Assembly (NCBI RefSeq): GCF_003018235.1
Contig: NZ_CP027437.1
From: Escherichia coli
GTDB taxonomy: Bacteria > Pseudomonadota > Gammaproteobacteria > Enterobacterales > Enterobacteriaceae
Length of the DNA stretch: 64,000 nt
Strand: one strand, 5' to 3'
Made by a program: the position numbers and the translations under genes. Within the stretch, counting starts at the first letter, position 1; every line of letters starts with the position of its first letter. The notes under the pieces are model-generated. The model ran no database searches. It saw only the letters and a list, made by a program, of their open reading frames with translations, and had not been told where the DNA came from. This document shows, one piece after another, positions 1-64,000 of this stretch.

Positions 1-853
1 GGATAACGCCCGTTTTAGTCTGGTCGCCACGGCGAATGATGTCGCAGATTGCGATACGTTGATTTACTACTGGCCGAAGAACAAACCGGAAGCCCAGTTC
101 CAGTTGATGAATTTACTTTCTCTGCTGCCGGTGGGCACGGATATTTTTGTCGTTGGCGAGAACCGCAGCGGCGTGCGCAGCGCCGAACAGATGCTGGCAG
201 ATTATGCGCCGTTGAATAAAGTCGACAGCGCCCGTCGCTGTGGCCTCTATTTTGGTCGTCTGGAAAAACAGCCGGTGTTTGATGCCGATAAATTCTGGGG
301 CGAATACAGCGTCGATGGCCTGACGGTCAAAACGCTGCCGGGCGTGTTTAGCCGCGACGGTCTGGATGTCGGTAGCCAGTTGCTGCTCTCGACGTTAACT
401 CCGCACACGAAAGGTAAAGTGCTGGATGTCGGCTGCGGCGCGGGCGTGCTTTCGGTTGCCTTTGCGCGCCATTCACCGAAAATTCGTCTCACTCTGTGCG
501 ATGTCTCTGCGCCAGCGGTAGAAGCCAGCCGCGCAACACTTGCGGCCAACGGTGTTGAAGGTGAAGTCTTTGCCAGTAACGTCTTTTCCGAGGTGAAAGG
601 TCGTTTTGATATGATCATCTCCAACCCGCCGTTCCACGATGGGATGCAAACCAGCCTCGATGCGGCGCAAACGCTGATTCGCGGCGCGGTGCGTCATCTT
701 AATAGCGGCGGCGAGCTGCGAATTGTAGCGAACGCCTTCCTGCCTTATCCGGACGTGCTGGATGAGACATTTGGCTTCCACGAAGTGATCGCGCAAACCG
801 GGCGCTTCAAGGTGTATCGCGCCATTATGACCCGCCAGGCGAAGAAAGGTTAA
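1..853 (+). CDS. rsmC: 16S rRNA (guanine1207-N2)-methyltransferase RsmC, 5'-truncated by window edge (C-terminal ~283 codons present)
   Basis: ORF 59..853 open to window start in same frame; SAM-methyltransferase motifs ([15 protein letters not shown]); recognised sequence and conserved neighbourhood next to leu tRNA cluster. Confidence 0.9.
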
Positions 854-865
854 GTATCTGATATC

Positions 866-900
866 TGTCGCCGCATACCGTGTCGGATGCGGCGTACACG
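866..900. repeat. REP-like palindromic element downstream of rsmC
   Basis: gtcggatgcggcgtacacgcc resembles enterobacterial REP consensus (gccggatgcggcgtgaacgcc). Confidence 0.35.
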
Positions 901-983
901 CCTTCTCTGACCGACAAACGAATTATCCACAATCCGCTGATGGACATTTTTCCAGCAATTACACCTCCGGCGATAATTAACTA

Positions 984-1011
984 TTGACGAAAAGCTGAAA
1001 ACCACTAGAAT
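984..1011 (+). promoter_or_regulatory. Candidate sigma70 promoter of the tRNA-Leu operon (-35 TTGACG, 16-bp spacer, -10 TAGAAT)
   Basis: Near-consensus hexamers ~40 bp upstream of first tRNA. Confidence 0.55.
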
Positions 1012-1052
1012 GCGCCTCCGTGGTAGCAATTCTTTTTAAGAATTGATGGTAT

Positions 1053-1139
1053 GCGAAGGTGGCGGAATTGGTAGACGCGCTAGCTTCAGGTGTTAGTGTC
1101 CTTACGGACGTGGGGGTTCAAGTCCCCCCCCTCGCACCA
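1053..1139 (+). tRNA. leuV: tRNA-Leu (anticodon CAG), 87 nt, ends CCA
   Basis: Cloverleaf-compatible sequence gcgaaggtggcggaattggtagacgcg...ggttcaagtccccccctcgcacca with long variable arm; anticodon loop cuuCAGgu. Confidence 0.95.
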
Positions 1140-1167
1140 AAAACCACGTTGATATTGCTCGCACTGG

Positions 1168-1254
1168 GCGAAGGTGGCGGAATTGGTAGACGCGCTAGCT
1201 TCAGGTGTTAGTGTCCTTACGGACGTGGGGGTTCAAGTCCCCCCCCTCGCACCA
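1168..1254 (+). tRNA. leuP: tRNA-Leu (CAG), identical copy 2
   Basis: Exact 87-nt repeat of first tRNA. Confidence 0.95.
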
Positions 1255-1288
1255 AACGAGGCGATATCAAAAAAAGTAAGATGACTGT

Positions 1289-1375
1289 GCGAAGGTGGCG
1301 GAATTGGTAGACGCGCTAGCTTCAGGTGTTAGTGTCCTTACGGACGTGGGGGTTCAAGTCCCCCCCCTCGCACCA
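1289..1375 (+). tRNA. leuQ: tRNA-Leu (CAG), identical copy 3
   Basis: Exact 87-nt repeat of first tRNA. Confidence 0.95.
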
Positions 1376-1413
1376 ATTATCTTTACTTCCTTTCTTGTTT
1401 CTTCCCTGATTTT

Positions 1414-1650
1414 TCATCCCTGATTCAAATTCATTATCATCAGCATGATGCCAGCAATAAGCGCCAGGCACGATGGCAGCAAAACGTAATGCCGCAACTG
1501 TTTGTGATACAGCATCACCGGCGTCAATATTAATCCCATCAGAATGACAATCCGCCACTGATCCGGCGATAAATCCGCATACATCAGCCCTGCAATCAGC
1601 AATCCCGGCAGCAACACTCCCCAGCCACTGCCCAGCGTACGTTGCAACAT
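1414..1650 (-). CDS. yjjZ: Small hydrophobic inner-membrane protein (78 aa), Fur-box-adjacent
   Basis: Internal Met of ORF 1414..1761 (MLQRTLGSGWGVLLPGLLIAG...); two predicted TM helices; 38-bp spacing from leuQ. Confidence 0.6.
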   Translation of the reverse strand: MLQRTLGSGWGVLLPGLLIAGLMYADLSPDQWRIVILMGLILTPVMLYHKQLRHYVLLPSCLALIAGIMLMIMNLNQG

Positions 1651-1664
1651 GGTTTCATCTCTTT

Positions 1665-1712
1665 CATTGATAATGATAACTAATATCATATGATAATTTT
1701 TATCATTTGCAA
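1665..1712. promoter_or_regulatory. Fur box-like iron-regulatory repeats in yjjZ/fhuF divergent control region
   Basis: tgataatgataactaatatcatatgataatttttatcatt contains overlapping GATAAT/ATCATT hexamers typical of Fur sites. Confidence 0.5.
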
Positions 1713-1751
1713 GCCAGAGAAATCCCTTGCTATCGGGTAAACCTATCGCTA

Positions 1752-1776
1752 GGATTAGCAATCATTATCATTTAGA
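1752..1776. promoter_or_regulatory. Second Fur box-like site immediately upstream of fhuF
   Basis: gattagcaatcattatcattt matches Fur consensus GATAATGATAATCATTATC in 3' half. Confidence 0.45.
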
Positions 1777-1790
1777 TTACTATCCCGATT

Positions 1791-2579
1791 ATGGCCTATC
1801 GTTCCGCACCGCTCTATGAAGATGTTATCTGGCGAACGCATCTCCAGCCGCAGGATGCTGGGCTTGCACAAGCCATACGGGCGACGATCGCCGAACATCG
1901 TGAACATTTGCTCGAGTTTATCCGCCTGGATGAACCCGCTCCGCTTAACGCCATGACGCTGGCGCAATGGTCATCAACGAATGCGCTAAGTTCTCTACTG
2001 GCGGTCTATTCCGATCATATCTATCGCAACCAACCAACGATGATCCGCGAGAACAAACCGCTGATCTCACTATGGGCGCAATGGTATATCGGCCTGATGG
2101 TGCCACCATTAATGTTGGCGCTGCTGACGCAGGAAAAAGCATTAGATGTGTCGCCGGAACATTTCCACGTTGAGTTTCACGAAACCGGACGCGCCGCCTG
2201 TTTCTGGGTCGATGTGTGTGAAGATAAAAACGCAACACTACATTCGCCGCAGCAGCGAATGGAAACGTTAATCAGTCAGGCGCTGGTTCCGGTAGTGCAG
2301 GCATTAGAAGCAACGGGAGAGATCAACGGCAAACTTATCTGGAGCAATACCGGTTATTTGATCAACTGGTATCTGACTGAGATGAAACAGCTGCTTGGCG
2401 AGGCGACGGTTGAATCGCTGCGCCATGCCCTCTTTTTTGAGAAAATGCTCACGAACGGTGAAGATAATCCACTCTGGCGTACCGTGGTACTGCGCGACGG
2501 CCTGCTGGTGCGCCGCACTTGCTGCCAGCGTTATCGCTTACCGGATGTGCAGCAATGTGGCGATTGTACGCTGAAATGA
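1791..2579 (+). CDS. fhuF: Ferric-siderophore reductase FhuF (C-terminal 2Fe-2S C-C-x10-C-x2-C motif)
   Basis: 262-aa ORF ending RRTCCQRYRLPDVQQCGDCTLK; recognised sequence. Confidence 0.9.
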   Translation: MAYRSAPLYEDVIWRTHLQPQDAGLAQAIRATIAEHREHLLEFIRLDEPAPLNAMTLAQWSSTNALSSLLAVYSDHIYRNQPTMIRENKPLISLWAQWYIGLMVPPLMLALLTQEKALDVSPEHFHVEFHETGRAACFWVDVCEDKNATLHSPQQRMETLISQALVPVVQALEATGEINGKLIWSNTGYLINWYLTEMKQLLGEATVESLRHALFFEKMLTNGEDNPLWRTVVLRDGLLVRRTCCQRYRLPDVQQCGDCTLK

Positions 2580-2582
2580 AAG

Positions 2583-2612
2583 CACTGCCGGGGAAGTAAA
2601 CCCGGCATCATG
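2583..2612. terminator. Hairpin (gccgggg..cccggc) between convergent fhuF and bglJ
   Basis: GC stem with short loop directly after fhuF stop. Confidence 0.4.
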
Positions 2613-2616
2613 CGGA

Positions 2617-3294
2617 TTAATAGGGATGCAACACATTACTTGCTTCGCAATGCCGCATACATAACAGAATATCTGCGGCCTCCAACAACCCTGCATCAGA
2701 ACTGACGCCCAGTTTCGACATCACATTAAATTTATGTGCACGGATCGTTTTGATATTGCGTTTAAGCTGCTCGGCAATTTGTGTCATTGAGTAGCCACGC
2801 GACATAAAGCGCAATATTTCTCTCTCCGTCGGGCTTAGCGTTCGGCTTTGATTAATGTACCACTGATTGTTCAGTCGGTCGGTCGCCTGACGTACACCAT
2901 TTAATGACAAAAAGAGTTCCTGATGAAAAATCTCCAGCGTTGACGCTTTACTTAATACACCGTCCAACGGTGATGGCGACAATGAACCAATCAGCCGAGC
3001 TTCAATATCATCATCCGCAATAACTAAACGCCGGGTACGCGGAAACTTAATCGCCAGTTCAGTCAGGCAAGATAATCCCTCTCTGCGCTCACTTCTCATG
3101 GCAGAAAAAGAAAAAATGACCGCCGCAAACGAGATCCGCGACATGGCATCCTGAAATGACTCCTGACTGGTATAGGTATGGAGCTTATAAGGGTTACCCG
3201 CAAACTTTCTGAATAAACTCTCAATACCGATACTACTCATGACGCATTTTTCTATGAGTGCGACATTTCTCTTCTTAATTCGGCTGTGTTCCAT
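2617..3294 (-). CDS. bglJ: LuxR/FixJ-type transcriptional regulator BglJ
   Basis: 225-aa ORF with C-terminal HTH ([34 protein letters not shown]); overlaps yjjQ 3' end. Confidence 0.85.
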
Positions 3295-3977
3295 TCTGCG
3301 GCATCTCCATAAACAGAAGGCAAGTTAAGTTCTCTTGCACCCTGCGCGCTATTTATCCATGCATACATTTCAGCGTTGCTGTGAATTGCCAGTCGACGCA
3401 TCGCACTGTTTTTTTGGGCGCTGATAGTTTTATTACTTTTCTTAAGCAATGAAGCTATCTGGTTGATGCCCCATCCTTTACCTAATAGCCGCAGTACCTT
3501 GCGCTCTGAAAGAGTGAGAATGACGGAGCGATAGCTAAAATCATGAGTTTCAGTCATTGCCGGAGAGGTCAGCATGGCGCTGATACGCTCTGCGTGCGTA
3601 TTGCCGGAACGTACGGTCTTGACCAGATTCTCAATGGGTTCAACATCAGACAATAACGTCGCCGTAGGGCACATAAGCAGTTCTACTGCCTGGGAATACC
3701 AGGAGCGTGACACCATGAAAACCCAGTGAATTTCCCGATATTGTGAGATTAAAGAATAATAATGTTCACAAACAGAACGTGGATCTTCACTTTCACCGGC
3801 TAAATCAGCAATGACTAATCCGGAACGACGTAATTGTAATAAGGTAAGGTCCTCCGCAGAGGCGCTGGATATTATTTCATATTCAGGGAAGTGAGTCCTC
3901 ATGACCTCTTTTAACCCTGCTTGCATAACAGGTATTTTACTGATAACAATTCCATTTTTGCAGCATCCTGGCAACAT
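3252..3977 (-). CDS. yjjQ: LuxR-type transcriptional regulator YjjQ
   Basis: 241-aa ORF with LuxR HTH ([25 protein letters not shown]); operon partner of bglJ. Confidence 0.85.
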
Positions 3978-4532
3978 ATTTCCTCCACATCCACTGTCTA
4001 AAAATTATGATGGTTTATTCAGGATATTCATTCCTTAAATGTTTCCAGCAAATTAATAGATTAAGCGAATAAATTATCCTTAGCATTCACTTTCATATCA
4101 GCATACTCCTGCTGCACAACAACTCCACTGCATGTGTCAGAAGGTTAGCATCAAATGATAACCTGGTGAAATAGCCTGGAGACATTTAAAATATCTACAT
4201 TAAGTTGTTAGAAATACTTAATGAAAAACAGAATTCTCATTCATTTAATTTATAATTAACTGATATCCCTTCCCGCAGAATGCAAAATCACACAATCAAT
4301 ATTTATTCAATAAAATCTGATAGTTTTAACTTGTAAAAATTAAAAAACGCGCCCAGTTATCTTTTATCCTGATTCGTAAAGGCTAAACAATAAATTCATT
4401 ATAGTGATAATATTCATGTGATAATTTGTTTGCGACGAGAGATAATTCGCTTTTTATCACCGAGCTTCTCCCGATAACCAGGATTAATCAGCGCAATTTT
4501 GATCTTAACCTACCGCAAAACAACCGTGCTTC
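3978..4532. promoter_or_regulatory. AT-rich divergent control region (yjjQ-bglJ / yjjP), typical of H-NS-silenced promoters
   Basis: ~550 bp of strongly AT-rich non-coding DNA between divergent genes. Confidence 0.5.
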
Positions 4533-4595
4533 ATGATACAAATGGATTCTCATTATCTGAACAATACGCAGCACGTCTATGACAAAGGGCGAGTT

Positions 4596-5366
4596 ATGCA
4601 AACTGAGCAACAGCGAGCCGTAACACGGCTTTGTATCCAGTGTGGATTATTTCTTTTGCAACATGGTGCGGAAAGCGCGTTGGTTGATGAGCTTTCCTCA
4701 CGACTGGGTCGGGCGTTGGGAATGGACAGCGTCGAAAGTTCTATCTCTTCGAACGCCATAGTGCTGACAACCATTAAAGATGGGCAATGCCTGACATCGA
4801 CACGAAAAAATCACGATCGCGGCATTAATATGCATGTGGTGACTGAAGTCCAGCACATTGTGATTCTGGCGGAGCATCATCTGCTGGATTACAAAGGTGT
4901 AGAGAAACGATTTAGCCAAATTCAGCCATTACGTTACCCGAGATGGCTGGTAGCCTTAATGGTCGGCCTTTCTTGCGCCTGTTTCTGTAAACTCAATAAA
5001 GGTGGCTGGGATGGTGCCGTCATCACCTTCTTTGCCAGTACGGTCGCGATGTATATCCGCCAGCTGCTGGCACAACGTCATCTTCATCCACAGATCAACT
5101 TTTGCCTCACCGCTTTCGCCGCCACCACCATTTCCGGTTTGCTTTTGCAACTTCCCACTTTCAGCAATACACCCACTATCGCGATGGCCGCCAGCGTTCT
5201 GCTGCTGGTGCCGGGTTTTCCGTTGATTAATGCCGTCGCCGATATGTTTAAAGGCCACATCAATACCGGGCTGGCACGCTGGGCGATCGCCAGTCTGCTG
5301 ACACTGGCTACCTGCGTCGGCGTAGTAATGGCACTGACGATTTGGGGGCTACGCGGATGGGTGTGA
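4596..5366 (+). CDS. yjjP: Inner-membrane protein YjjP (ThrE-like, putative)
   Basis: ORF 4533..5366; start placed at internal Met (MQTEQQRAV); multiple hydrophobic segments. Confidence 0.8.
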
Positions 5367-5830
5367 TCGAATTTCTGTTTGCATTGGCGCAGGATATGAT
5401 CCTCGCCGCCATTCCTGCGGTCGGCTTTGCGATGGTGTTCAACGTTCCCGTGCGGGCGTTACGCTGGTGTGCGCTGCTTGGCTCGATAGGTCATGGTTCC
5501 CGAATGATCTTAATGACCAGCGGGCTGAATATTGAGTGGTCAACTTTTATGGCTTCTATGCTGGTCGGCACCATTGGTATTCAATGGTCGCGCTGGTATC
5601 TGGCGCATCCGAAAGTGTTTACCGTGGCGGCTGTTATTCCTATGTTCCCTGGCATATCGGCTTATACCGCAATGATTTCGGCGGTAAAAATCAGCCAGCT
5701 AGGTTACAGCGAACCGTTGATGATTACCCTGTTAACCAACTTTCTTACAGCTTCATCAATTGTTGGTGCGTTATCCATCGGTCTTTCCATTCCTGGATTA
5801 TGGTTGTACCGCAAGCGCCCTCGCGTATAA
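5357..5830 (+). CDS. yjjB: Inner-membrane protein YjjB
   Basis: ORF 5342..5830, start at MGVIEFLF; hydrophobic throughout; overlaps yjjP stop. Confidence 0.8.
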
Positions 5831-5936
5831 AATTGCCTCGCTTAAGCACACGGATGAGAGACAGCCTCCTCTCCTCCGTGTGTTACTATAAAAGTTATCT
5901 CCCTTCTCGTTCATCGTTCCATATTTGAGAAACAGT

Positions 5937-6476
5937 ATGTCTTCCAGAGTTTTGACCCCGGACGTCGTTGGTATTGACGCCCTGGTACACGATCACCAAA
6001 CCGTTCTGGCAAAAGCTGAAGGCGGTGTGGTTGCCGTATTTGCTAACAATGCCCCGGCGTTTTATGCCGTCACGCCTGCACGCCTGGCTGAACTGCTAGC
6101 GCTGGAAGAAAAGCTGGCGCGTCCGGGAAGCGATGTCGCTCTGGACGATCAACTCTATCAGGAACCGCAAGCTGCTCCCGTAGCTGTACCCATGGGGAAA
6201 TTCGCCATGTATCCGGACTGGCAACCCGATGCCGACTTTATCCGCCTGGCGGCGCTATGGGGCGTGGCACTAAGAGAGCCGGTGACCACCGAAGAACTGG
6301 CCTCATTCATTGCCTACTGGCAGGCGGAAGGTAAAGTCTTTCACCATGTGCAGTGGCAACAAAAACTGGCGCGCAGCCTGCAAATCGGTCGTGCCAGCAA
6401 CGGCGGACTGCCGAAACGAGATGTGAATACGGTCAGTGAACCTGACAGCCAAATTCCACCAGGATTCAGAGGGTAA
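5937..6476 (+). CDS. dnaT: Primosomal protein DnaT
   Basis: ORF 5925..6476, start at [16 protein letters not shown]; immediately precedes dnaC. Confidence 0.9.
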
Positions 6477-6478
6477 CG

Positions 6479-7216
6479 ATGAAAAACGTTGGCGACCTGA
6501 TTCAACGCCTGCAAAAAATGATGCCTGCCCATATCAAACCTGCTTTCAAAACGGGTGAAGAACTACTGGCCTGGCAGAAAGAACAAGGGGCGATCCGCTC
6601 CGCCGCTCTCGAACGTGAAAATCGGGCGATGAAAATGCAGCGCACCTTTAACCGCTCCGGTATTCGTCCACTGCATCAGAACTGCTCCTTTGAGAACTAT
6701 CGCGTTGAGTGTGAAGGGCAGATGAATGCGTTAAGCAAAGCGCGCCAGTATGTCGAAGAGTTTGACGGCAACATCGCCAGCTTCATCTTTTCTGGTAAGC
6801 CAGGAACCGGCAAAAACCATCTGGCGGCGGCAATCTGCAACGAGCTGCTGCTACGCGGTAAATCCGTATTGATCATCACCGTGGCCGATATTATGTCGGC
6901 GATGAAAGATACCTTCAGGAATAGCGGTACCAGCGAAGAACAACTGCTTAACGATCTGAGCAACGTTGATCTGCTGGTGATCGATGAGATCGGCGTGCAG
7001 ACCGAATCGAAATACGAAAAAGTGATCATCAACCAGATCGTCGATCGCCGCTCTTCTTCCAAACGCCCAACCGGGATGCTGACCAACAGTAATATGGAAG
7101 AGATGACCAAGTTGCTGGGCGAACGCGTGATGGACCGTATGCGCCTGGGTAACAGTTTGTGGGTGATCTTCAACTGGGATAGCTACCGTAGCCGGGTAAC
7201 GGGTAAAGAGTATTAA
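6479..7216 (+). CDS. dnaC: DNA replication helicase loader DnaC (AAA+ ATPase)
   Basis: 245-aa ORF with Walker A GKPGTGKNHLAAA and Walker B LLVIDEIG. Confidence 0.95.
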   Translation: MKNVGDLIQRLQKMMPAHIKPAFKTGEELLAWQKEQGAIRSAALERENRAMKMQRTFNRSGIRPLHQNCSFENYRVECEGQMNALSKARQYVEEFDGNIASFIFSGKPGTGKNHLAAAICNELLLRGKSVLIITVADIMSAMKDTFRNSGTSEEQLLNDLSNVDLLVIDEIGVQTESKYEKVIINQIVDRRSSSKRPTGMLTNSNMEEMTKLLGERVMDRMRLGNSLWVIFNWDSYRSRVTGKEY

Positions 7217-7261
7217 TCCCCGTTTCTGGCGGTATACTGCGACACAATTCCACCTTGAGTA

Positions 7262-7759
7262 ATGATGATGAAAACTGTTAAACATCTTCTGTGCTGTGCC
7301 ATTGCCGCCAGCGCATTAATTTCCACCGGGGTGCATGCTGCGTCCTGGAAAGATGCGCTCTCCAGCGCCGCCAGCGAACTTGGCAACCAAAACAGCACGA
7401 CACAGGAAGGCGGTTGGTCGCTCGCGTCATTAACTAACTTGCTTAGCAGCGGAAACCAGGCCTTAAGCGCAGATAACATGAACAATGCCGCAGGCATTCT
7501 GCAATACTGCGCGAAGCAAAAGCTGGCTTCGGTAACCGATGCCGAAAACATCAAGAATCAGGTACTGGAAAAACTGGGCCTGAACAGTGAAGAGCAAAAA
7601 GAAGACACCAATTATCTGGATGGCATTCAGGGTTTGCTGAAAACTAAAGATGGTCAGCAACTCAATCTGGATAATATCGGAACGACTCCGCTGGCAGAAA
7701 AGGTGAAAACCAAAGCCTGCGATCTGGTGTTAAAGCAGGGGCTGAACTTCATTTCCTGA
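7262..7759 (+). CDS. yjjA: Secreted protein YjjA (signal peptide)
   Basis: 165-aa ORF with N-terminal signal sequence MMKTVKHLLCCAIAASALISTGVHA. Confidence 0.8.
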   Translation: MMMKTVKHLLCCAIAASALISTGVHAASWKDALSSAASELGNQNSTTQEGGWSLASLTNLLSSGNQALSADNMNNAAGILQYCAKQKLASVTDAENIKNQVLEKLGLNSEEQKEDTNYLDGIQGLLKTKDGQQLNLDNIGTTPLAEKVKTKACDLVLKQGLNFIS

Positions 7760-8012
7760 ACCGCGAAACGCCGCGTTTTAGCTGTTACCCGGCTGACGCG
7801 GCTCTCTCCTGCCCTTTTCCCTGCTCCTGGACGGTTTTCCCCCTGTTACACGGGAAGCGACCGTAATCAAAAAAGTCTGTTTATAAACTAATTCCTAACA
7901 ACATCGCATTTTTTTGACACTAGAATTGCAGCAATATGGCGACGCCATTACATTGTGCTTCTCAAAAAGCTTAAACGTTGGCTAAACGGCCCGGTTTAGT
8001 GAGGATCGCCCG

Positions 8013-10304
8013 TTGTCAGAACTACTCTCTTTCGCCCTTTTTCTCGCCTCTGTGCTGATTTACGCATGGAAAGCGGGACGTAACACCTGGTGGTTTGCAG
8101 CCACATTAACGGTACTGGGGCTATTTGTCGTTTTAAATATCACCCTGTTTGCCAGCGACTATTTTACTGGCGATGGTATTAACGACGCGGTTCTCTATAC
8201 CTTAACCAACAGCCTGACCGGTGCTGGTGTCAGTAAATACATCCTGCCTGGTATCGGCATTGTGCTGGGGCTGACGGCGGTGTTCGGTGCGCTGGGCTGG
8301 ATCCTGCGCCGTCGTCGCCATCATCCGCACCATTTTGGTTACAGCCTGCTGGCACTCTTACTGGCGCTGGGTTCAGTGGATGCCAGCCCGGCATTTCGTC
8401 AGATAACGGAACTAGTGAAATCCCAGTCACGCGACGGCGACCCGGACTTTGCGGCTTATTATAAAGAGCCGTCGAAAACTATCCCTGACCCGAAACTCAA
8501 CCTGGTTTATATCTACGGCGAAAGTCTCGAGCGGACCTATTTTGATAACGAGGCTTTCCCGGATCTCACGCCTGAACTGGGCGCGTTGAAAAATGAAGGC
8601 CTGGATTTCAGCCACACGCAGCAGCTGCCAGGAACGGATTACACGATTGCGGGCATGGTGGCTTCTCAGTGCGGCATACCGCTGTTTGCCCCCTTTGAAG
8701 GCAACGCCTCCGCCTCTGTCTCCAGCTTCTTCCCGCAGAACATCTGTCTGGGAGATATCCTGAAAAACTCGGGTTATCAGAACTATTTCGTGCAGGGCGC
8801 AAATCTGCGTTTTGCAGGTAAAGATGTGTTCCTGAAATCGCACGGCTTCGATCACTTATACGGCTCAGAAGAGCTGAAAAGCGTGGTGGCCGACCCGCAC
8901 TATCGCAACGACTGGGGATTCTACGACGATACCGTTCTCGATGAAGCGTGGAAAAAGTTTGAAGAGCTTTCCCGTTCTGGTCAGCGATTCTCACTGTTTA
9001 CCCTGACGGTCGATACCCATCACCCGGATGGTTTTATCTCGCGCACCTGTAACCGCAAAAAATATGATTTTGACGGTAAGCCTAATCAGTCATTCAGCGC
9101 GGTAAGTTGCAGTCAGGAGAATATCGCGACGTTTATCAACAAAATCAAAGCGTCACCGTGGTTTAAAGATACCGTCATCGTCGTCTCTTCTGACCATTTA
9201 GCGATGAACAACACGGCGTGGAAATACCTTAATAAACAGGATCGCAATAACCTGTTTTTTGTCATCCGTGGCGACAAGCCGCAGCAAGAGACGCTGGCGG
9301 TGAAGCGTAACACGATGGATAACGGCGCGACGGTGCTGGACATTCTCGGTGGCGATAACTATCTCGGACTTGGTCGTAGCAGTTTATCCGGGCAGTCAAT
9401 GTCAGAAATCTTCCTCAATATCAAAGAGAAAACATTGGCGTGGAAGCCGGATATCATCCGCCTGTGGAAATTCCCTAAAGAGATGAAAGAGTTCACCATC
9501 GACCAGCAGAAAAACATGATTGCCTTCTCGGGTAGCCATTTCCGTTTGCCGCTGCTGTTGCGGGTTTCAGACAAACGCGTGGAACCGCTGCCGGAAAGCG
9601 AATACTCAGCACCGCTGCGTTTCCAGCTGGCCGATTTCGCTCCACGCGACAATTTCGTCTGGGTTGACCGTTGCTACAAGATGGCACAACTTTGGGCTCA
9701 GGAACTGGCACTCTCCACCGACTGGTGTGTCTCGCAAGGGCAGCTTGGCGGTCAGCAAATTGTCCAGCATGTTGATAAAACAATGTGGAAGGGCAAAACG
9801 GCATTTAAAGATACGGTCATCGACATGGCGCGTTACAAAGGCAATGTCGATACGCTGAAGATTGTTGATAACGATATTCGCTACAAAGCCGACAGTTTCA
9901 TCTTTAACGTCGCCGGTGCGCCAGAAGAGGTGAAACAGTTTAGCGGGATTTCCCGTCCGGAGTCGTGGGGCCGCTGGTCCAACGCGCAACTGGGCGACGA
10001 AGTAAAAATCGAGTACAAGCATCCGCTGCCGAAGAAATTTGACCTGGTGATTACCGCCAAAGCATACGGCAATAACGCCAGCCGTCCTATTCCGGTACGC
10101 GTAGGCAATGAAGAACAAACTCTTGTGCTGGGCAATGAAGTGACCACCACCACGCTGCATTTCGATAACCCAACCGATGCCGACACGCTGGTAATTGTGC
10201 CGCCGGAACCTGTCTCAACCAACGAAGGGAATATCCTCGGACACTCGCCGCGTAAGCTCGGGATCGGCATGGTAGAAATTAAAGTGGTAGAACGTGAAGG
10301 ATAA
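8013..10304 (+). CDS. opgB: Phosphoglycerol transferase I (osmoregulated periplasmic glucan biosynthesis), sulfatase-family, N-terminal TM helices
   Basis: 763-aa ORF, probable TTG start; membrane N-terminus then sulfatase-like domain. Confidence 0.9.
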
Positions 10305-10316
10305 TTCCTGACTGAT

Positions 10317-10346
10317 GTGTAGGTCGCATAAGGTGCGACCTACACG
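10317..10346. repeat. Palindromic REP-like element downstream of opgB
   Basis: gtgtaggtcgca-taagg-tgcgacctacac perfect inverted repeat. Confidence 0.4.
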
Positions 10347-10441
10347 CCTTCTCCGGCTTACAACACACTATTAAGAAACAAAAAAAACAGCGCCCAACAC
10401 TTCCCCGGACGCTGCATGGCAACTTTAATAATCTCGCCTTA

Positions 10442-11464
10442 TCAGAAAGTAATTACACCCTTAATCAACTCACGATTGTTAATCACATCACGCTCGTAGG
10501 TTTCTGCCAGCGTGGCGAACGGGTAGCGATGGGTTAACATCATGTCGGCAGTGATTTTCCCTTCCGCCATCAGTCGACCGACTTTAGCGAAATCTTCCGG
10601 CGTGGCGTTGCGGCTACCCATCATCGTCGTTTCTTTTTTATGGAATTCTGGATCGGAGAACTGCAACTCACCTTTAAACAGACCGACAAATACCACCGTG
10701 CCGCCGTGACGAATCAGATTCACGGTGTTATTCATCGCATGTTGATTACCTGTCGCGTCGATCACTTTCTGCGCCAGAGAACCACCAAACTGCGCCCGCA
10801 GCTGCGCGTCAAAATCTTCGGCTGATGGGTCCAGCACGGGCAACTCCAGACGCGTTGCCACATGTTCACGGCGCGCCGGACTGGTATCCGCCACCACCAC
10901 CTGTGCGCCATCGGCTTTAGCGATTGCCGCCGCGCCCAGACCGATTGGCCCCGCCCCGACCACCAGCACCTGCTCGCCGGGAGCAATGGCTGCGCGACGT
11001 ACCGCATGAGCGCTAATAGCGAAAGGTTCAATCAATGCTGCCGCCTGCGGGTCAATACCATCTGCGGGCAAAATGTTCGCCACCGGCACGCTCAAATACT
11101 CACTAAAACCGCCATCCTGATGCACGCCAATGACTGAAATTTTTTCACAGCAATTGGTACGCCCGCTTTTACACGCCGGGCATTGCTGACAGGCAACATA
11201 AGGGATCACCGCTACTTGCTGTCCATTTTTAAGATTTGCAATATTTTTACCCAGCCCAACAATCTCCCCACATATTTCATGGCCTAAAACCCGTGGATAA
11301 CTAAAAAATGGTTGATTTCCACCCCAGGCATGAATATCGGTACCGCAAATCCCGACAGACTTAATTTTTATTAATGCTTCATTGTCACCCGGAATAGGTA
11401 TCTCGCGTTGTTTCCAGACTAATTCTTTCGGCTGCTGGCAAATTAAAACATTCATCGTAGACAT
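10442..11464 (-). CDS. lgoD: L-galactonate 5-dehydrogenase (Zn-dependent MDR family)
   Basis: ORF 10442..11479, start at MSTMNVLICQQ; GICGTDIH and GHEICG Zn-ADH motifs; NAD fold GAGPIGLG. Confidence 0.85.
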   Translation of the reverse strand: MSTMNVLICQQPKELVWKQREIPIPGDNEALIKIKSVGICGTDIHAWGGNQPFFSYPRVLGHEICGEIVGLGKNIANLKNGQQVAVIPYVACQQCPACKSGRTNCCEKISVIGVHQDGGFSEYLSVPVANILPADGIDPQAAALIEPFAISAHAVRRAAIAPGEQVLVVGAGPIGLGAAAIAKADGAQVVVADTSPARREHVATRLELPVLDPSAEDFDAQLRAQFGGSLAQKVIDATGNQHAMNNTVNLIRHGGTVVFVGLFKGELQFSDPEFHKKETTMMGSRNATPEDFAKVGRLMAEGKITADMMLTHRYPFATLAETYERDVINNRELIKGVITF

Positions 11465-11602
11465 GATTCGGCTCTCCATTTTTTGTTGCCTTAGATATCA
11501 ATGAAAATGAAAAATGGCAGCGGAACGGAAAATCTGTTTTGTGAAAACACACGCATAAAAATGTTTTAAATCGGGTTTTAATGGACTCACAAGGAGGAAA
11601 AT

Positions 11603-12517
11603 ATGAGTCGTTCACAAAATTTACGCCACAATGTGATTAACCAGGTCATTGATGATATGGCGCGGGGTCATATCCCTTCCCCACTTCCATCGCAAAGTGC
11701 GCTGGCGGAAATGTACAACATCAGCCGCACTACAGTGCGTCATATTCTCAGCCACTTACGCGAATGCGGCGTCTTAACGCAGGTTGGAAACGACTATGTG
11801 ATTGCGCGTAAACCTGACCATGATGACGGTTTCGCCTGTACTACCGCTTCAATGAGTGAACAAAACAAAGTGTTTGAGCAGGCTTTTTTCACGATGATAA
11901 ACCAGCGCCAGTTACGCCCTGGGGAAACTTTTTCTGAACTGCAACTGGCTCGGGCCGCGGGTGTCAGCCCGGTTGTAGTAAGAGAATATCTTTTAAAATT
12001 CGGCCGTTATAATCTTATTCAAAGCGAAAAGCGCGGCCAGTGGAGCATGAAGCAATTCGATCAATCCTACGCCGAGCAGCTGTTTGAACTACGCGAAATG
12101 CTCGAAACACATTCACTTCAGCACTTTCTCAACCTGCCTGATCATGATCCCCGCTGGCTGCAGGCGAAAACCATGCTCGAACGTCATCGGCTACTGCGTG
12201 ACAACATCGGCAATAGCTTTCGCATGTTCTCGCAACTTGACAGAGATTTTCACTCCTTACTGCTTTCAGCTGCCGACAATATCTTTTTTGATCAATCTCT
12301 TGAGATCATCTCAGTCATCTTTCATTTTCACTATCAATGGGACGAAAGCGATCTTAAACAGCGCAATATCATTACCGTCGATGAGCATATGACCATTCTC
12401 AGCGCTCTGATTTGCCGCAGTGACCTTGATGCCACCCTTGCGCTCCGTAACCATTTGAATTCAGCTAAACAATCAATGATTCGATCCATTAATGAGAACA
12501 CGCGTTATGCTCATTAA
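11603..12517 (+). CDS. lgoR: GntR-family transcriptional regulator of L-galactonate utilisation
   Basis: 304-aa ORF with N-terminal wHTH (SQSALAEMYNISRTTVRHIL). Confidence 0.85.
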   Translation: MSRSQNLRHNVINQVIDDMARGHIPSPLPSQSALAEMYNISRTTVRHILSHLRECGVLTQVGNDYVIARKPDHDDGFACTTASMSEQNKVFEQAFFTMINQRQLRPGETFSELQLARAAGVSPVVVREYLLKFGRYNLIQSEKRGQWSMKQFDQSYAEQLFELREMLETHSLQHFLNLPDHDPRWLQAKTMLERHRLLRDNIGNSFRMFSQLDRDFHSLLLSAADNIFFDQSLEIISVIFHFHYQWDESDLKQRNIITVDEHMTILSALICRSDLDATLALRNHLNSAKQSMIRSINENTRYAH

Positions 12518-12731
12518 GTACGGATTAAAAACAGCAAACTATTAGCGGGGGCACGGTTTTATCAAAAGATAAATACCGGGAAATTCCCGCTTACCTATGC
12601 TCACAATCAGTCGACTAAAAATGTTTTTGTGAGCGGTAGTAAAGTCCTAAAACTTTAACCTGCCGTTAATGTCAACCTTGCGTAATGCACAATTACGTAA
12701 ACAATTAAAATTATAAATACAGGAGTCCGGC

Positions 12732-14093
12732 GTGGAAAAAGAAAATATCACCCTCGATCCGCGTTCTTCATTTACTCCATCTTCGTCGGCAGATATTCCC
12801 GTGCCACCAGATGGATTAGTTCAACGCAGTACCCGAATTAAACGCATTCAAACCACCGCCATGTTGTTATTATTTTTTGCGGCGGTAATCAATTATCTCG
12901 ACCGCAGTTCGCTGTCGGTAGCAAATTTAACGATTCGTGAAGAATTGGGATTAAGTGCCACCGAAATCGGCGCTTTGCTCTCCGTGTTTTCACTCGCTTA
13001 CGGGATTGCGCAACTTCCTTGCGGCCCACTATTGGATCGTAAAGGCCCACGCCTGATGCTGGGACTGGGGATGTTCTTCTGGTCACTGTTCCAGGCCATG
13101 TCTGGCATGGTGCACAGCTTTACGCAGTTCGTGTTGGTGCGTATCGGTATGGGGATTGGTGAAGCGCCGATGAACCCATGTGGCGTAAAAGTCATTAACG
13201 ACTGGTTCAACATCAAAGAGCGCGGACGCCCGATGGGCTTCTTCAACGCAGCTTCTACCATTGGCGTTGCCGTAAGCCCACCGATTCTGGCGGCGATGAT
13301 GCTGGTGATGGGCTGGCGTGGGATGTTTATTACCATTGGTGTGCTGGGGATTTTTCTCGCCATTGGCTGGTATATGCTCTATCGCAACCGCGAGCACGTA
13401 GAACTGACTGCCGTTGAACAAGCTTATCTCAATGCAGGTAGCGTCAATGCCCGCCGAGATCCGCTCAGTTTTGCCGAATGGCGCAGCCTGTTCCGTAACC
13501 GCACAATGTGGGGAATGATGCTCGGATTCAGTGGCATCAACTACACTGCGTGGCTGTATCTGGCCTGGCTTCCTGGTTACCTGCAAACAGCCTATAACCT
13601 GGATTTAAAAAGCACAGGGTTGATGGCGGCTATCCCTTTCCTGTTTGGGGCTGCCGGGATGCTGGTCAACGGTTACGTTACTGACTGGCTGGTCAAAGGG
13701 GGAATGGCTCCGATTAAAAGCCGTAAGATCTGCATTATTGCCGGGATGTTCTGTTCTGCCGCCTTTACGCTGGTCGTACCGCAAGCGACAACATCCATGA
13801 CGGCGGTTCTGCTGATTGGCATGGCACTGTTCTGTATTCACTTTGCCGGAACATCCTGCTGGGGCTTGATCCACGTCGCAGTTGCTTCTCGCATGACGGC
13901 GTCGGTGGGCAGTATCCAGAACTTTGCCAGCTTCATCTGCGCCTCTTTTGCGCCGATCATTACTGGTTTTATTGTTGATACCACCCACTCATTCCGTCTG
14001 GCACTAATCATCTGCGGTTGCGTCACCGCAGCGGGAGCACTGGCGTACATCTTCCTGGTTCGTCAGCCGATCAACGACCCGCGTAAAGATTAA
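12732..14093 (+). CDS. lgoT: MFS L-galactonate:H+ symporter
   Basis: 453-aa ORF, 12 predicted TM segments, MFS signature region GPLLDRKGPR. Confidence 0.85.
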   Translation: MEKENITLDPRSSFTPSSSADIPVPPDGLVQRSTRIKRIQTTAMLLLFFAAVINYLDRSSLSVANLTIREELGLSATEIGALLSVFSLAYGIAQLPCGPLLDRKGPRLMLGLGMFFWSLFQAMSGMVHSFTQFVLVRIGMGIGEAPMNPCGVKVINDWFNIKERGRPMGFFNAASTIGVAVSPPILAAMMLVMGWRGMFITIGVLGIFLAIGWYMLYRNREHVELTAVEQAYLNAGSVNARRDPLSFAEWRSLFRNRTMWGMMLGFSGINYTAWLYLAWLPGYLQTAYNLDLKSTGLMAAIPFLFGAAGMLVNGYVTDWLVKGGMAPIKSRKICIIAGMFCSAAFTLVVPQATTSMTAVLLIGMALFCIHFAGTSCWGLIHVAVASRMTASVGSIQNFASFICASFAPIITGFIVDTTHSFRLALIICGCVTAAGALAYIFLVRQPINDPRKD

Positions 14094-14102
14094 ACTCCCT
14101 AT

Positions 14103-14136
14103 GCCCGATAACATTTTGCTTATCGGGCATTTTTAT
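14103..14136. terminator. Bidirectional rho-independent terminator between convergent lgoT and tsr
   Basis: gcccgataa-cattttgc-ttatcgggc stem-loop followed by atttttat. Confidence 0.7.
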
Positions 14137-14141
14137 GGCGA

Positions 14142-15806
14142 TTAAAACGTTTCCCAGTTCTCCCCGCTATCTGCCACTGCCATTTTACGCGGCGTAGCTG
14201 GCGTCACGTTTTTTACCACAGCCGATGTTTCACGCTGCTGTTGCTGCTGTTGCTGAATCCGGAACACTGCCACAGCTTCGGTCAGGCGACTGGCCTGCTC
14301 TTCCAGCGCGGCGGCGGCAGCGGCAGATTCTTCCACCAGCGCAGCGTTCTGTTGAGTTACCCGGTCCATCTCAGCAACCGCTAAGCCAACCTGATCGATA
14401 CCACGGCTCTGCTCATCAGAAGCAGAAGCAATTTCGCCCATAATGTCCGTCACGCGGGTCACAGCGCTGACAATCTCCGCCATTGTTTCCCCGGCGCTTT
14501 CGACCAGCGTAGAGCCAACATCCACTTTCCCCACCGAGTCTTCAATCAGGCTTTTAATTTCGCGAGCCGCCTGGGCGCTGCGCTGGGCCAGATTACGCAC
14601 TTCGCCCGCGACCACCGCAAAACCGCGCCCTTGCTCACCCGCACGCGCAGCCTCAACCGCCGCGTTCAAAGCCAGAATATTGGTCTGGAAGGCAATGCCG
14701 TCAATTACGCTGATAATATCGGCGATTTTCTGCGAACTGGTGGAGATATCGCGCATGGTCTGCACCACGTTATCCACCACTTTGCCGCCGCGTTGCGCCG
14801 TTTCGGAAGCACTTAACGCCAGGTGGCTGGCCTGACGCGCATTTTCGGCGTTCTGCTTCACCGTTGCGGTCAGTTGCTCCATGCTGGCTGCCGTCTCTTC
14901 CAGCGAAGCGGCCTGTTGCTCGGTGCGCGAAGAGAGATCGTTATTGCCGGTGGCGATTTCGCTGGCACCGCTATAGATGGCATTGGCCCCGTTGCGCACA
15001 TCACCGACGGTACGCATCAGCTCTCCCTGCATATGGCGCAAACTCTCTGCCAGTTGCCCCATCTCATTAGAGCCATCCACCTCAATCGGTTTCACCAGAT
15101 CGCCGCCTGCAATATGACGAATGCTGTCAATCAGGCGATTCATTGGCGCTACCAACGAGGCTTTAATACCGAACCAGACGGCGAAGATGACCGCCAGTAC
15201 GACGATCATCACGCCCACCAGGATCCACATCGCCTGGCTGTAGGAGGCATTATTATCGCTGACGGCGATATCATAGAGCCGATCGTTTTGCTCCATGTAA
15301 GCCACATACTGCTTCTCGAAACCGTCCTGATATCCCTGGGTCGGCTGATCAAAGAACTCGTTGATTTTGCCTGCACCTAACAGTTGGATCAGCTCCGCCA
15401 GCGCATTGTGATAAATATCGTAATTACGTTTGATCTCTGCCGCTGCGGCGGTGCTCTGACGCGGGTCACGCGGCAACGCTTCGTAATCCGCCCAGTTTTT
15501 TTCCGCCTGTTTCAGCGAAATACTGGCACTCTGCATCAGCTCAGCAACGGTTGAACCGCTACCAATATTATTCTGATCCATCATGTAGCGGATACCCGCG
15601 CGGTTGAGGGTGTTACGCGTCTGCAACAACGCGACCCAGCTGCCATTCAGCGTGGATTGCTGCTGGCGAATGGTTTGTAAAACAGTGAAATTTTCTTTGT
15701 CATTCTTTAAGGCATTAAAGAACAGACCGCCTGATGTCAGTTGTAAAAGGCCAAAAACGGCCAAAACCAGCAGTAAGCTGGTCACAATTTTGATACGTTT
15801 TAACAT
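14142..15806 (-). CDS. tsr: Methyl-accepting chemotaxis protein I (serine chemoreceptor)
   Basis: 554-aa ORF with two TM segments, HAMP, methylation helices ([17 protein letters not shown]) and C-terminal NWETF pentapeptide. Confidence 0.95.
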
Positions 15807-15924
15807 GTTTTCTCTTTCCTGTGGACCGATGCAAGATTTTCGGCCTGGAAAGGAAAAACTTTATGAAAAGGTGTAACCCGCCATCCATGGAAAAACCAGG
15901 CGCTGGTTATCAGATATTAAAAAG

Positions 15925-16371
15925 TTATTCATTATCGCCCGGGATGTCTTCTTGTCGGGAATTACCCAGAGCAATAAATTCCTCTAACAGATGGGTTAAC
16001 TGTTGCATTTTCTCGGCAGTAAACTGAGCTTCAATCTGCCGATAGGCCTCTTCAATCTGTGTCTGAGCGCGGTTATACAGCGCCTGCCCCTCTTTGGTCA
16101 GCGAGATATAGAGCTTCCGCTGATCATTGATCGGCTTTAATCGCAACACTAAACCGTCGCGTTCCATCCGCGTAAGGATCCCGGTCAGGCTTGGGCGCAA
16201 AATGCAGGCGCGATACGCCAGATCGTGAAAATCCATTGATGGGCTTTCCGCCAGAATACGCACGATGCGCCACTGTTGCTCAGTCAAATTATGCCGTTTA
16301 ACGATTGGGCGAAAATAACTCATCGCCGCTTCTCGCGCCTGGAGCAACGCAATGGTTAGAGAGTCGTGCAT
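15925..16371 (-). CDS. hpaR: MarR-family repressor of homoprotocatechuate degradation
   Basis: ORF 15925..16452, start at MHDSLTIALLQ; MarR wHTH; divergent from hpaG. Confidence 0.8.
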   Translation of the reverse strand: MHDSLTIALLQAREAAMSYFRPIVKRHNLTEQQWRIVRILAESPSMDFHDLAYRACILRPSLTGILTRMERDGLVLRLKPINDQRKLYISLTKEGQALYNRAQTQIEEAYRQIEAQFTAEKMQQLTHLLEEFIALGNSRQEDIPGDNE

Positions 16372-16642
16372 TATCTTTCCCCTGAAAAATTCAAAATCAT
16401 TAATATAGAAACAGTTAATCATCACGTTACCGGGACTGCGCTGCCCCTGCAATTCTTCATTTTATCAAAATTGAGCATGTTTTGTTAACTTGCTGATATT
16501 TAATATTTTATTATCTTTAAATGTAAATGGTTTGTTAATTAGATCACATTTACATCACTTACTTTTGCCAAACTACGCAATCGGGAATAAAAGTAATCAT
16601 TAACATATTAATGATTAAGATGATCGAATCCGAGGAGTGGTA

Positions 16643-17932
16643 ATGAAAGGCACTATCTTCGCCGTAGCGTTGAACCATCGCAGCCAGCTTGATGCATGGC
16701 AGGAAGCGTTCCAGCAATCCCCCTACAAAACCCCGCCTAAAACTGCGGTCTGGTTTATTAAACCACGCAATACGGTGATTGGTTGCGGTGAACGGATTCC
16801 CTTTCCACAGGGTGAAAAGGTACTGAGCGGTGCGACTGTTGCGTTGATGGTGGGGAAAACGGCGACGAAAGTACGTGAAGAAGATGCGGCAGAGTACATC
16901 GCCGGATATGCGCTGGCTAACGACGTCAGCCTGCCGGAAGAGAGCTTTTACCGCCCGGCAATCAAAGCAAAATGTCGTGATGGATTCTGCCCCATTGGCG
17001 AAACCGTGGCTCTCAGCAATGTCGATAATCTGACTATCTATACCGAGATCAACGGGCGTCCTGCCGATCACTGGAATACCGCCGATTTACAACGTAACGC
17101 CGCACAGTTGCTGAGCGCCCTGAGCGAATTTGCCACGCTGAATCCAGGCGATGCCATTCTGCTCGGCACGCCACAGGCGCGCGTGGAAATACAGCCAGGC
17201 GATCGCGTGCGTGTTCTCGCAGAAGGTTTCCCGCCACTGGAAAATCCGGTAGTGGACGAACGTGAAGTGACCACGCGCAAGAGCTTCCCAACGCAGCCAC
17301 ACCCGCACGGCACGCTGTTTGCCCTCGGCCTGAACTACGCCGACCACGCCAGCGAACTGGAATTTAAGCCACCGGAAGAACCGCTGGTGTTCCTGAAAGC
17401 GCCGAATACCCTCACTGGCGATAACCAGACCTCCGTGCGCCCGAACAATATTGAATACATGCACTACGAAGCGGAGCTGGTGGTAGTTATTGGCAAGCAG
17501 GCGCGTAACGTCAGCGAAGCCGATGCCATGGATTATGTCGCGGGCTACACCGTGTGTAACGACTACGCCATTCGCGACTATCTGGAAAACTACTACCGCC
17601 CTAACCTGCGGGTAAAAAGCCGCGACGGACTGACGCCGATGCTTTCAACCATCGTGCCGAAAGAGGCGATCCCGGACCCGCATAATCTGACCCTTCGCAC
17701 CTTCGTCAACGGCGAGTTACGCCAGCAAGGCACCACCGCCGATCTGATCTTCAGCGTGCCCTTCCTGATCGCCTACTTAAGCGAATTTATGACCCTGAAT
17801 CCGGGCGACATGATCGCCACCGGCACACCAAAAGGCTTATCTGACGTGGTGCCTGGCGATGAAGTAGTGGTGGAAGTAGAAGGCGTGGGCCGCCTGGTGA
17901 ACCGAATTGTGAGTGAGGAAACAGCGAAATGA
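16643..17932 (+). CDS. hpaG: Bifunctional 5-oxopent-3-ene-1,2,5-tricarboxylate decarboxylase / 2-hydroxyhepta-2,4-diene-1,7-dioate isomerase (two FAH-like domains)
   Basis: 429-aa ORF after GAGGAG RBS; duplicated fumarylacetoacetate-hydrolase-like halves. Confidence 0.9.
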   Translation: MKGTIFAVALNHRSQLDAWQEAFQQSPYKTPPKTAVWFIKPRNTVIGCGERIPFPQGEKVLSGATVALMVGKTATKVREEDAAEYIAGYALANDVSLPEESFYRPAIKAKCRDGFCPIGETVALSNVDNLTIYTEINGRPADHWNTADLQRNAAQLLSALSEFATLNPGDAILLGTPQARVEIQPGDRVRVLAEGFPPLENPVVDEREVTTRKSFPTQPHPHGTLFALGLNYADHASELEFKPPEEPLVFLKAPNTLTGDNQTSVRPNNIEYMHYEAELVVVIGKQARNVSEADAMDYVAGYTVCNDYAIRDYLENYYRPNLRVKSRDGLTPMLSTIVPKEAIPDPHNLTLRTFVNGELRQQGTTADLIFSVPFLIAYLSEFMTLNPGDMIATGTPKGLSDVVPGDEVVVEVEGVGRLVNRIVSEETAK

Positions 17933-19395
17933 AAAAAGTAAATCATTGGATCAACGGCAAAAATGTTGCAGGTAACGACTACTTCCAGACCACCAATCCG
18001 GCAACGGGTGAAGTGCTGGCAGATGTGGCCTCCGGCGGTGAAGCGGAGATCAATCAGGCGGTAGCGGCAGCGAAAGAGGCGTTCCCGAAATGGGCCAATC
18101 TGCCGATGAAAGAGCGTGCGCGCCTGATGCGCCGTCTGGGCGATCTGATCGACCAGAACGTGCCTGAGATCGCCGCGATGGAAACCGCGGACACGGGCCT
18201 GCCGATCCATCAGACCAAAAATGTATTGATCCCACGCGCTTCTCACAACTTTGAATTTTTCGCGGAAGTCTGCCAGCAGATGAACGGCAAGACCTATCCG
18301 GTTGACGACAAGATGCTCAACTACACGCTGGTGCAACCGGTAGGCGTTTGTGCGCTGGTATCGCCGTGGAACGTGCCGTTTATGACCGCCACATGGAAGG
18401 TCGCGCCGTGTCTGGCGCTGGGCAATACCGCGGTGTTGAAAATGTCGGAACTCTCCCCGCTGACCGCTGACCGCCTGGGTGAGCTGGCGCTGGAAGCCGG
18501 TATTCCGGCGGGCGTGCTGAACGTGGTACAGGGCTACGGCGCAACCGCAGGCGATGCGCTGGTTCGTCATCATGACGTACGTGCCGTGTCGTTCACCGGC
18601 GGTACGGCCACCGGGCGCAACATCATGAAAAACGCCGGGCTGAAAAAATACTCCATGGAACTGGGCGGTAAATCGCCGGTGCTGATTTTTGAAGATGCCG
18701 ATATTGAACGCGCGCTGGACGCTGCCCTGTTCACCATCTTCTCGATCAACGGCGAGCGCTGCACCGCCGGTTCGCGCATCTTTATTCAGCAAAGCATCTA
18801 CCCGGAATTCGTTAAACGCTTTGCCGAACGCGCCAACCGTCTGCGCGTGGGCGATCCGAACGATCCGAATACCCAGGTTGGGGCGCTTATCAGCCAGCAA
18901 CACTGGGAAAAAGTCTCCGGCTATATTCGTCTCGGCATTGAAGAAGGCGCAACCCTGCTGGCGGGCGGTCCGGATAAACCGTCCGACCTGCCTGCGCACC
19001 TGAAAGGCGGCAACTTCCTGCGCCCAACGGTGCTGGCTGACGTTGATAACCGTATGCGCGTCGCCCAGGAAGAGATTTTCGGGCCGGTCGCCTGTCTGCT
19101 GCCGTTTAAAGACGAAGCTGAAGGTCTGCGCCTGGCAAATGACGTGGAGTATGGCCTCGCGTCGTACATCTGGACGCAGGATGTCAGCAAAGTGTTACGC
19201 CTGGCGCGTGGCATTGAAGCAGGCATGGTGTTCGTCAACACCCAGAACGTGCGCGACCTGCGCCAGCCGTTTGGCGGCGTAAAAGCCTCCGGCACCGGGC
19301 GTGAAGGCGGTGAGTACAGCTTCGAAGTGTTCGCGGAAATGAAGAACGTCTGCATTTCCATGGGCGAGCATCCAATTCCGAAATGGGGAGTCTGA
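17929..19395 (+). CDS. hpaE: 5-carboxymethyl-2-hydroxymuconate semialdehyde dehydrogenase (aldehyde dehydrogenase family)
   Basis: 488-aa ORF with ALDH motifs (catalytic Cys in GERCTAG, FTGGTATG); overlaps hpaG stop. Confidence 0.9.
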   Translation: MKKVNHWINGKNVAGNDYFQTTNPATGEVLADVASGGEAEINQAVAAAKEAFPKWANLPMKERARLMRRLGDLIDQNVPEIAAMETADTGLPIHQTKNVLIPRASHNFEFFAEVCQQMNGKTYPVDDKMLNYTLVQPVGVCALVSPWNVPFMTATWKVAPCLALGNTAVLKMSELSPLTADRLGELALEAGIPAGVLNVVQGYGATAGDALVRHHDVRAVSFTGGTATGRNIMKNAGLKKYSMELGGKSPVLIFEDADIERALDAALFTIFSINGERCTAGSRIFIQQSIYPEFVKRFAERANRLRVGDPNDPNTQVGALISQQHWEKVSGYIRLGIEEGATLLAGGPDKPSDLPAHLKGGNFLRPTVLADVDNRMRVAQEEIFGPVACLLPFKDEAEGLRLANDVEYGLASYIWTQDVSKVLRLARGIEAGMVFVNTQNVRDLRQPFGGVKASGTGREGGEYSFEVFAEMKNVCISMGEHPIPKWGV

Positions 19396-19396
19396 T

Positions 19397-20248
19397 ATGG
19401 GTAAGTTAGCGTTAGCCGCCAAAATCACGCACGTACCGTCGATGTATCTCTCTGAACTGCCAGGGAAAAACCACGGTTGCCGCCAGGGTGCGATCGACGG
19501 GCATAAAGAGATCAGCAAGCGTTGCCGGGAAATGGGCGTCGATACCATTATCGTTTTCGATACTCACTGGCTGGTCAACAGTGCTTATCACATCAACTGT
19601 GCAGACCATTTTGAAGGCGTCTACACCAGTAACGAGCTGCCGCATTTTATTCGTGACATGACCTACAACTACGAGGGCAACCCGGAGTTGGGGCAGCTTA
19701 TTGCCGATGAAGCGTTAAAACTCGGCGTGCGGGCAAAAGCGCACAATATTCCCAGCCTGAAACTGGAATACGGCACGCTGGTGCCAATGCGCTACATGAA
19801 TGAAGACAAGCACTTCAAAGTGGTCTCCATTTCGGCTTTCTGCACGGTTCACGATTTTGCCGACAGCCGCAAGCTTGGCGAAGCGATTTTGAAAGCAATC
19901 GAACAGTACGACGGCACCGTGGCGGTCCTTGCCAGCGGTTCGTTATCGCACCGCTTTATTGACGATCAGCGTGCAGAAGAAGGGATGAACAGCTACACCC
20001 GCGAGTTCGACCGCCAGATGGACGAGCGCGTGGTGAAGCTGTGGCGCGAAGGCCAGTTCAAAGAGTTCTGCAATATGCTGCCGGAGTACGCCGACTACTG
20101 CTACGGCGAAGGCAATATGCACGACACGGTGATGCTGCTGGGGATGCTCGGCTGGGATAAATACGACGGCAAGGTGGAGTTTATTACCGAGCTGTTCCCA
20201 AGCTCTGGCACCGGTCAGGTTAACGCTGTTTTCCCGCTTCCCGCGTAA
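19397..20248 (+). CDS. hpaD: 3,4-dihydroxyphenylacetate (homoprotocatechuate) 2,3-dioxygenase, extradiol class III (LigB-type)
   Basis: 283-aa ORF immediately after hpaE. Confidence 0.9.
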   Translation: MGKLALAAKITHVPSMYLSELPGKNHGCRQGAIDGHKEISKRCREMGVDTIIVFDTHWLVNSAYHINCADHFEGVYTSNELPHFIRDMTYNYEGNPELGQLIADEALKLGVRAKAHNIPSLKLEYGTLVPMRYMNEDKHFKVVSISAFCTVHDFADSRKLGEAILKAIEQYDGTVAVLASGSLSHRFIDDQRAEEGMNSYTREFDRQMDERVVKLWREGQFKEFCNMLPEYADYCYGEGNMHDTVMLLGMLGWDKYDGKVEFITELFPSSGTGQVNAVFPLPA

Positions 20249-20257
20249 GGAACCACC

Positions 20258-20638
20258 ATGCCGCACTTTATCGTGGAATGTACTGAAAATATTCGTCAAG
20301 AAGCCCGCTTACCTGAGCTGTTTGCCAGTGTTAACACCGCACTGGCGGCGACGGGGATTTTTCCGCTTGGGGGAATACGTAGCCGGGCGCACTGGATCGA
20401 TACCTGGCAAATGGCTGATGGCAAGCACGATTACGCCTTTGTGCATATGACGCTAAAAATCGGCAGCGGGCGCAGTCTGGAAAGCCGTCAGGAAGTGGGC
20501 GAAATGCTGTTTGATCTGATTAAAACGCACTTCGCCTCACTGATGGAGAGCCGTTACCTGGCGCTTTCATTTGAGATTGCAGAGCTGCACCCGACGTTGA
20601 ATTTCAAACAGAACAACGTACACGCGTTGTTTAAATAA
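20258..20638 (+). CDS. hpaF: 5-carboxymethyl-2-hydroxymuconate isomerase
   Basis: 126-aa ORF starting [12 protein letters not shown] (tautomerase-like N-terminal Pro). Confidence 0.9.
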
Positions 20639-20655
20639 ATTTGCACCAGCTTCCA

Positions 20656-20686
20656 GGCCGGATGATAAGGCGCAGCCGCATCCGGC
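20656..20686. repeat. REP element between hpaF and hpaH
   Basis: gccggatgataaggcgcagccgcatccggc, canonical REP palindrome. Confidence 0.6.
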
Positions 20687-20705
20687 AATGCCACAGGATA
20701 TCGCT

Positions 20706-21509
20706 ATGTTCGATAAACACACCCACACCCTGATCGCCCAGCGTCTGGATCAGGCAGAAAAACAGCGCGAACAGATCCGCGCGATCTCGCTGGATTACCC
20801 GGAGATCACCATCGAAGACGCTTACGCGGTACAGCGTGAATGGGTTCGACTGAAAATCGCCGAAGGTCGCACGCTGAAAGGCCACAAAATCGGCCTGACC
20901 TCGAAAGCGATGCAGGCCAGCTCACAAATCAGCGAGCCGGATTACGGTGCCCTGCTGGATGACATGTTCTTCCACGATGGCAGCGATATCCCGACTGATC
21001 GCTTTATCGTGCCGCGCATTGAAGTGGAGCTGGCTTTCGTGCTGGCAAAACCGCTGCGTGGGCCAAACTGCACGCTGTTCGACGTCTACAACGCCACGGA
21101 CTATGTGATCCCGGCGCTGGAGCTGATCGACGCTCGCTGCCACAACATCGATCCGGAAACCCAGCGCCCGCGTAAAGTGTTCGACACCATTTCTGATAAC
21201 GCCGCCAATGCCGGGGTGATCCTCGGTGGTCGTCCCATTAAGCCCGATGAGTTGGATCTGCGTTGGATCTCCGCCCTGATGTATCGCAATGGCGTGATTG
21301 AAGAAACTGGCGTCGCCGCTGGCGTGCTGAATCACCCGGCAAACGGCGTAGCCTGGCTGGCGAACAAACTCGCACCGTATGACGTACAACTGGAAGCCGG
21401 GCAAATCATTCTCGGCGGTTCGTTCACCCGCCCGGTTCCGGCGCGTAAGGGCGACACCTTCCACGTCGATTACGGCAACATGGGCTCCATTAGCTGCCGC
21501 TTTGTTTAA
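20706..21509 (+). CDS. hpaH: 2-oxo-hept-4-ene-1,7-dioate hydratase
   Basis: ORF 20688..21509, start at [11 protein letters not shown] downstream of the REP; 267 aa. Confidence 0.85.
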
Positions 21510-21519
21510 GGAGAGAACG

Positions 21520-22323
21520 ATGGAAAACAGTTTTAAAGCGGCGCTGAAAGCAGGCCGCCCGCAGATCGGATTATGGCTGGGGCTAAGTAGCAGCTACAGC
21601 GCAGAGTTACTAGCCGGAGCAGGATTCGACTGGTTATTGATCGACGGTGAGCACGCGCCGAATAACGTGCAAACCGTGCTCACCCAACTACAGGCGATTG
21701 CGCCCTACCCCAGCCAGCCGGTAGTACGTCCGTCGTGGAACGATCCAGTGCAAATCAAACAACTGCTGGACGTCGGCACACAAACCTTACTGGTGCCGAT
21801 GGTACAAAACGCCGACGAAGCCCGTGAAGCGGTACGCGCCACCCGTTATCCCCCCGCCGGTATTCGCGGTGTGGGCAGTGCGCTGGCTCGCGCCTCGCGC
21901 TGGAATCGCATTCCTGATTACCTGCAAAAAGCCAACGATCAAATGTGCGTGCTGGTGCAGATCGAAACGCGTGAGGCAATGAAGAAATTACCGCAGATTC
22001 TGGACGTGGAAGGGGTCGACGGCGTGTTTATCGGCCCGGCGGATCTGAGCGCCGATATGGGTTATGCCGGTAATCCACAGCACCCGGAAGTACAGGTCGC
22101 CATTGAGCAGGCGATCGTGCAGATCCGCGAAGCGGGCAAAGCGCCGGGGATCCTGATCGCCAATGAGCAACTGGCAAAACGCTATCTGGAACTGGGCGCG
22201 CTGTTTGTCGCCGTCGGCGTTGACACCACCCTGCTCGCCCGCGCCGCCGAAGCGTTGGCAGCACGGTTTGGTAATAGTTCTTCTATTTCGATGGCGAAGC
22301 AAAACAACAACTCTGTCTACTAA
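21520..22323 (+). CDS. hpaI: 4-hydroxy-2-oxo-heptane-1,7-dioate aldolase (HpcH/HpaI class II aldolase)
   Basis: Start at [12 protein letters not shown] with AAGGAGAG RBS inside longer ORF 21379..22323. Confidence 0.85.
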
Positions 22324-22344
22324 ACGTACGATGTGGAGCGCATC

Positions 22345-23700
22345 ATGACGACCTCTACCCTGCAATATAAAGATAATAAAACTGTTGAAATTGAACATCG
22401 TGTCATTAATAAATTATTTCGTCGCCTAATCATTTTTCTTTTTATTCTGTTTGTTTTTTCGTTTCTTGATCGCATCAATATAGGATTTGCCGGACTGACA
22501 ATGGGCAAGGATCTTGGCCTGACGTCCACAATGTTTGGCCTCGCCGCGACACTCTTTTATGTCACGTACGTCATGTGCGGGATCCCCAGTAATATGATGT
22601 TAGCGAAAATTGGCGCTCGTCGATGGATCGCTGGGATCATGGTGGTCTGGGGAGTTGCTTCCACCTGCACAATGTTTGCAACAAGCCCCGAAACACTCTA
22701 TCTACTGCGTATGCTGGTTGGTATTGCTGAGGCGGGTTTTTTACCTGGTATTTTGGTTTATCTGACCTGGTGGTTCCCGGCATATCATCGGGCCAGAGCC
22801 AATGCCTTATTTATGATAGCGATGCCAGTCACTATGATGCTGGGATCGATCCTTTCAGGCTACATTCTGGCCTTGGATGGACTGTGGAATCTAAAAGGCT
22901 GGCAATGGCTCTTTTTGCTGGAAGGTCTGCCATCGGTCATTCTTGGTGTCGTCACCTGGTTTTATCTCAACGACACACCAGACCAGGCGACCTGGCTTGA
23001 TGAAAACGAAAAACAGGCTTTAAAAACGATGATTCTCCGTGAACAAGAGAGTGCATTTGCCCATGCATCTGTTCCACGCTCAACCTTACGTGAAGTCCTG
23101 ACCCCAGCCATCATGCTATATACACTTGCTTATTTTTGCCTGACCAATACTCTGAGTGCGATTAATATCTGGACGCCGCAAATCCTACAGAGTTTCAATA
23201 CTGGCAGTAGCAACATCATGATTGGTTTGCTGGCGGCCATCCCCCAATTCTGCACAATTTTTGGCATGATCTGGTGGAGTCGTCGTTCCGACCGTCTTAA
23301 AGAACGCAAAAAGCATACGATTCTTCCCTACCTGTTTGCCGCTGCCGGATGGTTACTCGCTTCTGCGACTGATCACAGCCTCATTCAACTGAGCGGCATC
23401 ATTATGGCCTCAATGGGATCATTTACCGCAATGGCTATCTTTTGGACGACACCGGATCAAGTAATAAGCTTGCAATCGCGTGCCGTTGCGATGGCTGTCA
23501 TCAATGCTGTCGGTAATGTAGGTTCAGCAGTCAGTCCATTACTTATCGGTATTTTGAAAGATGCAACCGGCAGTTTTAGCTCAGGTTTGTGGTTTGTAGC
23601 AGGATTACTGGTACTGGGCGCGTTAGTCATGACCCGAATTCCTATGGGGAGTCGGGAACACTCTCTTTCATCTGAACTTATCGCACCAAAACCGCAATAA
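22345..23700 (+). CDS. hpaX: MFS 4-hydroxyphenylacetate permease
   Basis: ORF 22333..23700, start at MTTSTLQYK; 12-TM MFS profile. Confidence 0.85.
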   Translation: MTTSTLQYKDNKTVEIEHRVINKLFRRLIIFLFILFVFSFLDRINIGFAGLTMGKDLGLTSTMFGLAATLFYVTYVMCGIPSNMMLAKIGARRWIAGIMVVWGVASTCTMFATSPETLYLLRMLVGIAEAGFLPGILVYLTWWFPAYHRARANALFMIAMPVTMMLGSILSGYILALDGLWNLKGWQWLFLLEGLPSVILGVVTWFYLNDTPDQATWLDENEKQALKTMILREQESAFAHASVPRSTLREVLTPAIMLYTLAYFCLTNTLSAINIWTPQILQSFNTGSSNIMIGLLAAIPQFCTIFGMIWWSRRSDRLKERKKHTILPYLFAAAGWLLASATDHSLIQLSGIIMASMGSFTAMAIFWTTPDQVISLQSRAVAMAVINAVGNVGSAVSPLLIGILKDATGSFSSGLWFVAGLLVLGALVMTRIPMGSREHSLSSELIAPKPQ

Positions 23701-23706
23701 GGAGTC

Positions 23707-24600
23707 ATGATGTCCAGTGAAGCTATCTTTGAACATGGTTATGAAAATATTGATTTGGTCCGGGAATATGATGCCCGCTACGCTGGTGAAGATGTGCATT
23801 ATGAAACATTTGCCAGGTTAGCGAATTTCTTTGGACGCGATATGCGCCCTCACTGGCACGATAGATATTTTCAACTCCATTATCTGGTCACTGGACGCAT
23901 TACTTTACAGCTGGATGAGCACTTCTATTCTGTGCGCGCACCGCTTTTTGTACTAACACCACCATCGGTGCCACATACTTTCTTTACTGAGCCTGATAGC
24001 GACGGGCATGTTCTGACCGTACGTCAGGAGTTAATTTGGCCCCTGGTAGAAAAGCTCTGGCCTGGTAGTGGAGATGCCGCAATGCTACAAGGTATCTGTC
24101 TATCGCTGGAGGGAATGGAACATACACTGGCGGCATTAAATCATTATTGGCCGATAATATCCCTGGAGTTTCAACAAAATAAGCCAGGACGGGAAATTCT
24201 ATTGCAATCACTGGCGCAAAGTATTTTTACAATCCTACTGCGTGAAGCACCACCAAATGATATTTCAACATGCAGCGTGCGCGGCGAGATGTGTTTATTC
24301 CAGAAGTTTAATCGGCTGATTGACGAAAATTATCGCCAACATTTAATGGTCCCTGAATATGCAGCAATGCTCGGTATGAGTGAATCACGGCTTACCGAGC
24401 TGTGCCGACGTTTTGCCAATCAATCGCCGAAGAGATTGATTTTCGAACGAGTGAGCCGGGAAGCCAGACGGCTTCTGCTCTATAGCGAGCAAAGCATCAA
24501 CCAGATTGCCCTTGATCTTGGCTACAAAGATCCCGCCTATTTCGCCCGTTTTTTCAACCGAATGATGGGTTGCTCACCAACACAATTCCGTGGTCGCTGA
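23707..24600 (+). CDS. hpaA: AraC/XylS-family activator of hpaBC
   Basis: 297-aa ORF with C-terminal AraC HTH (LGYKDPAYFARFFNRMMGCSP). Confidence 0.85.
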   Translation: MMSSEAIFEHGYENIDLVREYDARYAGEDVHYETFARLANFFGRDMRPHWHDRYFQLHYLVTGRITLQLDEHFYSVRAPLFVLTPPSVPHTFFTEPDSDGHVLTVRQELIWPLVEKLWPGSGDAAMLQGICLSLEGMEHTLAALNHYWPIISLEFQQNKPGREILLQSLAQSIFTILLREAPPNDISTCSVRGEMCLFQKFNRLIDENYRQHLMVPEYAAMLGMSESRLTELCRRFANQSPKRLIFERVSREARRLLLYSEQSINQIALDLGYKDPAYFARFFNRMMGCSPTQFRGR

Positions 24601-24626
24601 CCATTTATCAACCTGAGAGACTCGAC

Positions 24627-25565
24627 ATGAAAATATCTTTACGCTCACTATTTGTGGCGTGCCTGATTGCGCCAGTGGCATTCACCTACGCCTCCGAACC
24701 GCAAGAAATGAAAATTGTACTACTTGGAACGAAAGGTGGCCCTTCTTTATTAAAAGCTGACCGTTTGCCGATGGCAACGGCACTTATTATTGGCAATAAA
24801 ACATGGTTAATTGATGCTGGTTACGGGGCCAGCTTACAACTGGTAAAAAATAATATTCCACTGCGCCAGATTGATAATATTTTACTCACCCATTTACACA
24901 GTGATCATATTCTGGACTATCCCTCAGTCTTAATGAATGCATGGGCTAGCGGTCTGCAGGACAAAACTATTCATGTGTTCGGTCCGCCAGGCACCCGAGC
25001 CATGACCGCTGCCAGTTGGCAGGTCTTCGATCGGGACATCACACTGCGTATGGAAGAAGAAGGAAAACCCGATCCTCGCAAGCTCGTTACAGCTCAAGAT
25101 GTTGGTGAAGGCGTAGTTTATAAAGATGATACCGTGACCGTGACTGCATTAAAGGTTCCTCATTCTCCTTTCCCTGACGGTGAGGCTTTTGCTTATCGCT
25201 TCGACACACAAGGCAAGCGAATTGTCTTCTCAGGAGATACCTCGTACTTTCCCCCACTGGCAACTTTCTCAGAAGGCGCTGATATACTTGTGCATGAGGC
25301 CGTACATGAGCCCTCCGTCGCTAAGCTGGCAGACAGTATTGGCAATGGTAAAACACTGGCAAAAGCCATTGCTTCTCACCATACGACTATTGAGGATGTA
25401 GGCAAAATTGCCAATGAAGCAAAAGTGAAAAAACTCATCCTTAGCCACCTGGTACCAATCACCGTTCCGGATGAAACATGGAAGCAAGAAGCACAGAAAA
25501 ACTATTCAGGCCCTATCGTCGTTGGTCATGAAAATATGACGATTACCATTCCATTCGCCCCATAA
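24627..25565 (+). CDS. Secreted metallo-beta-lactamase-fold hydrolase (HxHxDH Zn motif), function unknown
   Basis: ORF 24570..25565, start at MKISLRSLFVACLIAPVAFTYA (signal peptide); THLHSDHILDYP motif; lies between hpaA and hpaB. Confidence 0.6.
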   Translation: MKISLRSLFVACLIAPVAFTYASEPQEMKIVLLGTKGGPSLLKADRLPMATALIIGNKTWLIDAGYGASLQLVKNNIPLRQIDNILLTHLHSDHILDYPSVLMNAWASGLQDKTIHVFGPPGTRAMTAASWQVFDRDITLRMEEEGKPDPRKLVTAQDVGEGVVYKDDTVTVTALKVPHSPFPDGEAFAYRFDTQGKRIVFSGDTSYFPPLATFSEGADILVHEAVHEPSVAKLADSIGNGKTLAKAIASHHTTIEDVGKIANEAKVKKLILSHLVPITVPDETWKQEAQKNYSGPIVVGHENMTITIPFAP

Positions 25566-25791
25566 AAAATTCCGTCCCCGTTAGCCCTTGTTAGCGGGGA
25601 ATATTATGATTTGCCTTACTGCAAGTTGATCACGATCGCAGTTTACTATTTAACTCCACCTTGCTGGCGAAAAGTACCAACGTTCGCCTGAAACGTCTCT
25701 TCCCGACAACCGCGTTCAACGCTTCAATTAAATAACAAAAACAACACACAAAATTAACAATCGTATTCCGATTAATACTGTAGAGGTCGAC

Positions 25792-27354
25792 ATGAAACCA
25801 GAAGATTTCCGCGCCAGTACCCAACGTCCGTTCACCGGGGAAGAGTATCTGAAAAGCCTGCAGGATGGTCGCGAGATCTATATCTATGGCGAGCGAGTGA
25901 AAGACGTCACTACTCATCCGGCATTTCGTAATGCGGCAGCGTCTGTTGCCCAACTGTACGACGCGCTGCACAAACCGGAGATGCAGGACTCTCTGTGTTG
26001 GAACACCGACACCGGCAGCGGCGGCTATACCCATAAATTCTTCCGCGTGGCGAAAAGTGCCGACGACCTGCGCCAGCAACGCGACGCCATCGCTGAGTGG
26101 TCACGCCTGAGCTATGGCTGGATGGGCCGCACCCCAGACTACAAAGCCGCTTTCGGTTGCGCACTGGGCGCGAATCCGGGCTTTTACGGTCAGTTCGAGC
26201 AGAACGCCCGTAACTGGTACACCCGTATTCAGGAAACTGGCCTCTACTTTAACCACGCGATTGTTAACCCACCGATTGATCGTCATTTGCCGACCGATAA
26301 AGTGAAAGACGTTTACATCAAGCTGGAAAAAGAGACTGACGCCGGGATTATCGTCAGCGGTGCGAAAGTGGTTGCCACCAACTCGGCGCTGACTCACTAC
26401 AACATGATTGGCTTCGGCTCGGCACAAGTGATGGGCGAAAACCCGGACTTCGCACTGATGTTCGTTGCGCCAATGGATGCCGATGGCGTGAAATTAATCT
26501 CCCGCGCCTCTTATGAAATGGTGGCGGGTGCTACCGGCTCGCCGTACGACTACCCGCTCTCCAGCCGCTTTGATGAGAACGATGCGATTCTGGTGATGGA
26601 TAACGTGCTGATCCCATGGGAAAACGTACTGATCTACCGCGATTTCGATCGCTGCCGTCGCTGGACAATGGAAGGTGGTTTTGCCCGTATGTATCCGCTG
26701 CAAGCCTGTGTGCGCCTGGCAGTGAAATTAGACTTCATTACGGCACTGCTGAAAAAATCACTCGAATGTACCGGCACCCTGGAGTTCCGTGGTGTGCAGG
26801 CCGATCTCGGTGAAGTGGTGGCGTGGCGCAACACCTTCTGGGCATTGAGTGACTCGATGTGTTCAGAAGCGACGCCGTGGGTCAACGGGGCTTATTTACC
26901 GGATCATGCCGCACTGCAAACCTATCGCGTACTGGCACCAATGGCCTACGCGAAGATCAAAAACATTATCGAACGCAACGTTACCAGTGGCCTGATCTAT
27001 CTTCCTTCCAGTGCCCGTGACCTGAACAATCCGCAGATCGACCAGTATCTGGCGAAGTATGTGCGCGGTTCGAATGGTATGGATCACGTCCAGCGCATCA
27101 AGATCCTCAAACTGATGTGGGATGCTATTGGCAGCGAATTTGGTGGTCGTCACGAACTGTATGAAATCAACTACTCCGGTAGCCAGGATGAGATTCGCCT
27201 GCAGTGTCTGCGCCAGGCACAAAGCTCCGGCAATATGGACAAGATGATGGCGATGGTTGATCGCTGCCTGTCGGAATACGACCAGAACGGCTGGACTGTG
27301 CCGCACCTGCACAACAACGACGATATCAACATGCTGGATAAGCTGCTGAAATAA
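25792..27354 (+). CDS. hpaB: 4-hydroxyphenylacetate 3-monooxygenase, oxygenase component (FADH2-dependent)
   Basis: 520-aa ORF; recognised sequence; followed by flavin reductase gene. Confidence 0.9.
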   Translation: MKPEDFRASTQRPFTGEEYLKSLQDGREIYIYGERVKDVTTHPAFRNAAASVAQLYDALHKPEMQDSLCWNTDTGSGGYTHKFFRVAKSADDLRQQRDAIAEWSRLSYGWMGRTPDYKAAFGCALGANPGFYGQFEQNARNWYTRIQETGLYFNHAIVNPPIDRHLPTDKVKDVYIKLEKETDAGIIVSGAKVVATNSALTHYNMIGFGSAQVMGENPDFALMFVAPMDADGVKLISRASYEMVAGATGSPYDYPLSSRFDENDAILVMDNVLIPWENVLIYRDFDRCRRWTMEGGFARMYPLQACVRLAVKLDFITALLKKSLECTGTLEFRGVQADLGEVVAWRNTFWALSDSMCSEATPWVNGAYLPDHAALQTYRVLAPMAYAKIKNIIERNVTSGLIYLPSSARDLNNPQIDQYLAKYVRGSNGMDHVQRIKILKLMWDAIGSEFGGRHELYEINYSGSQDEIRLQCLRQAQSSGNMDKMMAMVDRCLSEYDQNGWTVPHLHNNDDINMLDKLLK

Positions 27355-27371
27355 CGCAGCAGGAGGTTAAG

Positions 27372-27884
27372 ATGCAATTAGATGAACAACGCCTGCGCTT
27401 TCGTGACGCAATGGCCAGCCTGTCGGCAGCGGTAAATATTATCACCACCGAGGGCAACGCCGGGCAATGCGGGATTACGGCAACGGCTGTCTGCTCGGTC
27501 ACGGATACACCACCGTCGCTGATGGTGTGCATTAACGCCAACAGTGCGATGAACCCGGTTTTTCAGGGCAACGGTAAGTTGTGCGTCAACGTCCTCAACC
27601 ATGAGCAGGAACTGATGGCACGCCACTTCGCGGGCATGACAGGCATGGCGATGGAAGAGCGTTTTAGCCTCTCATGCTGGCAAAAAGGTCCGCTGGCGCA
27701 GCCGGTGCTAAAAGGTTCGCTGGCCAGTCTTGAAGGTGAGATCCGCGATGTGCAGGCAATTGGCACACATCTGGTGTATCTGGTGGAGATTAAAAACATC
27801 ATCCTCAGTGCAGAAGGTCACGGACTTATCTACTTTAAACGCCGTTTCCATCCGGTGATGCTGGAAATGGAAGCTGCGATTTAA
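27372..27884 (+). CDS. hpaC: 4-hydroxyphenylacetate 3-monooxygenase reductase component (NAD(P)H:flavin oxidoreductase)
   Basis: 170-aa ORF with flavin reductase-like fold, tight spacing after hpaB. Confidence 0.9.
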   Translation: MQLDEQRLRFRDAMASLSAAVNIITTEGNAGQCGITATAVCSVTDTPPSLMVCINANSAMNPVFQGNGKLCVNVLNHEQELMARHFAGMTGMAMEERFSLSCWQKGPLAQPVLKGSLASLEGEIRDVQAIGTHLVYLVEIKNIILSAEGHGLIYFKRRFHPVMLEMEAAI

Positions 27885-27892
27885 GCTCCAGA

Positions 27893-27925
27893 CCCTTCAC
27901 GTATTCGTCGAAGGGGCATTTTTAT
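27893..27925 (+). terminator. Rho-independent terminator after hpaC
   Basis: cccttc..gaaggg stem followed by gcatttttatt. Confidence 0.55.
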
Positions 27926-27941
27926 TGTGATCTCAATCACA
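27926..27941. promoter_or_regulatory. CRP binding site (TGTGA-N6-TCACA) upstream of btsT
   Basis: tgtgatctcaatcaca is a perfect match to both CRP half-sites. Confidence 0.6.
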
Positions 27942-27969
27942 TATCCACCCGATGAATAATTCTTGCCCA

Positions 27970-28018
27970 ACCGCTCACCGCCATTCCTGACCGCTTACAT
28001 CCCTAAAATAACCACTCA
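27970..28018 (+). promoter_or_regulatory. Three direct repeats ACC(G/A)CT(C/T)A, the BtsR (YehT) LytTR response-regulator motif, in btsT promoter
   Basis: accgctca, accgctta, accactca spaced ~20-21 bp apart. Confidence 0.55.
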
Positions 28019-28273
28019 GTTATTTACCTTACTTTACGCGCGCGTAACTCTGGCAACATCACTGCAGGATAGCGGTCAATTTACCTCCTCAAACGCAACG
28101 CAAACCTAGAACGGCTTCGGCCTATGATTAACAAATTACTCTATGGATTTTGGTTTGCAGGAAGGCAGCAAGTGAGTGAACCAGGAGCTTACAACAGTAA
28201 GTGACAGGGGTGAACGAACCCAGCTGCGGCACCTGTAAGCCAAAAGACGACGAGTAAAATGCCAGGTTTTACT

Positions 28274-30424
28274 ATGGATACGAAAAAACTATTCAAGCAC
28301 ATACCCTGGGTGATTCTCGGAATCATCGGTGCATTCTGCCTCGCGGTAGTTGCATTACGTCGGGGGGAGCACGTCAGCGCCCTGTGGATCGTGGTCGCCT
28401 CTGTGTCGGTGTATCTGGTGGCGTATCGCTACTACAGTCTGTACATCGCCCAGAAGGTGATGAAACTCGACCCCACGCGCGCGACGCCTGCGGTTATTAA
28501 CAACGACGGTCTGAACTACGTTCCGACCAACCGTTACGTGTTGTTTGGTCACCACTTCGCCGCTATCGCCGGTGCTGGTCCGCTGGTGGGTCCGGTTCTC
28601 GCCGCGCAGATGGGCTACCTGCCTGGCACGCTGTGGCTGCTGGCGGGGGTAGTGCTGGCCGGTGCGGTACAGGACTTTATGGTGCTGTTTATCTCCTCTC
28701 GCCGTAACGGCGCATCTCTCGGTGAGATGATCAAAGAAGAGATGGGACCAGTACCGGGGACTATCGCGCTGTTTGGCTGTTTCTTAATCATGATCATCAT
28801 CCTCGCCGTCCTGGCGCTGATTGTGGTTAAAGCCCTGGCCGAAAGTCCGTGGGGTGTCTTCACCGTTTGCTCAACCGTACCGATTGCGCTGTTTATGGGT
28901 ATCTACATGCGCTTTATCCGTCCGGGGCGTGTGGGTGAAGTCTCTGTCATTGGTATCGTGCTGCTGGTTGCCTCTATCTACTTCGGTGGCGTGATTGCTC
29001 ACGATCCGTACTGGGGTCCGGCACTGACCTTTAAAGACACCACCATTACCTTCGCGCTGATTGGCTATGCGTTTGTTTCCGCACTGCTGCCGGTGTGGCT
29101 GATCCTCGCACCGCGCGACTATCTGGCAACCTTCCTGAAAATCGGTGTTATCGTCGGCCTGGCACTGGGTATCGTGGTGTTGAACCCGGAACTGAAAATG
29201 CCTGCGATGACCCAGTACATTGACGGTACTGGCCCGCTGTGGAAAGGCGCTCTGTTCCCGTTCCTGTTCATCACCATCGCCTGTGGTGCGGTATCTGGCT
29301 TCCACGCGCTGATCTCTTCCGGTACGACGCCGAAACTGCTGGCTAACGAAACCGACGCGCGTTTCATTGGCTACGGCGCAATGCTGATGGAGTCCTTCGT
29401 GGCGATTATGGCGCTGGTTGCTGCGTCCATCATCGAACCGGGTCTTTACTTCGCGATGAACACCCCGCCTGCTGGCCTTGGCATCACCATGCCTAACCTG
29501 CATGAAATGGGTGGCGAGAACGCGCCGATCATCATGGCGCAGCTGAAAGACGTTACCGCACACGCGGCAGCGACCGTCAGCTCCTGGGGCTTCGTGATTT
29601 CGCCAGAGCAGATCCTGCAAACCGCGAAAGACATTGGTGAGCCTTCTGTCCTGAACCGTGCAGGTGGTGCGCCGACGCTGGCGGTAGGTATCGCTCACGT
29701 GTTCCACAAAGTGCTGCCGATGGCTGACATGGGCTTCTGGTATCACTTCGGTATTCTGTTCGAAGCCCTGTTCATCCTGACCGCGCTGGATGCGGGTACC
29801 CGTTCTGGCCGCTTTATGCTGCAAGATCTGCTGGGTAACTTCATCCCGTTCCTGAAAAAAACCGACTCCCTGGTTGCCGGTATCATCGGTACGGCGGGCT
29901 GTGTGGGTCTGTGGGGCTACCTGCTGTATCAGGGCGTGGTCGATCCGCTGGGCGGCGTTAAGAGCCTGTGGCCGCTGTTCGGTATCTCCAACCAGATGCT
30001 GGCAGCCGTGGCGCTGGTACTGGGTACCGTTGTGCTGATTAAGATGAAGCGCACCCAATACATCTGGGTAACTGTTGTTCCGGCTGTATGGTTGCTTATC
30101 TGCACCACCTGGGCGCTGGGCCTGAAACTGTTCAGCACCAACCCGCAGATGGAAGGCTTCTTCTACATGGCAAGCCAGTACAAAGAGAAGATTGCTAACG
30201 GTACTGACCTGACGGCGCAGCAGATTGCCAACATGAACCACATCGTTGTGAACAACTACACCAACGCAGGCCTGAGTATTCTGTTCCTGATTGTGGTGTA
30301 CAGCATCATCTTCTACGGTTTCAAAACCTGGCTTGCGGTGCGTAACAGCGACAAACGTACTGACAAAGAAACACCGTACGTTCCAATCCCGGAAGGCGGC
30401 GTGAAGATCTCTTCGCACCACTAA
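28274..30424 (+). CDS. btsT: CstA-family pyruvate/H+ symporter
   Basis: ORF 28259..30424, start at MDTKKLFKH; ~716 aa polytopic membrane protein; recognised YjiY sequence. Confidence 0.9.
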   Translation: MDTKKLFKHIPWVILGIIGAFCLAVVALRRGEHVSALWIVVASVSVYLVAYRYYSLYIAQKVMKLDPTRATPAVINNDGLNYVPTNRYVLFGHHFAAIAGAGPLVGPVLAAQMGYLPGTLWLLAGVVLAGAVQDFMVLFISSRRNGASLGEMIKEEMGPVPGTIALFGCFLIMIIILAVLALIVVKALAESPWGVFTVCSTVPIALFMGIYMRFIRPGRVGEVSVIGIVLLVASIYFGGVIAHDPYWGPALTFKDTTITFALIGYAFVSALLPVWLILAPRDYLATFLKIGVIVGLALGIVVLNPELKMPAMTQYIDGTGPLWKGALFPFLFITIACGAVSGFHALISSGTTPKLLANETDARFIGYGAMLMESFVAIMALVAASIIEPGLYFAMNTPPAGLGITMPNLHEMGGENAPIIMAQLKDVTAHAAATVSSWGFVISPEQILQTAKDIGEPSVLNRAGGAPTLAVGIAHVFHKVLPMADMGFWYHFGILFEALFILTALDAGTRSGRFMLQDLLGNFIPFLKKTDSLVAGIIGTAGCVGLWGYLLYQGVVDPLGGVKSLWPLFGISNQMLAAVALVLGTVVLIKMKRTQYIWVTVVPAVWLLICTTWALGLKLFSTNPQMEGFFYMASQYKEKIANGTDLTAQQIANMNHIVVNNYTNAGLSILFLIVVYSIIFYGFKTWLAVRNSDKRTDKETPYVPIPEGGVKISSHH

Positions 30425-30432
30425 CCGTGTTT

Positions 30433-30460
30433 AGCCCCGCTTCGGCGGGGCTTTGTTCTT
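30433..30460 (+). terminator. Rho-independent terminator after btsT
   Basis: gccccgc-ttcg-gcggggc hairpin followed by tttgttctt. Confidence 0.6.
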
Positions 30461-30473
30461 ATCAGAGTGAACT

Positions 30474-30677
30474 ATGTTTGGTAACTTAGGACAGGCAAAA
30501 AAATATCTCGGCCAGGCGGCAAAGATGTTGATTGGCATTCCAGACTACGACAACTACGTCGAGCATATGAAGACCAACCATCCCGACAAGCCGTACATGA
30601 GCTATGAAGAATTCTTCCGCGAACGCCAGAACGCGCGCTACGGCGGCGATGGTAAAGGCGGTATGCGCTGTTGTTAA
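30474..30677 (+). CDS. yjiX: Small DUF466-family protein partnered with CstA-type transporters
   Basis: 67-aa ORF directly after btsT. Confidence 0.8.
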
Positions 30678-30687
30678 TGGAGAGAGC

Positions 30688-31644
30688 ATGAACCCGATTG
30701 CAGTTACCCTACTCACCGGTTTTTTAGGCGCGGGCAAAACCACCCTGCTGCGCCATATTCTTAACGAACAACACGGCTACAAGATTGCCGTGATTGAAAA
30801 CGAATTCGGCGAAGTCTCCGTTGATGATCAATTGATTGGTGATCGCGCCAGGCAGATCAAAACGCTGACCAACGGCTGCATCTGCTGTTCGCGCTCCAAC
30901 GAGCTGGAAGACGCACTACTCGACCTGCTGGATAATCTCGACAAGGGCAATATTCAGTTCGATCGTCTGGTCATTGAATGCACCGGCATGGCCGATCCCG
31001 GCCCGATTATTCAGACCTTTTTCTCCCATGAGATTTTATGCCAGCGCTACCTGCTGGACGGCGTGATTGCGCTGGTGGATGCGGTACATGCCGATGAGCA
31101 GATGAACCAGTTCACCATCGCCCAGTCCCAGGTGGGCTACGCCGACCGTATTCTGCTGACTAAAACCGACGTCGCAGGTGAAGCAGAAAAACTGCGCGAA
31201 CGCCTGGCACGCATCAACGCCCGCGCACCGGTCTACACCGTCACCCACGGTGACATCGACCTGGGCCTGTTGTTCAACACCAACGGTTTTATGCTGGAAG
31301 AAAACGTCGTCAGCACCAAACCGCGTTTCCACTTTATCGCGGATAAACAAAACGATATTTCGTCGATTGTGGTGGAACTGGATTACCCGGTAGATATCAG
31401 CGAAGTTTCCCGCGTGATGGAAAACCTGCTGCTGGAATCGGCAGATAAACTGCTGCGTTACAAAGGGATGCTGTGGATTGACGGCGAACCTAACCGCCTG
31501 CTGTTCCAGGGCGTCCAGCGCCTCTACAGCGCCGACTGGGACAGGCCGTGGGGTGATGAAACACCGCATAGCACAATGGTGTTTATCGGGATTCAGCTGC
31601 CGGAGGATGAGATTCGGGCAGCGTTTGCGGGGTTGAGGAAGTAA
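30688..31644 (+). CDS. yjiA: CobW/HypB-family (COG0523) metal-binding GTPase
   Basis: Start at MNPIAVTLLTGFLGAGKTTLL (P-loop) inside ORF 30604..31644; CxCC motif (GCICCS). Confidence 0.9.
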   Translation: MNPIAVTLLTGFLGAGKTTLLRHILNEQHGYKIAVIENEFGEVSVDDQLIGDRARQIKTLTNGCICCSRSNELEDALLDLLDNLDKGNIQFDRLVIECTGMADPGPIIQTFFSHEILCQRYLLDGVIALVDAVHADEQMNQFTIAQSQVGYADRILLTKTDVAGEAEKLRERLARINARAPVYTVTHGDIDLGLLFNTNGFMLEENVVSTKPRFHFIADKQNDISSIVVELDYPVDISEVSRVMENLLLESADKLLRYKGMLWIDGEPNRLLFQGVQRLYSADWDRPWGDETPHSTMVFIGIQLPEDEIRAAFAGLRK

Positions 31645-31653
31645 GGGGTTATG

Positions 31654-31680
31654 GGCCGGATAAGGCGCAGCCGCATCCGG
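31654..31680. repeat. REP element between yjiA and mrr
   Basis: gccggataaggcgcagccgcatccgg, near-identical to the REP at 20656. Confidence 0.55.
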
Positions 31681-31689
31681 TCTGATATT

Positions 31690-32604
31690 TCACTCAAAAT
31701 AGTCCATATCCAGTTTCGGCACCTTCAACAAACGTGAAGAAACCCCTACTTCGTTTTCGATCATTAAGTGCACCAGGCGTTCCCCATCAACCAGCACCAT
31801 ACCCTCGACGGATTGGGCAAAGTCACGCGCCTGAGAAGTAAATCCAGAAGTGGTAATAAACACCCCACGTTTCGCTTTTTGCCCAGCCAGTGCGCCGTAA
31901 AATGCCTGTAATTCTGGCCTGCCTACAGTATTCTGCCAACGTTTTGCCTGAACATAAACTTTCTCCAGGCCAAGTTTATCAAGCGATATCACACCATCGA
32001 TGCCACCATCTCCAGTACCGCCAACACGCTGCAAATCATCACGGTGGCCGCCATACCCCAGGCGATGCAAAACATCCAGAACAATGACTTCAAAGCGCGA
32101 AGGAGAAACCTGCAATAAGTTTTCCAGAACCTCATCAGCCACCGCATCACGAAGCTCTTTTAGCGCCTGATCTAACCGATCGTCCGGGCTGCTCTTTGCA
32201 AGTTCTTCATGATCGGGAGAGTCGGCTTTCGGATCTAAATCGACGGCATCCGGCCGTGACTTAAGTTTGACATTCACAAAATCGAAGGCCAGATGGTTCG
32301 TCTCCTGCTCCGTCATTGGCTGGGGATGAGACGCAACCCAGTCAAAACCCGCAGGAGTCAGGCACCATTTGCCACGCGACAAACTTTGCGACAACCCGGC
32401 ACGTTTTAAACGGTCATGCGCCCAGCCTGCACGATTTTTATAAACAAGTTGTCCGCTGGTAATGACTTTCGCTCGCTGGCTGTCATCCAGTCCTAATGCA
32501 TCCGCGGCAGCCTCATGAACATCACGCGCGGCTGCACCTTCCGGTTTTGTCGCCAGATAACGCAGAACAGGTTCAATAAATTTGTCATAGGTTGGAACCG
32601 TCAT
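31690..32604 (-). CDS. mrr: Type IV methyl-directed restriction endonuclease Mrr
   Basis: 304-aa ORF; C-terminal Mrr-cat PD-(D/E)xK domain; position flanking hsdR. Confidence 0.9.
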   Translation of the reverse strand: MTVPTYDKFIEPVLRYLATKPEGAAARDVHEAAADALGLDDSQRAKVITSGQLVYKNRAGWAHDRLKRAGLSQSLSRGKWCLTPAGFDWVASHPQPMTEQETNHLAFDFVNVKLKSRPDAVDLDPKADSPDHEELAKSSPDDRLDQALKELRDAVADEVLENLLQVSPSRFEVIVLDVLHRLGYGGHRDDLQRVGGTGDGGIDGVISLDKLGLEKVYVQAKRWQNTVGRPELQAFYGALAGQKAKRGVFITTSGFTSQARDFAQSVEGMVLVDGERLVHLMIENEVGVSSRLLKVPKLDMDYFE

Positions 32605-32791
32605 AGTACATCCTTGCAGAATCAGGTAGATGTTTTTCGGCTACTATAACACTACCAAAATAGGCGAACACGTTAGAAATGAGTCAGTTGCTGTGACCGT
32701 GGTCATTGCCCGGAAAGGTACAGAAAGCTAAGATGCGATGTTATGGGCCTTAAATATTTGGACAGGCCCACACAGCAATGGATTAATAACA

Positions 32792-35700
32792 ATGATGAAT
32801 AAATCCAATTTTGAATTCCTGAAGGGCGTCAACGACTTCACTTATGCCATCGCCTGTGCGGCGGAAAATAACTACCCGGATGATCCCAACACGACGCTGA
32901 TTAAAATGCGTATGTTTGGCGAAGCCACAGCGAAACATCTTGGTCTGTTACTCAACATCCCCCCTTGTGAGAATCAACACGATCTCCTGCGCGAACTCGG
33001 CAAAATCGCCTTCGTTGATGACAACATCCTCTCTGTATTTCACAAATTACGCCGCATTGGTAACCAGGCGGTGCACGAATATCACAACGATCTCGACGAT
33101 GCCCAGATGTGCCTGCGGCTCGGGTTCCGCTTGGCTGTCTGGTACTACCGTCTGGTCACCAAAGATTATGACTTCCCGGTGCCGGTATTTGTGTTGCCGG
33201 AACGTGGCGAAAACCTCTATCACCAGGAAGTGCTGACGCTAAAACAACAGCTTGAACAGCAGGCGCGAGAAAAAGCGCAGACTCAGGCAGAAGTCGAAGC
33301 GCAACAGCAGAAGCTGGTTGCCCTGAACGGCTATATCGCCATTCTGGAAGGCAAACAGCAGGAAACAGAAGCGCAAACCCAGGCTCGCCTTGCGGCGCTG
33401 GAAGCACAGCTTGCCGAGAAGAACGCGGAACTGGCAAAACAGACCGAACAGGAACGTAAGGCTTACCACAAAGAAATTACCGATCAGGCCATCAAGCGCG
33501 CACTCAACCTTAGCGAAGAAGAGAGCCGCTTCCTGATTGACGCGCAACTGCGTAAAGCAGGCTGGCAGGCCGATAGCAAAACCCTGCGCTTCTCCAAAGG
33601 CGCACGCCCGGAACCCGGCGTCAATAAAGCCATTGCCGAATGGCCGACCGGGAAAGATGAAACGGGTAATCAGGGCTTTGCGGATTATGTGCTGTTTGTC
33701 GGCCTCAAGCCCATCGCGGTGGTAGAGGCGAAACGTAAAAATATCGACGTTCCAGGCAAGCTCAATGAGTCTTATCGCTACAGCAAATGCTTCGATAATG
33801 GCTTCCTGCGGGAAACCTTGCTTGAGCACTACTCACCGGATGAAGTGCATGAAGCAGTGCCGGAGTATGAAACCAGCTGGCAGGACACCAGCGGCCAACA
33901 ACGGTTTAAAATCCCCTTCTGCTACTCGACCAACGGGCGCGAATACCGCGCAGCAATGAAGACCAAAAGCGGCATCTGGTATCGCGACGTGCGTGATACC
34001 CGCAATATGTCGAAAGCCTTACCCGAGTGGCACCGCCCGGAAGAGCTGCTGGAAATGCTCGGCAGTGAACCGCAAAAACAGAATCAGTGGTTTGCCGATA
34101 ACCCTGGTATGAGCGAGCTGGGTCTGCGTTATTATCAGGAAGATGCCGTCCGCGCGGTTGAAAAGGCTATCGTCAAGGGCCAACAAGAGATCCTACTGGC
34201 GATGGCGACCGGTACCGGTAAAACCCGTACGGCAATCGCCATGATGTTCCGCCTGATCCAGTCCCAACGTTTTAAACGCATTCTCTTCCTTGTGGATCGC
34301 CGCTCTCTTGGCGAGCAGGCGCTGGGGGCGTTTGAAGATACGCGTATTAACGGCGACACCTTCAACAGCATTTTCGACATTAAAGGTCTGACGGATAAAT
34401 TCCCGGAAGACAGCACAAAAATTCACGTTGCCACCGTACAGTCGCTGGTGAAACGCACCCTGCAATCAGATGAACCGATGCCGGTGGCCCGTTACGACTG
34501 TATCGTCGTTGACGAAGCGCATCGCGGCTATATTCTCGATAAAGAGCAGACCGAAGGCGAGCTGCAGTTCCGCAGCCAGCTGGATTACGTTTCTGCCTAC
34601 CGTCGCATTCTCGATCACTTCGATGCGGTAAAAATCGCCCTCACCGCCACCCCGGCGCTGCATACGGTGCAGATTTTCGGCGAGCCGGTTTACCGTTACA
34701 CCTACCGTACCGCGGTTATCGACGGTTTTCTGATCGACCAGGATCCGCCGATTCAGATCACCACCCGCAACGCACAGGAAGGGGTTTATCTCTCCAAGGG
34801 CGAACAGGTAGAGCGCATCAGCCCGCAGGGAGAAGTGATCAACGATACCCTGGAAGACGATCAGGATTTTGAGGTCGCCGACTTTAACCGAGGCCTGGTG
34901 ATCCCGGCGTTTAACCGCGCCGTCTGTAACGAACTCACCAACTACCTTGATCCGACCGGGTCACAAAAAACGCTGGTCTTCTGCGTCACCAATGCCCATG
35001 CCGATATGGTGGTGGAAGAGCTGCGTACCGCATTCAAGAAAAAGTATCCGCAACTGGAGCACGACGCGATCATCAAGATCACCGGTGATGCCGATAAAGA
35101 CGCGCGCAAAGTGCAGACCATGATCACCCGTTTCAATAAAGAGCGGCTGCCCAATATCGTGGTAACCGTCGACCTGCTGACGACCGGTGTCGATATTCCG
35201 TCGATCTGTAATATCGTGTTCCTGCGTAAAGTACGCAGCCGCATTCTGTACGAACAGATGAAAGGCCGCGCCACGCGCTTATGCCCGGAGGTGAATAAAA
35301 CCAGCTTTAAGATTTTTGACTGTGTCGATATTTACAGCACGCTGGAGAGCGTCGACACCATGCGTCCGGTGGTGGTGCGCCCGAAGGTGGAACTGCAAAC
35401 GCTGGTCAATGAAATTACCGATTCAGAAACCTATAAAATCACCGAAGCGGATGGCCGTAGCTTTGCCGAGCACAGCCATGAACAACTGGTGGCGAAGCTC
35501 CAGCGCATCATCGGCCTGGCCACATTTAACCGTGACCGCAGCGAAACGATAGATAAACAGGTGCGTCGTCTGGATGAGCTATGCCAGGACGCGGCGGGAG
35601 TGAACTTTAACGGCTTCGCCTCGCGCCTGCGGGAAAAAGGGCCGCACTGGAGCGCCGAAGTCTTTAACAAACTGCCTGGCTTTATCGCCCGTCTGGAAAA

Positions 35701-36304
35701 GCTGAAAACCGACATCAACAACCTGAATGATGCGCCGATCTTCCTCGATATCGACGATGAAGTGGTGAGCGTAAAATCGTTGTACGGTGATTACGACACG
35801 CCGCAGGATTTCCTCGAAGCCTTTGACTCGCTGGTGCAACGTTCCCCGAACGCACAGCCGGCATTGCAGGCGGTGATCAATCGCCCGCGCGATCTCACCC
35901 GTAAAGGGCTGGTCGAACTCCAGGAGTGGTTTGACCGCCAGCACTTTGAGGAATCTTCCCTGCGCAAAGCGTGGAAAGAGACGCGTAATGAAGATATTGC
36001 CGCCCGGCTGATTGGTCATATTCGCCGTGCTGCGGTAGGCGATGCGCTGAAACCGTTTGAGGAACGTGTCGATCACGCGCTGACGCGCATCAAGGGCGAA
36101 AACGACTGGAGCAGCGAGCAATTAAGCTGGCTCGATCGTTTAGCGCAGGCGCTGAAAGAGAAAGTGGTGCTCGACGACGATGTCTTCAAAACCGGCAACT
36201 TCCACCGTCGCGGCGGGAAGGCGATGCTGCAAAGAACCTTTGACGATAATCTCGACAACCTGCTCGATAAATTCAGCGATTATATCTGGGACGAGCTGGC
36301 CTGA
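32792..36304 (+). CDS. hsdR: Type I restriction enzyme R subunit (HsdR), family IA
   Basis: ORF 32738..36304, start at MMNKSNFEFL; SF2 helicase motifs (ATGTGKT, VVDEAHRG). Confidence 0.95.
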   Translation: MMNKSNFEFLKGVNDFTYAIACAAENNYPDDPNTTLIKMRMFGEATAKHLGLLLNIPPCENQHDLLRELGKIAFVDDNILSVFHKLRRIGNQAVHEYHNDLDDAQMCLRLGFRLAVWYYRLVTKDYDFPVPVFVLPERGENLYHQEVLTLKQQLEQQAREKAQTQAEVEAQQQKLVALNGYIAILEGKQQETEAQTQARLAALEAQLAEKNAELAKQTEQERKAYHKEITDQAIKRALNLSEEESRFLIDAQLRKAGWQADSKTLRFSKGARPEPGVNKAIAEWPTGKDETGNQGFADYVLFVGLKPIAVVEAKRKNIDVPGKLNESYRYSKCFDNGFLRETLLEHYSPDEVHEAVPEYETSWQDTSGQQRFKIPFCYSTNGREYRAAMKTKSGIWYRDVRDTRNMSKALPEWHRPEELLEMLGSEPQKQNQWFADNPGMSELGLRYYQEDAVRAVEKAIVKGQQEILLAMATGTGKTRTAIAMMFRLIQSQRFKRILFLVDRRSLGEQALGAFEDTRINGDTFNSIFDIKGLTDKFPEDSTKIHVATVQSLVKRTLQSDEPMPVARYDCIVVDEAHRGYILDKEQTEGELQFRSQLDYVSAYRRILDHFDAVKIALTATPALHTVQIFGEPVYRYTYRTAVIDGFLIDQDPPIQITTRNAQEGVYLSKGEQVERISPQGEVINDTLEDDQDFEVADFNRGLVIPAFNRAVCNELTNYLDPTGSQKTLVFCVTNAHADMVVEELRTAFKKKYPQLEHDAIIKITGDADKDARKVQTMITRFNKERLPNIVVTVDLLTTGVDIPSICNIVFLRKVRSRILYEQMKGRATRLCPEVNKTSFKIFDCVDIYSTLESVDTMRPVVVRPKVELQTLVNEITDSETYKITEADGRSFAEHSHEQLVAKLQRIIGLATFNRDRSETIDKQVRRLDELCQDAAGVNFNGFASRLREKGPHWSAEVFNKLPGFIARLEKLKTDINNLNDAPIFLDIDDEVVSVKSLYGDYDTPQDFLEAFDSLVQRSPNAQPALQAVINRPRDLTRKGLVELQEWFDRQHFEESSLRKAWKETRNEDIAARLIGHIRRAAVGDALKPFEERVDHALTRIKGENDWSSEQLSWLDRLAQALKEKVVLDDDVFKTGNFHRRGGKAMLQRTFDDNLDNLLDKFSDYIWDELA

Positions 36305-36505
36305 CACGTATACACTTCATCCTTCAGGCTGCCTCTGCGTTGGCTGCGCTCGTTCACCCCGGTCACGTACTTCTGTACGCTCCCGGGGATTCACTCACTT
36401 GCCGCCTTGATGCAACCTGAATGATTTTGTGTATATTACCCTCGGCAATTTCTTCTTCTACGGCCCCAAACAATGCGGGCCGTTGTTTAATTTACGGAAC
36501 TCACA

Positions 36506-38095
36506 ATGAACAATAACGATCTGGTCGCGAAGCTGTGGAAGCTGTGCGACAACCTGCGCGATGGCGGCGTTTCCTATCAAAACTACGTCAATGAACTCGC
36601 CTCGCTGCTGTTTTTGAAAATGTGTAAAGAGACCGGGCAGGAAGCGGAATACCTGCCGGAAGGTTACCGCTGGGATGACCTGAAATCCCGCATCGGCCAG
36701 GAGCAGTTGCAGTTCTACCGAAAAATGCTCGTGCATTTAGGCGAAGATGACAAAAAGCTGGTACAGGCAGTTTTTCATAATGTTAGTACCACCATCACCG
36801 AGCCGAAACAAATAACCGCACTGGTCAGCAATATGGATTCACTGGACTGGTACAACGGCGCGCACGGTAAGTCGCGCGATGACTTCGGCGATATGTACGA
36901 AGGGCTGCTGCAGAAGAACGCCAACGAAACCAAGTCTGGTGCAGGCCAGTACTTCACCCCGCGTCCGCTGATTAAAACCATTATTCATCTGCTGAAACCG
37001 CAGCCACGTGAAGTGGTACAGGACCCGGCAGCGGGTACGGCGGGCTTTTTGATTGAAGCCGACCGCTACGTTAAGTCGCAGACCAATGATCTGGACGACC
37101 TTGATGGCGACACGCAGGATTTCCAAATCCACCGCGCGTTTATCGGCCTCGAACTGGTGCCCGGCACCCGTCGTCTGGCGCTGATGAACTGCCTGCTGCA
37201 CGATATTGAAGGCAACCTCGACCACGGCGGCGCAATCCGTCTGGGCAACACTCTGGGTAGCGACGGTGAAAACCTGCCGAAGGCGCATATTGTCGCCACT
37301 AACCCGCCGTTTGGCAGCGCCGCAGGCACCAACATTACCCGCACCTTTGTTCACCCGACCAGCAACAAACAGTTGTGCTTTATGCAGCATATTATTGAAA
37401 CGCTGCATCCCGGCGGTCGTGCGGCGGTGGTTGTGCCGGATAACGTGCTGTTTGAAGGCGGCAAAGGCACCGACATTCGTCGTGACCTGATGGATAAGTG
37501 TCATCTGCACACCATTCTGCGTCTGCCGACCGGTATTTTTTACGCTCAGGGCGTGAAGACCAACGTGCTGTTCTTTACCAAAGGGACGGTGGCGAACCCG
37601 AATCAGGATAAGAACTGTACCGATGATGTGTGGGTGTATGACCTGCGTACCAATATGCCGAGTTTCGGCAAGCGCACGCCGTTTACCGACGAGCATTTGC
37701 AGCCGTTTGAGCGCGTGTATGGCGAAGACCCGCACGGTTTAAGCCCGCGTACTGAAGGAGAATGGAGTTTTAACGCCGAAGAGACGGAAGTTGCCGACAG
37801 CGAAGAGAACAAAAATACCGATCAGCATCTTGCTACCAGCCGCTGGCGCAAGTTCAGCCGTGAGTGGATCCGCACCGCGAAATCCGATTCGCTGGATATC
37901 TCCTGGCTGAAAGATAAAGACAGTATTGATGCCGACAACCTGCCGGAGCCGGATGTGTTAGCGGCAGAAGCGATGGGCGAACTGGTACAGGCGCTGTCTG
38001 AACTGGATGCGCTGATGCGTGAACTGGGGGCGAGCGATGAGGCGGATGCGCAGCGCCAGTTGCTGGAAGAAGCATTTGGTGGGGTGAAGGAATGA
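36506..38095 (+). CDS. hsdM: Type I restriction-modification N6-adenine DNA methyltransferase subunit (HsdM)
   Basis: 529-aa ORF with SAM-binding and catalytic NPPF motif (TNPPFGSA). Confidence 0.95.
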   Translation: MNNNDLVAKLWKLCDNLRDGGVSYQNYVNELASLLFLKMCKETGQEAEYLPEGYRWDDLKSRIGQEQLQFYRKMLVHLGEDDKKLVQAVFHNVSTTITEPKQITALVSNMDSLDWYNGAHGKSRDDFGDMYEGLLQKNANETKSGAGQYFTPRPLIKTIIHLLKPQPREVVQDPAAGTAGFLIEADRYVKSQTNDLDDLDGDTQDFQIHRAFIGLELVPGTRRLALMNCLLHDIEGNLDHGGAIRLGNTLGSDGENLPKAHIVATNPPFGSAAGTNITRTFVHPTSNKQLCFMQHIIETLHPGGRAAVVVPDNVLFEGGKGTDIRRDLMDKCHLHTILRLPTGIFYAQGVKTNVLFFTKGTVANPNQDKNCTDDVWVYDLRTNMPSFGKRTPFTDEHLQPFERVYGEDPHGLSPRTEGEWSFNAEETEVADSEENKNTDQHLATSRWRKFSREWIRTAKSDSLDISWLKDKDSIDADNLPEPDVLAAEAMGELVQALSELDALMRELGASDEADAQRQLLEEAFGGVKE

Positions 38096-39459
38096 GTGCT
38101 GGGAAATTGCCGGAGGGGTGGGAACAGATTGAAATAGGCGACATTGCTGATGTCATCTCTGGTGGGACACCAAAATCGGGAGTCGCTGAAAATTTTGCAC
38201 CTTCGGGTGAGGGAGTCGCCTGGCTTACGCCTGCCGATTTGAGCGGTTATAAAGAGAAATATATCTCACATGGTGCCAGAGATTTAACTACACTAGGCTA
38301 TTCCTCTTGTTCAGCAAAACTAATGCCCAAAGGCACTATACTTTTTAGTAGCCGGGCACCGATTGGATATGTTGCTATTGCTGCAAATGAGATTGCGACT
38401 AACCAGGGTTTCAAAAGTTTTGCTTTTCCTTCAGACATTTTTCCTGATTATGCATATTACTTTCTCCGCAACATCAGACATATTGCAGAGGAAATGGGCA
38501 CAGGAACAACTTTTAAAGAAATTTCTGGTAGTTCTGCGAAAACATTACCATTTGTTCTTGTACCGTTTGCCGAACAAAAAATCATCGCTGAAAAACTCGA
38601 TACGCTGCTGGCACAGGTAGACAGCACCAAAGCACGTCTTGAGCAAATCCCACAAATCCTGAAACGTTTTCGTCAGGCGGTTCTGGGTGCAGCGGTGAGA
38701 GGAAAACTAACTGAAGACTGGAGAGATAATTCAAGCCTGTCTGGGTGGAGAGAAGGCAAACTTGGGGAGTTTATAAAAAAACCAAGTTACGGAACGTCAT
38801 CTAAGTCTAATAAAGAAGGACTCATTCCTGTATTAAGAATGGGCAATCTTCAGGGAGGAAAGTTGGACTGGACGGATCTAGTCTATACGTCAGATACCAT
38901 AGAAATTGAAAAGTATAAACTTGAGTACAATGATGTATTATTCAATCGTACAAATAGTCCTGAACTTGTCGGGAAAACAGCCATATATAAATCAGAGCAA
39001 CCAGCTATTTATGCAGGTTATTTGATTAGGGTTCAATGTTTACCTGATTTAAACCCTGACTATCTTAACTACCATTTAAATAGCATTTTGGGGAGACAAT
39101 ATTGCTATTCAGTTAAATCTGATGGGGTCAGTCAATCAAATATTAATGCACAGAAATTAATTGCATACCCAATAACTGTTCCCCCCCTTCCCGAACAAGC
39201 TGAAATCGTTCGCCGCGTCGAGCAACTCTTCGCCTACGCCGACACAATAGAAAAACAGGTCAACAACGCCTTAGCCCGCGTCAACAATCTGACGCAATCC
39301 ATCCTGGCAAAAGCGTTCCGTGGTGAACTCACCGCCCAGTGGCGGGCCGAAAACCCGGAATTAATCAGCGGTGAAAACAGCGCCGCCGCGTTGCTGGAGA
39401 AAATCAAAGCTGAACGCGCAGCCAGCGGGGGTAAAAAAGCCTCGCGTAAAAAGTCCTGA
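38092..39459 (+). CDS. hsdS: Type I R-M specificity subunit HsdS, family IA conserved framework with two divergent target-recognition domains
   Basis: 455-aa ORF overlapping hsdM stop; conserved N-terminus, central and C-terminal EcoKI-like framework; variable blocks (~38130-38560, ~38700-39180) are AT-rich and unlike K-12. Confidence 0.9.
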   Translation: MSAGKLPEGWEQIEIGDIADVISGGTPKSGVAENFAPSGEGVAWLTPADLSGYKEKYISHGARDLTTLGYSSCSAKLMPKGTILFSSRAPIGYVAIAANEIATNQGFKSFAFPSDIFPDYAYYFLRNIRHIAEEMGTGTTFKEISGSSAKTLPFVLVPFAEQKIIAEKLDTLLAQVDSTKARLEQIPQILKRFRQAVLGAAVRGKLTEDWRDNSSLSGWREGKLGEFIKKPSYGTSSKSNKEGLIPVLRMGNLQGGKLDWTDLVYTSDTIEIEKYKLEYNDVLFNRTNSPELVGKTAIYKSEQPAIYAGYLIRVQCLPDLNPDYLNYHLNSILGRQYCYSVKSDGVSQSNINAQKLIAYPITVPPLPEQAEIVRRVEQLFAYADTIEKQVNNALARVNNLTQSILAKAFRGELTAQWRAENPELISGENSAAALLEKIKAERAASGGKKASRKKS

Positions 39460-39592
39460 TCATTATTTTCTGGCGCACCTTTCTGGTGCGCTATTTATTA
39501 TTTTTACGCCAATCATAACTCACACAAATATATTTAAATCGTTCCAGAAACTTCCCATTTTATTCTATTTTTAGCTGGACTTTCCCTGTATT

Positions 39593-39612
39593 TACTGATG
39601 ATATATCCAGGT
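39593..39612. promoter_or_regulatory. LexA (SOS) box-like site upstream of symE
   Basis: tactgatgatatatccaggt: CTG-N10-CAG core with AT-rich centre. Confidence 0.5.
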
Positions 39613-39639
39613 ATTTAGCGCGATGCGGATGTGCGCCAA

Positions 39640-39720
39640 CACACCCGCACCGCTCATCACAATCACTATTTATGGAGAATAGTAATCATGACTGACACGC
39701 ATTCTATTGCACAACCGTTC
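39640..39720 (-). ncRNA. symR: Candidate antisense sRNA SymR (type I antitoxin) overlapping the symE translation-initiation region; boundaries approximate
   Basis: Positional inference from the known symE/symR arrangement; not folded or promoter-mapped here. Confidence 0.35.
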
Positions 39721-40029
39721 GAAGCAGAAGTCTCCCCGGCAAATAACCGTCAATTAACCGTGAGTTATGCGAGTCGCTACCCGGATTACAGCCGTATTCC
39801 CGCCATCACCCTGAAAGGTCAGTGGCTGGAAGCCGCCGGTTTTGCCACTGGCACGGCGATAGATGTCAAAGTGATGGAAGGCTGTATTGTCCTCACCGCC
39901 CAACCCCCCGCCGCCGAAGAGAGCGAACTGATGCAGTCGCTTCGCCAGGTGTGCAAGCTGTCGGCGCGTAAACAAAGGCAGGTGCAGGAGTTTATTGGAG
40001 TGATTGCCGGTAAACAGAAAGTCGCGTAA
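39688..40029 (+). CDS. symE: SOS-induced toxin SymE (AbrB/SpoVT-fold endoribonuclease-like)
   Basis: Start at [15 protein letters not shown] inside ORF 39631..40029; 113 aa; between hsdS and mcrB. Confidence 0.85.
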
Positions 40030-40190
40030 CAGCGTTTACTCCCGGTTAACCACCGGGAGCTTTCCACTGACTCAATAGAAACTTTCCCCCTCAGTAAATA
40101 TTTACCTGCCTGATTGTGCAGTAAAAATCTATTGTTTCAGTACGTTGCGAAAGCGATAATAGAGGCTTAGCAATGAGGAAGGCACATCTT

Positions 40191-41570
40191 ATGGAATCAA
40201 TTCAAGCCTGGATTGAAAAATTTATTGAGCAAGCACAGCAACAAAGTTCACAATCCACTAAAGATTATCCAACGTCTTACCGTAACCTGCGAGTAAAAGT
40301 GAGTTTCGGTTATGGCAATTTTACATCTATTCCCTGGTTTGCATTTCTTGGAGAAGGTCAGGAAGTTTCTAACGGTATATATCCCGTTATTCTCTATTAT
40401 AAAGATTTTGATGAGTTGGTTTTGGCTTATGGTATAAGTGACACGAATAAACCACATGCCCAATGGCACTTTTCTTCTGACATACCTAAAACAATCGCAG
40501 AGTATTTCCAGGCAACTTCAGGTGTATATCCTAAAAAATACGGACAGTCCTATTACGCCTGTTCCCAAAAAGTCTCACAGGGTCTTGATTATACCCGGCT
40601 TGCCTCCATGCTGGACAACATAATCAACGACTATAAATTAATATTTAATTCTGGCAAGAGTGTTATTCCACCTATGTCAAAAACTGAATCATACTGTCTG
40701 GAAGATGCGTTAAATGATTTGTTTATCCCTGAAACCACAATAGAGACGATACTCAAACGATTAACCATCAAAAAAAATATTATCCTCCAGGGGCCGCCCG
40801 GCGTTGGAAAAACCTTTGTTGCACGCCGTCTGGCTTACTTGCTGACAGGAGAAAAGGCTCCGCAACGCGTCAATATGGTTCAGTTCCATCAATCTTATAG
40901 CTATGAGGATTTTATACAGGGCTATCGTCCGAATGGCGTCGGCTTCCGACGTAAAGACGGCATATTTTACAATTTTTGTCAGCAAGCTAAAGAGCAGCCA
41001 GAGAAAAAGTATATTTTTATTATAGATGAAATCAATCGTGCCAATCTCAGTAAAGTATTTGGCGAAGTGATGATGTTAATGGAACATGATAAACGAGGTG
41101 AAAACTGGTCTGTTCCCCTAACCTACTCCGAAAACGATGAAGAACGATTCTATGTCCCGGAGAATGTTTATATCATCGGTTTAATGAATACTGCCGATCG
41201 CTCTCTGGCCGTTGTTGACTATGCCCTACGCAGACGATTTTCTTTCATAGATATTGAGCCAGGTTTTGATACACCACAGTTCCGGAATTTTTTACTGAAT
41301 AAAAAAGCAGAACCTTCATTTGTTGAGTCTTTATGCCAAAAAATGAACGAGTTAAACCAGGAAATCAGCAAAGAGGCCACTATCCTTGGGAAAGGATTCC
41401 GCATTGGGCATAGTTACTTCTGCTGTGGGTTGGAAGATGGCACCTCTCCGGATACGCAATGGCTTAATGAAATTGTGATGACGGATATCGCCCCTTTACT
41501 CGAAGAATATTTCTTTGATGACCCCTATAAACAACAGAAATGGACCAACAAATTATTAGGGGACTCATAG
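40191..41570 (+). CDS. mcrB: 5-methylcytosine-specific restriction enzyme McrBC, GTPase/DNA-binding subunit McrB
   Basis: ORF 40173..41570, start at MESIQAWIEKF; AAA+ GTPase motifs GPPGVGKT and NTADRS. Confidence 0.9.
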   Translation: MESIQAWIEKFIEQAQQQSSQSTKDYPTSYRNLRVKVSFGYGNFTSIPWFAFLGEGQEVSNGIYPVILYYKDFDELVLAYGISDTNKPHAQWHFSSDIPKTIAEYFQATSGVYPKKYGQSYYACSQKVSQGLDYTRLASMLDNIINDYKLIFNSGKSVIPPMSKTESYCLEDALNDLFIPETTIETILKRLTIKKNIILQGPPGVGKTFVARRLAYLLTGEKAPQRVNMVQFHQSYSYEDFIQGYRPNGVGFRRKDGIFYNFCQQAKEQPEKKYIFIIDEINRANLSKVFGEVMMLMEHDKRGENWSVPLTYSENDEERFYVPENVYIIGLMNTADRSLAVVDYALRRRFSFIDIEPGFDTPQFRNFLLNKKAEPSFVESLCQKMNELNQEISKEATILGKGFRIGHSYFCCGLEDGTSPDTQWLNEIVMTDIAPLLEEYFFDDPYKQQKWTNKLLGDS

Positions 41571-42616
41571 TGGAACAGCCCGTGATACCTGTCCGTAATA
41601 TCTATTACATGCTTACCTATGCATGGGGTTATTTACAGGAAATTAAGCAGGCAAACCTTGAAGCCATACCCGGTAACAATCTTCTTGATATCCTGGGGTA
41701 TGTATTAAATAAAGGGGTTTTACAGCTTTCACGCCGAGGGCTTGAGCTTGATTACAATCCTAATACCGAGATCATTCCTGGCATCAAAGGGCGAATAGAG
41801 TTTGCTAAAACAATACGCGGCTTCCATCTTAATCATGGGAAAACCGTCAGTACTTTTGATATGCTTAATGAAGACACGCTGGCTAACCGAATTATAAAAA
41901 GCACATTAGCCATATTAATTAAGCATGAAAAGTTAAATTCAACTATCAGAGATGAAGCTCGTTCACTTTATAGAAAATTACCGGGCATTAGCACTCTTCA
42001 TTTAACTCCGAAGCATTTCAGCTATCTGAACGGCGGAAAAAATACGCGTTATTATAAATTCGTTATCAGTGTCTGCAAGTTCATCGTCAATAATTCTATT
42101 CCAGGTCAAAACAAAGGACATTATCGTTTCTATGAATTTGAAAGAAATGAAAAAGAGATGTCATTACTTTATCAAAATTTTCTTTTTGAATTTTGCCGTC
42201 GTGAATTACCATCTGTAAATACAACTCGCCCACATTTAAAATGGGATGCATCAAGCATATCGGATCAATCACTTAGCTTGTTACCTCGAATGGAAACTGA
42301 CATCACCATTAACTCATCAGGGAAAATACTTATCGTTGATGCCAAATACTATAAAAGCATTTTTTCACGACGAATGGGTACAGAAAAGTTTCATTCTCAA
42401 AATCTATATCAACTGATGAGTTACTTATGGTCGTTAAAGCCTGAAAATGGCGAAAAAACAGGGGGGTTATTAATATACCCACACGTAGACACCTCAGTGA
42501 AACATCGTTATAAAATTAATGGCTTCGATATTGGCTTGTGTACCGTCAATTTAGGTCAGGAATGGCCGTGTATACATCAAGAATTACTCGACATTTTCGG
42601 TGAATATCTCAAATAA
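41570..42616 (+). CDS. mcrC: McrBC endonuclease subunit McrC (PD-(D/E)xK)
   Basis: GTG start overlapping mcrB stop (VEQPVIPVRNIYYMLTYAWG) within ORF 41540..42616. Confidence 0.85.
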   Translation: MEQPVIPVRNIYYMLTYAWGYLQEIKQANLEAIPGNNLLDILGYVLNKGVLQLSRRGLELDYNPNTEIIPGIKGRIEFAKTIRGFHLNHGKTVSTFDMLNEDTLANRIIKSTLAILIKHEKLNSTIRDEARSLYRKLPGISTLHLTPKHFSYLNGGKNTRYYKFVISVCKFIVNNSIPGQNKGHYRFYEFERNEKEMSLLYQNFLFEFCRRELPSVNTTRPHLKWDASSISDQSLSLLPRMETDITINSSGKILIVDAKYYKSIFSRRMGTEKFHSQNLYQLMSYLWSLKPENGEKTGGLLIYPHVDTSVKHRYKINGFDIGLCTVNLGQEWPCIHQELLDIFGEYLK

Positions 42617-42638
42617 GCGGTAAGTTTTATAGAAAATA

Positions 42639-42665
42639 CCGCTCCCGACACCACATCGGGAGCGG
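42639..42665. terminator. Stem-loop between convergent mcrC and the large helicase gene
   Basis: ccgctcccga-caccaca-tcgggagcgg perfect 10-bp stem; T-rich tract on the minus-strand side. Confidence 0.55.
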
Positions 42666-42672
42666 CTCATCA

Positions 42673-45600
42673 TCAGGAGGCGATCACCTCCACCAGCACA
42701 TCCGTTGCCCAACTCTCTTCGCTGTTGGCGACATTCCCTTCCTTGCAGGCCTGAGCCATTTTGACTAACTGGAAAGAAACGTCATCGCGGAAATCAAAGT
42801 AATGCCATTGCGATGCAAAGTTGATGCGCCAGTAGCCCATCCCCTGATCGAAGCGGATCTTCAATACCTGACCATCATCAAAAGTCACCGTCAGTTTACG
42901 ATGGTGAGGGATATCGCGCGGCGAGTCGAACACCGTCAGTTCTACCGGCCTGCCCAGCGCAGCAGCAAACCACTGATCAGCGAAATCCTGAAAATCCGCT
43001 ATGCTCATCCAGTCATGGAAAGGCCGGTTACCGGGGCGATCTTTATCTTTAAATAGCGTATCCAGCGTCACTTCAGCGCCATCGGTCAGCTTTGTTTTTA
43101 GCGGTCTCAAAATTGATCCCAACAACGCCAGCGCAACCGGGTTTTGCAGATAGCGATCGGTATAGTGAACGCCGGTAATTCGCGTGTTATTCATCAGTGA
43201 CTGCGCTTCTTCATGGTCGTTAAACAGCACGTCCCAGAAGCGTTGCCCAAACTGCGACAGTGGTCCATTCAACTGTTTGTGGATCTGAATGTCTTTGACC
43301 CGCTCGACAGCGTTGGCGGCTTTAGCCGGCAGAATAAATTCGTTCAGCTCTACCGTTTTATAGCCGAGACTACGTACCACCAGTTCGTCATTCAGGTGCC
43401 ACTCCGGCCCCGGAATCGTTGCCTGCTGGCTACGAGAGGCCAGCGTCATCACGCGATCGGCAAAGGTGACCTGAGCAACGATCGGTAATTTCAAATCCTG
43501 TTCAACATGGCATAGCCGCACACCCAGCGCAGTAAATTGCGATAGTTCGTGCAACAGGTCCGGGTCATCCACTCCCGCAGGAATAACAAGATCGACCTCG
43601 ACGTTGTCTTTTAGCCGATAGTTCTGAACCGCCGCGCGGAACTGACGTGCGTATAAATCCCACTCATTGGGCGCGCCGGTCATCCACAGGGTGAGCTTTT
43701 CAGCGCCTTCGTTAATCGCCCGGCGAATCGTATCGCCAATGGCGCCAGGGCAGTAGCGGGCATCCGGCAGCGAGAATGTCTCTTCATCCGGTAAACCGAT
43801 GTAATACGTGAAGTCATCGCCAAGCCAGGCCAGCGCCGCTTTGCGATCCAGCAAATCGTGATCGTGGCGAGTCTGGGAATCAAGCAGGCATTCACTACAT
43901 GCAGTCTCACAATGGCGGCAGCCTAACTGTTTCACCATTCCCTGCAATATAGCTTCAATGTGTACCGGTGCGCTGGAGGCAAAACCTGCACCACCGCTGA
44001 TCACATCATAAAGCTGTACGGCTAATACCGATTGCCCATCCTCCAGTCTGACCGGACGTACAGAATAGCCGAGTTCTGCGGCGGAGATACCCAGAACGCC
44101 CGCCAGCGCCTGACGCAGAGCAACCGCCAGAGTCATGGCAACAATCCGCCCCTCCTCTGTGTTATCTGGCAGATACTCGCCGTTTTGCGGTTTGCGCAGA
44201 ATCATTTCAAAGACATCGGTGCGCGCCAGTGCGCCCAGGGTGACGTTCTTCATGAGTGCCGTCGAACCGGGGCAAATCAGACGATGATTCTGGCTGTCGC
44301 GATCCGCTTTACCCGGACGCGGTGGATAGTGAGCTTCCATGCTTTTCGGCGCATCATTTTCATTCAGCATCGACTCAGCACGGCCACAGCTCAGACACAA
44401 TGCATAACCGTGTCCACCTTCCCCCAAACTTTGCTGGAAAACATGCCCATCAGCCCCAGAAGCCATATAACCCATTAGCGGGTTAGGCAACGGTACGGGC
44501 TCTGCTTTAACAAAGACCCACGCGGGGACAACCGGGACGAATTTCATGGTTTCAATATTGTTCGTTACCGGAGCGTGTGCATCGGTGACAAACCCGGCAG
44601 GCTGCAGCACCTGACGGCGATTATCCATGATTATTTTTTCGCCGCAGGCGCTATTGGAGCAAAAGAGCATCCCGGAACTGCTCATCCCCTCTTCATAGCC
44701 AATGGTCCCGCATTTGTGACAGCGCCAGGCGCAATCCAGACGCTGGGCTTCATTGGTATCAGCATTAATGTTGTGCCAGTGCAGTGAGACACCGGCAGAG
44801 CGGAAGACACGGCCATCAAGAATGATCTCTGCTCCCGGTGCATATTCACGAATGGCAACACCGAGGTTACGGGAAGGTAATCCTTTATAACGGGAGACGT
44901 TATCTTCACGGTCCTTTTTATCACGACTTTTTTGCGATTTTTCGCGGATATAATCTTCCATTGTGAAGTTATCAAACGTCACTACATCTGTCGGGAAACC
45001 GTATCCCGGCAAGAAGGTTCTGGCAGCTAGATCGCGCAGCAGATACTCGCCACAGTGCCGTTTCTTCTCCAGCTCTATGCGCTTACGATAAGGCGTTTGC
45101 GGCTGCGACTCACGCTCCTGTGTCACGAGATCGCGATAAACGGAGAGCCACCGCTGCTGCAGGAAGGTGATCGCGTTGATTGTTTTATCCCGCAGATATT
45201 CGGCTCTTGCACCATGCAACGCCGTACCTTTCACCAGCCGTTCCAGCGCCGTGTCGATATCAAGAACAGGGCGTTCCAGCCAGACTTTGAAGCGTTCGCA
45301 TTTTGACTGCCCGTCATCTTCACCGAAAAACCAGAGGCTATCGAGGCTGGTTTTCTCTTTATCGGTTTCGCCAATAACGTTACATAAAAAGTCGGACAGT
45401 AATAATGCATTGACGTGACGTTGCACCAGTCGGGCGGAGTTCATCGCGACCATGGGTGCCGGGATCATGGTTTCAAATGGCCAGAGCGGGTTGGCAAAAA
45501 CCTGCTGGTCGTGTGGGTTACCTTTACATAGGGTGTAAGAGATCGCACGTGATTCTTTACTACGCCCGGCTCGCCCGGCGCGCTGTAAATAGTTGGCCGG

Positions 45601-48600
45601 ATGTGGCGGTACGTTGTTCATTACCACCGCAGTAATGCCCCCGATATCAACCCCCATTTCCATGGTGGTGGAACAGTTGAGAACATTTAGTTGCCCATTC
45701 TTGAACATCTTTTCATAGCTTTGCAGACGTTCTGACGACTGCTGGGCAGAGTGCTCGGCAGTGCGATAGTAGAAACCGCCTTCCACGACACGATCGTTGA
45801 TGTCTGTCCAGACGTTTTCCGACCGCAATTGTGCGATCAGCGGATCATTGCTGACCCAGTCGCGTGCTTTTGCCAGACCCTCTGCGTAGTCTTCCTGTGA
45901 ACGATCCAGCTTCCAGATTTCCGGCATGGTGACTTTCTGCGCGACAAAAGTGTCATATTGCGCCTGGGTAAGATGCTCGAACGAAATATGGGTAGGCAGA
46001 TAAGGGGTTAAGCCTTTAAAAGCCGTATCCAGGATTTTATTGGTTACCGGGCAAATCCAGGCATCCGTGATTAATGAAAAAGTCATATGCTCTTTCGGTA
46101 AATAAAAACGGTTGCCATCGGGTTTCAGTACTGCAAGCGGTCCGGTAAGTTGGGCCCATGCTTCTTTCAGCCATGTATTGATAATATCAATAGTCGCCGT
46201 ATTGACGGTTTTGAATCCAGCCCCCAGCATCAGTAACTTCGCTAAACGATGGGATACGTTGCCATTACGAATTTGAGGCCAGCGTCTGTTCTGATTATCT
46301 TCAGGATCTTTTGATTCCGGGTTACGGACGAATTTTGATGAAAAACGGCTACCGATCCAGTTTTTCAGCTCATCATCCAGCTGTGTGAAGTTGCTCTCAC
46401 GAACGTAATGATCCAGCGTAACTTTGAGAAAATCGCGCCAGTCATCCAGCGTTAATCCTTTTTCCTGCCAGTGCAGAGGGATCTTATGTATTTTCTCCAG
46501 CCCCAGGTAACCAACCTGAACCAGCCCTTGTGTTTCCAGGCTGTTAGTCCGTTTAGGGCGACGCATGAATTCCCGGAATAACAACATTTCCGAAAGCTTT
46601 AGAGGCCCGCCGTTTTCATTAAACACTTCAGGCTTAAGATAATGGTTATATTGCAGAACCGGGCCACGGATATCGGCTCTCTCTTTAAGCTCGTTAACCA
46701 TTTCTGTCCAGGTTCGGGATACCAGAGTAATTGCAGCTTTTCCACCGATTGCAGACTGGTAAGCCTGTTCAAGCTGCTCGGCCTGCGCTTCTGATAATTT
46801 CGCTTGATCCGGCAATCCCCAGCTTCGATATTCTTCTGCCTGCTCACGGGCTTGCTTTACCCTGGTCGCTAATTTTTCCAGATCGGCATTAGCGTTCGGC
46901 GCCGTGGGCGTTTGCGTTCGTTGATGCCAGCTCAGAATTTCGACTACGCTTCCGCGTAAGCGACTACGTTCTGCTTCTTGCTGCATACGCACCGCCATCC
47001 GGGCTGTCCCTTGTCGACTATCCGTAAAGGTAATGAGTCGACGTCCTCGCCCTGGCAACGAATCTGGTCCGACGCCCTCTTTGCCTTCATCACTGGCAAA
47101 GTCCTGACAATACTCAAGAACGGTGGGAACGATATTAGTAACGTAAAATGGCCCACCTAATAGTGCACGCCGGAAGGGCTGTTTCCCGCTCATGCCTCTG
47201 AAGCCACAGCCGCTGGCGCTACAAACCTGTTCAATATCATTAATAATCAGCGGAATGCTGTCATTATTAATAACGCCAATACGGCGCGTCTGACGGTCGA
47301 GGCGTTGTAGGGTATAGCCTGTCTCGCTGGTCTCTCCTGCGGCAATAATCAACGGAGGCTGGAAACCGTTCTCTTTTTCGACTTTTTCCTCTGTAGTGTC
47401 ATGTTCAACAGGTACTTCATCCTGCAAGGAGAACTCATCGCCACCTTTATTTTCCCATTGGACAAGTTTGCCCTTTTTGTCCTGCGCCAGAAGATGAGGC
47501 TCATTACAATCATTACAGAACGCCACTTCGTAGACAGGGCTTCCACAGTCGCAATTTTGTCGCTGGTTCACATACACATAGCCAAAGGGCCAGCCTTTTT
47601 CGAGCGGTGTACCGTGCTTTAATCTGCAATCTTTATCAACACAAGCCCATATTCCCTGGGTATTACGCTGGAAGATATGCGCCCTGACTTTAAGAAATGC
47701 GGGATCCTTTGCATTAGGTTGAGTCCCTGAACAGACATCGATCCAACGCAGTACTTCCTGCTGGCTGTAATGCTGTTTTGTCAGCGCATTTAACCGCTGC
47801 GTCATCTCATCCAGTTTCATTGGATTAGGTTGGCTAACCAACATTTCACGTATGTAACGCGCTTCGGGGGAGTGCGTAAGCGCATAAAAGCGCTCAGGAC
47901 TTATCCCTTTAATTTTATTATCATTTTTATCTTTTAGATCCAGATCAGGTATTTGCTCTATTTCGTCTAACGGAACAGAAACGTTTTTGGATGGTTCCAG
48001 TTCAGGAATCACCCGACTTCCGTCCAGAACATCGATGCGCTCCTGCGGGATACCGGATAATTCAGAGAGAAATTTTTTCAGCTGCTTTTCAGCGTCGCTG
48101 CCGGCAATGGTCGCAGAGGTCGCTACAAAGCGCACGTCATCTGGTGTCACGCCAAACGCTGTCATCACACGACGCAGCTGGAGCGCCAGTTCAGCGGCCT
48201 GCGACCCGACATAGGTATGCGCTTCATCCAGTACAATCCAGCGTAGTGATTTTTGTGCTTTAGATTGCTGGATAATCGGGGCGTCGACCTGGCGAACCAT
48301 CATATATTCCAGCATCGTGCCGTTGGTCACCAGAATCGGCGCAGGTTCTTCACGCATTTTTTCGCGCGAGAGCACCTCATTCGGCCTTTTTGCCTGTTCA
48401 CTTTTTACCGAAGCGTGTAGGTTTTCGGTGTTGCCGTTGTAAAGGCAGTAGCGAATCCCAGTACCAAAACCACGCGTCCAGGCATCCAGACGCTCGCGCT
48501 GTGAATTAATCAAGGCGTTCAATGGATAGAGAAAAAGGGCTCGGACACCAACCAACGGATTGTTGCCATTTTCATGCAGTTCCCGGTAAAGATCTTCCAG

Positions 48601-49017
48601 CACCGGAACCATAAAACATTCCGTTTTACCTGAACCCGTACCACTGGTTACCACCACTGAATGTTTCTTTTCCAGCAAAGCTTTCCAACTGGCTAACTGG
48701 TGTGTAAAAGGCTTCCAGTCAGCACCAAATCGGTACCGGCCATTACTCTGATTATCCAGTGAATCAACCACTGCTTTGCTCAACAATGCGTTGCCTTCCG
48801 TCAGGCTGCGCATCGTGTGATTTGACTCCTTCCATCCAAACATTTGCTGGAATACCGGAGAAGCAAGGAATGAGCCCGGTTTCCCACAATCAGCCCCCAT
48901 TTGTTGCGCGAGATGTTCACGCAGCTGCGGGTTGGTAACGCCCATGATACTGAGCGTTGCTTCAGTTGAACGAGACAACGATTGTTCAATAAGTGACGAA
49001 AAATAGCGTGTAGTCAT
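42673..49017 (-). CDS. Giant (2114 aa) DEAD/DEAH-box SF2 helicase with zinc-ribbon/DUF1998-like cysteine clusters; candidate DruE-like effector of a Druantia type III-like defence module
   Basis: Single uninterrupted ORF; Walker [15 protein letters not shown] box VLDEAHTY, motif [11 protein letters not shown]; Cys clusters [42 protein letters not shown]; family assignment is by pattern recognition. Confidence 0.7.
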
Positions 49018-50818
49018 CCTTATTCCTTTTTATTTTTTAGCAACATAACGCAACAGGCTGCACTGAAAGATGGTCTTAAACCAGCGGGAATCGAAGTCCC
49101 TGACTTACCTCAGGAAAAATACGGCACCGGGTTTACGGTCAAATACAGCTTCAAAAGAAGTATTTCCGCTTGCCACAGCTGCAGCGAAGACGGGTAACCA
49201 GGCCACGGAATAGCGGTGATTTGCGTCAGGATTAATACCAATCACTGGATTTTTTTGTGACATCATCCATTTATACAGACGCTTGCAGCCATATTCAGGC
49301 CAGCGAGCTTCACTGTGCTCACGTAAAAGCTCCTGATACCACCCGTGGACACAAGATTCAGGAATAGACGGAGGGAGATATCCGTTACTTAACCATTTCT
49401 CAATTTCATCGGCATATGTCGGGAACACGAGCCCCAGCCGTTGAAACATATTAGTAACCAGTAATTTCTGGGTTTCCTCCGGTGCACCTTTTTGGCTCAG
49501 GAACAATTTGAAACGCTCAGATGCAGCTTTGATCTCAAAGATGGGGAAAAACTCCCATAGAATAGGGAACTCATTCTCAATACGACTCAGGTACTCTGCT
49601 GACATTTCAAATTTGAAGAGCGACATCGCCAATGCCTGCGGATGCTGCACTAGTGCACGCCATACTTCAAAGGTTGCCAGCGGTAAATAACCAAATTGAT
49701 CGTACAGGCTACGCATAAATTGCCAGCCGGAATGGGCAGGATCGTTAGCCATCTGTCCGAGAACCAGTGTGATGGTATTAACTTCTGCCTGTGGATTAAA
49801 AAGCTGGGTCGCTTTCTGCAATGAGCGGATGTTGCTTTCTTCTACCGGTAACGAAGATTCGCCACGAATGAAGCAGGGGCGAAAAGCCATCTCCTCACCC
49901 GGTTTAGGAACAACCAACCATGGCCCATTTTTGTTAACGATTGAGCTCAACTCATATTCACCGACAGGCACTCCCTCGCTCATTCTTGATGCTAAGGGGA
50001 TGGATTTCCTCTCGGGTTCACTTAACAGCATGATAACGGGGGAAGGAATCTGCCCAGCACGATGGTTCACTGACTGGCTGAGTAATAGTTCTTTTTCATA
50101 ATCATAGCGCAGGCTGTATTTATAGCGACGAATTTGCCAGGCCATGACCACACCTGCCCCCGTAATACGCATCTCAACAACCTGATCAATACCTGCCTCA
50201 AGTGAAATCAGGTTCTCAATATGTTCGCGCAGACTATAGAGATTCAATTCAACAGGACGATCGCTCAACGCCGTATAACACCATTCATGCCATGCCTGTA
50301 ATCCACTAACGGAGCGCAAATACAACTGCAATGTATATTTTGTCGGCTCACCATTTCTGGAGAACAGAAACGCTCTGGAACCCAGCAGATCATGCAGCGT
50401 AATGTTTTTATCCAGAGGACGTCCGTTTACATCAAGAGCGAGACAGCCTTTAGCGGGAAAAGGTAACTCAATGTCGATGGGGTCAGCCGCCAAATTAGGC
50501 AGAACTTGTAATGTAATAAATGCCGGAGGTACCCCTTCCGCTTTAAGTTGTATCTCTGTTCGCCCCTCAGTACGCTTACGTGTAGCCTCCAATGTTTTAT
50601 CTTTAAGTTTTGCTACACAAGGATGCTGTGTGGTGATTAAGATAGTGCCTTCATTTGCGTGCATTCCACCTTTTATCTCAATACTGAAATCAGCAGGCAA
50701 GATACCGATTTTGCGACGCAAGAGCGTTTCATTGTTACTATTACGGATAGAAAGATATTGAGCCCCCAGCATCTCTTGTATATGACATTGCTCAATTGAA
50801 ATTCCGCTCAGGTAACGC

Positions 50819-50823
50819 GTTAC
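50819..50823. repeat. Target-site duplication GTTAC (left copy)
   Basis: Identical 5-mer directly flanks both IS termini. Confidence 0.8.
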
Positions 50824-52777
<1,954 letters not shown>

Positions 52778-52782
52778 GTTAC
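52778..52782. repeat. Target-site duplication GTTAC (right copy)
   Basis: Identical 5-mer directly flanks both IS termini. Confidence 0.8.
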
Positions 52783-54776
52783 ATCAATGCTTTGAATATC
52801 CGGTAGTGTAGAAATGACTTTTGGTACACCAATAAATGTTTCATCTGGATGACAAACCCAGCTTGCACGCTTTCCATTTAGAGCAAACCTTCCGATGCTG
52901 ATTTGTTCTCTTCCGGTGCGAATCCGATAAGTTTCATTTGCTGTAACTGTAACGTCCTGACATCCCTTCACAGGTAGTGCTTTTAGTCCTAATACGTTTA
53001 CTGCGCTCGATTGGCCATCAAAACCAGCAACATTGCTATTATCCCGAGGGAGTACAATCAGAACATCGCTGCTTCGCACACTGCAAGAAGCCTGTCCCTG
53101 TAACAGCCATTGATCTGCATCAACGATGAAGGTTAACGGCACCTCACCAATGGCAATTTCACTGTCATCAAGTTTAATGCTCCCAACAATCATCCCTCCA
53201 GCACGAGCCACTAATGACAAACCTGCCGATGGATTTTGCCTGACAAATCTCACTTCGCTTTTACGTAATCGAACTGTTGCCTGTCTGTTTTCCAGGGAAG
53301 CATAGGCTGGCCCAAGGCCAGAGACTTCCTCACCATCTTCACAAATGGCAAGTTCAAAGCGCGTAGTTGACGGCTCGCTTGTTACAGGAAAGGAAACTTC
53401 GTCCGGAAGAGATACTATCACCCTAAGCTCATCTGGATGCTTTTCTGACCAATAGAATTGGCAACGCGTACTCTTATTTTTTTGTAGTCGAGGCTTAGCC
53501 TCTACAGAGGCTGCGCATAGCAGTCCATTCAAAAAATGCGTTCCTGTTTCATCATCTAACGGTATTGGAAACTCGCTTCGCCAGGTAGGGTGAACCTTCT
53601 CAAGCTGTTGTACTGGTTCTTTGTGATTTATTAGGTTGTGAGTAAGTACTAAGGAATTGAGGTTATCAGCCATATGACTGATAAGTTCTACAGAGGTATC
53701 TTCGCTAAAAACAGTTGGCAGCGCTGATTTTTCTATGACAGCTCTTGCCAGCGAAAGGGCAGAAAAACCTGACTGCTTTGCTTGCTCATATTGTCCAAGG
53801 ATCCTGGAGAAAACAGCCAGAAAGCGACTGTCTGATTCTTTGAGTAGCCGGAAAGGTAAACCACCTTCACTGAATAATGTTCCGAGAAAATTGCGTCGTT
53901 CAGATTCATAAAATCGAATTGGGCGCAGCCAGTAATCTTCCATCCCTTTCGGTACGATAGTACCAAGCTCTGTGGCGGTGAATGAAATCCCTATTTTTTA
54001 TATATAGGGTCCCACGTCCATCCGCATTGCCGTTCATAATCCCTGCGGTACCACTCAGAGCAAAAAAGAACAAAACAGGCAGCAAAGTCCCTATTACATA
54101 TATTAGATTGTGATTGACCGACCGCACGGAGTAGCTGCGTTAATTGGGTATATTCATCATTGGTTGCATGATATTCATAAAGAGGACGGCCATCCGGTTG
54201 TCTCAACCCTCTAAGATTCACAAAGTTACTTAGCCAGGAAGTACATTTTACCCATGAAATGTATTCTGATTGACCCAAAGCAAGCTCCTTAGAGATAAAA
54301 GATACAAAAACAAAACCCCACAACACTTCTAATTTGAAAGAAAACTTTTCAAAATATCGTATAATTAATCAGGCGGCAACAACTAATTTTTCATGTCGGT
54401 ACTATAAATTAATTTTAGATAAAAATGATATCAACCATCTATTAATCACAACTCATTTATCACCTGGTTTTATAATTTCAAATGAAAATAAATCTCAAAC
54501 AATCAAAAAGTATGCAGTAGCTAACATTTAACTTTCCAGGATATAAAACAATTAGAGAAACTGCACAATAGCGAATAATGAAAGTTGTAAAGTCAGTCAA
54601 AAAACACAAGCAATCAGTGTGCGTTTTTTGACCGTTATCGACATGAGTTTAAAGAGTTTAGTGAAGAAGATATTCCTGTACACTCCATACCTATTGATGA
54701 ATTGTCTCGGGAAAATTTTTATAACTTAATTTAAAAACATAAAAACGTTTTATTATATATAAATCTATAACCCCCA

Positions 54777-54941
54777 TCACTCCACATCCTCCCTGCGTAA
54801 CCCAATATCCCTCAACCGCTCATCACTCATCTGCTGTAACACTCGTCGGGTCTGCATTTGCCGCCGCCAACGCCTCATCACCTGCCAGAGTTGCACAAGT
54901 CCAATAAACGGTGCTTTAGCTTTGTTTTCGTGAAATTCCAT
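54777..54941 (-). CDS. yjiS: DUF1127-family small protein (54 aa), not in supplied ORF track because under 60 aa
   Basis: Hand translation: MEFHENKAKAPFIGLVQLWQVMRRWRRQMQTRRVLQQMSDERLRDIGLRREDVE; GAGGAGG RBS 6-8 nt upstream. Confidence 0.8.
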   Translation of the reverse strand: MEFHENKAKAPFIGLVQLWQVMRRWRRQMQTRRVLQQMSDERLRDIGLRREDVE

Positions 54942-55117
54942 CTGCTGCCTCCTCATCTTTCAGAGGCTTCATCATCCGTCTTCTGGCAGTTCACAATACA
55001 GATGCAAATATTAGTTTTATTTAACATACAGACAGGTTAAAACAGCATCTGCATCCGGTTTTTTAGCCTCATCTGTACCGGTTTTTCTCTCTGTATGGTC
55101 CAAATAAGGAACACAGC

Positions 55118-56530
55118 ATGACGCGTTATCAACATCTGGCGACTCTACTTGCCGAGCGGATTGAGCAGGGGCTGTATCGTCACGGGGAGAAATTGCCGTC
55201 GGTGCGCAGCTTAAGTCAGGAGCACGGCGTCAGCATCAGCACCGTGCAGCAGGCGTATCAGACGCTGGAGACGATGAAGCTCATCACCCCACAGCCGCGT
55301 TCGGGTTATTTTGTCGCACAACGTAAAGCCCAGCCGCCAGTACCGCCGATGACGCGCCCGGTGCAGCGCCCGGTGGAAATTACCCAGTGGGATCAGGTGC
55401 TGGATATGCTGGAGGCGCATAGCGACAGTTCCATTGTTCCGTTAAGTAAAAGCACGCCGGATGTCGAAACGCCCAGCCTGAAACCGCTGTGGCGGGAGCT
55501 AAGCCGGGTGGTGCAGCATAATCTGCAAACCGTTCTCGGTTATGACTTGTTAGCCGGTCAGCGAGTGTTGCGAGAGCAGATTGCCCGCCTGATGCTCGAC
55601 AGCGGCTCGGTGGTCACTGCCGATGACATCATCATCACCAGCGGCTGCCATAACTCGATGTCGCTGGCGTTAATGGCGGTGTGTAAACCGGGCGATATTG
55701 TCGCGGTCGAATCCCCCTGTTATTACGGTTCGATGCAGATGCTGCGTGGCATGGGCGTGAAAGTGATTGAAATCCCAACCGATCCAGAAACAGGCATCAG
55801 CGTTGAAGCGCTGGAACTGGCGCTGGAACAGTGGCCGATTAAAGGCATCATTCTGGTGCCAAACTGTAATAATCCGCTGGGATTTATTATGCCGGACGCG
55901 CGCAAACGGGCCGTTCTCTCTCTCGCTCAGCGTCATGATATTGTGATTTTTGAAGATGATGTCTACGGCGAACTGGCAACGGAGTATCCGCGCCCGCGGA
56001 CCATTCATTCCTGGGATATCGACGGGCGAGTGCTGTTGTGCAGCTCATTCAGTAAAAGTATTGCACCTGGCCTGCGCGTGGGTTGGGTCGCACCGGGGCG
56101 TTATCACGATAAACTGATGCATATGAAATACGCCATCAGCAGCTTTAATGTACCGTCCACGCAAATGGCGGCGGCAACGTTTGTGCTGGAAGGTCACTAT
56201 CATCGCCATATCCGGCGGATGCGGCAGATCTATCAGCGCAATTTGGCGCTTTATACCTGCTGGATACGGGAATATTTTCCATGCGAAATCTGTATTACGC
56301 GCCCGAAAGGCGGATTTTTACTGTGGATAGAATTGCCTGAACAGGTCGATATGGTCTGCGTCGCGCGGCAGCTGTACCGCATGAAAATCCAGGTGGCGGC
56401 AGGCTCGATTTTCTCAGCTTCCGGCAAATACCGTAATTGTCTGCGCATCAACTGCGCTTTGCCGCTCAGCGAAACCTATCGCGAAGCACTGAAGCAAATT
56501 GGCGAGGCCGTGTATCGGGCAATGGAATAA
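55118..56530 (+). CDS. yjiR: MocR-type regulator (GntR HTH fused to PLP-dependent aminotransferase-like domain)
   Basis: 470-aa ORF; N-terminal GntR HTH (LPSVRSLSQEHGVSISTVQQAY), C-terminal aminotransferase fold with SFSKS lysine motif. Confidence 0.85.
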   Translation: MTRYQHLATLLAERIEQGLYRHGEKLPSVRSLSQEHGVSISTVQQAYQTLETMKLITPQPRSGYFVAQRKAQPPVPPMTRPVQRPVEITQWDQVLDMLEAHSDSSIVPLSKSTPDVETPSLKPLWRELSRVVQHNLQTVLGYDLLAGQRVLREQIARLMLDSGSVVTADDIIITSGCHNSMSLALMAVCKPGDIVAVESPCYYGSMQMLRGMGVKVIEIPTDPETGISVEALELALEQWPIKGIILVPNCNNPLGFIMPDARKRAVLSLAQRHDIVIFEDDVYGELATEYPRPRTIHSWDIDGRVLLCSSFSKSIAPGLRVGWVAPGRYHDKLMHMKYAISSFNVPSTQMAAATFVLEGHYHRHIRRMRQIYQRNLALYTCWIREYFPCEICITRPKGGFLLWIELPEQVDMVCVARQLYRMKIQVAAGSIFSASGKYRNCLRINCALPLSETYREALKQIGEAVYRAME

Positions 56531-56644
56531 ATTCGAATTAGTGCCGAGCCCCCTGATTTACTCTCACGAATCGCCTGTAACTCGTTTTATCTTTATAGCG
56601 ACATCGCCACGTTCCGGCATGGCTTAGGCAAAATGCGCTTCGTT

Positions 56645-56748
56645 CATGCCAGATGCCATGTGAACGCCTTACCAGGTCTACAAAATCTTTAAAGTTCAAT
56701 ATATTTAATGGGTTATGTAGACCTGATAAGCGTAGCGCATCAGGCTGC
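56645..56748. repeat. Pair of inverted REP elements (BIME-like) between yjiR and rpnD
   Basis: gccagatgccatgtgaacgccttaccaggtctac and inverted gtagacctgataagcgtagcgcatcaggc. Confidence 0.6.
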
Positions 56749-56772
56749 TTTGCGTTTGTCATCCGTCTCTGA

Positions 56773-64000: not shown

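Follow-up and report, generated by a model that had tools for sequence, protein, structure and literature searches.

Two 78-codon reading frames between leuV and fhuF of Escherichia coli: the Fur-controlled gene yjjZ and, very probably, its shadow

Genes and reading frames at the leuV-fhuF locus

The window, by which we mean the whole 64-kb stretch of Escherichia coli DNA analysed, begins with the gene order rsmC, leuQ-leuP-leuV, yjjZ, fhuF, bglJ. Its source is a non-K-12 strain, and over the yjjZ stretch it was 100% identical to strain 300709. The three tRNA-Leu(CAG) copies were identical to each other by both ARAGORN and Rfam. The tRNA gene that adjoins the open frames, named leuQ in an earlier sequence-only reading of this DNA, is leuV in NC_000913.3, and leuQ is the copy at the far end of the operon. 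The genes and frames treated here are:

1053-1139, plus strand: tRNA-Leu(CAG) gene leuQ, the promoter-proximal copy and first of the operon (ARAGORN, Rfam, NC_000913.3)
1168-1254, plus strand: tRNA-Leu(CAG) gene leuP (ARAGORN, Rfam, NC_000913.3)
1289..1375, plus strand: tRNA-Leu(CAG) gene leuV, final gene of the leuQPV operon (ARAGORN, Rfam, NC_000913.3 naming)
1322..1558, minus strand: shadow ORF, very probably not a gene, running from the +2 frame of yjjZ through the spacer into leuV antisense (without a family match; dN/dS 2.0-2.3)
1414..1650, minus strand: yjjZ coding sequence, very probably the real gene, 78 aa, a DUF1435 small inner-membrane protein (Pfam PF07256, RefSeq, conservation, dN/dS)
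1651..1761, minus strand: in-frame upstream extension of yjjZ used in some database entries, with ATG 1689 (91 aa) and TTG 1761 (115 aa)
1791..2579, plus strand: fhuF, ferric-siderophore reductase, divergent from yjjZ (NCBIfam NF007932, 478 bits; RefSeq)

The ORF list held two minus-strand ORFs of 237 nt, 1322..1558 and 1414..1650, each of 78 codons plus a stop, just as the sequence-only reading had described them. Both lie on the same strand with a 2-nt offset, 1322..1558 being the +2 frame of 1414..1650. The former starts with GTG and the latter with ATG, and ATG 1650 is internal to a maximal ORF (1414..1761, minus strand, 115 aa) that starts with TTG. The product of 1414..1650 had a GRAVY of +0.93, and that of 1322..1558 was hydrophilic, as previously noted, with a GRAVY of -0.78. 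The last 54 nt of 1322..1558 (1322-1375) are antisense to leuV, which converges with yjjZ across a 38-nt gap.

This E. coli spacer was pyrimidine-rich on the tRNA strand. At the orthologous loci most genera had 21-140 nt between yjjZ and tRNA-Leu(CAG), and some Erwinia had as many as ~540 nt. On the other side of the tRNA operon, the spacer between rsmC and the first tRNA was 200 nt in strain 300709 vs 268 nt in the K-12 derivative Stbl4, or ~70 bp shorter. An Rfam scan of 800-2800 at E <= 1 returned only the three tRNAs and a sub-threshold match to naRNA4 at 873-912 on the minus strand, just downstream of rsmC (23.6 bits vs a gathering score of 59.5, E 0.18), which is probably a REP-type palindrome.

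The membrane-protein frame 1414..1650

Residues 1-75 of the 1414..1650 product matched positions 1-75 of the 75-position Pfam model DUF1435 (PF07256) with 125.2 bits and an E-value of 1e-36, against a gathering cut-off of 22.9 bits. The product is hydrophobic, falls in the ~75-80 aa range of the family, and carries its SGWG and ML(Y/F)HxxLRH(Y/F)xLLPS motifs. Residues W10, M46, L47, L52, R53, L57, L58, P59, and S60 were near-invariant among 54 sequences. A word search recovered 622 homologues, and 56 clusters at 50% identity were found among 1.84 billion proteins. In these sequence collections DUF1435 is a small family restricted to Enterobacterales.

We scanned one genome per species with a nine-sequence alignment as the query and obtained 80 loci, in Escherichia, Citrobacter, Salmonella, Kosakonia, Enterobacter, Buttiauxella, Cedecea, Atlantibacter, Siccibacter, Franconibacter, Shimwellia, Erwinia, Pantoea, and others. 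The YjjZ frame was intact at 76-81 aa in 79/79 testable loci from >20 enterobacterial genera, and 76 of the 79 had an ATG at the homologous position. In three Buttiauxella loci (L053, L056, and L065) the conserved start position held ATA or ATT immediately after an ATG codon, and the start appears to be shifted by one codon there. Where the flanking sequence was long enough, yjjZ was almost always followed by a tRNA-Leu(CAG) gene on the other strand.

Codon substitutions separated the two frames over the stretch common to both. By the Nei-Gojobori method (NG86), dN/dS in the yjjZ frame came to 0.22 for Escherichia alone and to 0.13-0.14 for 25 sequences from Escherichia, Citrobacter, and Salmonella, and the corresponding values in the 1322..1558 frame were 2.03 and 2.34. 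The yjjZ frame is thus conserved and, on these ratios, evidently under purifying selection, which the substitution pattern does not indicate for 1322..1558 in its own frame. GC3 was 0.64 for yjjZ vs 0.41 for 1322..1558. Window and K-12 YjjZ shared 95% identity with four conservative substitutions. Five nucleotide differences between the window and K-12 fell in the overlap of the frames: in the yjjZ frame two were synonymous and three conservative (I/V, V/M, V/I), whereas in the 1322..1558 frame all five were replacements, G/D and R/H among them. The sequence-only reading had preferred the membrane frame on biological plausibility and had proposed a comparison of conservation and codon substitution in both frames. 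That comparison, together with the family match and the intact loci, supports its preference.

The same reading had called the annotation of the locus ambiguous, which we did not find. In NC_000913.3, yjjZ (b4567, 'DUF1435 domain-containing protein YjjZ') occupies 4,605,804-4,606,040, exactly window positions 1650-1414, and PGAP annotates the equivalent of 1414..1650 both in strain 300709, which is 100% identical, and in a derivative of K-12. In a spread sample of 5,424 E. coli genomes, yjjZ, tRNA-Leu, and fhuF were the only features in 19/19 chromosomal rows. The reference annotation of this locus is unambiguous and already gives the membrane frame. The window gene has the same position between leuV and fhuF, the same length, and the same Fur-controlled promoter as K-12 yjjZ, and nothing substantial set it apart from that gene or from DUF1435.

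Three helices are predicted for YjjZ, not the two assigned from the letters alone, although the hydrophobic character noted at the same time was correct. Hydropathy gave three peaks, an AlphaFold2 model built on the 54-sequence alignment placed helices at 10-24, 29-48, and 57-77 (pLDDT 67.5, medium confidence), and Lago et al. described three TM segments (PMC5437024). Conservation in the protein was highest in the basic loop and where helix 3 begins, ML(Y/F)H(K/R)xLRH(Y/F)xLLPS(C/G). Applied to this loop, the positive-inside rule suggests a topology with the N-terminus in, loop 2 in, and the C-terminus out.

The top Foldseek neighbours of the YjjZ model were three-helix units of SWEET, SemiSWEET, and mitochondrial pyruvate carrier (MPC) proteins, all with E-values >1, among them MPC2 (TM 0.61, E 1.3); the query model was of medium confidence. 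A sequence-profile search of the PDB with YjjZ found zero relatives, and the MtN3_slv, PQ-loop, and MPC families were absent from a Pfam scan at E <= 1. YjjZ therefore only resembles these triple-helix bundles, with no sequence or profile similarity to them found in either search. An AlphaFold prediction of a tandem YjjZ-linker-YjjZ construct (pLDDT 40.5, pTM 0.27) was too low in confidence to inform on a dimer. DUF1435 proteins might be unrecognised protomers of the SemiSWEET/MPC-like triple-helix-bundle type that oligomerise into a small-solute transporter induced by iron starvation, a reading hinted at by how the structural matches to this medium-confidence model rank, and one that we consider unlikely. 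The most likely role of YjjZ would be that of a small inner-membrane accessory or transport-related protein during iron starvation.

Published experiments on the protein itself are few. Direct detection of E. coli YjjZ was not found in the literature, and neither LC-MS nor a 3xFLAG fusion revealed the Salmonella protein (PMC5437024). In an epithelial-cell assay, Salmonella lacking yjjZ did not figure among the mutants whose cytosolic proportion was reduced. Effects of YjjZ knock-down and knock-out on solvent tolerance were inconsistent (PMC6131188), and yjjZ was absent from the supplements of acid-stress Ribo-seq work. Within the core Fur regulon, YjjZ is an uncharacterised protein that is conserved throughout Enterobacterales, and its function is a fair question.

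The tRNA-overlapping frame 1322..1558

The product of 1322..1558 had no match in Pfam or NCBIfam. Its GTG is made up of the G of codon 31 and the TG of the Trp32 codon of yjjZ (caG TGg, encoding the conserved Gln31-Trp32), and no Shine-Dalgarno sequence precedes it as read from the sequence. Among the 80 orthologous sequences the corresponding ORF ranged from 0 to 137 aa (median 60), with starts at yjjZ nt 3, 27, 93, 180, or 276 and stops +5 to +362 from the yjjZ stop, and in many genera it was absent or <30 aa. The spacer between yjjZ and the tRNA varied among loci by non-multiples of 3, so a tRNA-encoded tail cannot stay in frame.

The openness of this frame can be accounted for by the composition of YjjZ. 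A stop in the +2 frame requires a codon ending in T followed by one starting with AA, AG, or GA, that is, a codon for Lys, Asn, Asp, or Glu or an AGN codon of Ser or Arg, and such residues are rare in a hydrophobic protein. Because of that rarity, the +2 frame of yjjZ stays open. YjjZ has only eight junctions that permit a +2-frame stop. When its synonymous codons were resampled, the mean number of stops was 1.2 in the +2 frame vs 10.3 in the +1 frame, and nt 93-237 of yjjZ were stop-free in the +2 frame with a probability of 0.42. By chance, no stop interrupts the next 92 nt of the frame either, across the spacer and leuV antisense; this tail was open in 20% of shuffles. The combined chance of full openness of 1322..1558 is ~0.08 (0.42 x 0.20), which is unremarkable. 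The window contained 144 ORFs of >=78 aa, 92 of them shadow ORFs inside longer ones. The identical 78-codon length of the two frames is a coincidence, and versions of the alternative frame in other E. coli entries were 73, 78, 79, 84, 87, 91, and 100 aa long with differing ends. Across DUF1435 orthologues the +2 frame had 0-6 stops per 237-nt span vs 2-13 in the +1 frame; this depletion is a composition effect of hydrophobic proteins.

We weighed whether 1322..1558 could be a genuine second coding gene, either dual-coding with yjjZ or itself the true b4567. It is an open frame of 78 codons with a GTG start, some submitters have annotated it, including in a K-12 record under the name b4567, and 48 of the 80 orthologous sequences have a +2-frame ORF of >=60 codons. 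These points are opposed by its dN/dS above 2 and want of family matches in the databases above, by start and stop positions that wander among loci where the frame survives at all, by the out-of-phase spacer, by a GTG lacking a Shine-Dalgarno sequence and a GC3 of only 0.41, and by the fact that YjjZ amino-acid composition alone predicts its openness. We consider a second coding gene here extremely unlikely. Like other shadow ORFs, which are known to give rise to spurious gene calls, 1322..1558 overlaps its host out of frame, has a dN/dS >1, lacks a homologous family, and owes its openness to host composition. It differs from the usual ones in running 92 nt past the host gene into tRNA antisense and in having exactly the length of the host gene, which is why it resembled an alternative annotation. 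We conclude with high confidence that 1414..1650 on the minus strand is the known Fur-controlled gene yjjZ (b4567), encoding a DUF1435 protein with three predicted membrane helices, and that 1322..1558 is a shadow frame and not a gene.

The suspicion that some database annotations use the tRNA-overlapping frame, and wrongly, proved justified. An exact-sequence look-up found this frame deposited as a 58-member cluster, with entries such as CQR83741.1 ('hypothetical protein b4567 [Escherichia coli K-12]'), VZZ91238.1, SOQ99845.1, and SHD60712.1, and the frame failed every coding test applied here. The YjjZ cluster had 1,302 members, with the exact 78-aa sequence on at least 1,000 contigs. The alternative-frame entries are best regarded as a small minority of misannotations, and deposits such as the four named should be treated as spurious. 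A known gene accompanied by an ordinary shadow ORF is already known biology, so the finding matters mainly for database hygiene and does not advance the function of YjjZ. Small hydrophobic genes systematically yield long +2-frame shadow ORFs, and gene callers and readers should expect them.

Promoter, Fur operator and start codon of yjjZ

The control region of yjjZ lies between its ATG and fhuF. Published K-12 coordinates were transferred to the window, which is valid for this region since there were zero indels between 1376 and 1793. The elements are:

1659..1663, minus strand: Shine-Dalgarno-like AAGAG, 8 nt before ATG 1650 (sequence position; GAGAG block conserved in 18 genera)
1662..1714, no strand assigned: high-affinity Fur operator, footprint 'fhuF1', over the yjjZ promoter and transcription start (PMC2189734, mapped)
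1677, minus strand: yjjZ transcription start, K-12 position 4,605,777 (PMC10301672, mapped to the window)
1685..1712, minus strand: yjjZ sigma-70 promoter, -35 TTGCAA at 1712-1707, 16-nt spacer, -10 TATGAT at 1690-1685 (sequence, conservation, PMC10301672)
1744..1797, no strand assigned: low-affinity Fur footprint 'fhuF2', spanning the promoter and start of fhuF (PMC2189734, mapped)

The two Fur footprints were obtained with DNase I by Chen et al. in 2007, fhuF1 with high affinity and fhuF2 weaker (PMC2189734). The best two matches to the 19-bp Fur consensus in the 64-kb window were at 1669-1687 (16/19) and 1692-1710 (15/19), both within the fhuF1 footprint and just upstream of ATG 1650; the Fur-box-like repeats pointed out beside this frame in the sequence-only reading are therefore part of a published operator. 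Matches in the fhuF2 region, at 1751-1775, were weaker (12/19). A Fur 19-mer stood upstream of the yjjZ ATG in every orthologous locus, with 14-18/19 matching positions (>=15 in all but one), and at -36 to -43 from the ATG in most enterobacterial genera. The block of -35, Fur box, -10, Shine-Dalgarno, and ATG was conserved in an alignment of 18 genera, and the sequence further upstream was not.

The sigma-70 promoter lies beneath the high-affinity Fur operator, so yjjZ would be silent in cells with ample iron and expressed when iron is scarce or fur is mutated. Use of the transcription start was observed both in vitro and in cells with mutated fur, and the promoter was silent in the wild type (PMC10301672). 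The core Fur regulons defined for nine E. coli strains and for CFT073 include yjjZ (PMC10164565, PMC7157518), with ChIP-exo data in the former (PMC10164565). [quoted passage not shown] In stationary-phase Salmonella, sigma-S lifts the Fur repression of yjjZ. The yjjZ promoter is like those of the core Fur genes fepA, entC, and fhuA in having overlapping Fur 19-mers over the -35/-10 spacer, the -10, and the transcription start, and in being silent in the wild type yet active both in vitro and once fur is mutated. Unlike these genes, yjjZ encodes a tiny membrane protein that is not a recognised uptake or biosynthesis component, and its Escherichia operator shares a 140-bp region with fhuF.

The distance between yjjZ and fhuF was 141 bp in Escherichia and ~1.4 kb in most other genera. 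In Salmonella arizonae a gene for a 354-aa membrane GGDEF protein lies between the two (L062:1686-2750, minus strand), and a spacing of ~1.42 kb implies the same in Citrobacter, Kosakonia, Enterobacter, Buttiauxella, and others. Escherichia is without the intervening GGDEF gene, and its yjjZ and fhuF promoters consequently lie in a common 140-bp region. What all genera had conserved was the yjjZ promoter with its Fur box, and for this reason the high-affinity fhuF1 site of E. coli looks, from the sequence comparison, to have been ancestrally the yjjZ operator.

Disagreement over the start codon is a commoner database inconsistency than use of the wrong frame. YjjZ has been deposited with lengths of 78, 91 (from ATG 1689), 98, 100, 115 (from TTG 1761), and 133 aa. 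As a rival reading we considered a genuine YjjZ with a longer N-terminus, initiated at ATG 1689 (91 aa) or at TTG 1761 (115 aa). The frame is indeed open back to 1761, at least 240 contigs carry the 91-aa form, forms of 98, 100, and 133 aa have been deposited too, and many genera likewise have an in-frame ATG 13 codons upstream. Yet transcription begins at 1677, downstream of both ATG 1689 and TTG 1761 (PMC10301672), and ATG 1689 falls within an invariant CATATGAT block that comprises the -10 hexamer and Fur box. That block was invariant at all three codon positions, the pattern of a DNA site and not of coding sequence. In ~30/80 loci an in-frame stop occurred at most 13 codons upstream, and in Buttiauxella, Dryocola, Cedecea, and LSJC7 1-nt indels located after the Shine-Dalgarno sequence and before the ATG put the upstream sequence out of frame. 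ATG 1650 is where the Pfam model begins, and it follows the Shine-Dalgarno sequence by 8 nt. The published transcription start and the comparative data favour the 78-aa YjjZ. The extension 1651..1761 is probably not translated, the 91, 98, 100, 115, and 133 aa forms probably reflect wrong starts, and we regard a longer native protein as very unlikely. The locus might instead act as non-coding RNA, either a Fur-regulated sRNA or an antisense transcript against leuQPV. A terminator scan and RNA folding found no intrinsic terminator on either strand of the leuV-yjjZ junction, which makes read-through antisense to the tRNA conceivable, and the Salmonella protein went undetected by MS and FLAG tagging, as described above. 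Such a role is at odds with the strong codon-level purifying selection, the yjjZ ORF that is intact in every genus, and the conserved Shine-Dalgarno sequence and ATG, as well as with expression of the Salmonella lacZ fusion, which is translational. Rfam found no families besides the tRNAs, and folding energies were no different from those of shuffled sequence, the stability of the junction being ordinary (z = 0.15 and -0.34 for the two strands). A non-coding function is highly improbable, and the 78-aa reading of yjjZ is the one we retain.

Elsewhere in the window, three AT-rich 19-mers, each matching the Fur consensus at 14/19 positions, were found at 16586-16657, just upstream of an ORF beginning MKGTIFAVALNH, which we take to resemble hpaG. 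This region was not found in strain 300709 where collinearity with the yjjZ region would place it. Isolated 14/19 Fur matches also occurred at 4539, 15918, 26952, and 28783.

Follow-up and report, generated by a model that had tools for sequence, protein, structure and literature searches.

What occupies the space between tsr and btsT in this Escherichia coli chromosome, and how did it come to be there? We analyzed a stretch of 64,000 nucleotides (GCF_003018235.1, NZ_CP027437.1), here referred to as "the window," in which the two core genes are separated by a cluster for the catabolism of 4-hydroxyphenylacetate (4-HPA). The cluster is already known, having long been described in strains B, C, and W; Prieto, Diaz and Garcia reportedly treated it in all three in 1996. 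Taken alone, it is nothing new, being the textbook cause of growth on hydroxyphenylacetate in E. coli B, C, and W but not K-12. The reading that we propose, with a probability of roughly 85%, is that positions 15868 to 27924 are the chromosomal hpa cluster of E. coli, that the tsr-btsT site is a hotspot with alternative fillings, and that a segment comprising hpaX, hpaA, and a gene for an MBL-fold protein is recombinant.

An intact hpa cluster with a twelfth gene

15925 to 16371, minus strand: hpaR, MarR-type repressor of the meta-cleavage operon (TIGR02337 HpaR equivalog, 201 bits versus a cut-off of 121)
16643 to 22323, plus strand: hpaGEDFHI, homoprotocatechuate meta-cleavage operon (six full-length equivalog models above cut-off)
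16643 to 17932, plus strand: hpaG
17929 to 19395, plus strand: hpaE
19397 to 20248, plus strand: hpaD
20258 to 20638, plus strand: hpaF
20706 to 21509, plus strand: hpaH
21520 to 22323, plus strand: hpaI
22345 to 23700, plus strand: hpaX, 4-HPA permease (MFS), divergent allele (TIGR02332 HpaX, 862 bits versus a cut-off of 615)
23710 to 24600, plus strand: hpaA, AraC-type activator of hpaBC, divergent allele (TIGR02297 HpaA, 491 bits versus a cut-off of 275)
24627 to 25565, plus strand: twelfth gene, MBL-fold metallo-hydrolase of 312 amino acids, predicted to be exported (ORF 26 bp downstream of hpaA)
25792 to 27884, plus strand: hpaBC, two-component 4-HPA 3-monooxygenase (Pfam HpaB_N, HpaB, Flavin_Reduct)
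25792 to 27354, plus strand: hpaB
27372 to 27884, plus strand: hpaC

The cluster between tsr and btsT (15868 to 27924) is intact. All eleven named hpa genes (R, G, E, D, F, H, I, X, A, B, and C) are full-length ORFs with zero internal stops; hpaR, G, E, D, F, H, I, X, and A gave end-to-end NCBIfam equivalog matches, each above its curated cut-off, and HpaB and HpaC contain complete Pfam domains (HpaB_N, HpaB, and Flavin_Reduct). Gene order and orientation are canonical (hpaR / hpaGEDFHI / hpaX hpaA / hpaBC), except that an extra ORF separates hpaA from hpaB, and the cluster is colinear with the annotations of BL21, GN25, and ST2747. The full-length matches and lack of internal stops agree with the original prediction, made from the sequence by itself, that the cluster is present and intact; its list of eleven genes was correct but missed the twelfth ORF (24627 to 25565), an MBL-fold hydrolase in the hpaA-hpaB gap.

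The BL21/REL606 cluster has 11 genes in 11,127 bp (PMC7201708). The window version occupies the same tsr-btsT site in the same gene order, and hpaR, the meta operon, and hpaBC are 95.8 to 100% identical to BL21 at the amino acid level (HpaR, 100%; hpaGEDFHI products, 95.8 to 100%; HpaB, 99.6%; HpaC, 99.4%). By orthology with E. coli W, C, and B, HpaX would take up 4- or 3-hydroxyphenylacetate, HpaBC would hydroxylate it to 3,4-dihydroxyphenylacetate, and HpaD, E, F, G, H, and I would convert this to pyruvate and succinate semialdehyde; on the same grounds, HpaR would repress the meta operon and HpaA would activate hpaBC. Arg379 of HpaB, the residue required for use of 3-HPA (PMC7201708), is present in the window protein. 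From this residue and the intact genes, we infer that the strain would grow on 4-HPA and 3-HPA.

A fixed site with alternative fillings

14142 to 15806, minus strand: tsr, left flanking core gene, 554 amino acids (551 in K-12) (ORF list; RefSeq annotation; colinear GN25 and K-12-type loci)
15866 to 15868, no strand: left junction of the variable block (BLAST homology ends at 15867 for a K-12-type locus and at 15865 for a strain with the alternative island)
27893 to 27925, plus strand: hairpin and T-run 3' of hpaC, together with the right junction of the variable block (sequence reading, alignments)
28274 to 30424, plus strand: btsT, right flanking core gene (ORF list; annotations of colinear loci)

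Alignment to the K-12 tsr-btsT region, which had been suggested as the way to define the boundaries of the block, mapped the junctions to 15867 and 27908 to 27925. Alignment of the K-12-type locus with the window stops at 15867 and restarts at about 27925/27971, with similarity picking up at a TGTGA-N6-TCACA palindrome (27926 to 27941). As had been stated, K-12 lacks the cluster and has tsr adjacent to btsT: in MG1655, btsT (b4354) and tsr (b4355) are neighbors with a spacer of 377 bp. K-12 does not show a clean empty site: the cluster's place is taken by ∼88 bp of unrelated sequence, a filler in which comparison found no hpa remnant. A third filling occurs in other strains, in which an unrelated block of five genes (RpiR, SSS symporter, RidA, D-aminoacylase, and deaminase), full-length in 194 genomes, uses exactly the same junctions, 15865 and 27908 (both seen in the AHB3 locus).

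The hpa cluster is found in 2,073 of 5,426 complete E. coli genomes (38%), at the same position and in many hosts, which upholds the view of the block as strain-variable and accessory; 2,075 of its 2,077 matching places are chromosomal. Between 15868 and 27924 there is no integrase or transposase, all ORFs being hpa genes or the MBL gene. No tRNA was found near the tsr-btsT site, and a repeat search of the window found no flanking or boundary direct repeats or target duplications at the junctions. On these three grounds we rejected a classical mobile genomic island: the tsr-btsT site is a fixed hotspot for which three or more alternative fillings exist.

Repeat elements near the cluster

20656 to 20687, plus strand: single REP in the hpaF-hpaH spacer, inside the island (sequence reading; 22-nt exact repeat family; pattern search)
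31654 to 31682, plus strand: single REP in the yjiA-mrr interval, 3.7 kb outside the island (sequence reading; 22-nt repeat family)
28135 to 28258, plus strand: palindromic repeat element of 124 bp, ERIC/IRU-like (locus comparison, folding)

The original prediction envisaged an accessory island of 12 kb that had been inserted between tsr and btsT in a spacer like that of K-12, and two REPs that could mark recombination-prone boundaries. The block is indeed missing from K-12, and both REPs are real, with an identical 22-nt core, GATAAGGCGCAGCCGCATCCGG, at 20664 and 31659 and no other copy in the window. Like enterobacterial REP/BIME elements, both have the usual GCCGGATG..GCATCCGGC palindrome and lie in intergenic, end-of-gene positions. 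They are not boundaries, however: one is internal and one is 3.7 kb outside, and neither junction (15867 and 27908 to 27925) has a REP, for which reason a REP-bounded rearrangement was rejected. Exchange between the two would delete hpaH through yjiA, yet no REP-ended partial clusters occurred in an even-step sample of cluster hits, all of which, except for one weak remnant, span query positions 1 to 12057. The first REP is also in the BL21 cluster, in a region colinear with BL21 at 98%, and the second is also in hpa-negative K-12-type loci, which are colinear across the element. Together with the K-12 filler and the absence of mobility genes and target duplications, these observations leave the insertion model very improbable, and junction mapping already contradicts it.

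The 124-bp element is an insert outside the hpa island; 16 bp separate it from the btsT start codon downstream. It is present in the BL21 and GN25 loci and not in the K-12-type, ST2747, and AHB3 loci; its core recurs in a copy at ∼36345 to 36415, and folding it gives −51.9 kcal/mol (z = −7.6). We take it to be ERIC-like from its resemblance to the consensus: like ERIC (IRU) elements, it is a long imperfect palindrome, and the window has another copy of its core. No Rfam model matched the element. Neither the REP/BIME nor the ERIC type coincides with the island boundaries.

Gain or loss of the cluster

The cluster need not have been "inserted," and that direction may be the wrong one. We give about even odds to the alternative that the cluster is ancestral at this locus and was deleted or replaced in K-12 and the other lineages that lack it. 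Copies of the cluster are 95 to 99% identical across strains, and the window copy differs from the others by about 2 to 3%, a divergence like that of the flanking core genes (∼98%), and the position is shared by diverse hosts; the alternative block at the same junctions and the K-12 filler also speak against simple insertion. Loss from K-12 is the view favored in the literature (PMC7201708, citing Diaz et al. 2001). However, Salmonella hpa lies elsewhere, beside cbpA/cbpM and scs-like genes, and because this neighborhood differs, the locus is not conserved between genera; nor does the K-12 filler retain anything of hpa. Within the hotspot reading, the presence or absence of the cluster would most likely reflect homologous exchange via the flanking core genes, loss in lineages like K-12, or both.

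A divergent module within the cluster

22272 to 25740, plus strand: divergent module comprising the last ∼50 nt of hpaI, hpaX, hpaA, the MBL gene, and the distal hpaB upstream region (BL21 comparison)

The original prediction overlooked that the cluster is a mosaic: a divergent allele of foreign type occupies the hpaX-hpaA segment and comes with an additional gene. Across 22272 to 25668, identity to BL21 drops from 98% to 67 to 69% or to no match. Breakpoint alignments place sharp edges at the 3' end of hpaI and 55 to 125 nt upstream of hpaB, the right edge falling between 25669 and 25740. GC content in the module is 46.2 to 46.6%, uniformly low across hpaX, hpaA, and the MBL gene, versus 54 to 57% in the remaining cluster. 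The module is present in 48 of the 5,426 genomes (48 of the 2,073 that are hpa positive), all copies being ≥99.2% identical, and no plasmid carrying it was found.

Compared with BL21, HpaX and HpaA of the window are only 69.3% and 57.4% identical at the amino acid level, and an MBL-fold gene is added between hpaA and hpaB. The window cluster lacks the two REPs found in the BL21 hpaI-hpaX spacer, and its HpaI, at 267 amino acids versus 262, ends in a different C terminus. Identities to Salmonella are similar (HpaX, 69.5%; HpaA, 58.8%), such that both window proteins are equidistant from the BL21 and Salmonella alleles, which are themselves mutually alike (87.8% for HpaX). Outside E. coli, the nearest relatives of HpaA are on metagenome contigs (84%) and in Pluralibacter gergoviae (80%). 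On the contigs with the closest HpaX/HpaA relatives (84 to 88%), hpaB comes straight after hpaA with no MBL gene, which Pluralibacter also lacks; therefore, the three module genes need not be long-time cotravelers. We suggest that homologous recombination inside the cluster exchanged the usual hpaX-hpaA segment for a 3.4-kb module of 46.5% GC from a putative Enterobacterales donor, which would have brought in divergent HpaX and HpaA alleles and the gene for a periplasmic, binuclear-metal MBL-fold hydrolase.

The MBL-fold hydrolase

The twelfth gene product has a predicted signal peptide, MKISLRSLFVACLIAPVAFTYA, and an HLHSDH motif at residues 89 to 94, matching the HxHxDH binuclear-metal motif. 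In an alignment of 30 sequences, the metal-ligand positions H89, H91, H94, H179, D204, H252, and H274 are invariant and D93 nearly so, and almost all of the 30 family members examined have a Sec-type signal peptide. The structure is predicted with a pLDDT of 88 and a pTM of 0.86. By three methods, the best match is the arylsulfatase 8GYG, at 28.7% identity over 268 aligned residues and 23 to 24% in structural alignments. The protein shares the HxHxDH motif and the remaining metal ligands with the SulfAtlas S4 arylsulfatases (AtsA of Pseudoalteromonas carrageenovora; 8GYG, from P. atlantica), but its identity to 8GYG (23 to 29%) is at or under the SulfAtlas family criterion of ≥30% sequence identity to a characterized member (PMC5066984), and its gene context is aromatic catabolism rather than polysaccharide or sulfur scavenging. 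RNase Z, PNGM-1, YhfI, and PhnP-type phosphodiesterases are also close structural neighbors, and because of such neighbors the fold cannot tell the substrate class. An identity as RNase Z/ElaC was rejected, since those models score 125 to 127 bits versus cut-offs of 252 to 293 and the predicted signal peptide implies export.

In Salmonella enterica, the same twelfth gene stands in the same place after hpaA (hpaX-hpaA-MBL), and its product is 77% identical with a signal peptide; the MBL gene has a dN of 0.15 relative to this ortholog, with synonymous sites saturated. Salmonella HpaX and HpaA, in contrast, are of the BL21 type (87 to 88% to BL21, 59 to 70% to the window), the cluster is at another chromosomal locus, and hpaBC is not 3' of the MBL gene. 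No MBL protein above 77% identity was found in GTDB species representatives. The MBL gene also adjoins hpa meta-cleavage genes in Pseudomonas putida, three Alcanivorax/Alloalcanivorax species, and Salinisphaera, and orthologs in or at the end of hpa clusters of gammaproteobacterial genera are 48 to 77% identical. In 12 to 13 Roseomonas-type loci, it adjoins homogentisate 1,2-dioxygenase and FAD monooxygenase genes, and in ∼35 Bradyrhizobium-type loci it overlaps a TauE/SafE sulfite-exporter-family gene. In the window, the 26-bp, same-strand gap after hpaA suggests that the gene is probably cotranscribed with hpaX-hpaA.

We tentatively propose, as a possibility that we rate below even, that the protein is a newly recognized accessory enzyme of hydroxyphenylacetate-type catabolism, a periplasmic aryl-sulfate/aryl-ester hydrolase that frees 4-HPA or dihydroxyphenylacetate from conjugates. 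Its periplasmic substrate would be a hydroxyphenylacetate-type compound in conjugated or esterified form, with an aryl sulfate ester as the most plausible candidate, and the freed acid would be taken up by HpaX and enter Hpa catabolism. The conjugates considered are those made by host or plant. On the same reading, the divergent HpaA and HpaX alleles that accompany the hydrolase in this E. coli lineage could have a shifted effector or substrate specificity. Alternatively, the gene may be a passenger unrelated to hydroxyphenylacetate catabolism, encoding, for example, a periplasmic phosphodiesterase/nuclease or a weak PNGM-1-type beta-lactamase. The strong structural neighbors named above are consistent with this, as are the best NCBIfam matches (GntH, RNase Z, and cyclic-nucleotide phosphodiesterase, all below cut-off), the 98% of hpa-positive E. 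coli that do without the gene, and the roughly half of sampled family members, of the Bradyrhizobium type, that are not beside aromatic-catabolism genes. Yet the orthologs in hpa clusters of several unrelated gammaproteobacterial genera, the homogentisate dioxygenase neighbors in Alphaproteobacteria, the short gap after hpaA, and the ranking of an arylsulfatase rather than RNase Z at the top by three methods argue against a passenger, which we likewise consider doubtful.

Implications

Knowing that tsr-btsT is a fixed hotspot, free of mobility machinery and occupied in at least three different ways, is useful in interpreting the pangenome. About 1% of E. coli carry the recombinant cluster, whose regulator and transporter are no closer to the standard alleles than are their counterparts in other genera, and HpaA-based 4-HPA biosensors and hpa-based engineering presuppose the W/B alleles. 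A metallo-hydrolase predicted to be exported recurs in the dihydroxyphenylacetate catabolic clusters of unrelated bacteria, Salmonella included. If it does deconjugate sulfated phenolic acids, it would give gut bacteria a link from host phase II conjugates or the phenolic sulfates of plants into a central aromatic pathway.

Status of the hpa cluster

The 20-kb stretch around the cluster is matched in 5425 of 5426 complete Escherichia coli genomes, which identifies the window as E. coli chromosome; the best match, GN25, is colinear at 98.5% identity. Genes run in the order lgoR, lgoT, tsr (minus strand), hpaR (minus strand), hpaG, hpaE, hpaD, hpaF, hpaH, hpaI, hpaX, hpaA, an MBL-fold open reading frame (ORF), hpaB, hpaC, btsT, yjiX, yjiA, mrr (minus strand), and hsdR. 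The original prediction of a complete, apparently intact 4-hydroxyphenylacetate cluster is correct, because HpaR, G, E, D, F, H, I, X, and A have full-length NCBIfam equivalog matches above the curated cut-off, the HpaB_N/HpaB domains of HpaB and the Flavin_Reduct domain of HpaC are complete, and no hpa gene in the window contains an internal stop. HpaB retains Arg379, which is required for growth on 3-HPA besides 4-HPA (PMC7201708).

The cluster is carried by 2073 of the 5426 genomes (38%) at 95 to 99% identity, with 2075 of 2077 matching places chromosomal, and it is missing from K-12 MG1655, where btsT (b4354) adjoins tsr (b4355) across a 377-bp spacer; the block is strain variable, as had been proposed. 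The ability of E. coli B, C, and W to use 3- and 4-HPA for growth, which K-12 lacks, is long established; the 11-gene cluster was characterized in strain W, and K-12 is generally held to have lost it (PMC7201708, citing Cooper and Skinner 1980, Prieto et al. 1996, and Diaz et al. 2001). The island itself is a known feature, and it had been correctly named.

The tsr-btsT site and its alternative fillings

The edges of the block, mapped by alignment to a K-12-type tsr-btsT locus (the check proposed with the original prediction), and the neighboring elements are as follows.

15867/15868, left junction, as read from the sequence
27926-27941, TGTGA-N6-TCACA palindrome, where K-12 similarity is already back on the right side
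20656, first REP element, GGCCGGATGATAAGGCGCAGCCGCATCCGGC
31654, second REP element, GGCCGGATAAGGCGCAGCCGCATCCGG
28135-28258, 124-bp imperfect palindrome, 16 bp upstream of the btsT start codon, within the 5' leader
L091 (AHB3 locus, NZ_OZ547164.1) 3308-9463, alternative 5-gene block, equivalent to window 15866-27908

The K-12-type locus aligns to the window up to 15867, resumes at 27971, and continues from 28259. Because the 12,057-bp block is replaced there by an unrelated filler of about 88 bp, the same in MG1655, the site has no clean "empty" state, and the earlier description of the block as "inserted" is not demonstrated. The filler held no hpa remnants; the shared part is the CRP-like palindrome only. 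A third state is seen in E. coli AHB3 and no fewer than 193 further genomes: an unrelated block at precisely this position, encoding an RpiR regulator, a sodium:solute symporter, RidA, an N-acyl-D-amino-acid deacylase, and an amino-acid deaminase. Of the 5426 genomes, 194 have this block at full length and about 2000 more match it in part; it joins its flanks at the equivalents of window 15865 and 27908, and the 3' half of the terminator hairpin is shared. Integrase, transposase, and tRNA genes are all absent from the hpa block, and a search for direct or inverted repeats at its boundaries returned short, chance-level matches only. It is not a mobile island: the segment varies between strains while the hotspot that holds it is fixed, and the polymorphism may have arisen by either gain or loss. 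The adjacent tsr (14142-15806) encodes 554 aa in the window and in other hpa-positive or alternative-island strains and 551 aa in K-12 and BL21.

The two REP elements had been put forward as possible recombination-prone boundaries. Both are real and near-identical, with a 22-nt exact core found nowhere else within the window, but junction mapping rules them out as boundaries: one lies mid-island in the hpaF-hpaH spacer, where the BL21 cluster has a REP too, and the other lies between yjiA and mrr, 3.7 kb past the island, in a stretch common to hpa-negative K-12-type loci. REP-to-REP exchange would remove hpaH through yjiA; in an even-step sample of the 2073 hits, query coverage ran end to end in every record except one weak remnant. 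The only partial match to the island among the sampled hits, in strain BS-04 (NZ_CP172819.1 4470309-4470982, hit H70), covers about 700 bp of unannotated sequence, 82% identical to the hpaR end, and may be a diverged remnant. Two REP-like palindromes also occur in the 123-bp hpaI-hpaX spacer of BL21 (L003, 9442-9564), and none in the 21-bp spacer of the window (22324-22344).

The 124-bp palindrome in the btsT leader, which is ERIC/IRU-like by consensus similarity, folds at -51.9 kcal/mol (z = -7.6) and could affect btsT expression. BL21 and GN25 have it and K-12 types, ST2747, and AHB3 lack it, so it varies independently of hpa. A second copy of its core (GTGAGTGAATCCCC.GGAGC.TACA...GTGAC.GGGGTGAACGA) lies on the minus strand at ~36345-36415 in the hsd region. 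Downstream of the island lies the immigration-control region (32738-~57000) with hsdR, hsdM, hsdS, symE, mcrBC, large helicase-related genes, yjiT, yjiS, and yjiR, and an Rfam match to the SymR antisense RNA accompanies symE (39617-39693, minus strand). Coverage of this 25-kb stretch reaches 80% in only 197 genomes, which marks it as highly variable. Three tandem tRNA genes of 84 nt each, with identical Rfam scores, lie at 1053-1372.

A mosaic segment with a twelfth gene

Missed by the original prediction is a mosaic within the cluster that carries a twelfth gene.

24627-25565, plus strand, MBL-fold gene, 312 aa, starting 26 bp downstream of hpaA and in the same orientation

Coverage of the island exceeds 80% in only 48 of the 2073 hpa-positive genomes; in the remainder, BL21(DE3) included, it is 72%. 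The BL21 alignment is 98% identical on both sides of window 22272-25668 and 67 to 69% identical or unalignable within it, with breakpoints in the last ~50 nt of hpaI and 55 to 125 nt upstream of the hpaB start codon. The encoded proteins depart from the BL21 and Salmonella alleles, which resemble each other:

Amino acid identity of HpaX and HpaA
HpaX: window-BL21 69.3%, window-Salmonella 69.5%, BL21-Salmonella 87.8%
HpaA: window-BL21 57.4%, window-Salmonella 58.8%, BL21-Salmonella 86.8%

GC content is 46.2 to 46.6% in hpaX, hpaA, and the extra ORF of the window, compared with 53 to 54% in the BL21 alleles, 52% in Salmonella, and 54 to 57% in the rest of the window cluster. The 48 carriers, ST2747 and 19KM1831 among them, come from humans, dogs, poultry, wild birds, cattle, and vegetables, and in every one the module shows 99.2% identity or more. 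This divergent low-GC block, with its sharp breakpoints and 48 near-identical carriers, bears the sequence signature of an internal replacement by homologous recombination, probably from a lower-GC enterobacterial donor and followed by limited spread within E. coli. Salmonella was rejected as donor, its HpaX and HpaA being BL21-type and only its MBL gene moderately close (77%). Plasmid origin was likewise rejected: PLSDB held no plasmid with the module, the best matches being 67 to 73% identical and confined to hpaX-hpaA. The nearest HpaA relatives, from metagenome contigs (84%) and Pluralibacter gergoviae (80%), lack the MBL gene, and among 100,044 species representatives the MBL protein was nowhere closer than 77%.

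In GN25, a carrier of the same module, the annotation lists hpaA (L001, 13711-14601) as a pseudogene, with a stop inside the reading frame; that of the window is intact. Consensus scans for promoters and terminators across 22200-28300 yielded fewer matches than shuffled controls and were given no weight.

A conserved, predicted exported hydrolase

The MBL protein has a typical predicted Sec signal peptide (MKISLRSLFVACLIAPVAFTYA/SEP), which would leave residues 23-312 as the mature form, an HLHSDH motif, and Pfam assignments to Lactamase_B_2 and Lactamase_B; no NCBIfam model reached its cut-off, and the RNase Z models scored about half of theirs. Among 30 aligned family sequences the metal ligands do not vary and a signal peptide is present in almost all, and the AlphaFold model from that alignment is confident (pLDDT 88.4, pTM 0.86). 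By all three methods the closest solved protein is 8GYG, an MBL-fold arylsulfatase of Pseudoalteromonas atlantica (phmmer, E 1.5e-25, 28.7% identity over 268 residues; Foldseek, E 3e-27, TM 0.83/0.85). The protein resembles the SulfAtlas S4 arylsulfatases, a small family beside the ElaC clade with activity known on artificial aryl sulfates only, but is not filed as a member because its identity is at or below that database's 30% rule (PMC5066984). Relative to the Salmonella ortholog, dN is 0.15 with synonymous sites saturated, which makes dN/dS unusable and indicates purifying selection.

The closest homolog outside E. coli, from Salmonella enterica (77% identity), falls in sequence clusters with thousands of members and occupies the same place after hpaX-hpaA. 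A family-alignment scan of one genome per species (100,044 species) found 486 relatives, of which the best 80 loci were kept. Among these 80, hpa meta-cleavage genes lie directly upstream in both Salmonella subspecies, three Alcanivorax/Alloalcanivorax species, and a Salinisphaera, as they do in P. putida by separate contig look-up. Near the homolog, P. guariconensis and an Acinetobacter have both an HpaR-like MarR gene and an OprD-type porin gene; S. stutzeri has the former and P. putida the latter. In 12 to 13 Roseomonas-type loci, genes for homogentisate 1,2-dioxygenase and an FAD monooxygenase flank the homolog, and in about 35 Bradyrhizobium-type loci it overlaps a gene for a TauE/SafE (sulfite-exporter family) membrane protein, which may hint at the family's chemistry. 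At L026 (8166-9924) and the similar Bradyrhizobium-type loci the overlap is about 20 bp, and a Tat-signal amine oxidase gene follows downstream. In a Salmonella-type contig (L094 250-5700, SRR10037879), the end of a Mu-like prophage (MuA/MuB/Gam/Kil) lies immediately upstream of the MBL gene, in the usual place of hpaX-hpaA. A literature search on MBL or sulfatase genes in hpa clusters, including STM1100 (a MarR-type regulator) and STM1109, found nothing relevant, and no description of the MBL gene, in the papers that it covered.

Because the gene recurs beside 3,4- and 2,5-dihydroxyphenylacetate pathways in bacteria that are not related, a functional link is likely, and the predicted export speaks for a precursor outside the cell or in the periplasm as its target. 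A serious rival is that the protein is a passenger, a phosphodiesterase or other hydrolase, in keeping with the lack of the gene in 98% of hpa-positive E. coli. Under the working mechanism that we infer, the hydrolase would instead de-esterify conjugated hydroxyphenylacetate in the periplasm, the product feeding HpaX, with desulfation the leading candidate reaction. The finding adds, modestly, to an already known cluster: a rare recombinant hpaX-hpaA-MBL module and, with it, a conserved, uncharacterized exported hydrolase.

What the first reader, a model, noticed from the sequence alone, without database searches (positions are those of the whole stretch)
24627..25565. Secreted MBL-fold hydrolase embedded between hpaA and hpaBC
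A ~313-aa gene with a clear signal peptide and an HxHxDH zinc motif sits between the regulator hpaA and its target operon hpaBC. Classical descriptions of the hpa cluster do not include a periplasmic metallo-hydrolase, so this may be an uncharacterised accessory step (for example hydrolysis of an aromatic ester or lactone precursor) or an unrelated passenger gene.
Basis: partly seen in the sequence, partly recalled or inferred. Interest (0 to 1): 0.4.

Follow-up and report, generated by a model that had tools for sequence, protein, structure and literature searches.

The report
Periplasmic sulfatase-like hydrolase in hpa cluster
A rare E. coli version of the hydroxyphenylacetate-degradation cluster carries an extra, uncharacterised exported zinc-hydrolase gene whose relatives sit beside the same kind of aromatic-acid pathways in many other bacteria, so it probably frees the aromatic acid from a conjugate (most likely a sulfate ester) before uptake.

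Summary
Window 24627-25565 (+) encodes a 312-aa protein with a Sec-type signal peptide and a complete MBL metal-binding set. It lies 26 nt after hpaA and 226 nt before hpaB.

It is not part of the classical cluster. Only 48 of 2071 hpa-positive complete E. coli genomes carry it. In all 48 it lies in one low-GC imported block, hpaX-hpaA-MBL (about 22272-25668), that replaces the classical hpaX-hpaA. RefSeq calls it only "MBL fold metallo-hydrolase".

It is probably not a passenger. Relatives abut homoprotocatechuate genes, HPA hydroxylases, a tyramine-oxidase cluster, homogentisate dioxygenase or HPPD in other genera. These include Salmonella, Pseudomonas, Stutzerimonas, Alcanivorax, Cobetia, Salinisphaera, Acinetobacter and Roseomonas. 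They usually sit right after a transporter gene, and all have export signals. Salmonella orthologues have dN/dS of 0.06-0.16.

Best reading: a periplasmic di-metal ester hydrolase that unmasks hydroxyphenylacetate-type compounds, most likely aryl sulfates, before uptake. The substrate is inferred, not shown.

The parts
22272..25668 (.). Imported low-GC block: 3' end of hpaI, hpaX, hpaA, the MBL gene and part of the hpaA-hpaB spacer. It replaces the classical E. coli hpaX-hpaA segment.
   Evidence: Megablast to 2071 hpa-positive genomes breaks at window 22271/22272 and resumes at 25669. The block is intact at 99.2-100% identity in exactly 48 genomes. GC is 46.2-46.6% and GC3 41-47%, against 51-58% and 58-70% in the flanking genes.
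22345..23700 (+). hpaX, the 4-hydroxyphenylacetate MFS permease, in a divergent allele.
   Evidence: NCBIfam TIGR02332 HpaX scores 861 bits. It is 71% identical in amino acids to classical E. coli HpaX. RefSeq annotates it in L001.
23710..24600 (+). hpaA, the AraC-type activator of hpaBC, in a divergent allele.
   Evidence: NCBIfam TIGR02297 HpaA scores 491 bits. It is 59% identical to classical E. coli HpaA. Its nearest relatives are an unnamed sequence at 84% and Pluralibacter gergoviae at 80%.
24601..24626 (+). 26-nt hpaA-MBL spacer with a weak Shine-Dalgarno-like GAGAG (24615-24619) and no terminator.
   Evidence: Read directly from the sequence. The scan found no terminator-like site there.
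24627..25565 (+). MBL-fold hydrolase gene: 312 aa, exported, of the S4-arylsulfatase-like / ElaC branch.
   Evidence: ORF. Pfam Lactamase_B_2 E = 5.6e-20. RefSeq WP_001672356.1 is named 'MBL fold metallo-hydrolase'. AF2 model pLDDT is 89.7. The best PDB match is 8gyg.
24627..24692 (+). Predicted Sec signal peptide, residues 1-22, with cleavage after T-Y-A.
   Evidence: Hydropathy and motif analysis. N-terminal export signals are conserved across the family, with Tat-type RR motifs in distant members.
24891..24908 (+). HxHxDH metal-binding motif (H89 L H91 S D93 H94).
   Evidence: Sequence. H89, H91 and H94 are invariant and D93 nearly invariant in A2.
25575..25600 (+). Terminator-like hairpin just after the MBL stop codon: an 11-bp stem and 4-nt loop, followed by a U-rich AUAUUAUGAUUU tail.
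   Evidence: RNA fold gives -20.3 kcal/mol with z = -3.75 against shuffles. The consensus scan missed it.
25669..25791 (+). hpaBC upstream (promoter) region shared with classical E. coli. It is identical from about 25722 and only about 70% similar over 25669-25721.
   Evidence: Pairwise alignment with classical locus L002 and the megablast boundary.
25792..27884 (+). hpaB-hpaC, the 4-HPA 3-monooxygenase genes, in the classical E. coli allele.
   Evidence: 97-98% DNA identity to the other 2023 hpa-positive genomes. Annotation.

Best explanation
The gene encodes a functional periplasmic hydrolase with a two-metal (Zn-type) MBL centre. It belongs to the ElaC/AtsA branch of the superfamily. It acts as an accessory 'front end' of hydroxyphenylacetate catabolism.

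Proposed sequence of events:
1. The gene is transcribed with hpaX-hpaA as the last gene of that unit.
2. The protein is exported by Sec.
3. In the periplasm the metal-activated hydroxide cleaves an ester bond that masks a hydroxyphenylacetate-type compound. The bond is most probably an aryl O-sulfate, such as 4-(sulfooxy)phenylacetate or the sulfates of 3-HPA, DOPAC or tyramine. A phosphate ester is less likely.
4. The freed aromatic acid is taken up by HpaX, induces HpaA and is degraded by HpaBC and the meta-cleavage enzymes.

Shown here: the gene, its motifs, the predicted fold, the export signals, purifying selection, the rarity and mosaic origin in E. coli, and the cross-genus linkage to HPA and tyrosine-derived catabolism and to transporters.

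Inferred: co-transcription, periplasmic location, the ester chemistry and the identity of the substrate.
For: 1. An intact, constrained enzyme.
- All seven MBL ligands plus the HEA and HHT motifs are invariant in 28 homologues.
- The model has pLDDT 89.7.
- dN/dS is 0.06-0.16 among Salmonella orthologues.

2. Export.
- The query has a Sec-type signal.
- Sec or Tat signals occur throughout the family.

3. Link to the pathway.
- Salmonella arizonae and diarizonae: hpaGEDFHI-X-A-MBL.
- P. putida and Alcanivorax: MBL directly after hpaI.
- P. solani and S. stutzeri: HpaR-HpaA-TRAP-MFS-MBL next to the C2/C1 HPA hydroxylase.
- Cobetia and Salinisphaera: hpa-like genes, a phenol hydroxylase and a TRAP transporter beside the MBL.
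- Acinetobacter: MBL-GMC oxidoreductase-aldehyde dehydrogenase-Cu amine oxidase-porin.
- Roseomonas (11 loci): homogentisate dioxygenase-MBL-FAD monooxygenase.
- Achromobacter, Cupriavidus and Ralstonia: HPPD nearby.
- Of the 15 species-representative loci at 46% identity or more, 11 carry HPA- or tyramine-pathway or regulator genes within 10 kb.

4. Position.
- The gene usually lies just after an uptake gene: HpaX/A, MFS, DctM, TctC or a TSUP permease.

5. Chemistry.
- The closest solved protein is the arylsulfatase 8gyg: E 1.5e-25 with the single sequence and 3e-52 with the family profile, against about 1e-28 for PNGM-1 and RNase Z.

6. Sulfur-related neighbours in three lineages.
- A TauE/TSUP permease lies directly upstream in 33 Bradyrhizobium-type loci.
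- An S1 sulfatase shares the Achromobacter operon.
- FGE-like ORFs lie near the Acinetobacter cluster.

7. Candidate substrates exist in nature.
- 4-(sulfooxy)phenylacetic acid occurs in a marine alga (PMC6278426).
- HPA and DHPA sulfates are discussed as mammalian phase II metabolites (PMC9736156).

8. Transcription unit.
- There is a 26-nt gap after hpaA, a hairpin after the MBL gene, and shared GC and GC3 across hpaX, hpaA and the MBL gene.
Against: - No experiment exists, and no paper found links hpa genes with this family.
- Identity to 8gyg is only 24-33%.
- Family-invariant residues K36, D137, R141 and E145 are not shared with 8gyg, so specificity or even chemistry may differ.
- S4 'arylsulfatase' activity is known only on artificial substrates (PMC5066984). 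It could be a promiscuous activity of a phosphodiesterase-like scaffold.
- The Achromobacter operon already has an S1 sulfatase, which could mean the MBL does something else.
- Linkage is not universal. P. sagittaria, P. linyingensis, Castellaniella, Photobacterium and most Bradyrhizobium loci show no HPA genes nearby.
- 2023 of 2071 hpa-positive E. coli genomes do without the gene.
- The closest HpaA-type clusters, Pluralibacter and an unnamed relative, lack it.
- Promoter and terminator scans gave nothing above chance.
Confidence: 0.4

Rival explanations
1. It is a periplasmic phosphodiesterase or phosphatase, like ZiPD/ElaC, PhnP or cyclic-nucleotide phosphodiesterases. It would cleave phosphate esters, either aromatic phosphate esters or generic nucleotides and phosphodiesters, rather than sulfate esters.
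Against: All NCBIfam scores are far below their cut-offs: 127 against 252, and 84 against 400. The B. subtilis RNase Z stretch of about residues 151-200, which I take to be the flexible arm, has no counterpart in the query. An exported protein cannot process tRNA. The family profile prefers the arylsulfatase by about 77 bits. A generic phosphodiesterase does not explain the linkage to HPA and tyrosine catabolism, and natural aromatic phosphate esters are rare (own knowledge).
Confidence: 0.2
2. It is a periplasmic carboxyl-ester, lactone or amide hydrolase. It would release hydroxyphenylacetate from esters, amides such as glycine or glutamine conjugates or beta-lactam side chains, or lactones. 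This would be functionally analogous to penicillin G acylase, whose gene lies next to the hpa cluster in E. coli W (own knowledge: Prieto et al. 1996; I could not retrieve the paper).
Confidence: 0.15
3. It is a passenger gene with a function unrelated to hydroxyphenylacetate. Examples would be sulfur scavenging or general periplasmic housekeeping. It would simply have hitch-hiked into E. coli with a foreign hpaX-hpaA segment.
For: - The gene is rare in E. coli: 48 of 5426 genomes, and 48 of 2071 hpa-positive genomes.
- It arrived in a recombined block.
- The closest hpaA-type clusters lack it.
- Many homologues at 47% identity or less, including Bradyrhizobium, sit next to housekeeping genes (pheST, rplT) and a TSUP permease, with no aromatic genes nearby.
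- SulfAtlas suggests that S4 enzymes serve sulfate acquisition (PMC5066984).
Against: The linkage to HPA, homoprotocatechuate, homogentisate or tyramine genes recurs in at least eight genera across gamma-, beta- and alpha-proteobacteria. The local gene orders and downstream pathways differ, which is hard to explain by hitch-hiking. The composition shared with hpaX and hpaA suggests long co-residence in the donor. The gene is under purifying selection.
Confidence: 0.2

Closest known systems
SulfAtlas family S4 MBL-fold arylsulfatases: AtsA of Pseudoalteromonas carrageenovora and the P. atlantica arylsulfatase PDB 8gyg.
   Different: Identity is only 24-33%. Family-invariant K36, D137, R141 and E145 are replaced in 8gyg. 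S4 enzymes have been assayed only on artificial aryl sulfates and have no known link to aromatic-acid catabolism (PMC5066984). Whether the SulfAtlas S4 model would accept this protein was not tested.
RNase Z / ElaC / ZiPD zinc phosphodiesterases.
   Different: The protein is exported. The flexible arm (exosite) segment has no counterpart. Scores are far below the NCBIfam equivalog cut-offs.
PNGM-1, a metagenomic MBL with reported dual beta-lactamase / RNase Z activity (the activity is from my own knowledge).
   Different: The score is about 77 bits lower than for the arylsulfatase. PNGM-1 is 372 aa. No beta-lactam context is present here.
The classical E. coli W/C hpa cluster, hpaR-hpaGEDFHI-hpaXA-hpaBC (own knowledge: Prieto et al. 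1996).
   Same: The same genes occur in the same order at the same chromosomal site next to btsT, yjiX and yjiA. hpaG-I and hpaBC are 96-100% identical to the classical alleles.
   Different: There is an extra gene between hpaA and hpaB. hpaX and hpaA are replaced by alleles 71% and 59% identical in amino acids. The variant is present in only 48 of 2071 hpa-positive complete genomes.
Penicillin G acylase (pac), adjacent to the hpa cluster in E. coli W.
   Same: Conceptually it is the same arrangement: a periplasmic hydrolase encoded beside hpa and proposed to release (hydroxy)phenylacetate from conjugates for catabolism. This is from my own knowledge and was not verified here.
   Different: It has an unrelated fold (Ntn hydrolase), performs amide hydrolysis and lies at a different position in the cluster.

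Membership tests
Metallo-beta-lactamase fold superfamily (Pfam Lactamase_B_2 / Lactamase_B) | The profile score exceeds the gathering threshold. | tested here: met
   PF12706 scores 72.2 bits against 27, and PF00753 scores 45.8 against 22.7.
Metallo-beta-lactamase fold superfamily (Pfam Lactamase_B_2 / Lactamase_B) | HxHxDH motif plus the downstream His, Asp and His metal ligands. | tested here: met
   H89, H91, D93, H94, H179, D204 and H274 are present and invariant or nearly invariant in 28 homologues.
Metallo-beta-lactamase fold superfamily (Pfam Lactamase_B_2 / Lactamase_B) | The alpha-beta/beta-alpha sandwich fold. | tested here: met
SulfAtlas S4 arylsulfatase (AtsA type) | Significant full-length homology to a characterised S4 enzyme, closer than to other MBL branches. 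| tested here: met
SulfAtlas S4 arylsulfatase (AtsA type) | Acceptance by the curated SulfAtlas S4 HMM, or placement inside the S4 clade in a phylogeny. | not tested
   The SulfAtlas models were not available. The SulfAtlas tree shows uncharacterised clades between RNase Z and S4 (PMC5066984), and this family could be one of them.
SulfAtlas S4 arylsulfatase (AtsA type) | Hydrolysis of aryl sulfate esters. | not testable with these tools
   This needs an enzyme assay.
RNase Z / ElaC tRNA 3' endonuclease | The score reaches the NCBIfam equivalog cut-off. | tested here: not met
   NF000801 scores 127 against 252, TIGR02651 scores 125 against 293 and TIGR02649 scores 50 against 564.
RNase Z / ElaC tRNA 3' endonuclease | A flexible arm (exosite) for tRNA binding, and a cytoplasmic location. 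| tested here: not met
   The match to B. subtilis RNase Z splits into residues 1-150 and 201-272, and the intervening arm has no counterpart. The query carries a signal peptide.
Classical hpa cluster gene set | The gene belongs to the conserved hpa gene complement of E. coli. | tested here: not met
   It is absent from 2023 of 2071 hpa-positive complete genomes and from classical locus L002.
AHL / quorum-quenching or other MBL lactonases | Sequence or structural proximity to characterised lactonases. | tested here: not met
Anti-Pycsar Apyc1 / cyclic-nucleotide phosphodiesterase | The score reaches the curated cut-off. | tested here: not met
   PF23023 scores 19.3 against 50 and NF041851 scores 83.7 against 400.

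The most novel reading that the evidence does not exclude
This protein would represent a widespread, previously unrecognised subfamily of exported S4-like MBL-fold sulfatases. Their physiological role would be to de-sulfate hydroxyphenylacetate-type phenolic acids and amines before uptake. Possible sources are host phase II conjugates in the gut and algal or seagrass sulfated phenolics in the sea. That would give the orphan S4 sulfatase family its first natural substrates and add a new extracytoplasmic first step to the hpa and homogentisate pathways.
Probability: 0.25. Interest if true: 0.65.

Novelty: new variant of a known kind. Interest (0 to 1): 0.45.

Why it matters
If the reading is right, some E. 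coli and Salmonella lineages and many environmental proteobacteria can feed on conjugated (probably sulfated) hydroxyphenylacetates, not only on the free acids. That would connect host detoxification products and algal sulfated phenolics to a well-known aromatic pathway. It would also assign a physiological substrate to an MBL-fold sulfatase family known only from artificial substrates.

The locus is also a clean example of allelic replacement inside a catabolic cluster. A permease-regulator-hydrolase module was swapped as one unit.

If the reading is wrong, the gene is still an unannotated, conserved periplasmic enzyme family whose genomic context gives a short list of testable substrates.

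Tried and rejected
- Anti-phage Apyc1-type or cyclic-nucleotide phosphodiesterase: rejected as sub-threshold.
- AHL-type lactonase: rejected as remote.
- Lipoprotein: rejected. Cys12 lies too early and without a lipobox context (my reading).
- Consensus promoter and terminator scans around the gene gave counts at or below shuffled expectation. Only the hairpin found by folding stands out.
- Donor of the block: not identified. The closest HpaA relatives are an unnamed sequence at 84% and Pluralibacter gergoviae at 80%. Both lack the MBL gene, and P. gergoviae has a much higher GC content.
- Literature searches for 'hpaY', 8GYG and hpa+MBL/sulfatase returned nothing relevant.
- The Prieto 1996 paper could not be retrieved.
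- The afdb50 fold library was unavailable.
- Contexts of several distant homologues (P0094, Photobacterium, Pseudohoeflea, P. sagittaria) were uninformative.
Full report
**1.

- The ORF listing and the raw sequence show an ORF whose first plausible start is the ATG at 24627 and whose TAA ends at 25565. That is 312 codons.
- The N-terminus MKISLRSLFVACLIAPVAFTYA|SEPQ has a basic n-region and a 13-residue hydrophobic core with an 11-residue Kyte-Doolittle mean up to 2.7. It ends in a small-residue T-Y-A motif.
- The HxHxDH motif is H89-L-H91-S-D93-H94, at window 24891-24908.
- Pfam assigns Lactamase_B_2 (72.2 bits, cut-off 27) and Lactamase_B.
- The upstream gene is HpaA (TIGR02297, 491 bits), preceded by HpaX (TIGR02332, 861 bits). 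The downstream genes are hpaB and hpaC.
- RefSeq annotates the identical gene in E. coli ST2747 as 'MBL fold metallo-hydrolase', WP_001672356.1.

**2. In E. coli it is a rare mosaic allele of the cluster**

- Of 5426 complete genomes, 2071 match hpaB, but only 48 carry the MBL gene. All 48 copies are chromosomal.
- For the other 2023 genomes, megablast identity stops at window 22271/22272, inside the 3' end of hpaI, and resumes at 25669, in the hpaA-hpaB spacer.
- The block between these points is present intact in the 48 genomes, with 100% coverage and 99.2-100% identity. Their sources are humans, dogs, cattle, poultry, wild birds, a baboon, vegetables and wastewater.
- Within the block, HpaX is 71% and HpaA 59% identical in amino acids to the classical E. 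coli proteins. The flanking hpa proteins are 98-100% identical.
- hpaX, hpaA and the MBL gene share GC of 46.2-46.6% and GC3 of 41-47%. The flanking genes have 51-58% and 58-70%. Classical hpaX and hpaA have 52-54% and 55-66%.
- The three genes therefore look like one module imported from a lower-GC donor.
- The donor was not found. The nearest HpaA relatives are an unnamed sequence at 84% and Pluralibacter gergoviae at 80%. In both, hpaA is not followed by the MBL gene.
- The nearest MBL relatives are an unnamed sequence at 85% and Salmonella sequences at 76-81%.

**3. Local anatomy**

- Only 26 nt separate the hpaA stop codon from the MBL start. That spacer has a weak GAGAG Shine-Dalgarno-like element and no hairpin.
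- An 11-bp hairpin with a U-rich tail begins about 10 nt after the MBL stop, at 25575-25600. It folds at -20.3 kcal/mol with z = -3.75.
- The last roughly 70 nt before hpaB are identical to the classical hpaBC upstream region.
- I infer that the MBL gene is the last gene of the hpaX-hpaA transcription unit and that the hpaBC promoter is retained.
- Consensus promoter and terminator scans were uninformative.

**4. What the protein is**

- The AF2 model is confident, with pLDDT 89.7 and pTM 0.87.

| Test | 8gyg arylsulfatase (P. atlantica) | Next-best matches | Calls |
|---|---|---|---|

- 8gyg is 24-33% identical to all 120 family members examined. The best matches are the gamma-proteobacterial members.
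- SulfAtlas defines family S4 as homologues of the P. carrageenovora arylsulfatase AtsA. It describes the family as an ElaC-related MBL enzyme tested only on 4-methylumbelliferyl sulfate, and notes uncharacterised clades between RNase Z and S4 (PMC5066984, PMC9825549).
- All RNase Z, GntH, cyclic-nucleotide phosphodiesterase, PhnP and lactonase NCBIfam models score far below their cut-offs.
- The RNase Z arm has no counterpart in the query.
- In an alignment of 28 homologues, the seven metal ligands, E224 and H252 are invariant. So are K36, D137, R141 and E145, which 8gyg does not share.
- The protein is therefore a member of the sulfate/phosphate-ester-cleaving ElaC/AtsA branch and is nearest to S4. 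Formal S4 membership and its substrate remain untested.

**5. It is exported and under selection**

- Every full-length homologue in A2 has an N-terminal export signal. Close relatives have Sec-like signals. The 40-45% identical alpha- and beta-proteobacterial members have clear twin-arginine motifs, for example MIDRREIM and MFDRRALL.
- dN/dS among four Salmonella orthologues is 0.06-0.16.

**6. The genomic context is the strongest functional evidence**

| Organism(s) | Identity to query | Local arrangement |
|---|---|---|
| Salmonella arizonae, diarizonae and other Salmonella | 76-81% | hpaGEDFHI-hpaX-hpaA-MBL |
| P. putida; Alcanivorax and Alloalcanivorax | 53-58% | MBL directly after hpaI |
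| P. solani; Stutzerimonas stutzeri | 52-56% | HpaR-HpaA-(OprD)-TRAP DctPQM-MFS-MBL, then the C2/C1 two-component HPA hydroxylase |
| Cobetia | 47% | hpa-like genes, FAD phenol hydroxylase, TRAP transporter, MBL, porin, aldehyde dehydrogenase |
| Salinisphaera | 48% | hpa-like genes, FAD phenol hydroxylase directly upstream of the MBL, MFS |
| Acinetobacter sp. ANC 3832 | 47% | MFS \| MBL-GMC oxidoreductase-aldehyde dehydrogenase-LuxR-copper amine oxidase-porin, which looks like a tyramine/tyrosol-to-HPA module |
| Acinetobacter sp. P8-3-8 | 46% | C2/C1 hydroxylase and an HpaR-like regulator nearby |
| Roseomonas-type loci (11) | about 43% | Homogentisate 1,2-dioxygenase-MBL-FAD_binding_3 monooxygenase, with TctC upstream |
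| Achromobacter | 40% | MarR \| S1 sulfatase-FMN dehydrogenase-TctC-MBL-HPPD-like |
| Cupriavidus and Ralstonia | 43-45% | HPPD within 1.6-3.5 kb; in C. pauculus also an aromatic amino-acid permease and an aminotransferase |
| Bradyrhizobium-type loci (33) | 43-47% | TauE/SafE (TSUP) permease directly upstream on the same strand, and a flavin amine oxidase downstream on the opposite strand |

- Of the 15 species-representative loci at 46% identity or more, 11 carry HPA- or tyramine-pathway genes or regulators within 10 kb.
- Some loci show no link: P. sagittaria, P. linyingensis, Castellaniella and Photobacterium.
- The association follows the substrate class, hydroxyphenyl acids, rather than one downstream pathway. 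It occurs with homoprotocatechuate meta-cleavage, with homogentisate and with HPPD.
- The gene usually sits next to an uptake system.
- This pattern is what one expects of an extracytoplasmic enzyme that prepares a substrate for import. It is hard to reconcile with a passenger gene.

**7. Mechanistic proposal**

- I propose a two-metal centre that activates hydroxide to attack the sulfur, or less likely the phosphorus, of an aryl ester in the periplasm.
- This releases 4-HPA, 3-HPA, DOPAC or tyramine-type phenols.
- These are imported (by HpaX in E. coli), induce HpaA and are degraded.
- Natural candidate substrates exist. 4-(sulfooxy)phenylacetic acid occurs in the green alga Dasycladus (PMC6278426). 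Sulfates of 3-HPA, 4-HPA and 3,4-dihydroxyphenylacetate are discussed as mammalian phase II metabolites (PMC9736156).
- Sulfur-related neighbours appear in three lineages: a TSUP permease, an S1 sulfatase and FGE-like ORFs. This is modest extra support.
- From my own knowledge, penicillin G acylase, encoded beside hpa in E. coli W, has been proposed to play an analogous scavenging role. I could not retrieve that paper.
- Steps shown: the gene, motifs, fold, export signals, selection and synteny.
- Steps inferred: the operon structure, the localisation, the chemistry and the substrate.

**8. Caveats**

- Identity to the only characterised relatives is about 30%.
- The activity of those relatives is known only on artificial substrates.
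- The presence of an S1 sulfatase in one operon could mean that the MBL has another role.
- Most hpa-positive E. coli lack the gene.
- No literature connects the two.

**9. Probabilities and verdict**

| Claim | Probability |
|---|---|
| Functional exported MBL hydrolase | about 0.9 |
| Functionally tied to hydroxyphenyl-acid catabolism | about 0.7 |
| Aryl-sulfate hydrolysis | about 0.35 |
| Phosphate-ester hydrolysis | about 0.2 |
| Carboxyl-ester, amide or lactone hydrolysis | about 0.15 |
| Unrelated passenger | about 0.2 |

These categories overlap, because the chemistry question and the linkage question are partly independent.

- The finding is a real, currently unannotated accessory gene in a variant hpa cluster.
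- It is moderately interesting, mainly because the cross-genus synteny turns it into a directly testable hypothesis about an orphan enzyme family.

Noticed in passing
window 22272-22323 (3' end of hpaI): The left recombination junction lies inside hpaI. The variant HpaI is 267 aa against 262 aa in classical E. coli, so its C-terminus is chimeric and extended.
   Followed up: partly
window 25669-25721: The distal part of the hpaBC upstream region is only about 70% similar to the classical sequence, while the proximal roughly 70 nt are identical. With an HpaA only 59% identical, this stretch might hold a co-diverged operator.
   Followed up: no
L090:1-7700 (Salmonella, Logan SRR10037879): A Mu-like prophage (MuA transposase, MuB, Gam, Kil) sits immediately upstream of the MBL gene. 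In sister contigs L091 and L092 that position holds hpaH-I-X-A, so the MBL gene is uncoupled from hpa in that strain.
   Followed up: no
P0004 (419 aa, 46-kb Logan contig): This MBL homologue, 77% identical, also carries an Aldedh Pfam hit. It may be a fusion or a frameshift artefact.
   Followed up: no
L087:10263-11152 (Acinetobacter, Logan SRR5436207): Two short FGE-sulfatase (PF03781) ORFs lie just downstream of the MBL-GMC-Aldedh-LuxR-Cu amine oxidase-porin cluster. They look like a split gene.
   Followed up: no
L096 (Pluralibacter gergoviae CP009450) 2450-3523: This hpa cluster uses a Glyoxalase-fold (type I extradiol) homoprotocatechuate dioxygenase instead of the LigB-type HpaD of E. 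coli. It is followed by several SymE toxin genes instead of hpaBC.
   Followed up: no
window 22333 vs 22345; 23707 vs 23710: The mechanical ORF starts (GTG at 22333 for hpaX, ATG at 23707 for hpaA) differ from the RefSeq starts (22345 and 23710).
   Followed up: partly
window about 31600-37500 (L001 18984-24939): Downstream of yjiA this strain has two hypothetical genes and an EcoAI-type type I restriction-modification system. Classical strain 746 has a BrnT/BrnA toxin-antitoxin pair, a restriction endonuclease and a different type I system. This is a variable immigration-control region.
   Followed up: no

Follow-up and report, generated by a model that had tools for sequence, protein, structure and literature searches.

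The closest described counterpart of the locus considered here is the yjiY (btsT) promoter of Escherichia coli K-12, the target for BtsS/BtsR (also called YehU/YehT). In published descriptions this promoter is said to carry two perfect repeats, and the BtsR (YehT) motif, which reportedly goes back to work by Kraxenberger and coworkers in 2012, is given as ACC[G/A]CT[C/T]A, arranged as direct repeats about 13 bp apart. LytTR sites comprise two repeats of 9 to 11 nt with 11 to 13 nt between them (PMC4847170). btsT is the sole known BtsR target, requires cAMP-CRP, and is subject to repression by LeuO and to translational control by CsrA (PMC5431176, PMC7730263, PMC5936718); a K-12 btsT promoter fusion is inactive after loss of crp (PMC7730263). 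Two further systems are instructive. At the yhjX promoter, served by the paralogous LytTR regulator YpdB (PyrR), direct repeats are likewise 21 nt apart, expression depends on the activator, and the gene specifies a pyruvate-related transporter, but the motif, the regulator, and the gene are different; the published yhjX oligonucleotide reads GTCATTCATT, GGCATTTCAT, and GGCATTTCAT, the first of these being, by our own reading, a degenerate third repeat another 21 nt upstream. The cstA gene, which encodes a paralogous pyruvate transporter, resembles btsT in being CRP-dependent and translationally repressed by CsrA, and its CRP site lies at an unusual distance upstream of where transcription starts, but cstA has no BtsR repeats and is described as under sigma-70, CRP, and Fis control (PMC7730263). 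Finally, ERIC (IRU) elements, one of which lies in the btsT leader described below, are imperfect palindromes of about 127 bp (PMC3184786, a review that covers Hulton 1991, Sharples & Lloyd 1990, and De Gregorio 2005).

The segment at positions 27926 to 28273 of the 64-kb stretch of E. coli DNA that we analyzed (the window) is the native btsT (yjiY) promoter and 5′ leader and is thus an already known feature; its identity to the published YehT fragment, together with the known regulation of btsT, means that a known promoter has been re-identified. It shares with K-12 the gene, the two promoter-proximal repeats (R2 and R3), and, downstream of these, the promoter and the leader up to 28131, and the two sequences are 94% identical over 27971 to 28131. 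In K-12, too, a perfect CRP palindrome is positioned 44 nt from the first repeat (R1), start to start. The window departs from K-12 in four respects: R1 is perfect (ACCGCTCA) rather than GCCGCTCA, the CRP core and the 28-nt spacer between CRP site and R1 belong to a different haplotype, the upstream neighbor is a co-directional hpaC rather than a divergent tsr, and the leader carries an ERIC element of about 122 nt.

The flanking genes are securely identified. The btsT gene (28274 to 30424, plus strand, ATG at 28274) encodes a pyruvate/H+ symporter of 716 aa, of which the first 519 residues match K-12 BtsT at 517 of 519 positions; RefSeq names on matching records support the assignment, as does synteny in strain TC24, where yjiX and yjiA follow btsT. 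An in-frame ATG at 28259 would yield a 721-aa open reading frame and is missing in other genera. A Shine-Dalgarno-like CCAGG is present at 28262 to 28266 (plus strand), unchanged 3′ of the ERIC element, and CCAGGTTTTACTATGGATAC is invariant in the alignment. Upstream, hpaC (27372 to 27884, plus strand) encodes the reductase subunit of 4-hydroxyphenylacetate 3-monooxygenase and is the last gene of the hpa cluster; it scores 384.6 bits against the NCBIfam equivalog NF012030 (cut-off, 315), and the TC24 record, 99.8% identical, has the same RefSeq annotation. The regulatory genes btsS and btsR are located elsewhere on the chromosome, outside the window.

The first-pass annotation of this DNA had pointed to a perfect CRP site followed by three BtsR-type repeats, and both are there. 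The cAMP-CRP consensus site TGTGATCTCAATCACA, to which we assign no strand, occupies 27926 to 27941 and is the sole perfect TGTGA-N6-TCACA in the window, in which 0.07 would be expected; at least one such palindrome arose in 7 of 100 shuffles of the window. Its center (27933.5) is 40 bp from that of R1. The three repeats, R1 (ACCGCTCA, 27970 to 27977), R2 (ACCGCTTA, 27990 to 27997), and the promoter-proximal R3 (ACCACTCA, 28011 to 28018), lie on the plus strand, after the hpaC stop (27884) and before the btsT start (28274). Their 12- and 13-nt spacers fall within the range published for LytTR sites (PMC4847170); center-to-center distances along CRP-R1-R2-R3 are 40, 20, and 21 bp, which spaces the repeats by roughly two turns of the helix. 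The two strands of the window together hold 14 matches to ACCRCTYA (6.0 expected), and R1 to R3 form the window's only phased same-strand triple. R2 and R3 are each identical to their K-12 counterparts, and the window matches the published K-12 'yjiY YehT bs' oligonucleotide exactly from CTGACCGCTTA through ACCACTCAGTTA, the stretch containing R2 and R3, while the position of R1 also falls within that oligonucleotide (PMC4847170). The attribution of the repeats to BtsR is upheld both by this identity and by conservation of their spacing across the Enterobacterales, and the proposed distance of about 260 bp to the btsT start is correct for R3, from whose end (28018) it is 255 nt to the ATG.

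The CRP site had also been placed right after an hpaC terminator, which is borne out in part. A terminator-like hairpin at 27893 to 27915 and a T-run at 27919 to 27925 follow hpaC on the plus strand, and the T-run abuts the CRP site; the hairpin has a folding energy of −12.6 kcal/mol (z, −1.95, RNA fold). A strict terminator scan made no call here because 3 nt separate the stem from the U-run, and on the folding prediction an intrinsic terminator is plausible. In strain 2020CK-00188, the hairpin arms, the T-run, and the CRP site recur 3′ of an amino acid deaminase gene.

Comparison across species indicates that this arrangement is general. A scan with one genome per species gave 80 btsT loci, 77 of which had enough upstream sequence; together with the window and K-12 these make 79 scored sequences, drawn from Escherichia, Salmonella, Citrobacter, Klebsiella, Raoultella, Kluyvera, Kosakonia, Enterobacter, Lelliottia, Pluralibacter, Trabulsiella, Pantoea, Erwinia, Rahnella, and others. 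Every one of the 79 has the CRP-R1-R2-R3 array. A CRP-like site with no more than two mismatches begins 43 to 45 nt 5′ of the start of R1 in every locus (44 nt in 70 of 79), independently of whether the upstream neighbor is hpaC, tsr, or another gene; mismatches number zero in 30 loci, one in 46, and two in 3, and the half-site columns of the alignment are about 90% conserved over the 79 sequences. R2 starts 20 nt from R1 in 74 of 79 loci, and R3 starts 20 or 21 nt from R2 in 78 of 79. R1 is perfect in 55 loci and has one mismatch in 23, R2 is perfect in 70, and R3 in 56 (each of 79). Thus, the perfect three-repeat form is the commoner state across species, and the K-12 R1 (GCCGCTCA) is a departure from it. 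The 28-nt spacer between the CRP site and R1 has diverged in sequence yet kept a constant length, the mark of selection acting both on the sites and on how they are phased along the helix. The version of the CRP site seen in the window (TGTGATCTCAATCACA) is the form found in most genera; in K-12 the 44-nt offset is kept by another perfect palindrome (TGTGATATGAATCACA), and E. albertii carries the K-12-type segment.

Downstream of R3, the conserved blocks ATTTACC, ACTTTACGCGCGC, and TCTGGCAA at 28022 to 28060 (plus strand; column conservation, 0.6 to 0.9 across the 79 sequences) presumably contain the core promoter and start region. Promoter and terminator scans of both strands from 27700 to 28500 gave no matches and no consensus sigma-70 promoter, as expected for an activator-dependent promoter. 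Because LytTR activators generally bind adjoining the −35 region, TTTACC (28023 to 28028) could serve as the −35 element, which would put the start near 28058; the −10 candidates TACTTT (28030 to 28035) and AACTCT (28046 to 28051) are both unconvincing. We found no mapped btsT transcription start in the accessible literature, where one genome-wide set reports 3′ ends only and another does not include yjiY, and both the promoter position and transcription of the ERIC element are therefore things we infer. A sigma-54 promoter (TGGCAA-N7-TGCA, 28051 to 28066) was considered and rejected: the TGGCA block is conserved at 0.7 to 0.9, but the −12 element is not (T28063, 0.2; G28064, 0.1), Citrobacter and Salmonella have CC at that position, and BtsR is not known to be an enhancer-binding protein.

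The ancestral part of the btsT 5′ leader (28061 to 28135, plus strand) contains a GGA at 28067 to 28069, a conserved CAATTTACCTCCTCAAAC block, and the GGCTTCGGCC hairpin at 28113 to 28122. Pairing of CUGGCA (28050 to 28055) with UGCCAG at the Shine-Dalgarno sequence was also rejected, the partner not being conserved in Citrobacter, Salmonella, or Klebsiella. An Rfam scan recovered no riboswitch or known leader RNA, and gave one spurious lncRNA match.

The length of the leader had been linked with the neighboring hpa island, and here a different origin is evident: about 120 nt of it is an ERIC/IRU miniature inverted-repeat element (28136 to 28257, plus strand) that is absent from K-12, the alignment to which stops at 28131 and restarts at 28259. 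The element is about 122 nt long, lies about 10 nt 5′ of the Shine-Dalgarno sequence, and folds into a long imperfect hairpin (−51.9 kcal/mol; z, −6.64). Its center reads GTGAA-CCAGGAGCTTACA-AC-AGTAAGTGACAGGGGTGAACG. The first part, GTGAA(-TCC)CCAGGAGCTTACA, is the ERIC1R complement (18 of 21 positions, with a 3-nt deletion), and AGTAAGTGACAGGGGTGAACG, directly 3′ of it in the expected relative order, is ERIC2 (19 of 21); both primer sequences were confirmed in published papers. Against the Rfam family V_AS5 the full-length element scores 20.2 bits, which is below threshold (gathering score, 96). Members of this dispersed family occur in 5425 of 5426 E. coli genomes, at a median of 10 sites in each (range, 2 to 16), and a second, partial copy lies in the window at 36343 to 36415, in the hsdR-hsdM spacer. 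Comparison of the filled site (...AAAT-TA-CTC...GAG-TA-AAATGCC) with the empty K-12 site (...CAA-TA-CATGCC) is consistent with insertion at TA, with the caveat that the flanks are substituted and the alignment ambiguous. In its primer-site core, multicopy nature, intergenic position, and probable placement in a transcribed region, the btsT-leader element is like known ERIC/IRU elements, and its putative TA flanks would be a further likeness; it differs in sitting within a 5′ leader ahead of a ribosome-binding site, whereas the reviewed effect concerns an ERIC downstream of a gene (PMC3184786), and it has a 3-nt core deletion relative to the copies in E. albertii and Escherichia sp. E1V33. The accessible literature yielded no report of an ERIC adjoining yjiY or hpaC.

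Folding predictions suggest that the hairpin is self-contained and does not alter access to the ribosome-binding site: opening energies with and without the ERIC are 7.4 versus 7.5 kcal/mol for one assumed 5′ end and 6.4 versus 6.8 kcal/mol for another. A consensus scan gave no promoter-like or terminator-like sites inside the element. It contributes extra GGA motifs at 28145 to 28147, 28160 to 28162, and 28184 to 28186, all within the hairpin stem, and it more than doubles the gap between the leader GGAs at 28067 to 28069 and 28276 to 28278, from about 90 to about 210 nt.

We examined the distribution of these features in 5426 complete E. coli genomes. The ERIC-bearing btsT leader is present in 2062 (38%), the hpaC-CRP junction in 2065, and the two together in 2060, so that within E. 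coli they are almost perfectly linked. A further 161 genomes, 2020CK-00188 among them, match the hairpin and CRP segment (27908 to 27960) and have no hpaC, and in one genome an IS3-family element replaces the whole CRP, repeat, and promoter region. The strains of the btsT studies that we looked at, MG1655-type K-12 and UTI89, have the ERIC-less tsr-btsT arrangement. Outside E. coli, the ERIC is absent from the btsT leader of most other species; near-identical copies at the same site are found in E. albertii and Escherichia sp. E1V33, where the upstream neighbor is not hpaC, and in Citrobacter portucalensis A60 the site holds a copy that has clearly diverged, set in Citrobacter-type flanks and with no hpaC upstream. 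Conversely, hpaC-CRP-repeats-btsT adjacency without the ERIC is seen at 16 other species loci, in Klebsiella, Raoultella, Pseudocitrobacter, Enterobacter, Lelliottia, and some Citrobacter. Escherichia sp. MOD1-EC7003 retains only the last 37 codons of hpaC, a deletion remnant.

The boundaries of the hpa segment are equally informative. In the window, hpa lies between tsr (start at 15806, minus strand) and btsT, and is missing from K-12, O157:H7, and UTI89. Homology to K-12 stops at 15867, toward tsr, and picks up again only at 27971, within R1, which leaves the CRP site on the hpa side of this breakpoint. Here K-12 carries 133 nucleotides of its own, its CRP palindrome among them; when deaminase-type E. 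coli is the reference, the breakpoint falls near 27908, within the hairpin. The differing breakpoints, together with the distinct CRP segment of K-12 and E. albertii, identify the locus as a mosaic of old haplotypes, and from these sequence comparisons it reads as a product of recombination rather than of simple island insertion. The proposal that an island insertion had left the circuit intact therefore does not stand as worded, as neither the polarity nor the boundary of such an event is shown, the breakpoint falls in R1, and the same junction is found at the 16 other species loci.

Several other accounts of the region merit consideration. Recent insertion of an hpa island upstream of a btsT promoter that stayed intact, with the leader of about 260 nt being part or consequence of that arrangement, would fit both the absence of hpa from K-12, O157:H7, and UTI89 and its tight linkage to the ERIC within E. 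coli, but we regard it as very improbable: the ERIC is about 250 nt from the hpa junction, across sequence that is 94% identical to K-12, and each of the two occurs without the other, hpaC directly 5′ of btsT at the 16 ERIC-less loci and the ERIC without hpa in E. albertii, Escherichia sp. E1V33, and C. portucalensis. Nor does the position of the K-12 breakpoint, at R1 and not upstream of the CRP site, suit this account. That the CRP palindrome acts on the hpa operon or on a divergent or upstream transcript, and not on btsT, could be argued from its abutting the end of the hpaBC unit and from the location of its K-12 counterpart in the divergent tsr-btsT spacer; with the palindrome located 3′ of hpaC, its offset to R1 held at 43 to 45 nt whatever the upstream neighbor, and the activity of the btsT promoter fusion lost in a crp mutant (PMC7730263), there is scarcely any likelihood of this. 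As for chance matches or decayed relics having no function in this allele, the shuffle result and the 14 ACCRCTYA octamers in the window show that single motifs of these kinds do turn up, but the single phased triple and the recurrence of four sites with constant spacing at all 79 loci, amid diverged intervening sequence, effectively refute such an explanation so far as comparative sequence evidence goes, and we give it almost no credence.

An effect of the ERIC is harder to dismiss. The element may materially rewire btsT expression after transcription, by providing an RNase E or RNase III site, by altering GGA spacing, or by supplying extra GGAs for CsrA, and this we consider a possibility, albeit the less likely outcome. 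ERIC copies are mostly seen as neutral passengers, and here both the predicted accessibility of the ribosome-binding site, unchanged by the ERIC, and the confinement of its extra GGA motifs to the hairpin stem count against a strong effect. On the other side are the closeness of a −52 kcal/mol hairpin to the Shine-Dalgarno sequence, the known control of BtsT by CsrA, and the occurrence of the allele in 38% of E. coli genomes, with near-identical copies in E. albertii and Escherichia sp. E1V33. Transcribed ERICs in Yersinia, moreover, have orientation-dependent effects on mRNA stability through RNase E (review, PMC3184786), such that a thermodynamic prediction of no effect at the ribosome-binding site leaves room for a real one. 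The more specific proposition that the ERIC leader is a functional regulatory polymorphism, co-inherited with hpa and altering mRNA processing or CsrA control, is unlikely, if worth keeping in view. Were it true, hpa-positive lineages would tune pyruvate uptake differently from K-12-type lineages, and either a balanced polymorphism of long standing or a hotspot that has taken repeated insertions would account for the recurrence of the ERIC at one TA.

The explanation we favor, and hold to be very probably correct, is that the region is a BtsR- and CRP-activated, CsrA-modulated btsT control region in which an ERIC is transcribed as part of the 5′ leader. Under carbon limitation, cAMP-CRP would bind at 27926 to 27941, as extrapolated from the K-12 literature, and external pyruvate would act through the LytTR response regulator BtsR at R1 to R3, R2 and R3 being the repeats for which this is described. 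R3 would adjoin a weak, activator-dependent core promoter, and from that proximity transcription probably starts about 30 to 60 nt 3′ of R3, near 28045 to 28080. Counted from this presumed start, the ERIC would lengthen the leader from about 95 to about 215 nt, and CsrA, to judge from the literature, would also control BtsT synthesis post-transcriptionally. We infer that the BtsR/CRP circuit works in this allele; most likely, given the folding predictions, its control of btsT is normal, with at most a quantitative post-transcriptional change.

What is new here is so only mildly, namely, a leader allele with an ERIC, carried by 38% of E. coli genomes, and the conservation of a three-repeat architecture. 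Three repeats and a CRP site at fixed spacing constitute a conserved enterobacterial arrangement, of which the model K-12 promoter, with its degenerate R1, is a variant, and the hpa-btsT junction is common to several genera. In more than one-third of sequenced E. coli, the btsT leader is about 120 nt longer through the ERIC, and results obtained with MG1655 and UTI89 may not hold quantitatively for strains B, C, and W and for many wild strains.

Comparison with E. coli TC24, a strain in which hpaC and btsT are arranged as in the window, shows where the surroundings of the btsT leader differ. On the tsr side, the window has a gap of about 120 nt between tsr (start at 15806, minus strand) and the hpa cluster, which begins here with its hpaR end. 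In the otherwise near-identical TC24, hpaR is directly preceded by genes for a recombinase and for phage tail and baseplate proteins; the two sequences are not collinear upstream of hpaR (window 15806-15925 versus 1-8845 of the TC24 sequence, L004). Within the cluster, the hpaX-hpaA portion (22271-25669) is only about 67-69% identical to TC24, and its flanks are 98.6-99.2% identical, which suggests an allele that has diverged or a part of the cluster that was replaced. A further stretch without collinearity to TC24 covers the hsdS region (38095-39193), where the TC24 annotation contains partial, split hsdS pseudogenes.

Strong conservation marks a CAATTTACCTCCTCAAAC block of the btsT leader (28081-28094), in which CCUCC resembles an anti-Shine-Dalgarno sequence; a small GGC-UUCG-GCC hairpin also lies in the leader, at 28113-28122. 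Farther downstream lies the ERIC element (28136-28257), with which the Rfam model V_AS5 (Vibrio antisense RNA AS5) aligns from end to end (28139-28254), at a sub-threshold score. The alignment suggests that V_AS5 models an ERIC-like repeat. A second, partial ERIC-like element is present in the window at 36343-36415, in inverted (minus) orientation with respect to the btsT copy and 81% identical to it across 73 nt, at the equivalent of the TC24 hsdR-hsdM spacer.

Outside Escherichia, Citrobacter portucalensis A60 carries an ERIC copy at the same position in its btsT leader (about 2380-2500 of its btsT locus, L016). This copy is clearly diverged from that of Escherichia and has Citrobacter-type flanks, and its closest relatives have no such copy. 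Either the element inserted independently at this TA in Citrobacter, or the polymorphism is an old one.

Two other loci illustrate natural variation upstream of btsT. In E. coli ABWA45, an IS3-family element (202-1500 of its locus, L003) lies directly 5' of btsT and the match to the window starts only at about 28073; the CRP site (27926-27941), all three BtsR repeats (27970, 27990, and 28011) and the presumed core promoter (28022-28060) are therefore missing, and the locus is a natural promoter replacement. In Escherichia sp. MOD1-EC7003, the final 37 codons are all that is left of hpaC upstream of the CRP site (2118-2228 of its locus, L006). This fragment is a deletion remnant and shows that hpa can disappear from its position upstream of btsT.

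Follow-up and report, generated by a model that had tools for sequence, protein, structure and literature searches.

The hsdS gene of an Escherichia coli immigration control region is the EcoUTI89I allele and very probably encodes a type IA specificity subunit for CCA(N7)CTTC

The hsdS gene at 38092..39459 of the window (the whole stretch of 64,000 nucleotides of E. coli DNA that was analysed, from contig NZ_CP027437.1 of assembly GCF_003018235.1) is identical to hsdS of uropathogenic E. coli UTI89, both in its DNA (1368/1368 nucleotides) and in its product (455/455 amino acids; WP_001272440.1). Judging from the sequence, it very probably encodes the EcoUTI89I-allele specificity subunit of a functional, non-phase-variable type IA system, an isoschizomer of Eco646I. 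Because hsdS is identical to that of the characterised EcoUTI89I system, the window system is predicted to recognise CCA(N7)CTTC. The allele is common and has already been named and characterised, and there is nothing new in hsdS itself.

The gene is an intact, ATG-initiated open reading frame of 455 amino acids on the + strand (ORF listing), and its start codon overlaps the stop codon of hsdM in the sequence ATGA (38092-38095). Its product was matched twice by Methylase_S (PF01420, E = 4.6e-41; Pfam) and over its full length by the type I specificity profile of PADLOC (592 bits). The translation starts with MSAGKLPEGW, contains FAEQKIIAEKLDTLLAQVDSTKA and FAEQKIIAEKLDTLLAQVDSTKARLEQIPQILKRFRQAVLGAAVRGKLTEDWRD, and has AERAASGGKKASRKKS as its C-terminal end. 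The genes of the system, the parts of hsdS and the element that follows it are listed here.

32792..36304, + strand: hsdR, type IA restriction/translocase subunit, 1170 aa; 99.0% amino acid identity to K-12 and 99.7% to UTI89; PADLOC REase_I, 2807 bits, full length.
36506..38095, + strand: hsdM, type IA m6A methyltransferase subunit, 529 aa; 99.6% amino acid identity to K-12 and 99.4% to UTI89; PADLOC MTase_I, 768 bits.
38092..39459, + strand: hsdS, specificity subunit, EcoUTI89I/Eco646I-type allele; open reading frame with two Methylase_S matches and 100% identity to UTI89 hsdS.
38092..38121, + strand: N-terminal conserved segment MSAGKLPEGW, aa 1-10; 10/10 identical to EcoKI HsdS; GC 0.60.
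38122..38565, + strand: TRD1, the N-terminal target-recognition domain, aa 11-158; 15-35% identity to EcoKI per 20-aa bin; GC 0.423.
38566..38727, + strand: central conserved region with the first dimerisation helix, aa 159-212; 90-100% identical to EcoKI; GC 0.48.
38728..39180, + strand: TRD2, the C-terminal target-recognition domain, aa 213-363; 10-50% identity to EcoKI per bin; GC 0.358.
39181..39459, + strand: C-terminal conserved region with the second dimerisation helix and the tail, aa 364-455; near-identical to EcoKI; GC 0.565.
39471..39493, + strand: terminator-like hairpin with a T-run; a consensus match only.

The start of hsdR was taken to be the annotated one (MMNKSNF); the mechanical open reading frame reaches upstream to 32738. 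The hairpin lies 12 nt past the hsdS stop codon and consists of a stem of 9 pairs, 6 of them GC, followed by TTTATTATTT; from its sequence, it is likely to mark the end of the hsdM-hsdS transcript. The gene order, yjiA-mrr-hsdR-hsdM-hsdS-symE-mcrB-mcrC, is collinear with that of K-12. The system thus occupies the allelic site of type IA systems in the immigration control region, beside mrr and mcrBC.

EcoKI of E. coli K-12, the prototype of type IA, served for comparison. The hsd locus of K-12 MG1655 was retrieved and its HsdS was globally aligned with that of the window. The two proteins (464 and 455 aa, respectively) were 46.5% identical overall, and this identity was distributed very unevenly. 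When calculated in bins of 20 amino acids, it reached 90-100% in aa 161-200 and 381-455 of the window protein, but just 10-50% in aa 21-160 and 221-360. From aa 367 to the end of HsdS, a single substitution (E423/D) separates the window protein from EcoKI. The same pattern was found in the DNA: BLAST against K-12 matched only 38567-38681 (97.4% identity) and the part from 39193 on, and K-12 genomes covered 28% of hsdS in the megablast search, corresponding to its conserved parts only. The conserved N-terminal, central and C-terminal regions and the domain order S1-D1-S2-D2 of type IA specificity subunits are all present, and HsdR and HsdM are closely similar to the EcoKI proteins (1158/1170 and 527/529 amino acids identical, respectively).

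These results bear out what an earlier note, made from the sequence alone, had claimed: that HsdR and HsdM are K-12-like (here 99.0% and 99.6% amino acid identity), that HsdS keeps the EcoKI-type N-terminal, central and C-terminal framework (here 90-100% identity), and that the two variable blocks in between are AT-rich and unlike EcoKI. The GC content is indeed 0.423 in TRD1 and 0.358 in TRD2, versus 0.549 in hsdM and 0.541 in hsdR, and neither block is related to EcoKI in its DNA sequence; their amino acid identity to EcoKI is low, at about 15-30%. High identity of these blocks to EcoKI HsdS, an outcome that the note had named as speaking against its claim, was not found.

What the allele recognises is known from work on UTI89. 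REBASE lists the UTI89 system as S.EcoUTORF5051P and groups it with others into a set of 104 E. coli systems that has Eco646I as its prototype (PMC8287963); Mehershahi and Chen formally named it EcoUTI89I (NAR 2021; PMC8287963). SMRT sequencing of UTI89 detected m6A at 737/754 CCA(N7)CTTC sites and at 749/754 sites on the complementary strand, and deletion of hsdSMR led to the loss of methylation at CCA(N7)CTTC alone (PMC8287963). Plasmids with one or two CCA(N7)CTTC sites were subject to methylation-dependent restriction in UTI89 (PMC8287963). When the hsdS of MG1655 was put into UTI89, restriction switched to AAC(N6)GTGC; UTI89 hsdS was also installed in MG1655, and this reciprocal swap exchanged the specificities (PMC8287963). 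K-12 HsdM and HsdR also work with the UTI89 S subunit, according to the same study (PMC8287963). The primers that were published for knocking out hsdS in UTI89 have homology arms identical to the two ends, of 50 nt each, of the window hsdS. Together with the identity of the two genes, these data support the proposal of the earlier note that this is a type IA hsdS with a target other than that of EcoKI.

Eco646I itself, CCANNNNNNNCTTC, was identified by plasmid transformation tests (PMC2490747). It and Eco377I are the two type I specificities found most often among clinical E. coli (PMC2490747; PMC3874165, Table 1). As in an isoschizomer of Eco646I, both TRDs of the window HsdS match the S subunit of the measured CCA(N7)CTTC specificity; the link between the allele and Eco646I is made through the REBASE grouping quoted in PMC8287963. 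The full-length allele was found by megablast in 223 of the 5426 complete E. coli genomes, in all cases at 99% identity or more and always on the chromosome. Its carriers include, among the listed examples, UTI89, APEC strains O1:K1:H7 and O2:K1:H5, and an O15:H18 strain labelled ST69. In nearly all genomes, this search found a single hsdS place.

We considered the possibility that the window system retains the EcoKI specificity, AAC(N6)GTGC, despite the divergence of its HsdS. Nothing beyond the shared framework favours this, and the TRDs are only 10-50% identical per 20-aa bin. Moreover, the system methylated only CCA(N7)CTTC in UTI89, where plasmids with EcoKI sites were restricted only once MG1655 hsdS was in place (PMC8287963). 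In view of these published swap experiments, we give no credence to a retained EcoKI specificity and reject it. The opposite possibility, that of an undescribed specificity or a new combination of TRDs, could be entertained because both TRDs are unlike those of EcoKI and many TRD combinations exist in E. coli. Yet the gene is 100% identical to a UTI89 hsdS of measured specificity and is present in 223 complete genomes. Its identity to a measured allele makes a novel specificity vanishingly improbable, and this reading was also rejected.

Another possibility is that the hsd genes, although intact, give a silent or defective system here, for instance because of loss-of-function substitutions in HsdM or HsdR or because they are not expressed; the allele would then be without phenotypic consequence. 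HsdM and HsdR each differ by 3 residues from the UTI89 proteins, and a scan for sigma-70 promoters upstream of these genes gave no convincing candidate on the + strand; a 10/12 match occurred just once, on the - strand (36307-36279). The allele is also naturally knocked out elsewhere: IS1 interrupts it in N31, and in MS20654 the gene is truncated or split. The promoter scan was, however, simple and insensitive, and the intergenic regions are about 98% identical to their counterparts in K-12 and UTI89. As the three genes are intact, full-length open reading frames, at least 99% identical to working K-12 or UTI89 versions, we consider a silent or defective system quite unlikely and retain the view that an EcoUTI89I-type system very probably functions in this strain. 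Phase variation of this system was rejected as well. A repeat search in 36300-40100 yielded only short imperfect repeats, and none of the features of phase-variable systems (extra hsdS copies, inverted repeats, a recombinase or SSRs) was found. UTI89 likewise has no phase-variation features (PMC8287963).

In type IA systems, one HsdS and two HsdM form a maintenance methyltransferase, which becomes an endonuclease with two HsdR; each TRD reads one half-site and the two conserved helical regions set the length of the spacer (PMC3874165). The window system would be expected to work in the same way. The methyltransferase would consist of one HsdS and two HsdM, and the addition of two HsdR would turn it into the restriction enzyme. 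The HsdS helices (aa 159-212 and 364-455) would keep the TRDs at a fixed spacing, such that both TRDs would jointly recognise the bipartite site 5'-CCA(N7)CTTC-3'. One adenine per strand would be N6-methylated, in CCA and in the complementary GAAG, whereas HsdR would respond to an unmethylated site on incoming DNA with ATP-driven translocation and cleavage.

The strain should therefore restrict DNA with unmethylated CCA(N7)CTTC, and from this predicted restriction, better transformation is to be expected with DNA prepared from an allele-bearing host or with site-free vectors. The window contains 9 CCA(N7)CTTC sites, versus 8.1 ± 2.6 expected by chance, which led us to reject an avoidance of the target site. 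In UTI89, no effect of the methylation by this system on gene expression or virulence was found (PMC8287963). Since this null result was obtained with the identical allele, no regulatory role is to be assumed here.

The two TRDs are also found apart from each other. The DNA of TRD1 was present in 242 E. coli genomes and that of TRD2 in 278, compared with 223 for the whole allele. All these matches were at least 95% identical and in the same chromosomal locus. Fifty-five of the 278 TRD2 matches were at 95-99% identity; among these, four examples at 97.4% carry only a generic S-subunit annotation, and the one that was retrieved, from ZYB62, has a different TRD1. Among the E. coli DNA matches, there were no plasmid copies of TRD1 or TRD2, and the search disclosed no diverged TRD relatives that would link to another named enzyme. 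The HsdS of Tig228 (WP_077492872.1) has a TRD1 that is identical at the amino acid level, within the same framework, but an unrelated TRD2. Conversely, that of ZYB62 (WP_000042302.1) shares TRD2 (97.4% DNA identity) and the same central and C-terminal framework, but has an unrelated TRD1 and another N-terminus, MSKNW. That other E. coli pair TRD1 or TRD2 with a different partner shows natural TRD shuffling. Essentially no variation was seen in the central and C-terminal regions of the four alleles that were aligned. Hybrid S genes arise through crossover in the central conserved region (PMC3874165), and the region at 38566..38727 is the crossover site for TRD exchange.

A larger unit has probably moved between lineages. 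In an ungapped comparison of the window with UTI89 (30474-40025), there were 171 mismatches, none of which fell in the following block.

37979..39998, no strand assigned: zero-difference block with respect to UTI89, 2020 bp in an ungapped comparison; presumed recombined cassette.

This block spans the last 117 nt of hsdM, hsdS, the intergenic region, symR and nearly all of symE. Upstream of it, there are about 6 mismatches per 250 nt, corresponding to a divergence from UTI89 of about 2.4%. Such an identical 2.0-kb block next to flanks that are about 2.4% diverged indicates that the allele was exchanged between lineages as a cassette. No close match to the 18 kb of 32000-50000 was found in complete E. 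coli genomes. The best match to this region, MEI003, showed 99.0% identity over 95% of it, with flanks at 98.5-99.8% and a different hsdS; such flanks around a different hsdS are a further argument for cassette exchange. We would put at about even the chances that a recent replacement of the specificity cassette between lineages took place, with the SymE/SymR toxin-antitoxin module carried along. The E. coli hsd locus is known for exchanging cassettes between lineages, and diversification by exchange of TRDs or cassettes has been described since the StySP/StySB hybrids. The window provides one more case of such TRD- or cassette-driven diversification at this locus.

The assignment of the half-sites to the two TRDs can be approached through related enzymes. 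Wherever type IA enzymes have been dissected genetically, the N-terminal TRD recognises the 5' trinucleotide and the C-terminal TRD the 3' tetra- or pentanucleotide (PMC3874165). From this rule, and from the kinship of TRD2 to TRDs that read 4 bp, TRD1 would read CCA and TRD2 would read CTTC. Full-text literature searches with the motif strings and Eco646I returned no half-site data at the level of TRDs. TRD2 is most similar to TRD2 of EcoKI, which reads GTGC (65 bits). It also aligns with TRD2 of S.BsaXI (39 bits, 30% identity), the specificity subunit of a type IIB enzyme with the site AC(N5)CTCC, whose TRD2 contacts CTCC in a cryo-EM structure (PDB 8w0p). Although S.BsaXI belongs to another enzyme class, its contact residue Arg351 aligns with R286 of the window protein; at the remaining four contact positions, the two proteins have different residues (D/G, T/S, M/Q, K/N), which would fit a related yet different 4-bp half-site for TRD2. 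The methylated adenines are presumably A3 of CCA and the second A of GAAG. If so, they would be separated by 8 bp, and 8 bp is also the interval between methylated adenines listed for EcoKI (PMC3874165).

TRD1 in turn aligns with S.MjaXI of Methanocaldococcus jannaschii, a type IA-like S subunit of solved structure (PDB 1yf2) with the same domain order, S1-D1-S2-D2, as the window HsdS. TRD2 of S.MjaXI is 40% identical to the window TRD1 over 166 aa (105 bits), and its TRD1 is 32% identical to the same domain. It differs from the window protein in being archaeal, in having conserved helices that are unrelated in sequence and in matching the window TRD2 weakly. If the window TRD1 reads CCA, one may speculate that MjaXI reads a CCA-like half-site in both of its halves.

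Of the two systems closest to that of the window, EcoKI shares with it the locus, the gene order, the hsdM/hsdS overlap, and nearly all of HsdR (99.0%) and HsdM (99.6%). It differs in HsdS, where both TRDs are replaced, and in its site: AAC(N6)GTGC has a spacer of 6 rather than 7 nucleotides and differs from CCA(N7)CTTC in both half-sites. EcoUTI89I, in contrast, has an HsdS that is 100% identical to that of the window, and its type IA operon, hsdR-hsdM-hsdS, likewise lies between mrr and symE. Here the differences lie around the gene: the window hsdR and hsdM are 2.4-2.5% diverged from those of UTI89 at the DNA level, and 3' of symE, the window carries mcrBC and Druantia III genes, in place of which GmrSD/DUF262 genes are present in UTI89.

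The window and UTI89, the uropathogenic strain carrying an identical hsdS, show no differences over 2020 bp (37979-39998), with flanks that are about 2.4% diverged. This block spans the 3' end of hsdM, the specificity gene hsdS, symR and symE. Because it is identical between diverged flanks and covers both the SymE/SymR toxin-antitoxin module and hsdS, the two appear, from this sequence comparison, to move together. The antisense RNA overlaps the 5' end of symE, directly 3' of hsdS:

39617-39693, minus strand, SymR antisense RNA (Rfam RF01809, 95.8 bits)
39688-40029, plus strand, symE

The same arrangement follows hsdS in K-12.

The hsdS allele was also found in disrupted form. In strain N31 (NZ_CM165896.1) it is cut in two by an IS1B-family insertion, and in strain MS20654 (NZ_CP082083.1) hsdS matches at two separate places, the larger match comprising query nt 191-1368 only. 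Judged by their sequences, both strains look like natural knockouts of this allele.

The first target-recognition domain of the window HsdS (TRD1, 38122-38565) resembles both such domains of the archaeal specificity subunit S.MjaXI (PDB 1yf2): identity is 40% to its TRD2, with 166 aa aligned, and 32% to its TRD1. The recognition sequence of S.MjaXI has been reported as unknown, and the likeness might permit a guess at its half-site.

CCA(N7)CTTC, the target measured for the identical UTI89 allele, occurs in the window as often as expected by chance (nine sites), and one third of these sites fall within the hsd operon itself:

38066-38082, two overlapping sites, 3' end of hsdM
38752-38765, one site, inside TRD2 of hsdS

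At the hsdR end of the operon, the mechanical open reading frame reaches 54 nt further upstream than the annotated gene (32738-32791), giving the N-terminus MLWALNIW... rather than MMNKSNF; in K-12 and UTI89 the downstream of the two starts is the annotated one. Elsewhere in the window, three tandem tRNA genes (1053-1372) have identical Rfam scores and are probably the tRNA-Leu cluster that E. coli is known to carry in this chromosomal region.

The AT-rich genes mcrB and mcrC (40173-42616; GC 0.32-0.44) are adjoined by a Druantia type III defence locus (42673-53943), in which druE is intact and druH (yjiT) is in two pieces with an IS21-family element between them:

42673-49017, minus strand, druE (2114 aa; PADLOC DruE3, 2697 bits)
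49105-50853, druH piece (profile positions 500-1074)
50910-51932, plus strand, IstA-like, IS21-family element
51929-52711, plus strand, IstB, IS21-family element
52762-53943, druH piece (profile positions 114-501)

The Druantia system of the window is probably inactive. In K-12 the same Druantia genes are pseudogenes, and in MEI003, the best match to the flanks, druE is interrupted by IS30. K-12, like the window, has AT-rich mcrB and mcrC genes, whereas UTI89, despite its identical hsdS, has GmrSD/DUF262 genes in place of mcrBC.

Follow-up and report, generated by a model that had tools for sequence, protein, structure and literature searches.

The 64,000-nucleotide stretch of Escherichia coli DNA that was analysed (the window) almost certainly carries the chromosomal symE/symR module of E. 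coli, intact and at its usual site, with a way of working that can be read across from K-12. Its elements are all there, complete, in the right geometry and conserved in other Enterobacteriaceae: a full-length symE reading frame, the gene of an antisense RNA, SymR, laid over the start of that frame, and a LexA box upstream of symE. The properties that would make these elements a working module (dependence on LexA, repression by SymR, turnover of SymE by Lon, and DNA binding by SymE) are taken from experiments in K-12. The closest known system is the K-12 module itself (symE, b4347, and symR, b4625, formerly yjiW and ryjC; Kawano, Aravind and Storz 2007): a SymE of 113 aa, a SymR of 77 nt that reaches over the first 6 nt of the ORF, and a LexA box that lies 95 to 76 nt before the ATG, exactly the distance found in the window.

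The locus and its place in the immigration control region

Between 30.6 and 42.6 kb the window is an E. coli-type immigration control region: a block of restriction genes beside the boundary gene yjiA, in the order yjiA-type GTPase, mrr, hsdR, hsdM, hsdS, symE, mcrB, mcrC (Table 1). This layout fits the published description of the region (PMC12707154); E. coli K-12 has the same order, hsdS - symE - mcrB (K-12-derived strain, MG1655), and a stretch of housekeeping genes that flanks it shows 99% identity to E. coli genomes. The initial annotation had placed symE between hsdS and mcrB, rightly and without a misplaced coordinate; the span that it singled out, 39460-40029, extends from the first base past the hsdS stop through the symE stop codon, and includes a spacer of 228 nt between hsdS and symE.

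A hairpin lies at either end of symE and its spacer. The one just after hsdS has the look of a terminator, and may be taken, purely as context, to close the hsd operon and to bound the symE/symR (symER) cassette on its upstream side. The one that follows symE is identical to its K-12 counterpart and is probably a weak terminator or a 3' stabiliser: the segment 40025-40075 folds with -16.1 kcal/mol (z = -3.2), and the terminator scan made no call there because the run of Ts is short. Farther downstream, mcrB has an in-frame ATG at 40173, six codons 5' of the start annotated in K-12. The AGGAAGG between the two starts resembles a Shine-Dalgarno sequence for the second of them, and the shorter mcrB is therefore probably correct.

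Table 1. Features of the symE/symR locus and of the genes around it (window coordinates)
Feature	Coordinates	Strand	Remarks
yjiA-type GTPase	30604-31644		
mrr	31690-32604	-	
hsdR	32738-36304		
hsdM	36506-38095		
hsdS	38092-39459	+	
Terminator-like hairpin and T-run just after hsdS	39471..39493	+	9-bp stem, 6 GC pairs, tail TTTATTATTT (terminator scan)
TGGACT, probable symE -35	39576..39581	+	within conserved GCTGGACTTT block
LexA (SOS) box TACTGATGATATATCCAGGT, predicted	39593..39612	.	CTG-N10-CAG, AT-rich spacer
SymR, 77-nt cis-antisense antitoxin RNA	39617..39693	-	two stem-loops; Rfam RF01809
symE Shine-Dalgarno GGAG	39674-39677	+	10 nt before ATG, wholly within SymR duplex region
symE CDS	39688-40029	+	113 aa + stop; ORF, PF08845, NF010128
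SymR promoter -10 box TAGAAT	39701..39706	-	embedded in symE codons 5-7
Candidate SymR -35 TTCTGC	39724..39729	-	17-nt spacer; TTGACA match 2/6; weak, tentative
Hairpin CTCCCGG-loop-CCGGGAG, then CTTTCC	40039..40059	+	10 nt past symE stop
mcrB	40191-41570	+	
mcrC	41540-42616		

The symE gene and its product

The symE reading frame is intact and its product is a member of the SymE family. It matches the NCBIfam equivalog NF010128 with 229.4 bits (cut-off 132) over positions 1-112 of 113 and the Pfam family PF08845 (SymE_toxin) with 76.6 bits (cut-off 29) over the entire profile (positions 1-54 of 54); 107/113 of its residues (95%) are those of K-12 SymE. The start is assigned to the ATG at 39688 because it is preceded by the GGAG Shine-Dalgarno sequence, is invariant in 36/36 loci of the alignment described below, and fits the K-12 annotation; a longer ORF of 132 aa, opening with the GTG at 39631, was considered and rejected. 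The ribosome-binding site is also retained across that alignment, as a GGAG, AGGG or AAGG block.

What sort of protein is it? The core of SymE (residues about 20-71) belongs to the SymE_toxin Pfam family, and SymE has been described as homologous to MazE (PMC1891008), which with AbrB and SpoVT is one of the swapped-hairpin DNA-binding proteins. Unlike these, which serve as antitoxins or as transcription factors, SymE is the member of its pair that inhibits growth. An AlphaFold2 model of moderate confidence (24 homologues; mean pLDDT 66.4), made for the monomer only of what, in the AbrB/MazE-like fold, is an obligate dimer, predicts a disordered N-terminus, then beta strands (residues 26-71), then two C-terminal helices; the disordered N-terminus and the paired helices would be additions to the MazE/AbrB/SpoVT plan. 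When the modelled monomer was compared with the PDB by Foldseek, AbrB, MazE and SpoVT took ranks 2-8, none of them significantly (best E = 0.29; target-normalised TM-scores at most 0.65), and the AbrB-type fold is for that reason taken here from the literature. Searches of PDB chains by sequence or profile found no solved relative of SymE, and PADLOC has no model that matches it.

K-12 SymE inhibits growth when it accumulates (PMC1891008, PMC11894785). At 95% identity the SymE of the window would be expected to do likewise, and to be the toxin of a type I toxin-antitoxin pair, which is how the initial annotation had cast it. The growth-inhibiting part of that description stands, by way of K-12; its content has since been refined, and the current description of SymE is that of a DNA-binding protein associated with the nucleoid (PMC11894785, NC_000913.3). 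The change has reached the databases unevenly: NC_000913.3 names the product 'nucleoid-associated protein SymE', while PGAP-annotated genomes and NCBIfam have 'endoribonuclease SymE'.

The older name stands for a different account of the toxin, with its regulation unchanged: an endoribonuclease that cleaves mRNA, possibly on ribosomes, and recycles damaged RNA after the SOS response. It was not without foundation, as SymE co-purified with ribosomes and its overproduction cut both protein synthesis and RNA levels (PMC1891008), and NCBIfam and PGAP have kept it. On the other side, Thompson et al. (2022), as reported in PMC11894785, saw no RNA cleavage in vivo and detected no RNase activity, whereas SymE did bind DNA without sequence specificity and compact the nucleoid; the reference K-12 record now carries the nucleoid-associated name; no nuclease motif is known in SymE; and its domain is of the DNA-binding AbrB/MazE type, the type whose members fill ranks 2-8 of the fold search, albeit at non-significant scores. 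An endoribonuclease accordingly seems improbable, and a DNA-binding protein is the better description of SymE.

The antisense RNA

The initial annotation had expected the translation-initiation region of symE to be covered by an antisense SymR, and so it is: the minus strand gives a match to the Rfam symR model, RF01809, of 95.8 bits (gathering score 61; E = 1.6e-17) that takes in model positions 1-77 of 77, is not truncated, and spans both the Shine-Dalgarno sequence and the start codon. The 5' end of SymR is 3 nt beyond the symE start codon, and the RNA extends back through the AUG (39688-39690) and the Shine-Dalgarno sequence into the 5' UTR, ending only 5 nt from the LexA box. Its overlap with the symE ORF is 6 nt, the same as for MG1655 symR (b4625, NC_000913.3). 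Complementarity to the symE mRNA is automatically perfect since SymR is encoded in cis.

The predicted minimum free energy of SymR is -41.1 kcal/mol (z = -5.96), that of the sense strand only -23.6 kcal/mol. Such a difference between strands is to be expected if the numerous G-U pairs are important to the structure of SymR. In the predicted fold, the sequence complementary to the Shine-Dalgarno, CUCC (SymR positions 17-20), is displayed in the first apical loop.

The SymR promoter is embedded in coding sequence. The region that contains it, 39690-39752, is identical to that of K-12, in which Kawano et al. abolished SymR by changing CATTCT (39700-39705 of the window) to CACTCC (PMC1891008), and the -10 pattern TAnAAT is invariant in 36/36 loci. 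A -35 element is harder to point to: the candidate entered in Table 1 is a tentative one, and although the CAGAAG around it is conserved in the 36 loci, that could stem instead from the E-V codons that it encodes. The other end of the RNA is odd: the 3' hairpin of SymR is followed by GCUAAAUACC (39600-39617, minus strand) rather than by a U-tract, and the 3' end may come about through atypical termination, through trimming as far as the hairpin, or by some other route.

(A technical note on promoter prediction, which had been suggested as a check on the antisense RNA: a sigma-70 scan of 39300-40300 called no promoter for either symE or SymR. The scan demanded at least 4/6 matches in each hexamer; it is not counted against transcription because these criteria miss the SymR promoter that has been proven in K-12.)

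The LexA box and the probable symE promoter

A LexA-box-like site upstream of symE had likewise been claimed from the start, and holds up. The predicted box, TACTGATGATATATCCAGGT, has the form CTG-N10-CAG with conserved half-sites, and scores 16.0 bits by a LexA weight matrix, the best match in the 64-kb window and within the range of the reference sites (12.5-26.4). (The matrix was built from 24 LexA sites of the literature; the symE site was left out.) The score by itself is not decisive: in shuffled windows the best LexA score is 12.5 at the median and 16.1 at the 95th percentile, which makes 16.0 borderline. It is the position of the site and its conservation across species that place it beyond chance. 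The corresponding K-12 site is a published LexA site: binding of LexA and damage-inducible transcription are reported for yjiW/symE (Fernandez De Henestrosa 2000, as cited in PMC1891008). The heterology index of the site is 7.9 and symE expression is LexA-dependent (PMC11228462), though the same recent transcriptome registered no induction of symE by AZT.

The box differs from that of K-12 at a single base, 39607, which is C here and A in K-12; the K-12 allele scores 17.2 bits by the same matrix, against 16.0. A search with 34-mers finds the window allele in 1976 complete E. coli genomes (1956 of them exact) and the K-12 allele in 437. Thus the window carries the commoner E. coli allele of the box, and K-12 the minority one.

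The promoter that the box would control can be sketched. The hexamer TGGACT, a 4/6 match to TTGACA, is placed 17-18 nt 5' of AT-rich hexamers within the LexA box and is probably the symE -35 element; in the 36 loci its T39576 and G39578 are invariant, and G39577, A39579 and T39581 are retained in at least 90%. The -10 region (TGATAT or GATATA, 39599-39605) would then probably overlap the LexA box, with a match to consensus that is weak (3/6).

Other LexA-like sequences in the window do not amount to much. Ranks 2 and 3 by the matrix, 938-957 (11.5 bits, just upstream of the tRNA-Leu cluster) and 41293-41312 (10.8 bits, TACTGAATAAAAAAGCAGAA, within mcrB), score lower than any of the reference sites and probably arose by chance. 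The loose pattern TACTG-N10-CAG occurs 7 times against 0.93 expected; this excess was rejected as a signal. Six of the 7 matches are in coding sequence, have GC-rich or atypical spacers, and score low by the weight matrix, and the excess probably arises from the use of CTG and CAG codons, which shuffling does not preserve.

Conservation among the Enterobacteriaceae

A search with a degenerate SymR pattern yielded 35 loci in other species of Enterobacteriaceae, which together with the window make up an alignment of 36 distinct sequences. The symE ATG is in register in 35/35 of the retrieved loci, most of which encode a SymE homologue of 108-115 aa, and in nearly all of them a CTG-N10-CAG sequence is found 58-62 nt from the SymR pattern; the LexA-type motif is degraded in a few (its CTG is TTG in L004 and L029, for example). 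Among the 36 loci no variation is seen at the T or the G of CTG, nor at the A or the G of CAG; each of the two Cs is retained in at least 90%, and several positions of the spacer vary.

The two stem-loops predicted for SymR are backed by covariation, with the proviso that the test is a fair one for stem 2 only, because most of stem 1 was already prescribed by the search pattern. Of the alignment cells 97.1% are paired, as against 24-53% in slid controls; double-sided (compensatory) changes are seen at 10 SymR pairs, 9 of which are among the 15 of the 3' hairpin; and none of 500 shuffles matched the observed pairing, double-sided changes or covariation score.

In four loci (L005, L021, L035 and L036) symE has been truncated to 30-95 codons while SymR, its promoter and the LexA-type box are intact; in one of these (L036, from Pseudocitrobacter) the symE remnant adjoins a yjiA (CobW-type) gene. 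They look like orphan antitoxin RNAs that have outlasted the decay of their toxins.

Could the module of the window itself be decaying or silent? Compared with K-12 it differs at one base of the LexA box (39607), at eight bases of the 77-nt SymR region and at six SymE residues, and such changes in the box or in SymR might in principle have uncoupled its regulation; some relatives do have a truncated symE beside an intact SymR. Against decay stand the following: 1) The symE ORF is full length. 2) The box retains CTG-N10-CAG, its allele is the majority one in E. coli, and C is the base at the position equivalent to 39607 in 10/24 of the reference LexA boxes. 3) The SymR changes keep the predicted fold or improve it, a G44-U71 pair now closing a bulge. 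4) The SymR promoter is as in K-12, and pairing with symE, being encoded in cis, is not impaired by substitutions. A decayed or silenced module is thus hardly to be credited, and an intact one of the K-12 type is the reading that is retained in what follows.

How the module would work

The following picture is carried over from K-12 and fitted to the elements found in the window. LexA bound to its box, which would overlap the symE -10 region, should keep symE silent; DNA damage, by provoking the self-cleavage of LexA, would release it. SymR would be made constitutively from the opposite strand, from its promoter inside the first symE codons, and would pair with nearly the whole of the symE 5' UTR, the Shine-Dalgarno sequence, the AUG and 3 nt more, blocking the loading of ribosomes. 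Pairing would probably begin at the anti-Shine-Dalgarno loop of SymR hairpin 1. Lon would remove any SymE that is made in spite of these controls, and SymE that does accumulate would bind DNA non-specifically through its AbrB/MazE-like domain, compact the nucleoid and bring growth to a stop. The exact start of symE transcription, the identity of its -10 box and the loop-first order of pairing are the parts of this picture that we infer.

In K-12 the three controls exerted by LexA, SymR and Lon are additive (PMC1891008, PMC4147584). SymR acts there mainly as a block to translation, for which RNase III and Hfq are both dispensable; it is about tenfold more abundant than the symE mRNA, and its effect on the level of that mRNA is modest, an approximately threefold lowering (PMC1891008, PMC4147584). 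Two other E. coli pairs, tisB/istR-1 and dinQ/agrB, are put together on the same principle, a LexA-repressed toxin whose translation is blocked by a small RNA (PMC4147584). They differ from symE/symR in their toxins, which are small hydrophobic membrane peptides rather than a soluble AbrB-type protein of 113 aa, and in the arrangement of their RNAs: IstR-1 and AgrB are divergently encoded, whereas SymR is fully cis-antisense to the symE 5' UTR.

Why beside restriction genes?

The initial annotation had also seen in symE/symR a link between DNA-damage signalling and the immigration control region. Co-location is the part of this proposal that survives; anything further goes beyond the evidence. 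A review counts the symE-symR pair with the toxin-antitoxin systems found alongside type I families here (PMC12707154), and the related loci permit a glance at how regular the association is. For 28 of them 1.2 kb or more of the sequence upstream is available. In 11 of the 28, symER directly follows an intact type I gene that has its orientation; a twelfth has an hsdS remnant there. The intact gene is hsdS ten times and hsdR once (L020); its distance from the symE ATG is mostly 214-245 nt (350 nt in L007). The HsdM proteins encoded next to symER belong to at least two lineages, one 93-98% and the other 25-29% identical to HsdM of the window, and the HsdR of L020 is distinct. In the other 16/28 loci symER sits beside unrelated genes (LacI-family, GFO oxidoreductase, GH43, yjiA). 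The co-location of symER with type I genes is thus real and recurrent, and it is not obligatory.

One can think of symER as a functional accessory to the type I restriction-modification system next to it, SOS-induced SymE serving, for example, to limit self-restriction. Its recurrence directly downstream of type I genes, of at least two HsdM lineages, and its listing in the review just cited are what such an accessory would lead one to expect. The 16 loci with unrelated neighbours are not, nor is Raoultella planticola, which has two symER copies on the same contig (the second is L016), only one of them beside hsd; the terminator-like hairpin between hsdS and symE also sets the cassette apart from the operon; and toxin-antitoxin modules commonly gather in defence islands as selfish passengers (PMC1891008). 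A role as accessory is therefore quite unlikely, and the passenger explanation of Kawano et al. (PMC1891008) is kept as the default for symER.

The downstream side of the cassette varies too. Three loci (L017, L022 and L024, from Raoultella planticola, Escherichia whittamii and Citrobacter portucalensis) have a convergent druE right after symE, without mcrBC. Since symE and druE are directly joined there, mcrBC must be an insertion at this junction, or have been lost from it elsewhere.

Neighbouring features of the window

Several other features of the window deserve to be recorded. HsdS is built like that of EcoKI (type IA): its conserved regions, central and C-terminal, are almost the same as in K-12 HsdS, and both of its target-recognition domains differ (identity is 45% overall), and the strain should therefore recognise a DNA sequence other than that of EcoKI. 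Beyond mcrC lies a minus-strand gene (42673-49017) for a DruE helicase of 2114 aa, the full-length type III Druantia protein (PADLOC, 2697 bits over the whole model); its K-12 equivalent, yjiV, is a broken pseudogene, whereas druE of the window is intact. The next ORF on that strand (49105-50853, 582 aa) corresponds to no more than the C-terminal half of DruH/YjiT (positions 491-1072 of 1090 in the NCBIfam model), and this truncated druH directly adjoins an IS21-family element (50910-52711, plus strand) that encodes an IstA of 340 aa with an rve integrase domain and an IstB of 260 aa (IstB_IS21, 373 bits). The element probably interrupts druH, and Druantia may consequently be inactive here. 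A further minus-strand ORF of 393 aa (52762-53943) has no Pfam match; it might be the N-terminal half that druH lacks. Near the other end of the window are three identical tandem tRNA-Leu(CAG) genes of the leuQPV type (1053-1375, plus strand).

Significance

The symE/symR locus has been known and characterised since 2007; in the window it is intact and ordinary, and there is nothing new in it. Its importance beyond correct annotation is slight. PGAP-style annotation omits SymR, and the label 'endoribonuclease' for SymE is out of date. Comparison across species, by way of the alignment, cleanly supports three elements: the half-sites of the LexA box, the -10 box of SymR and its 3' hairpin.

Only one observation might open up something new, namely that symER is found time and again right behind type I operons: it follows hsdS, or in one locus hsdR, of at least two or three unrelated type I lineages. 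If symER were a conserved 3' appendage of these operons, SymE could work together with type I restriction; that is a long shot. Were it true, SymE might, for example by compacting or coating DNA, limit self-restriction when unmodified sites appear during repair, and would have to be seen as something other than a selfish passenger.
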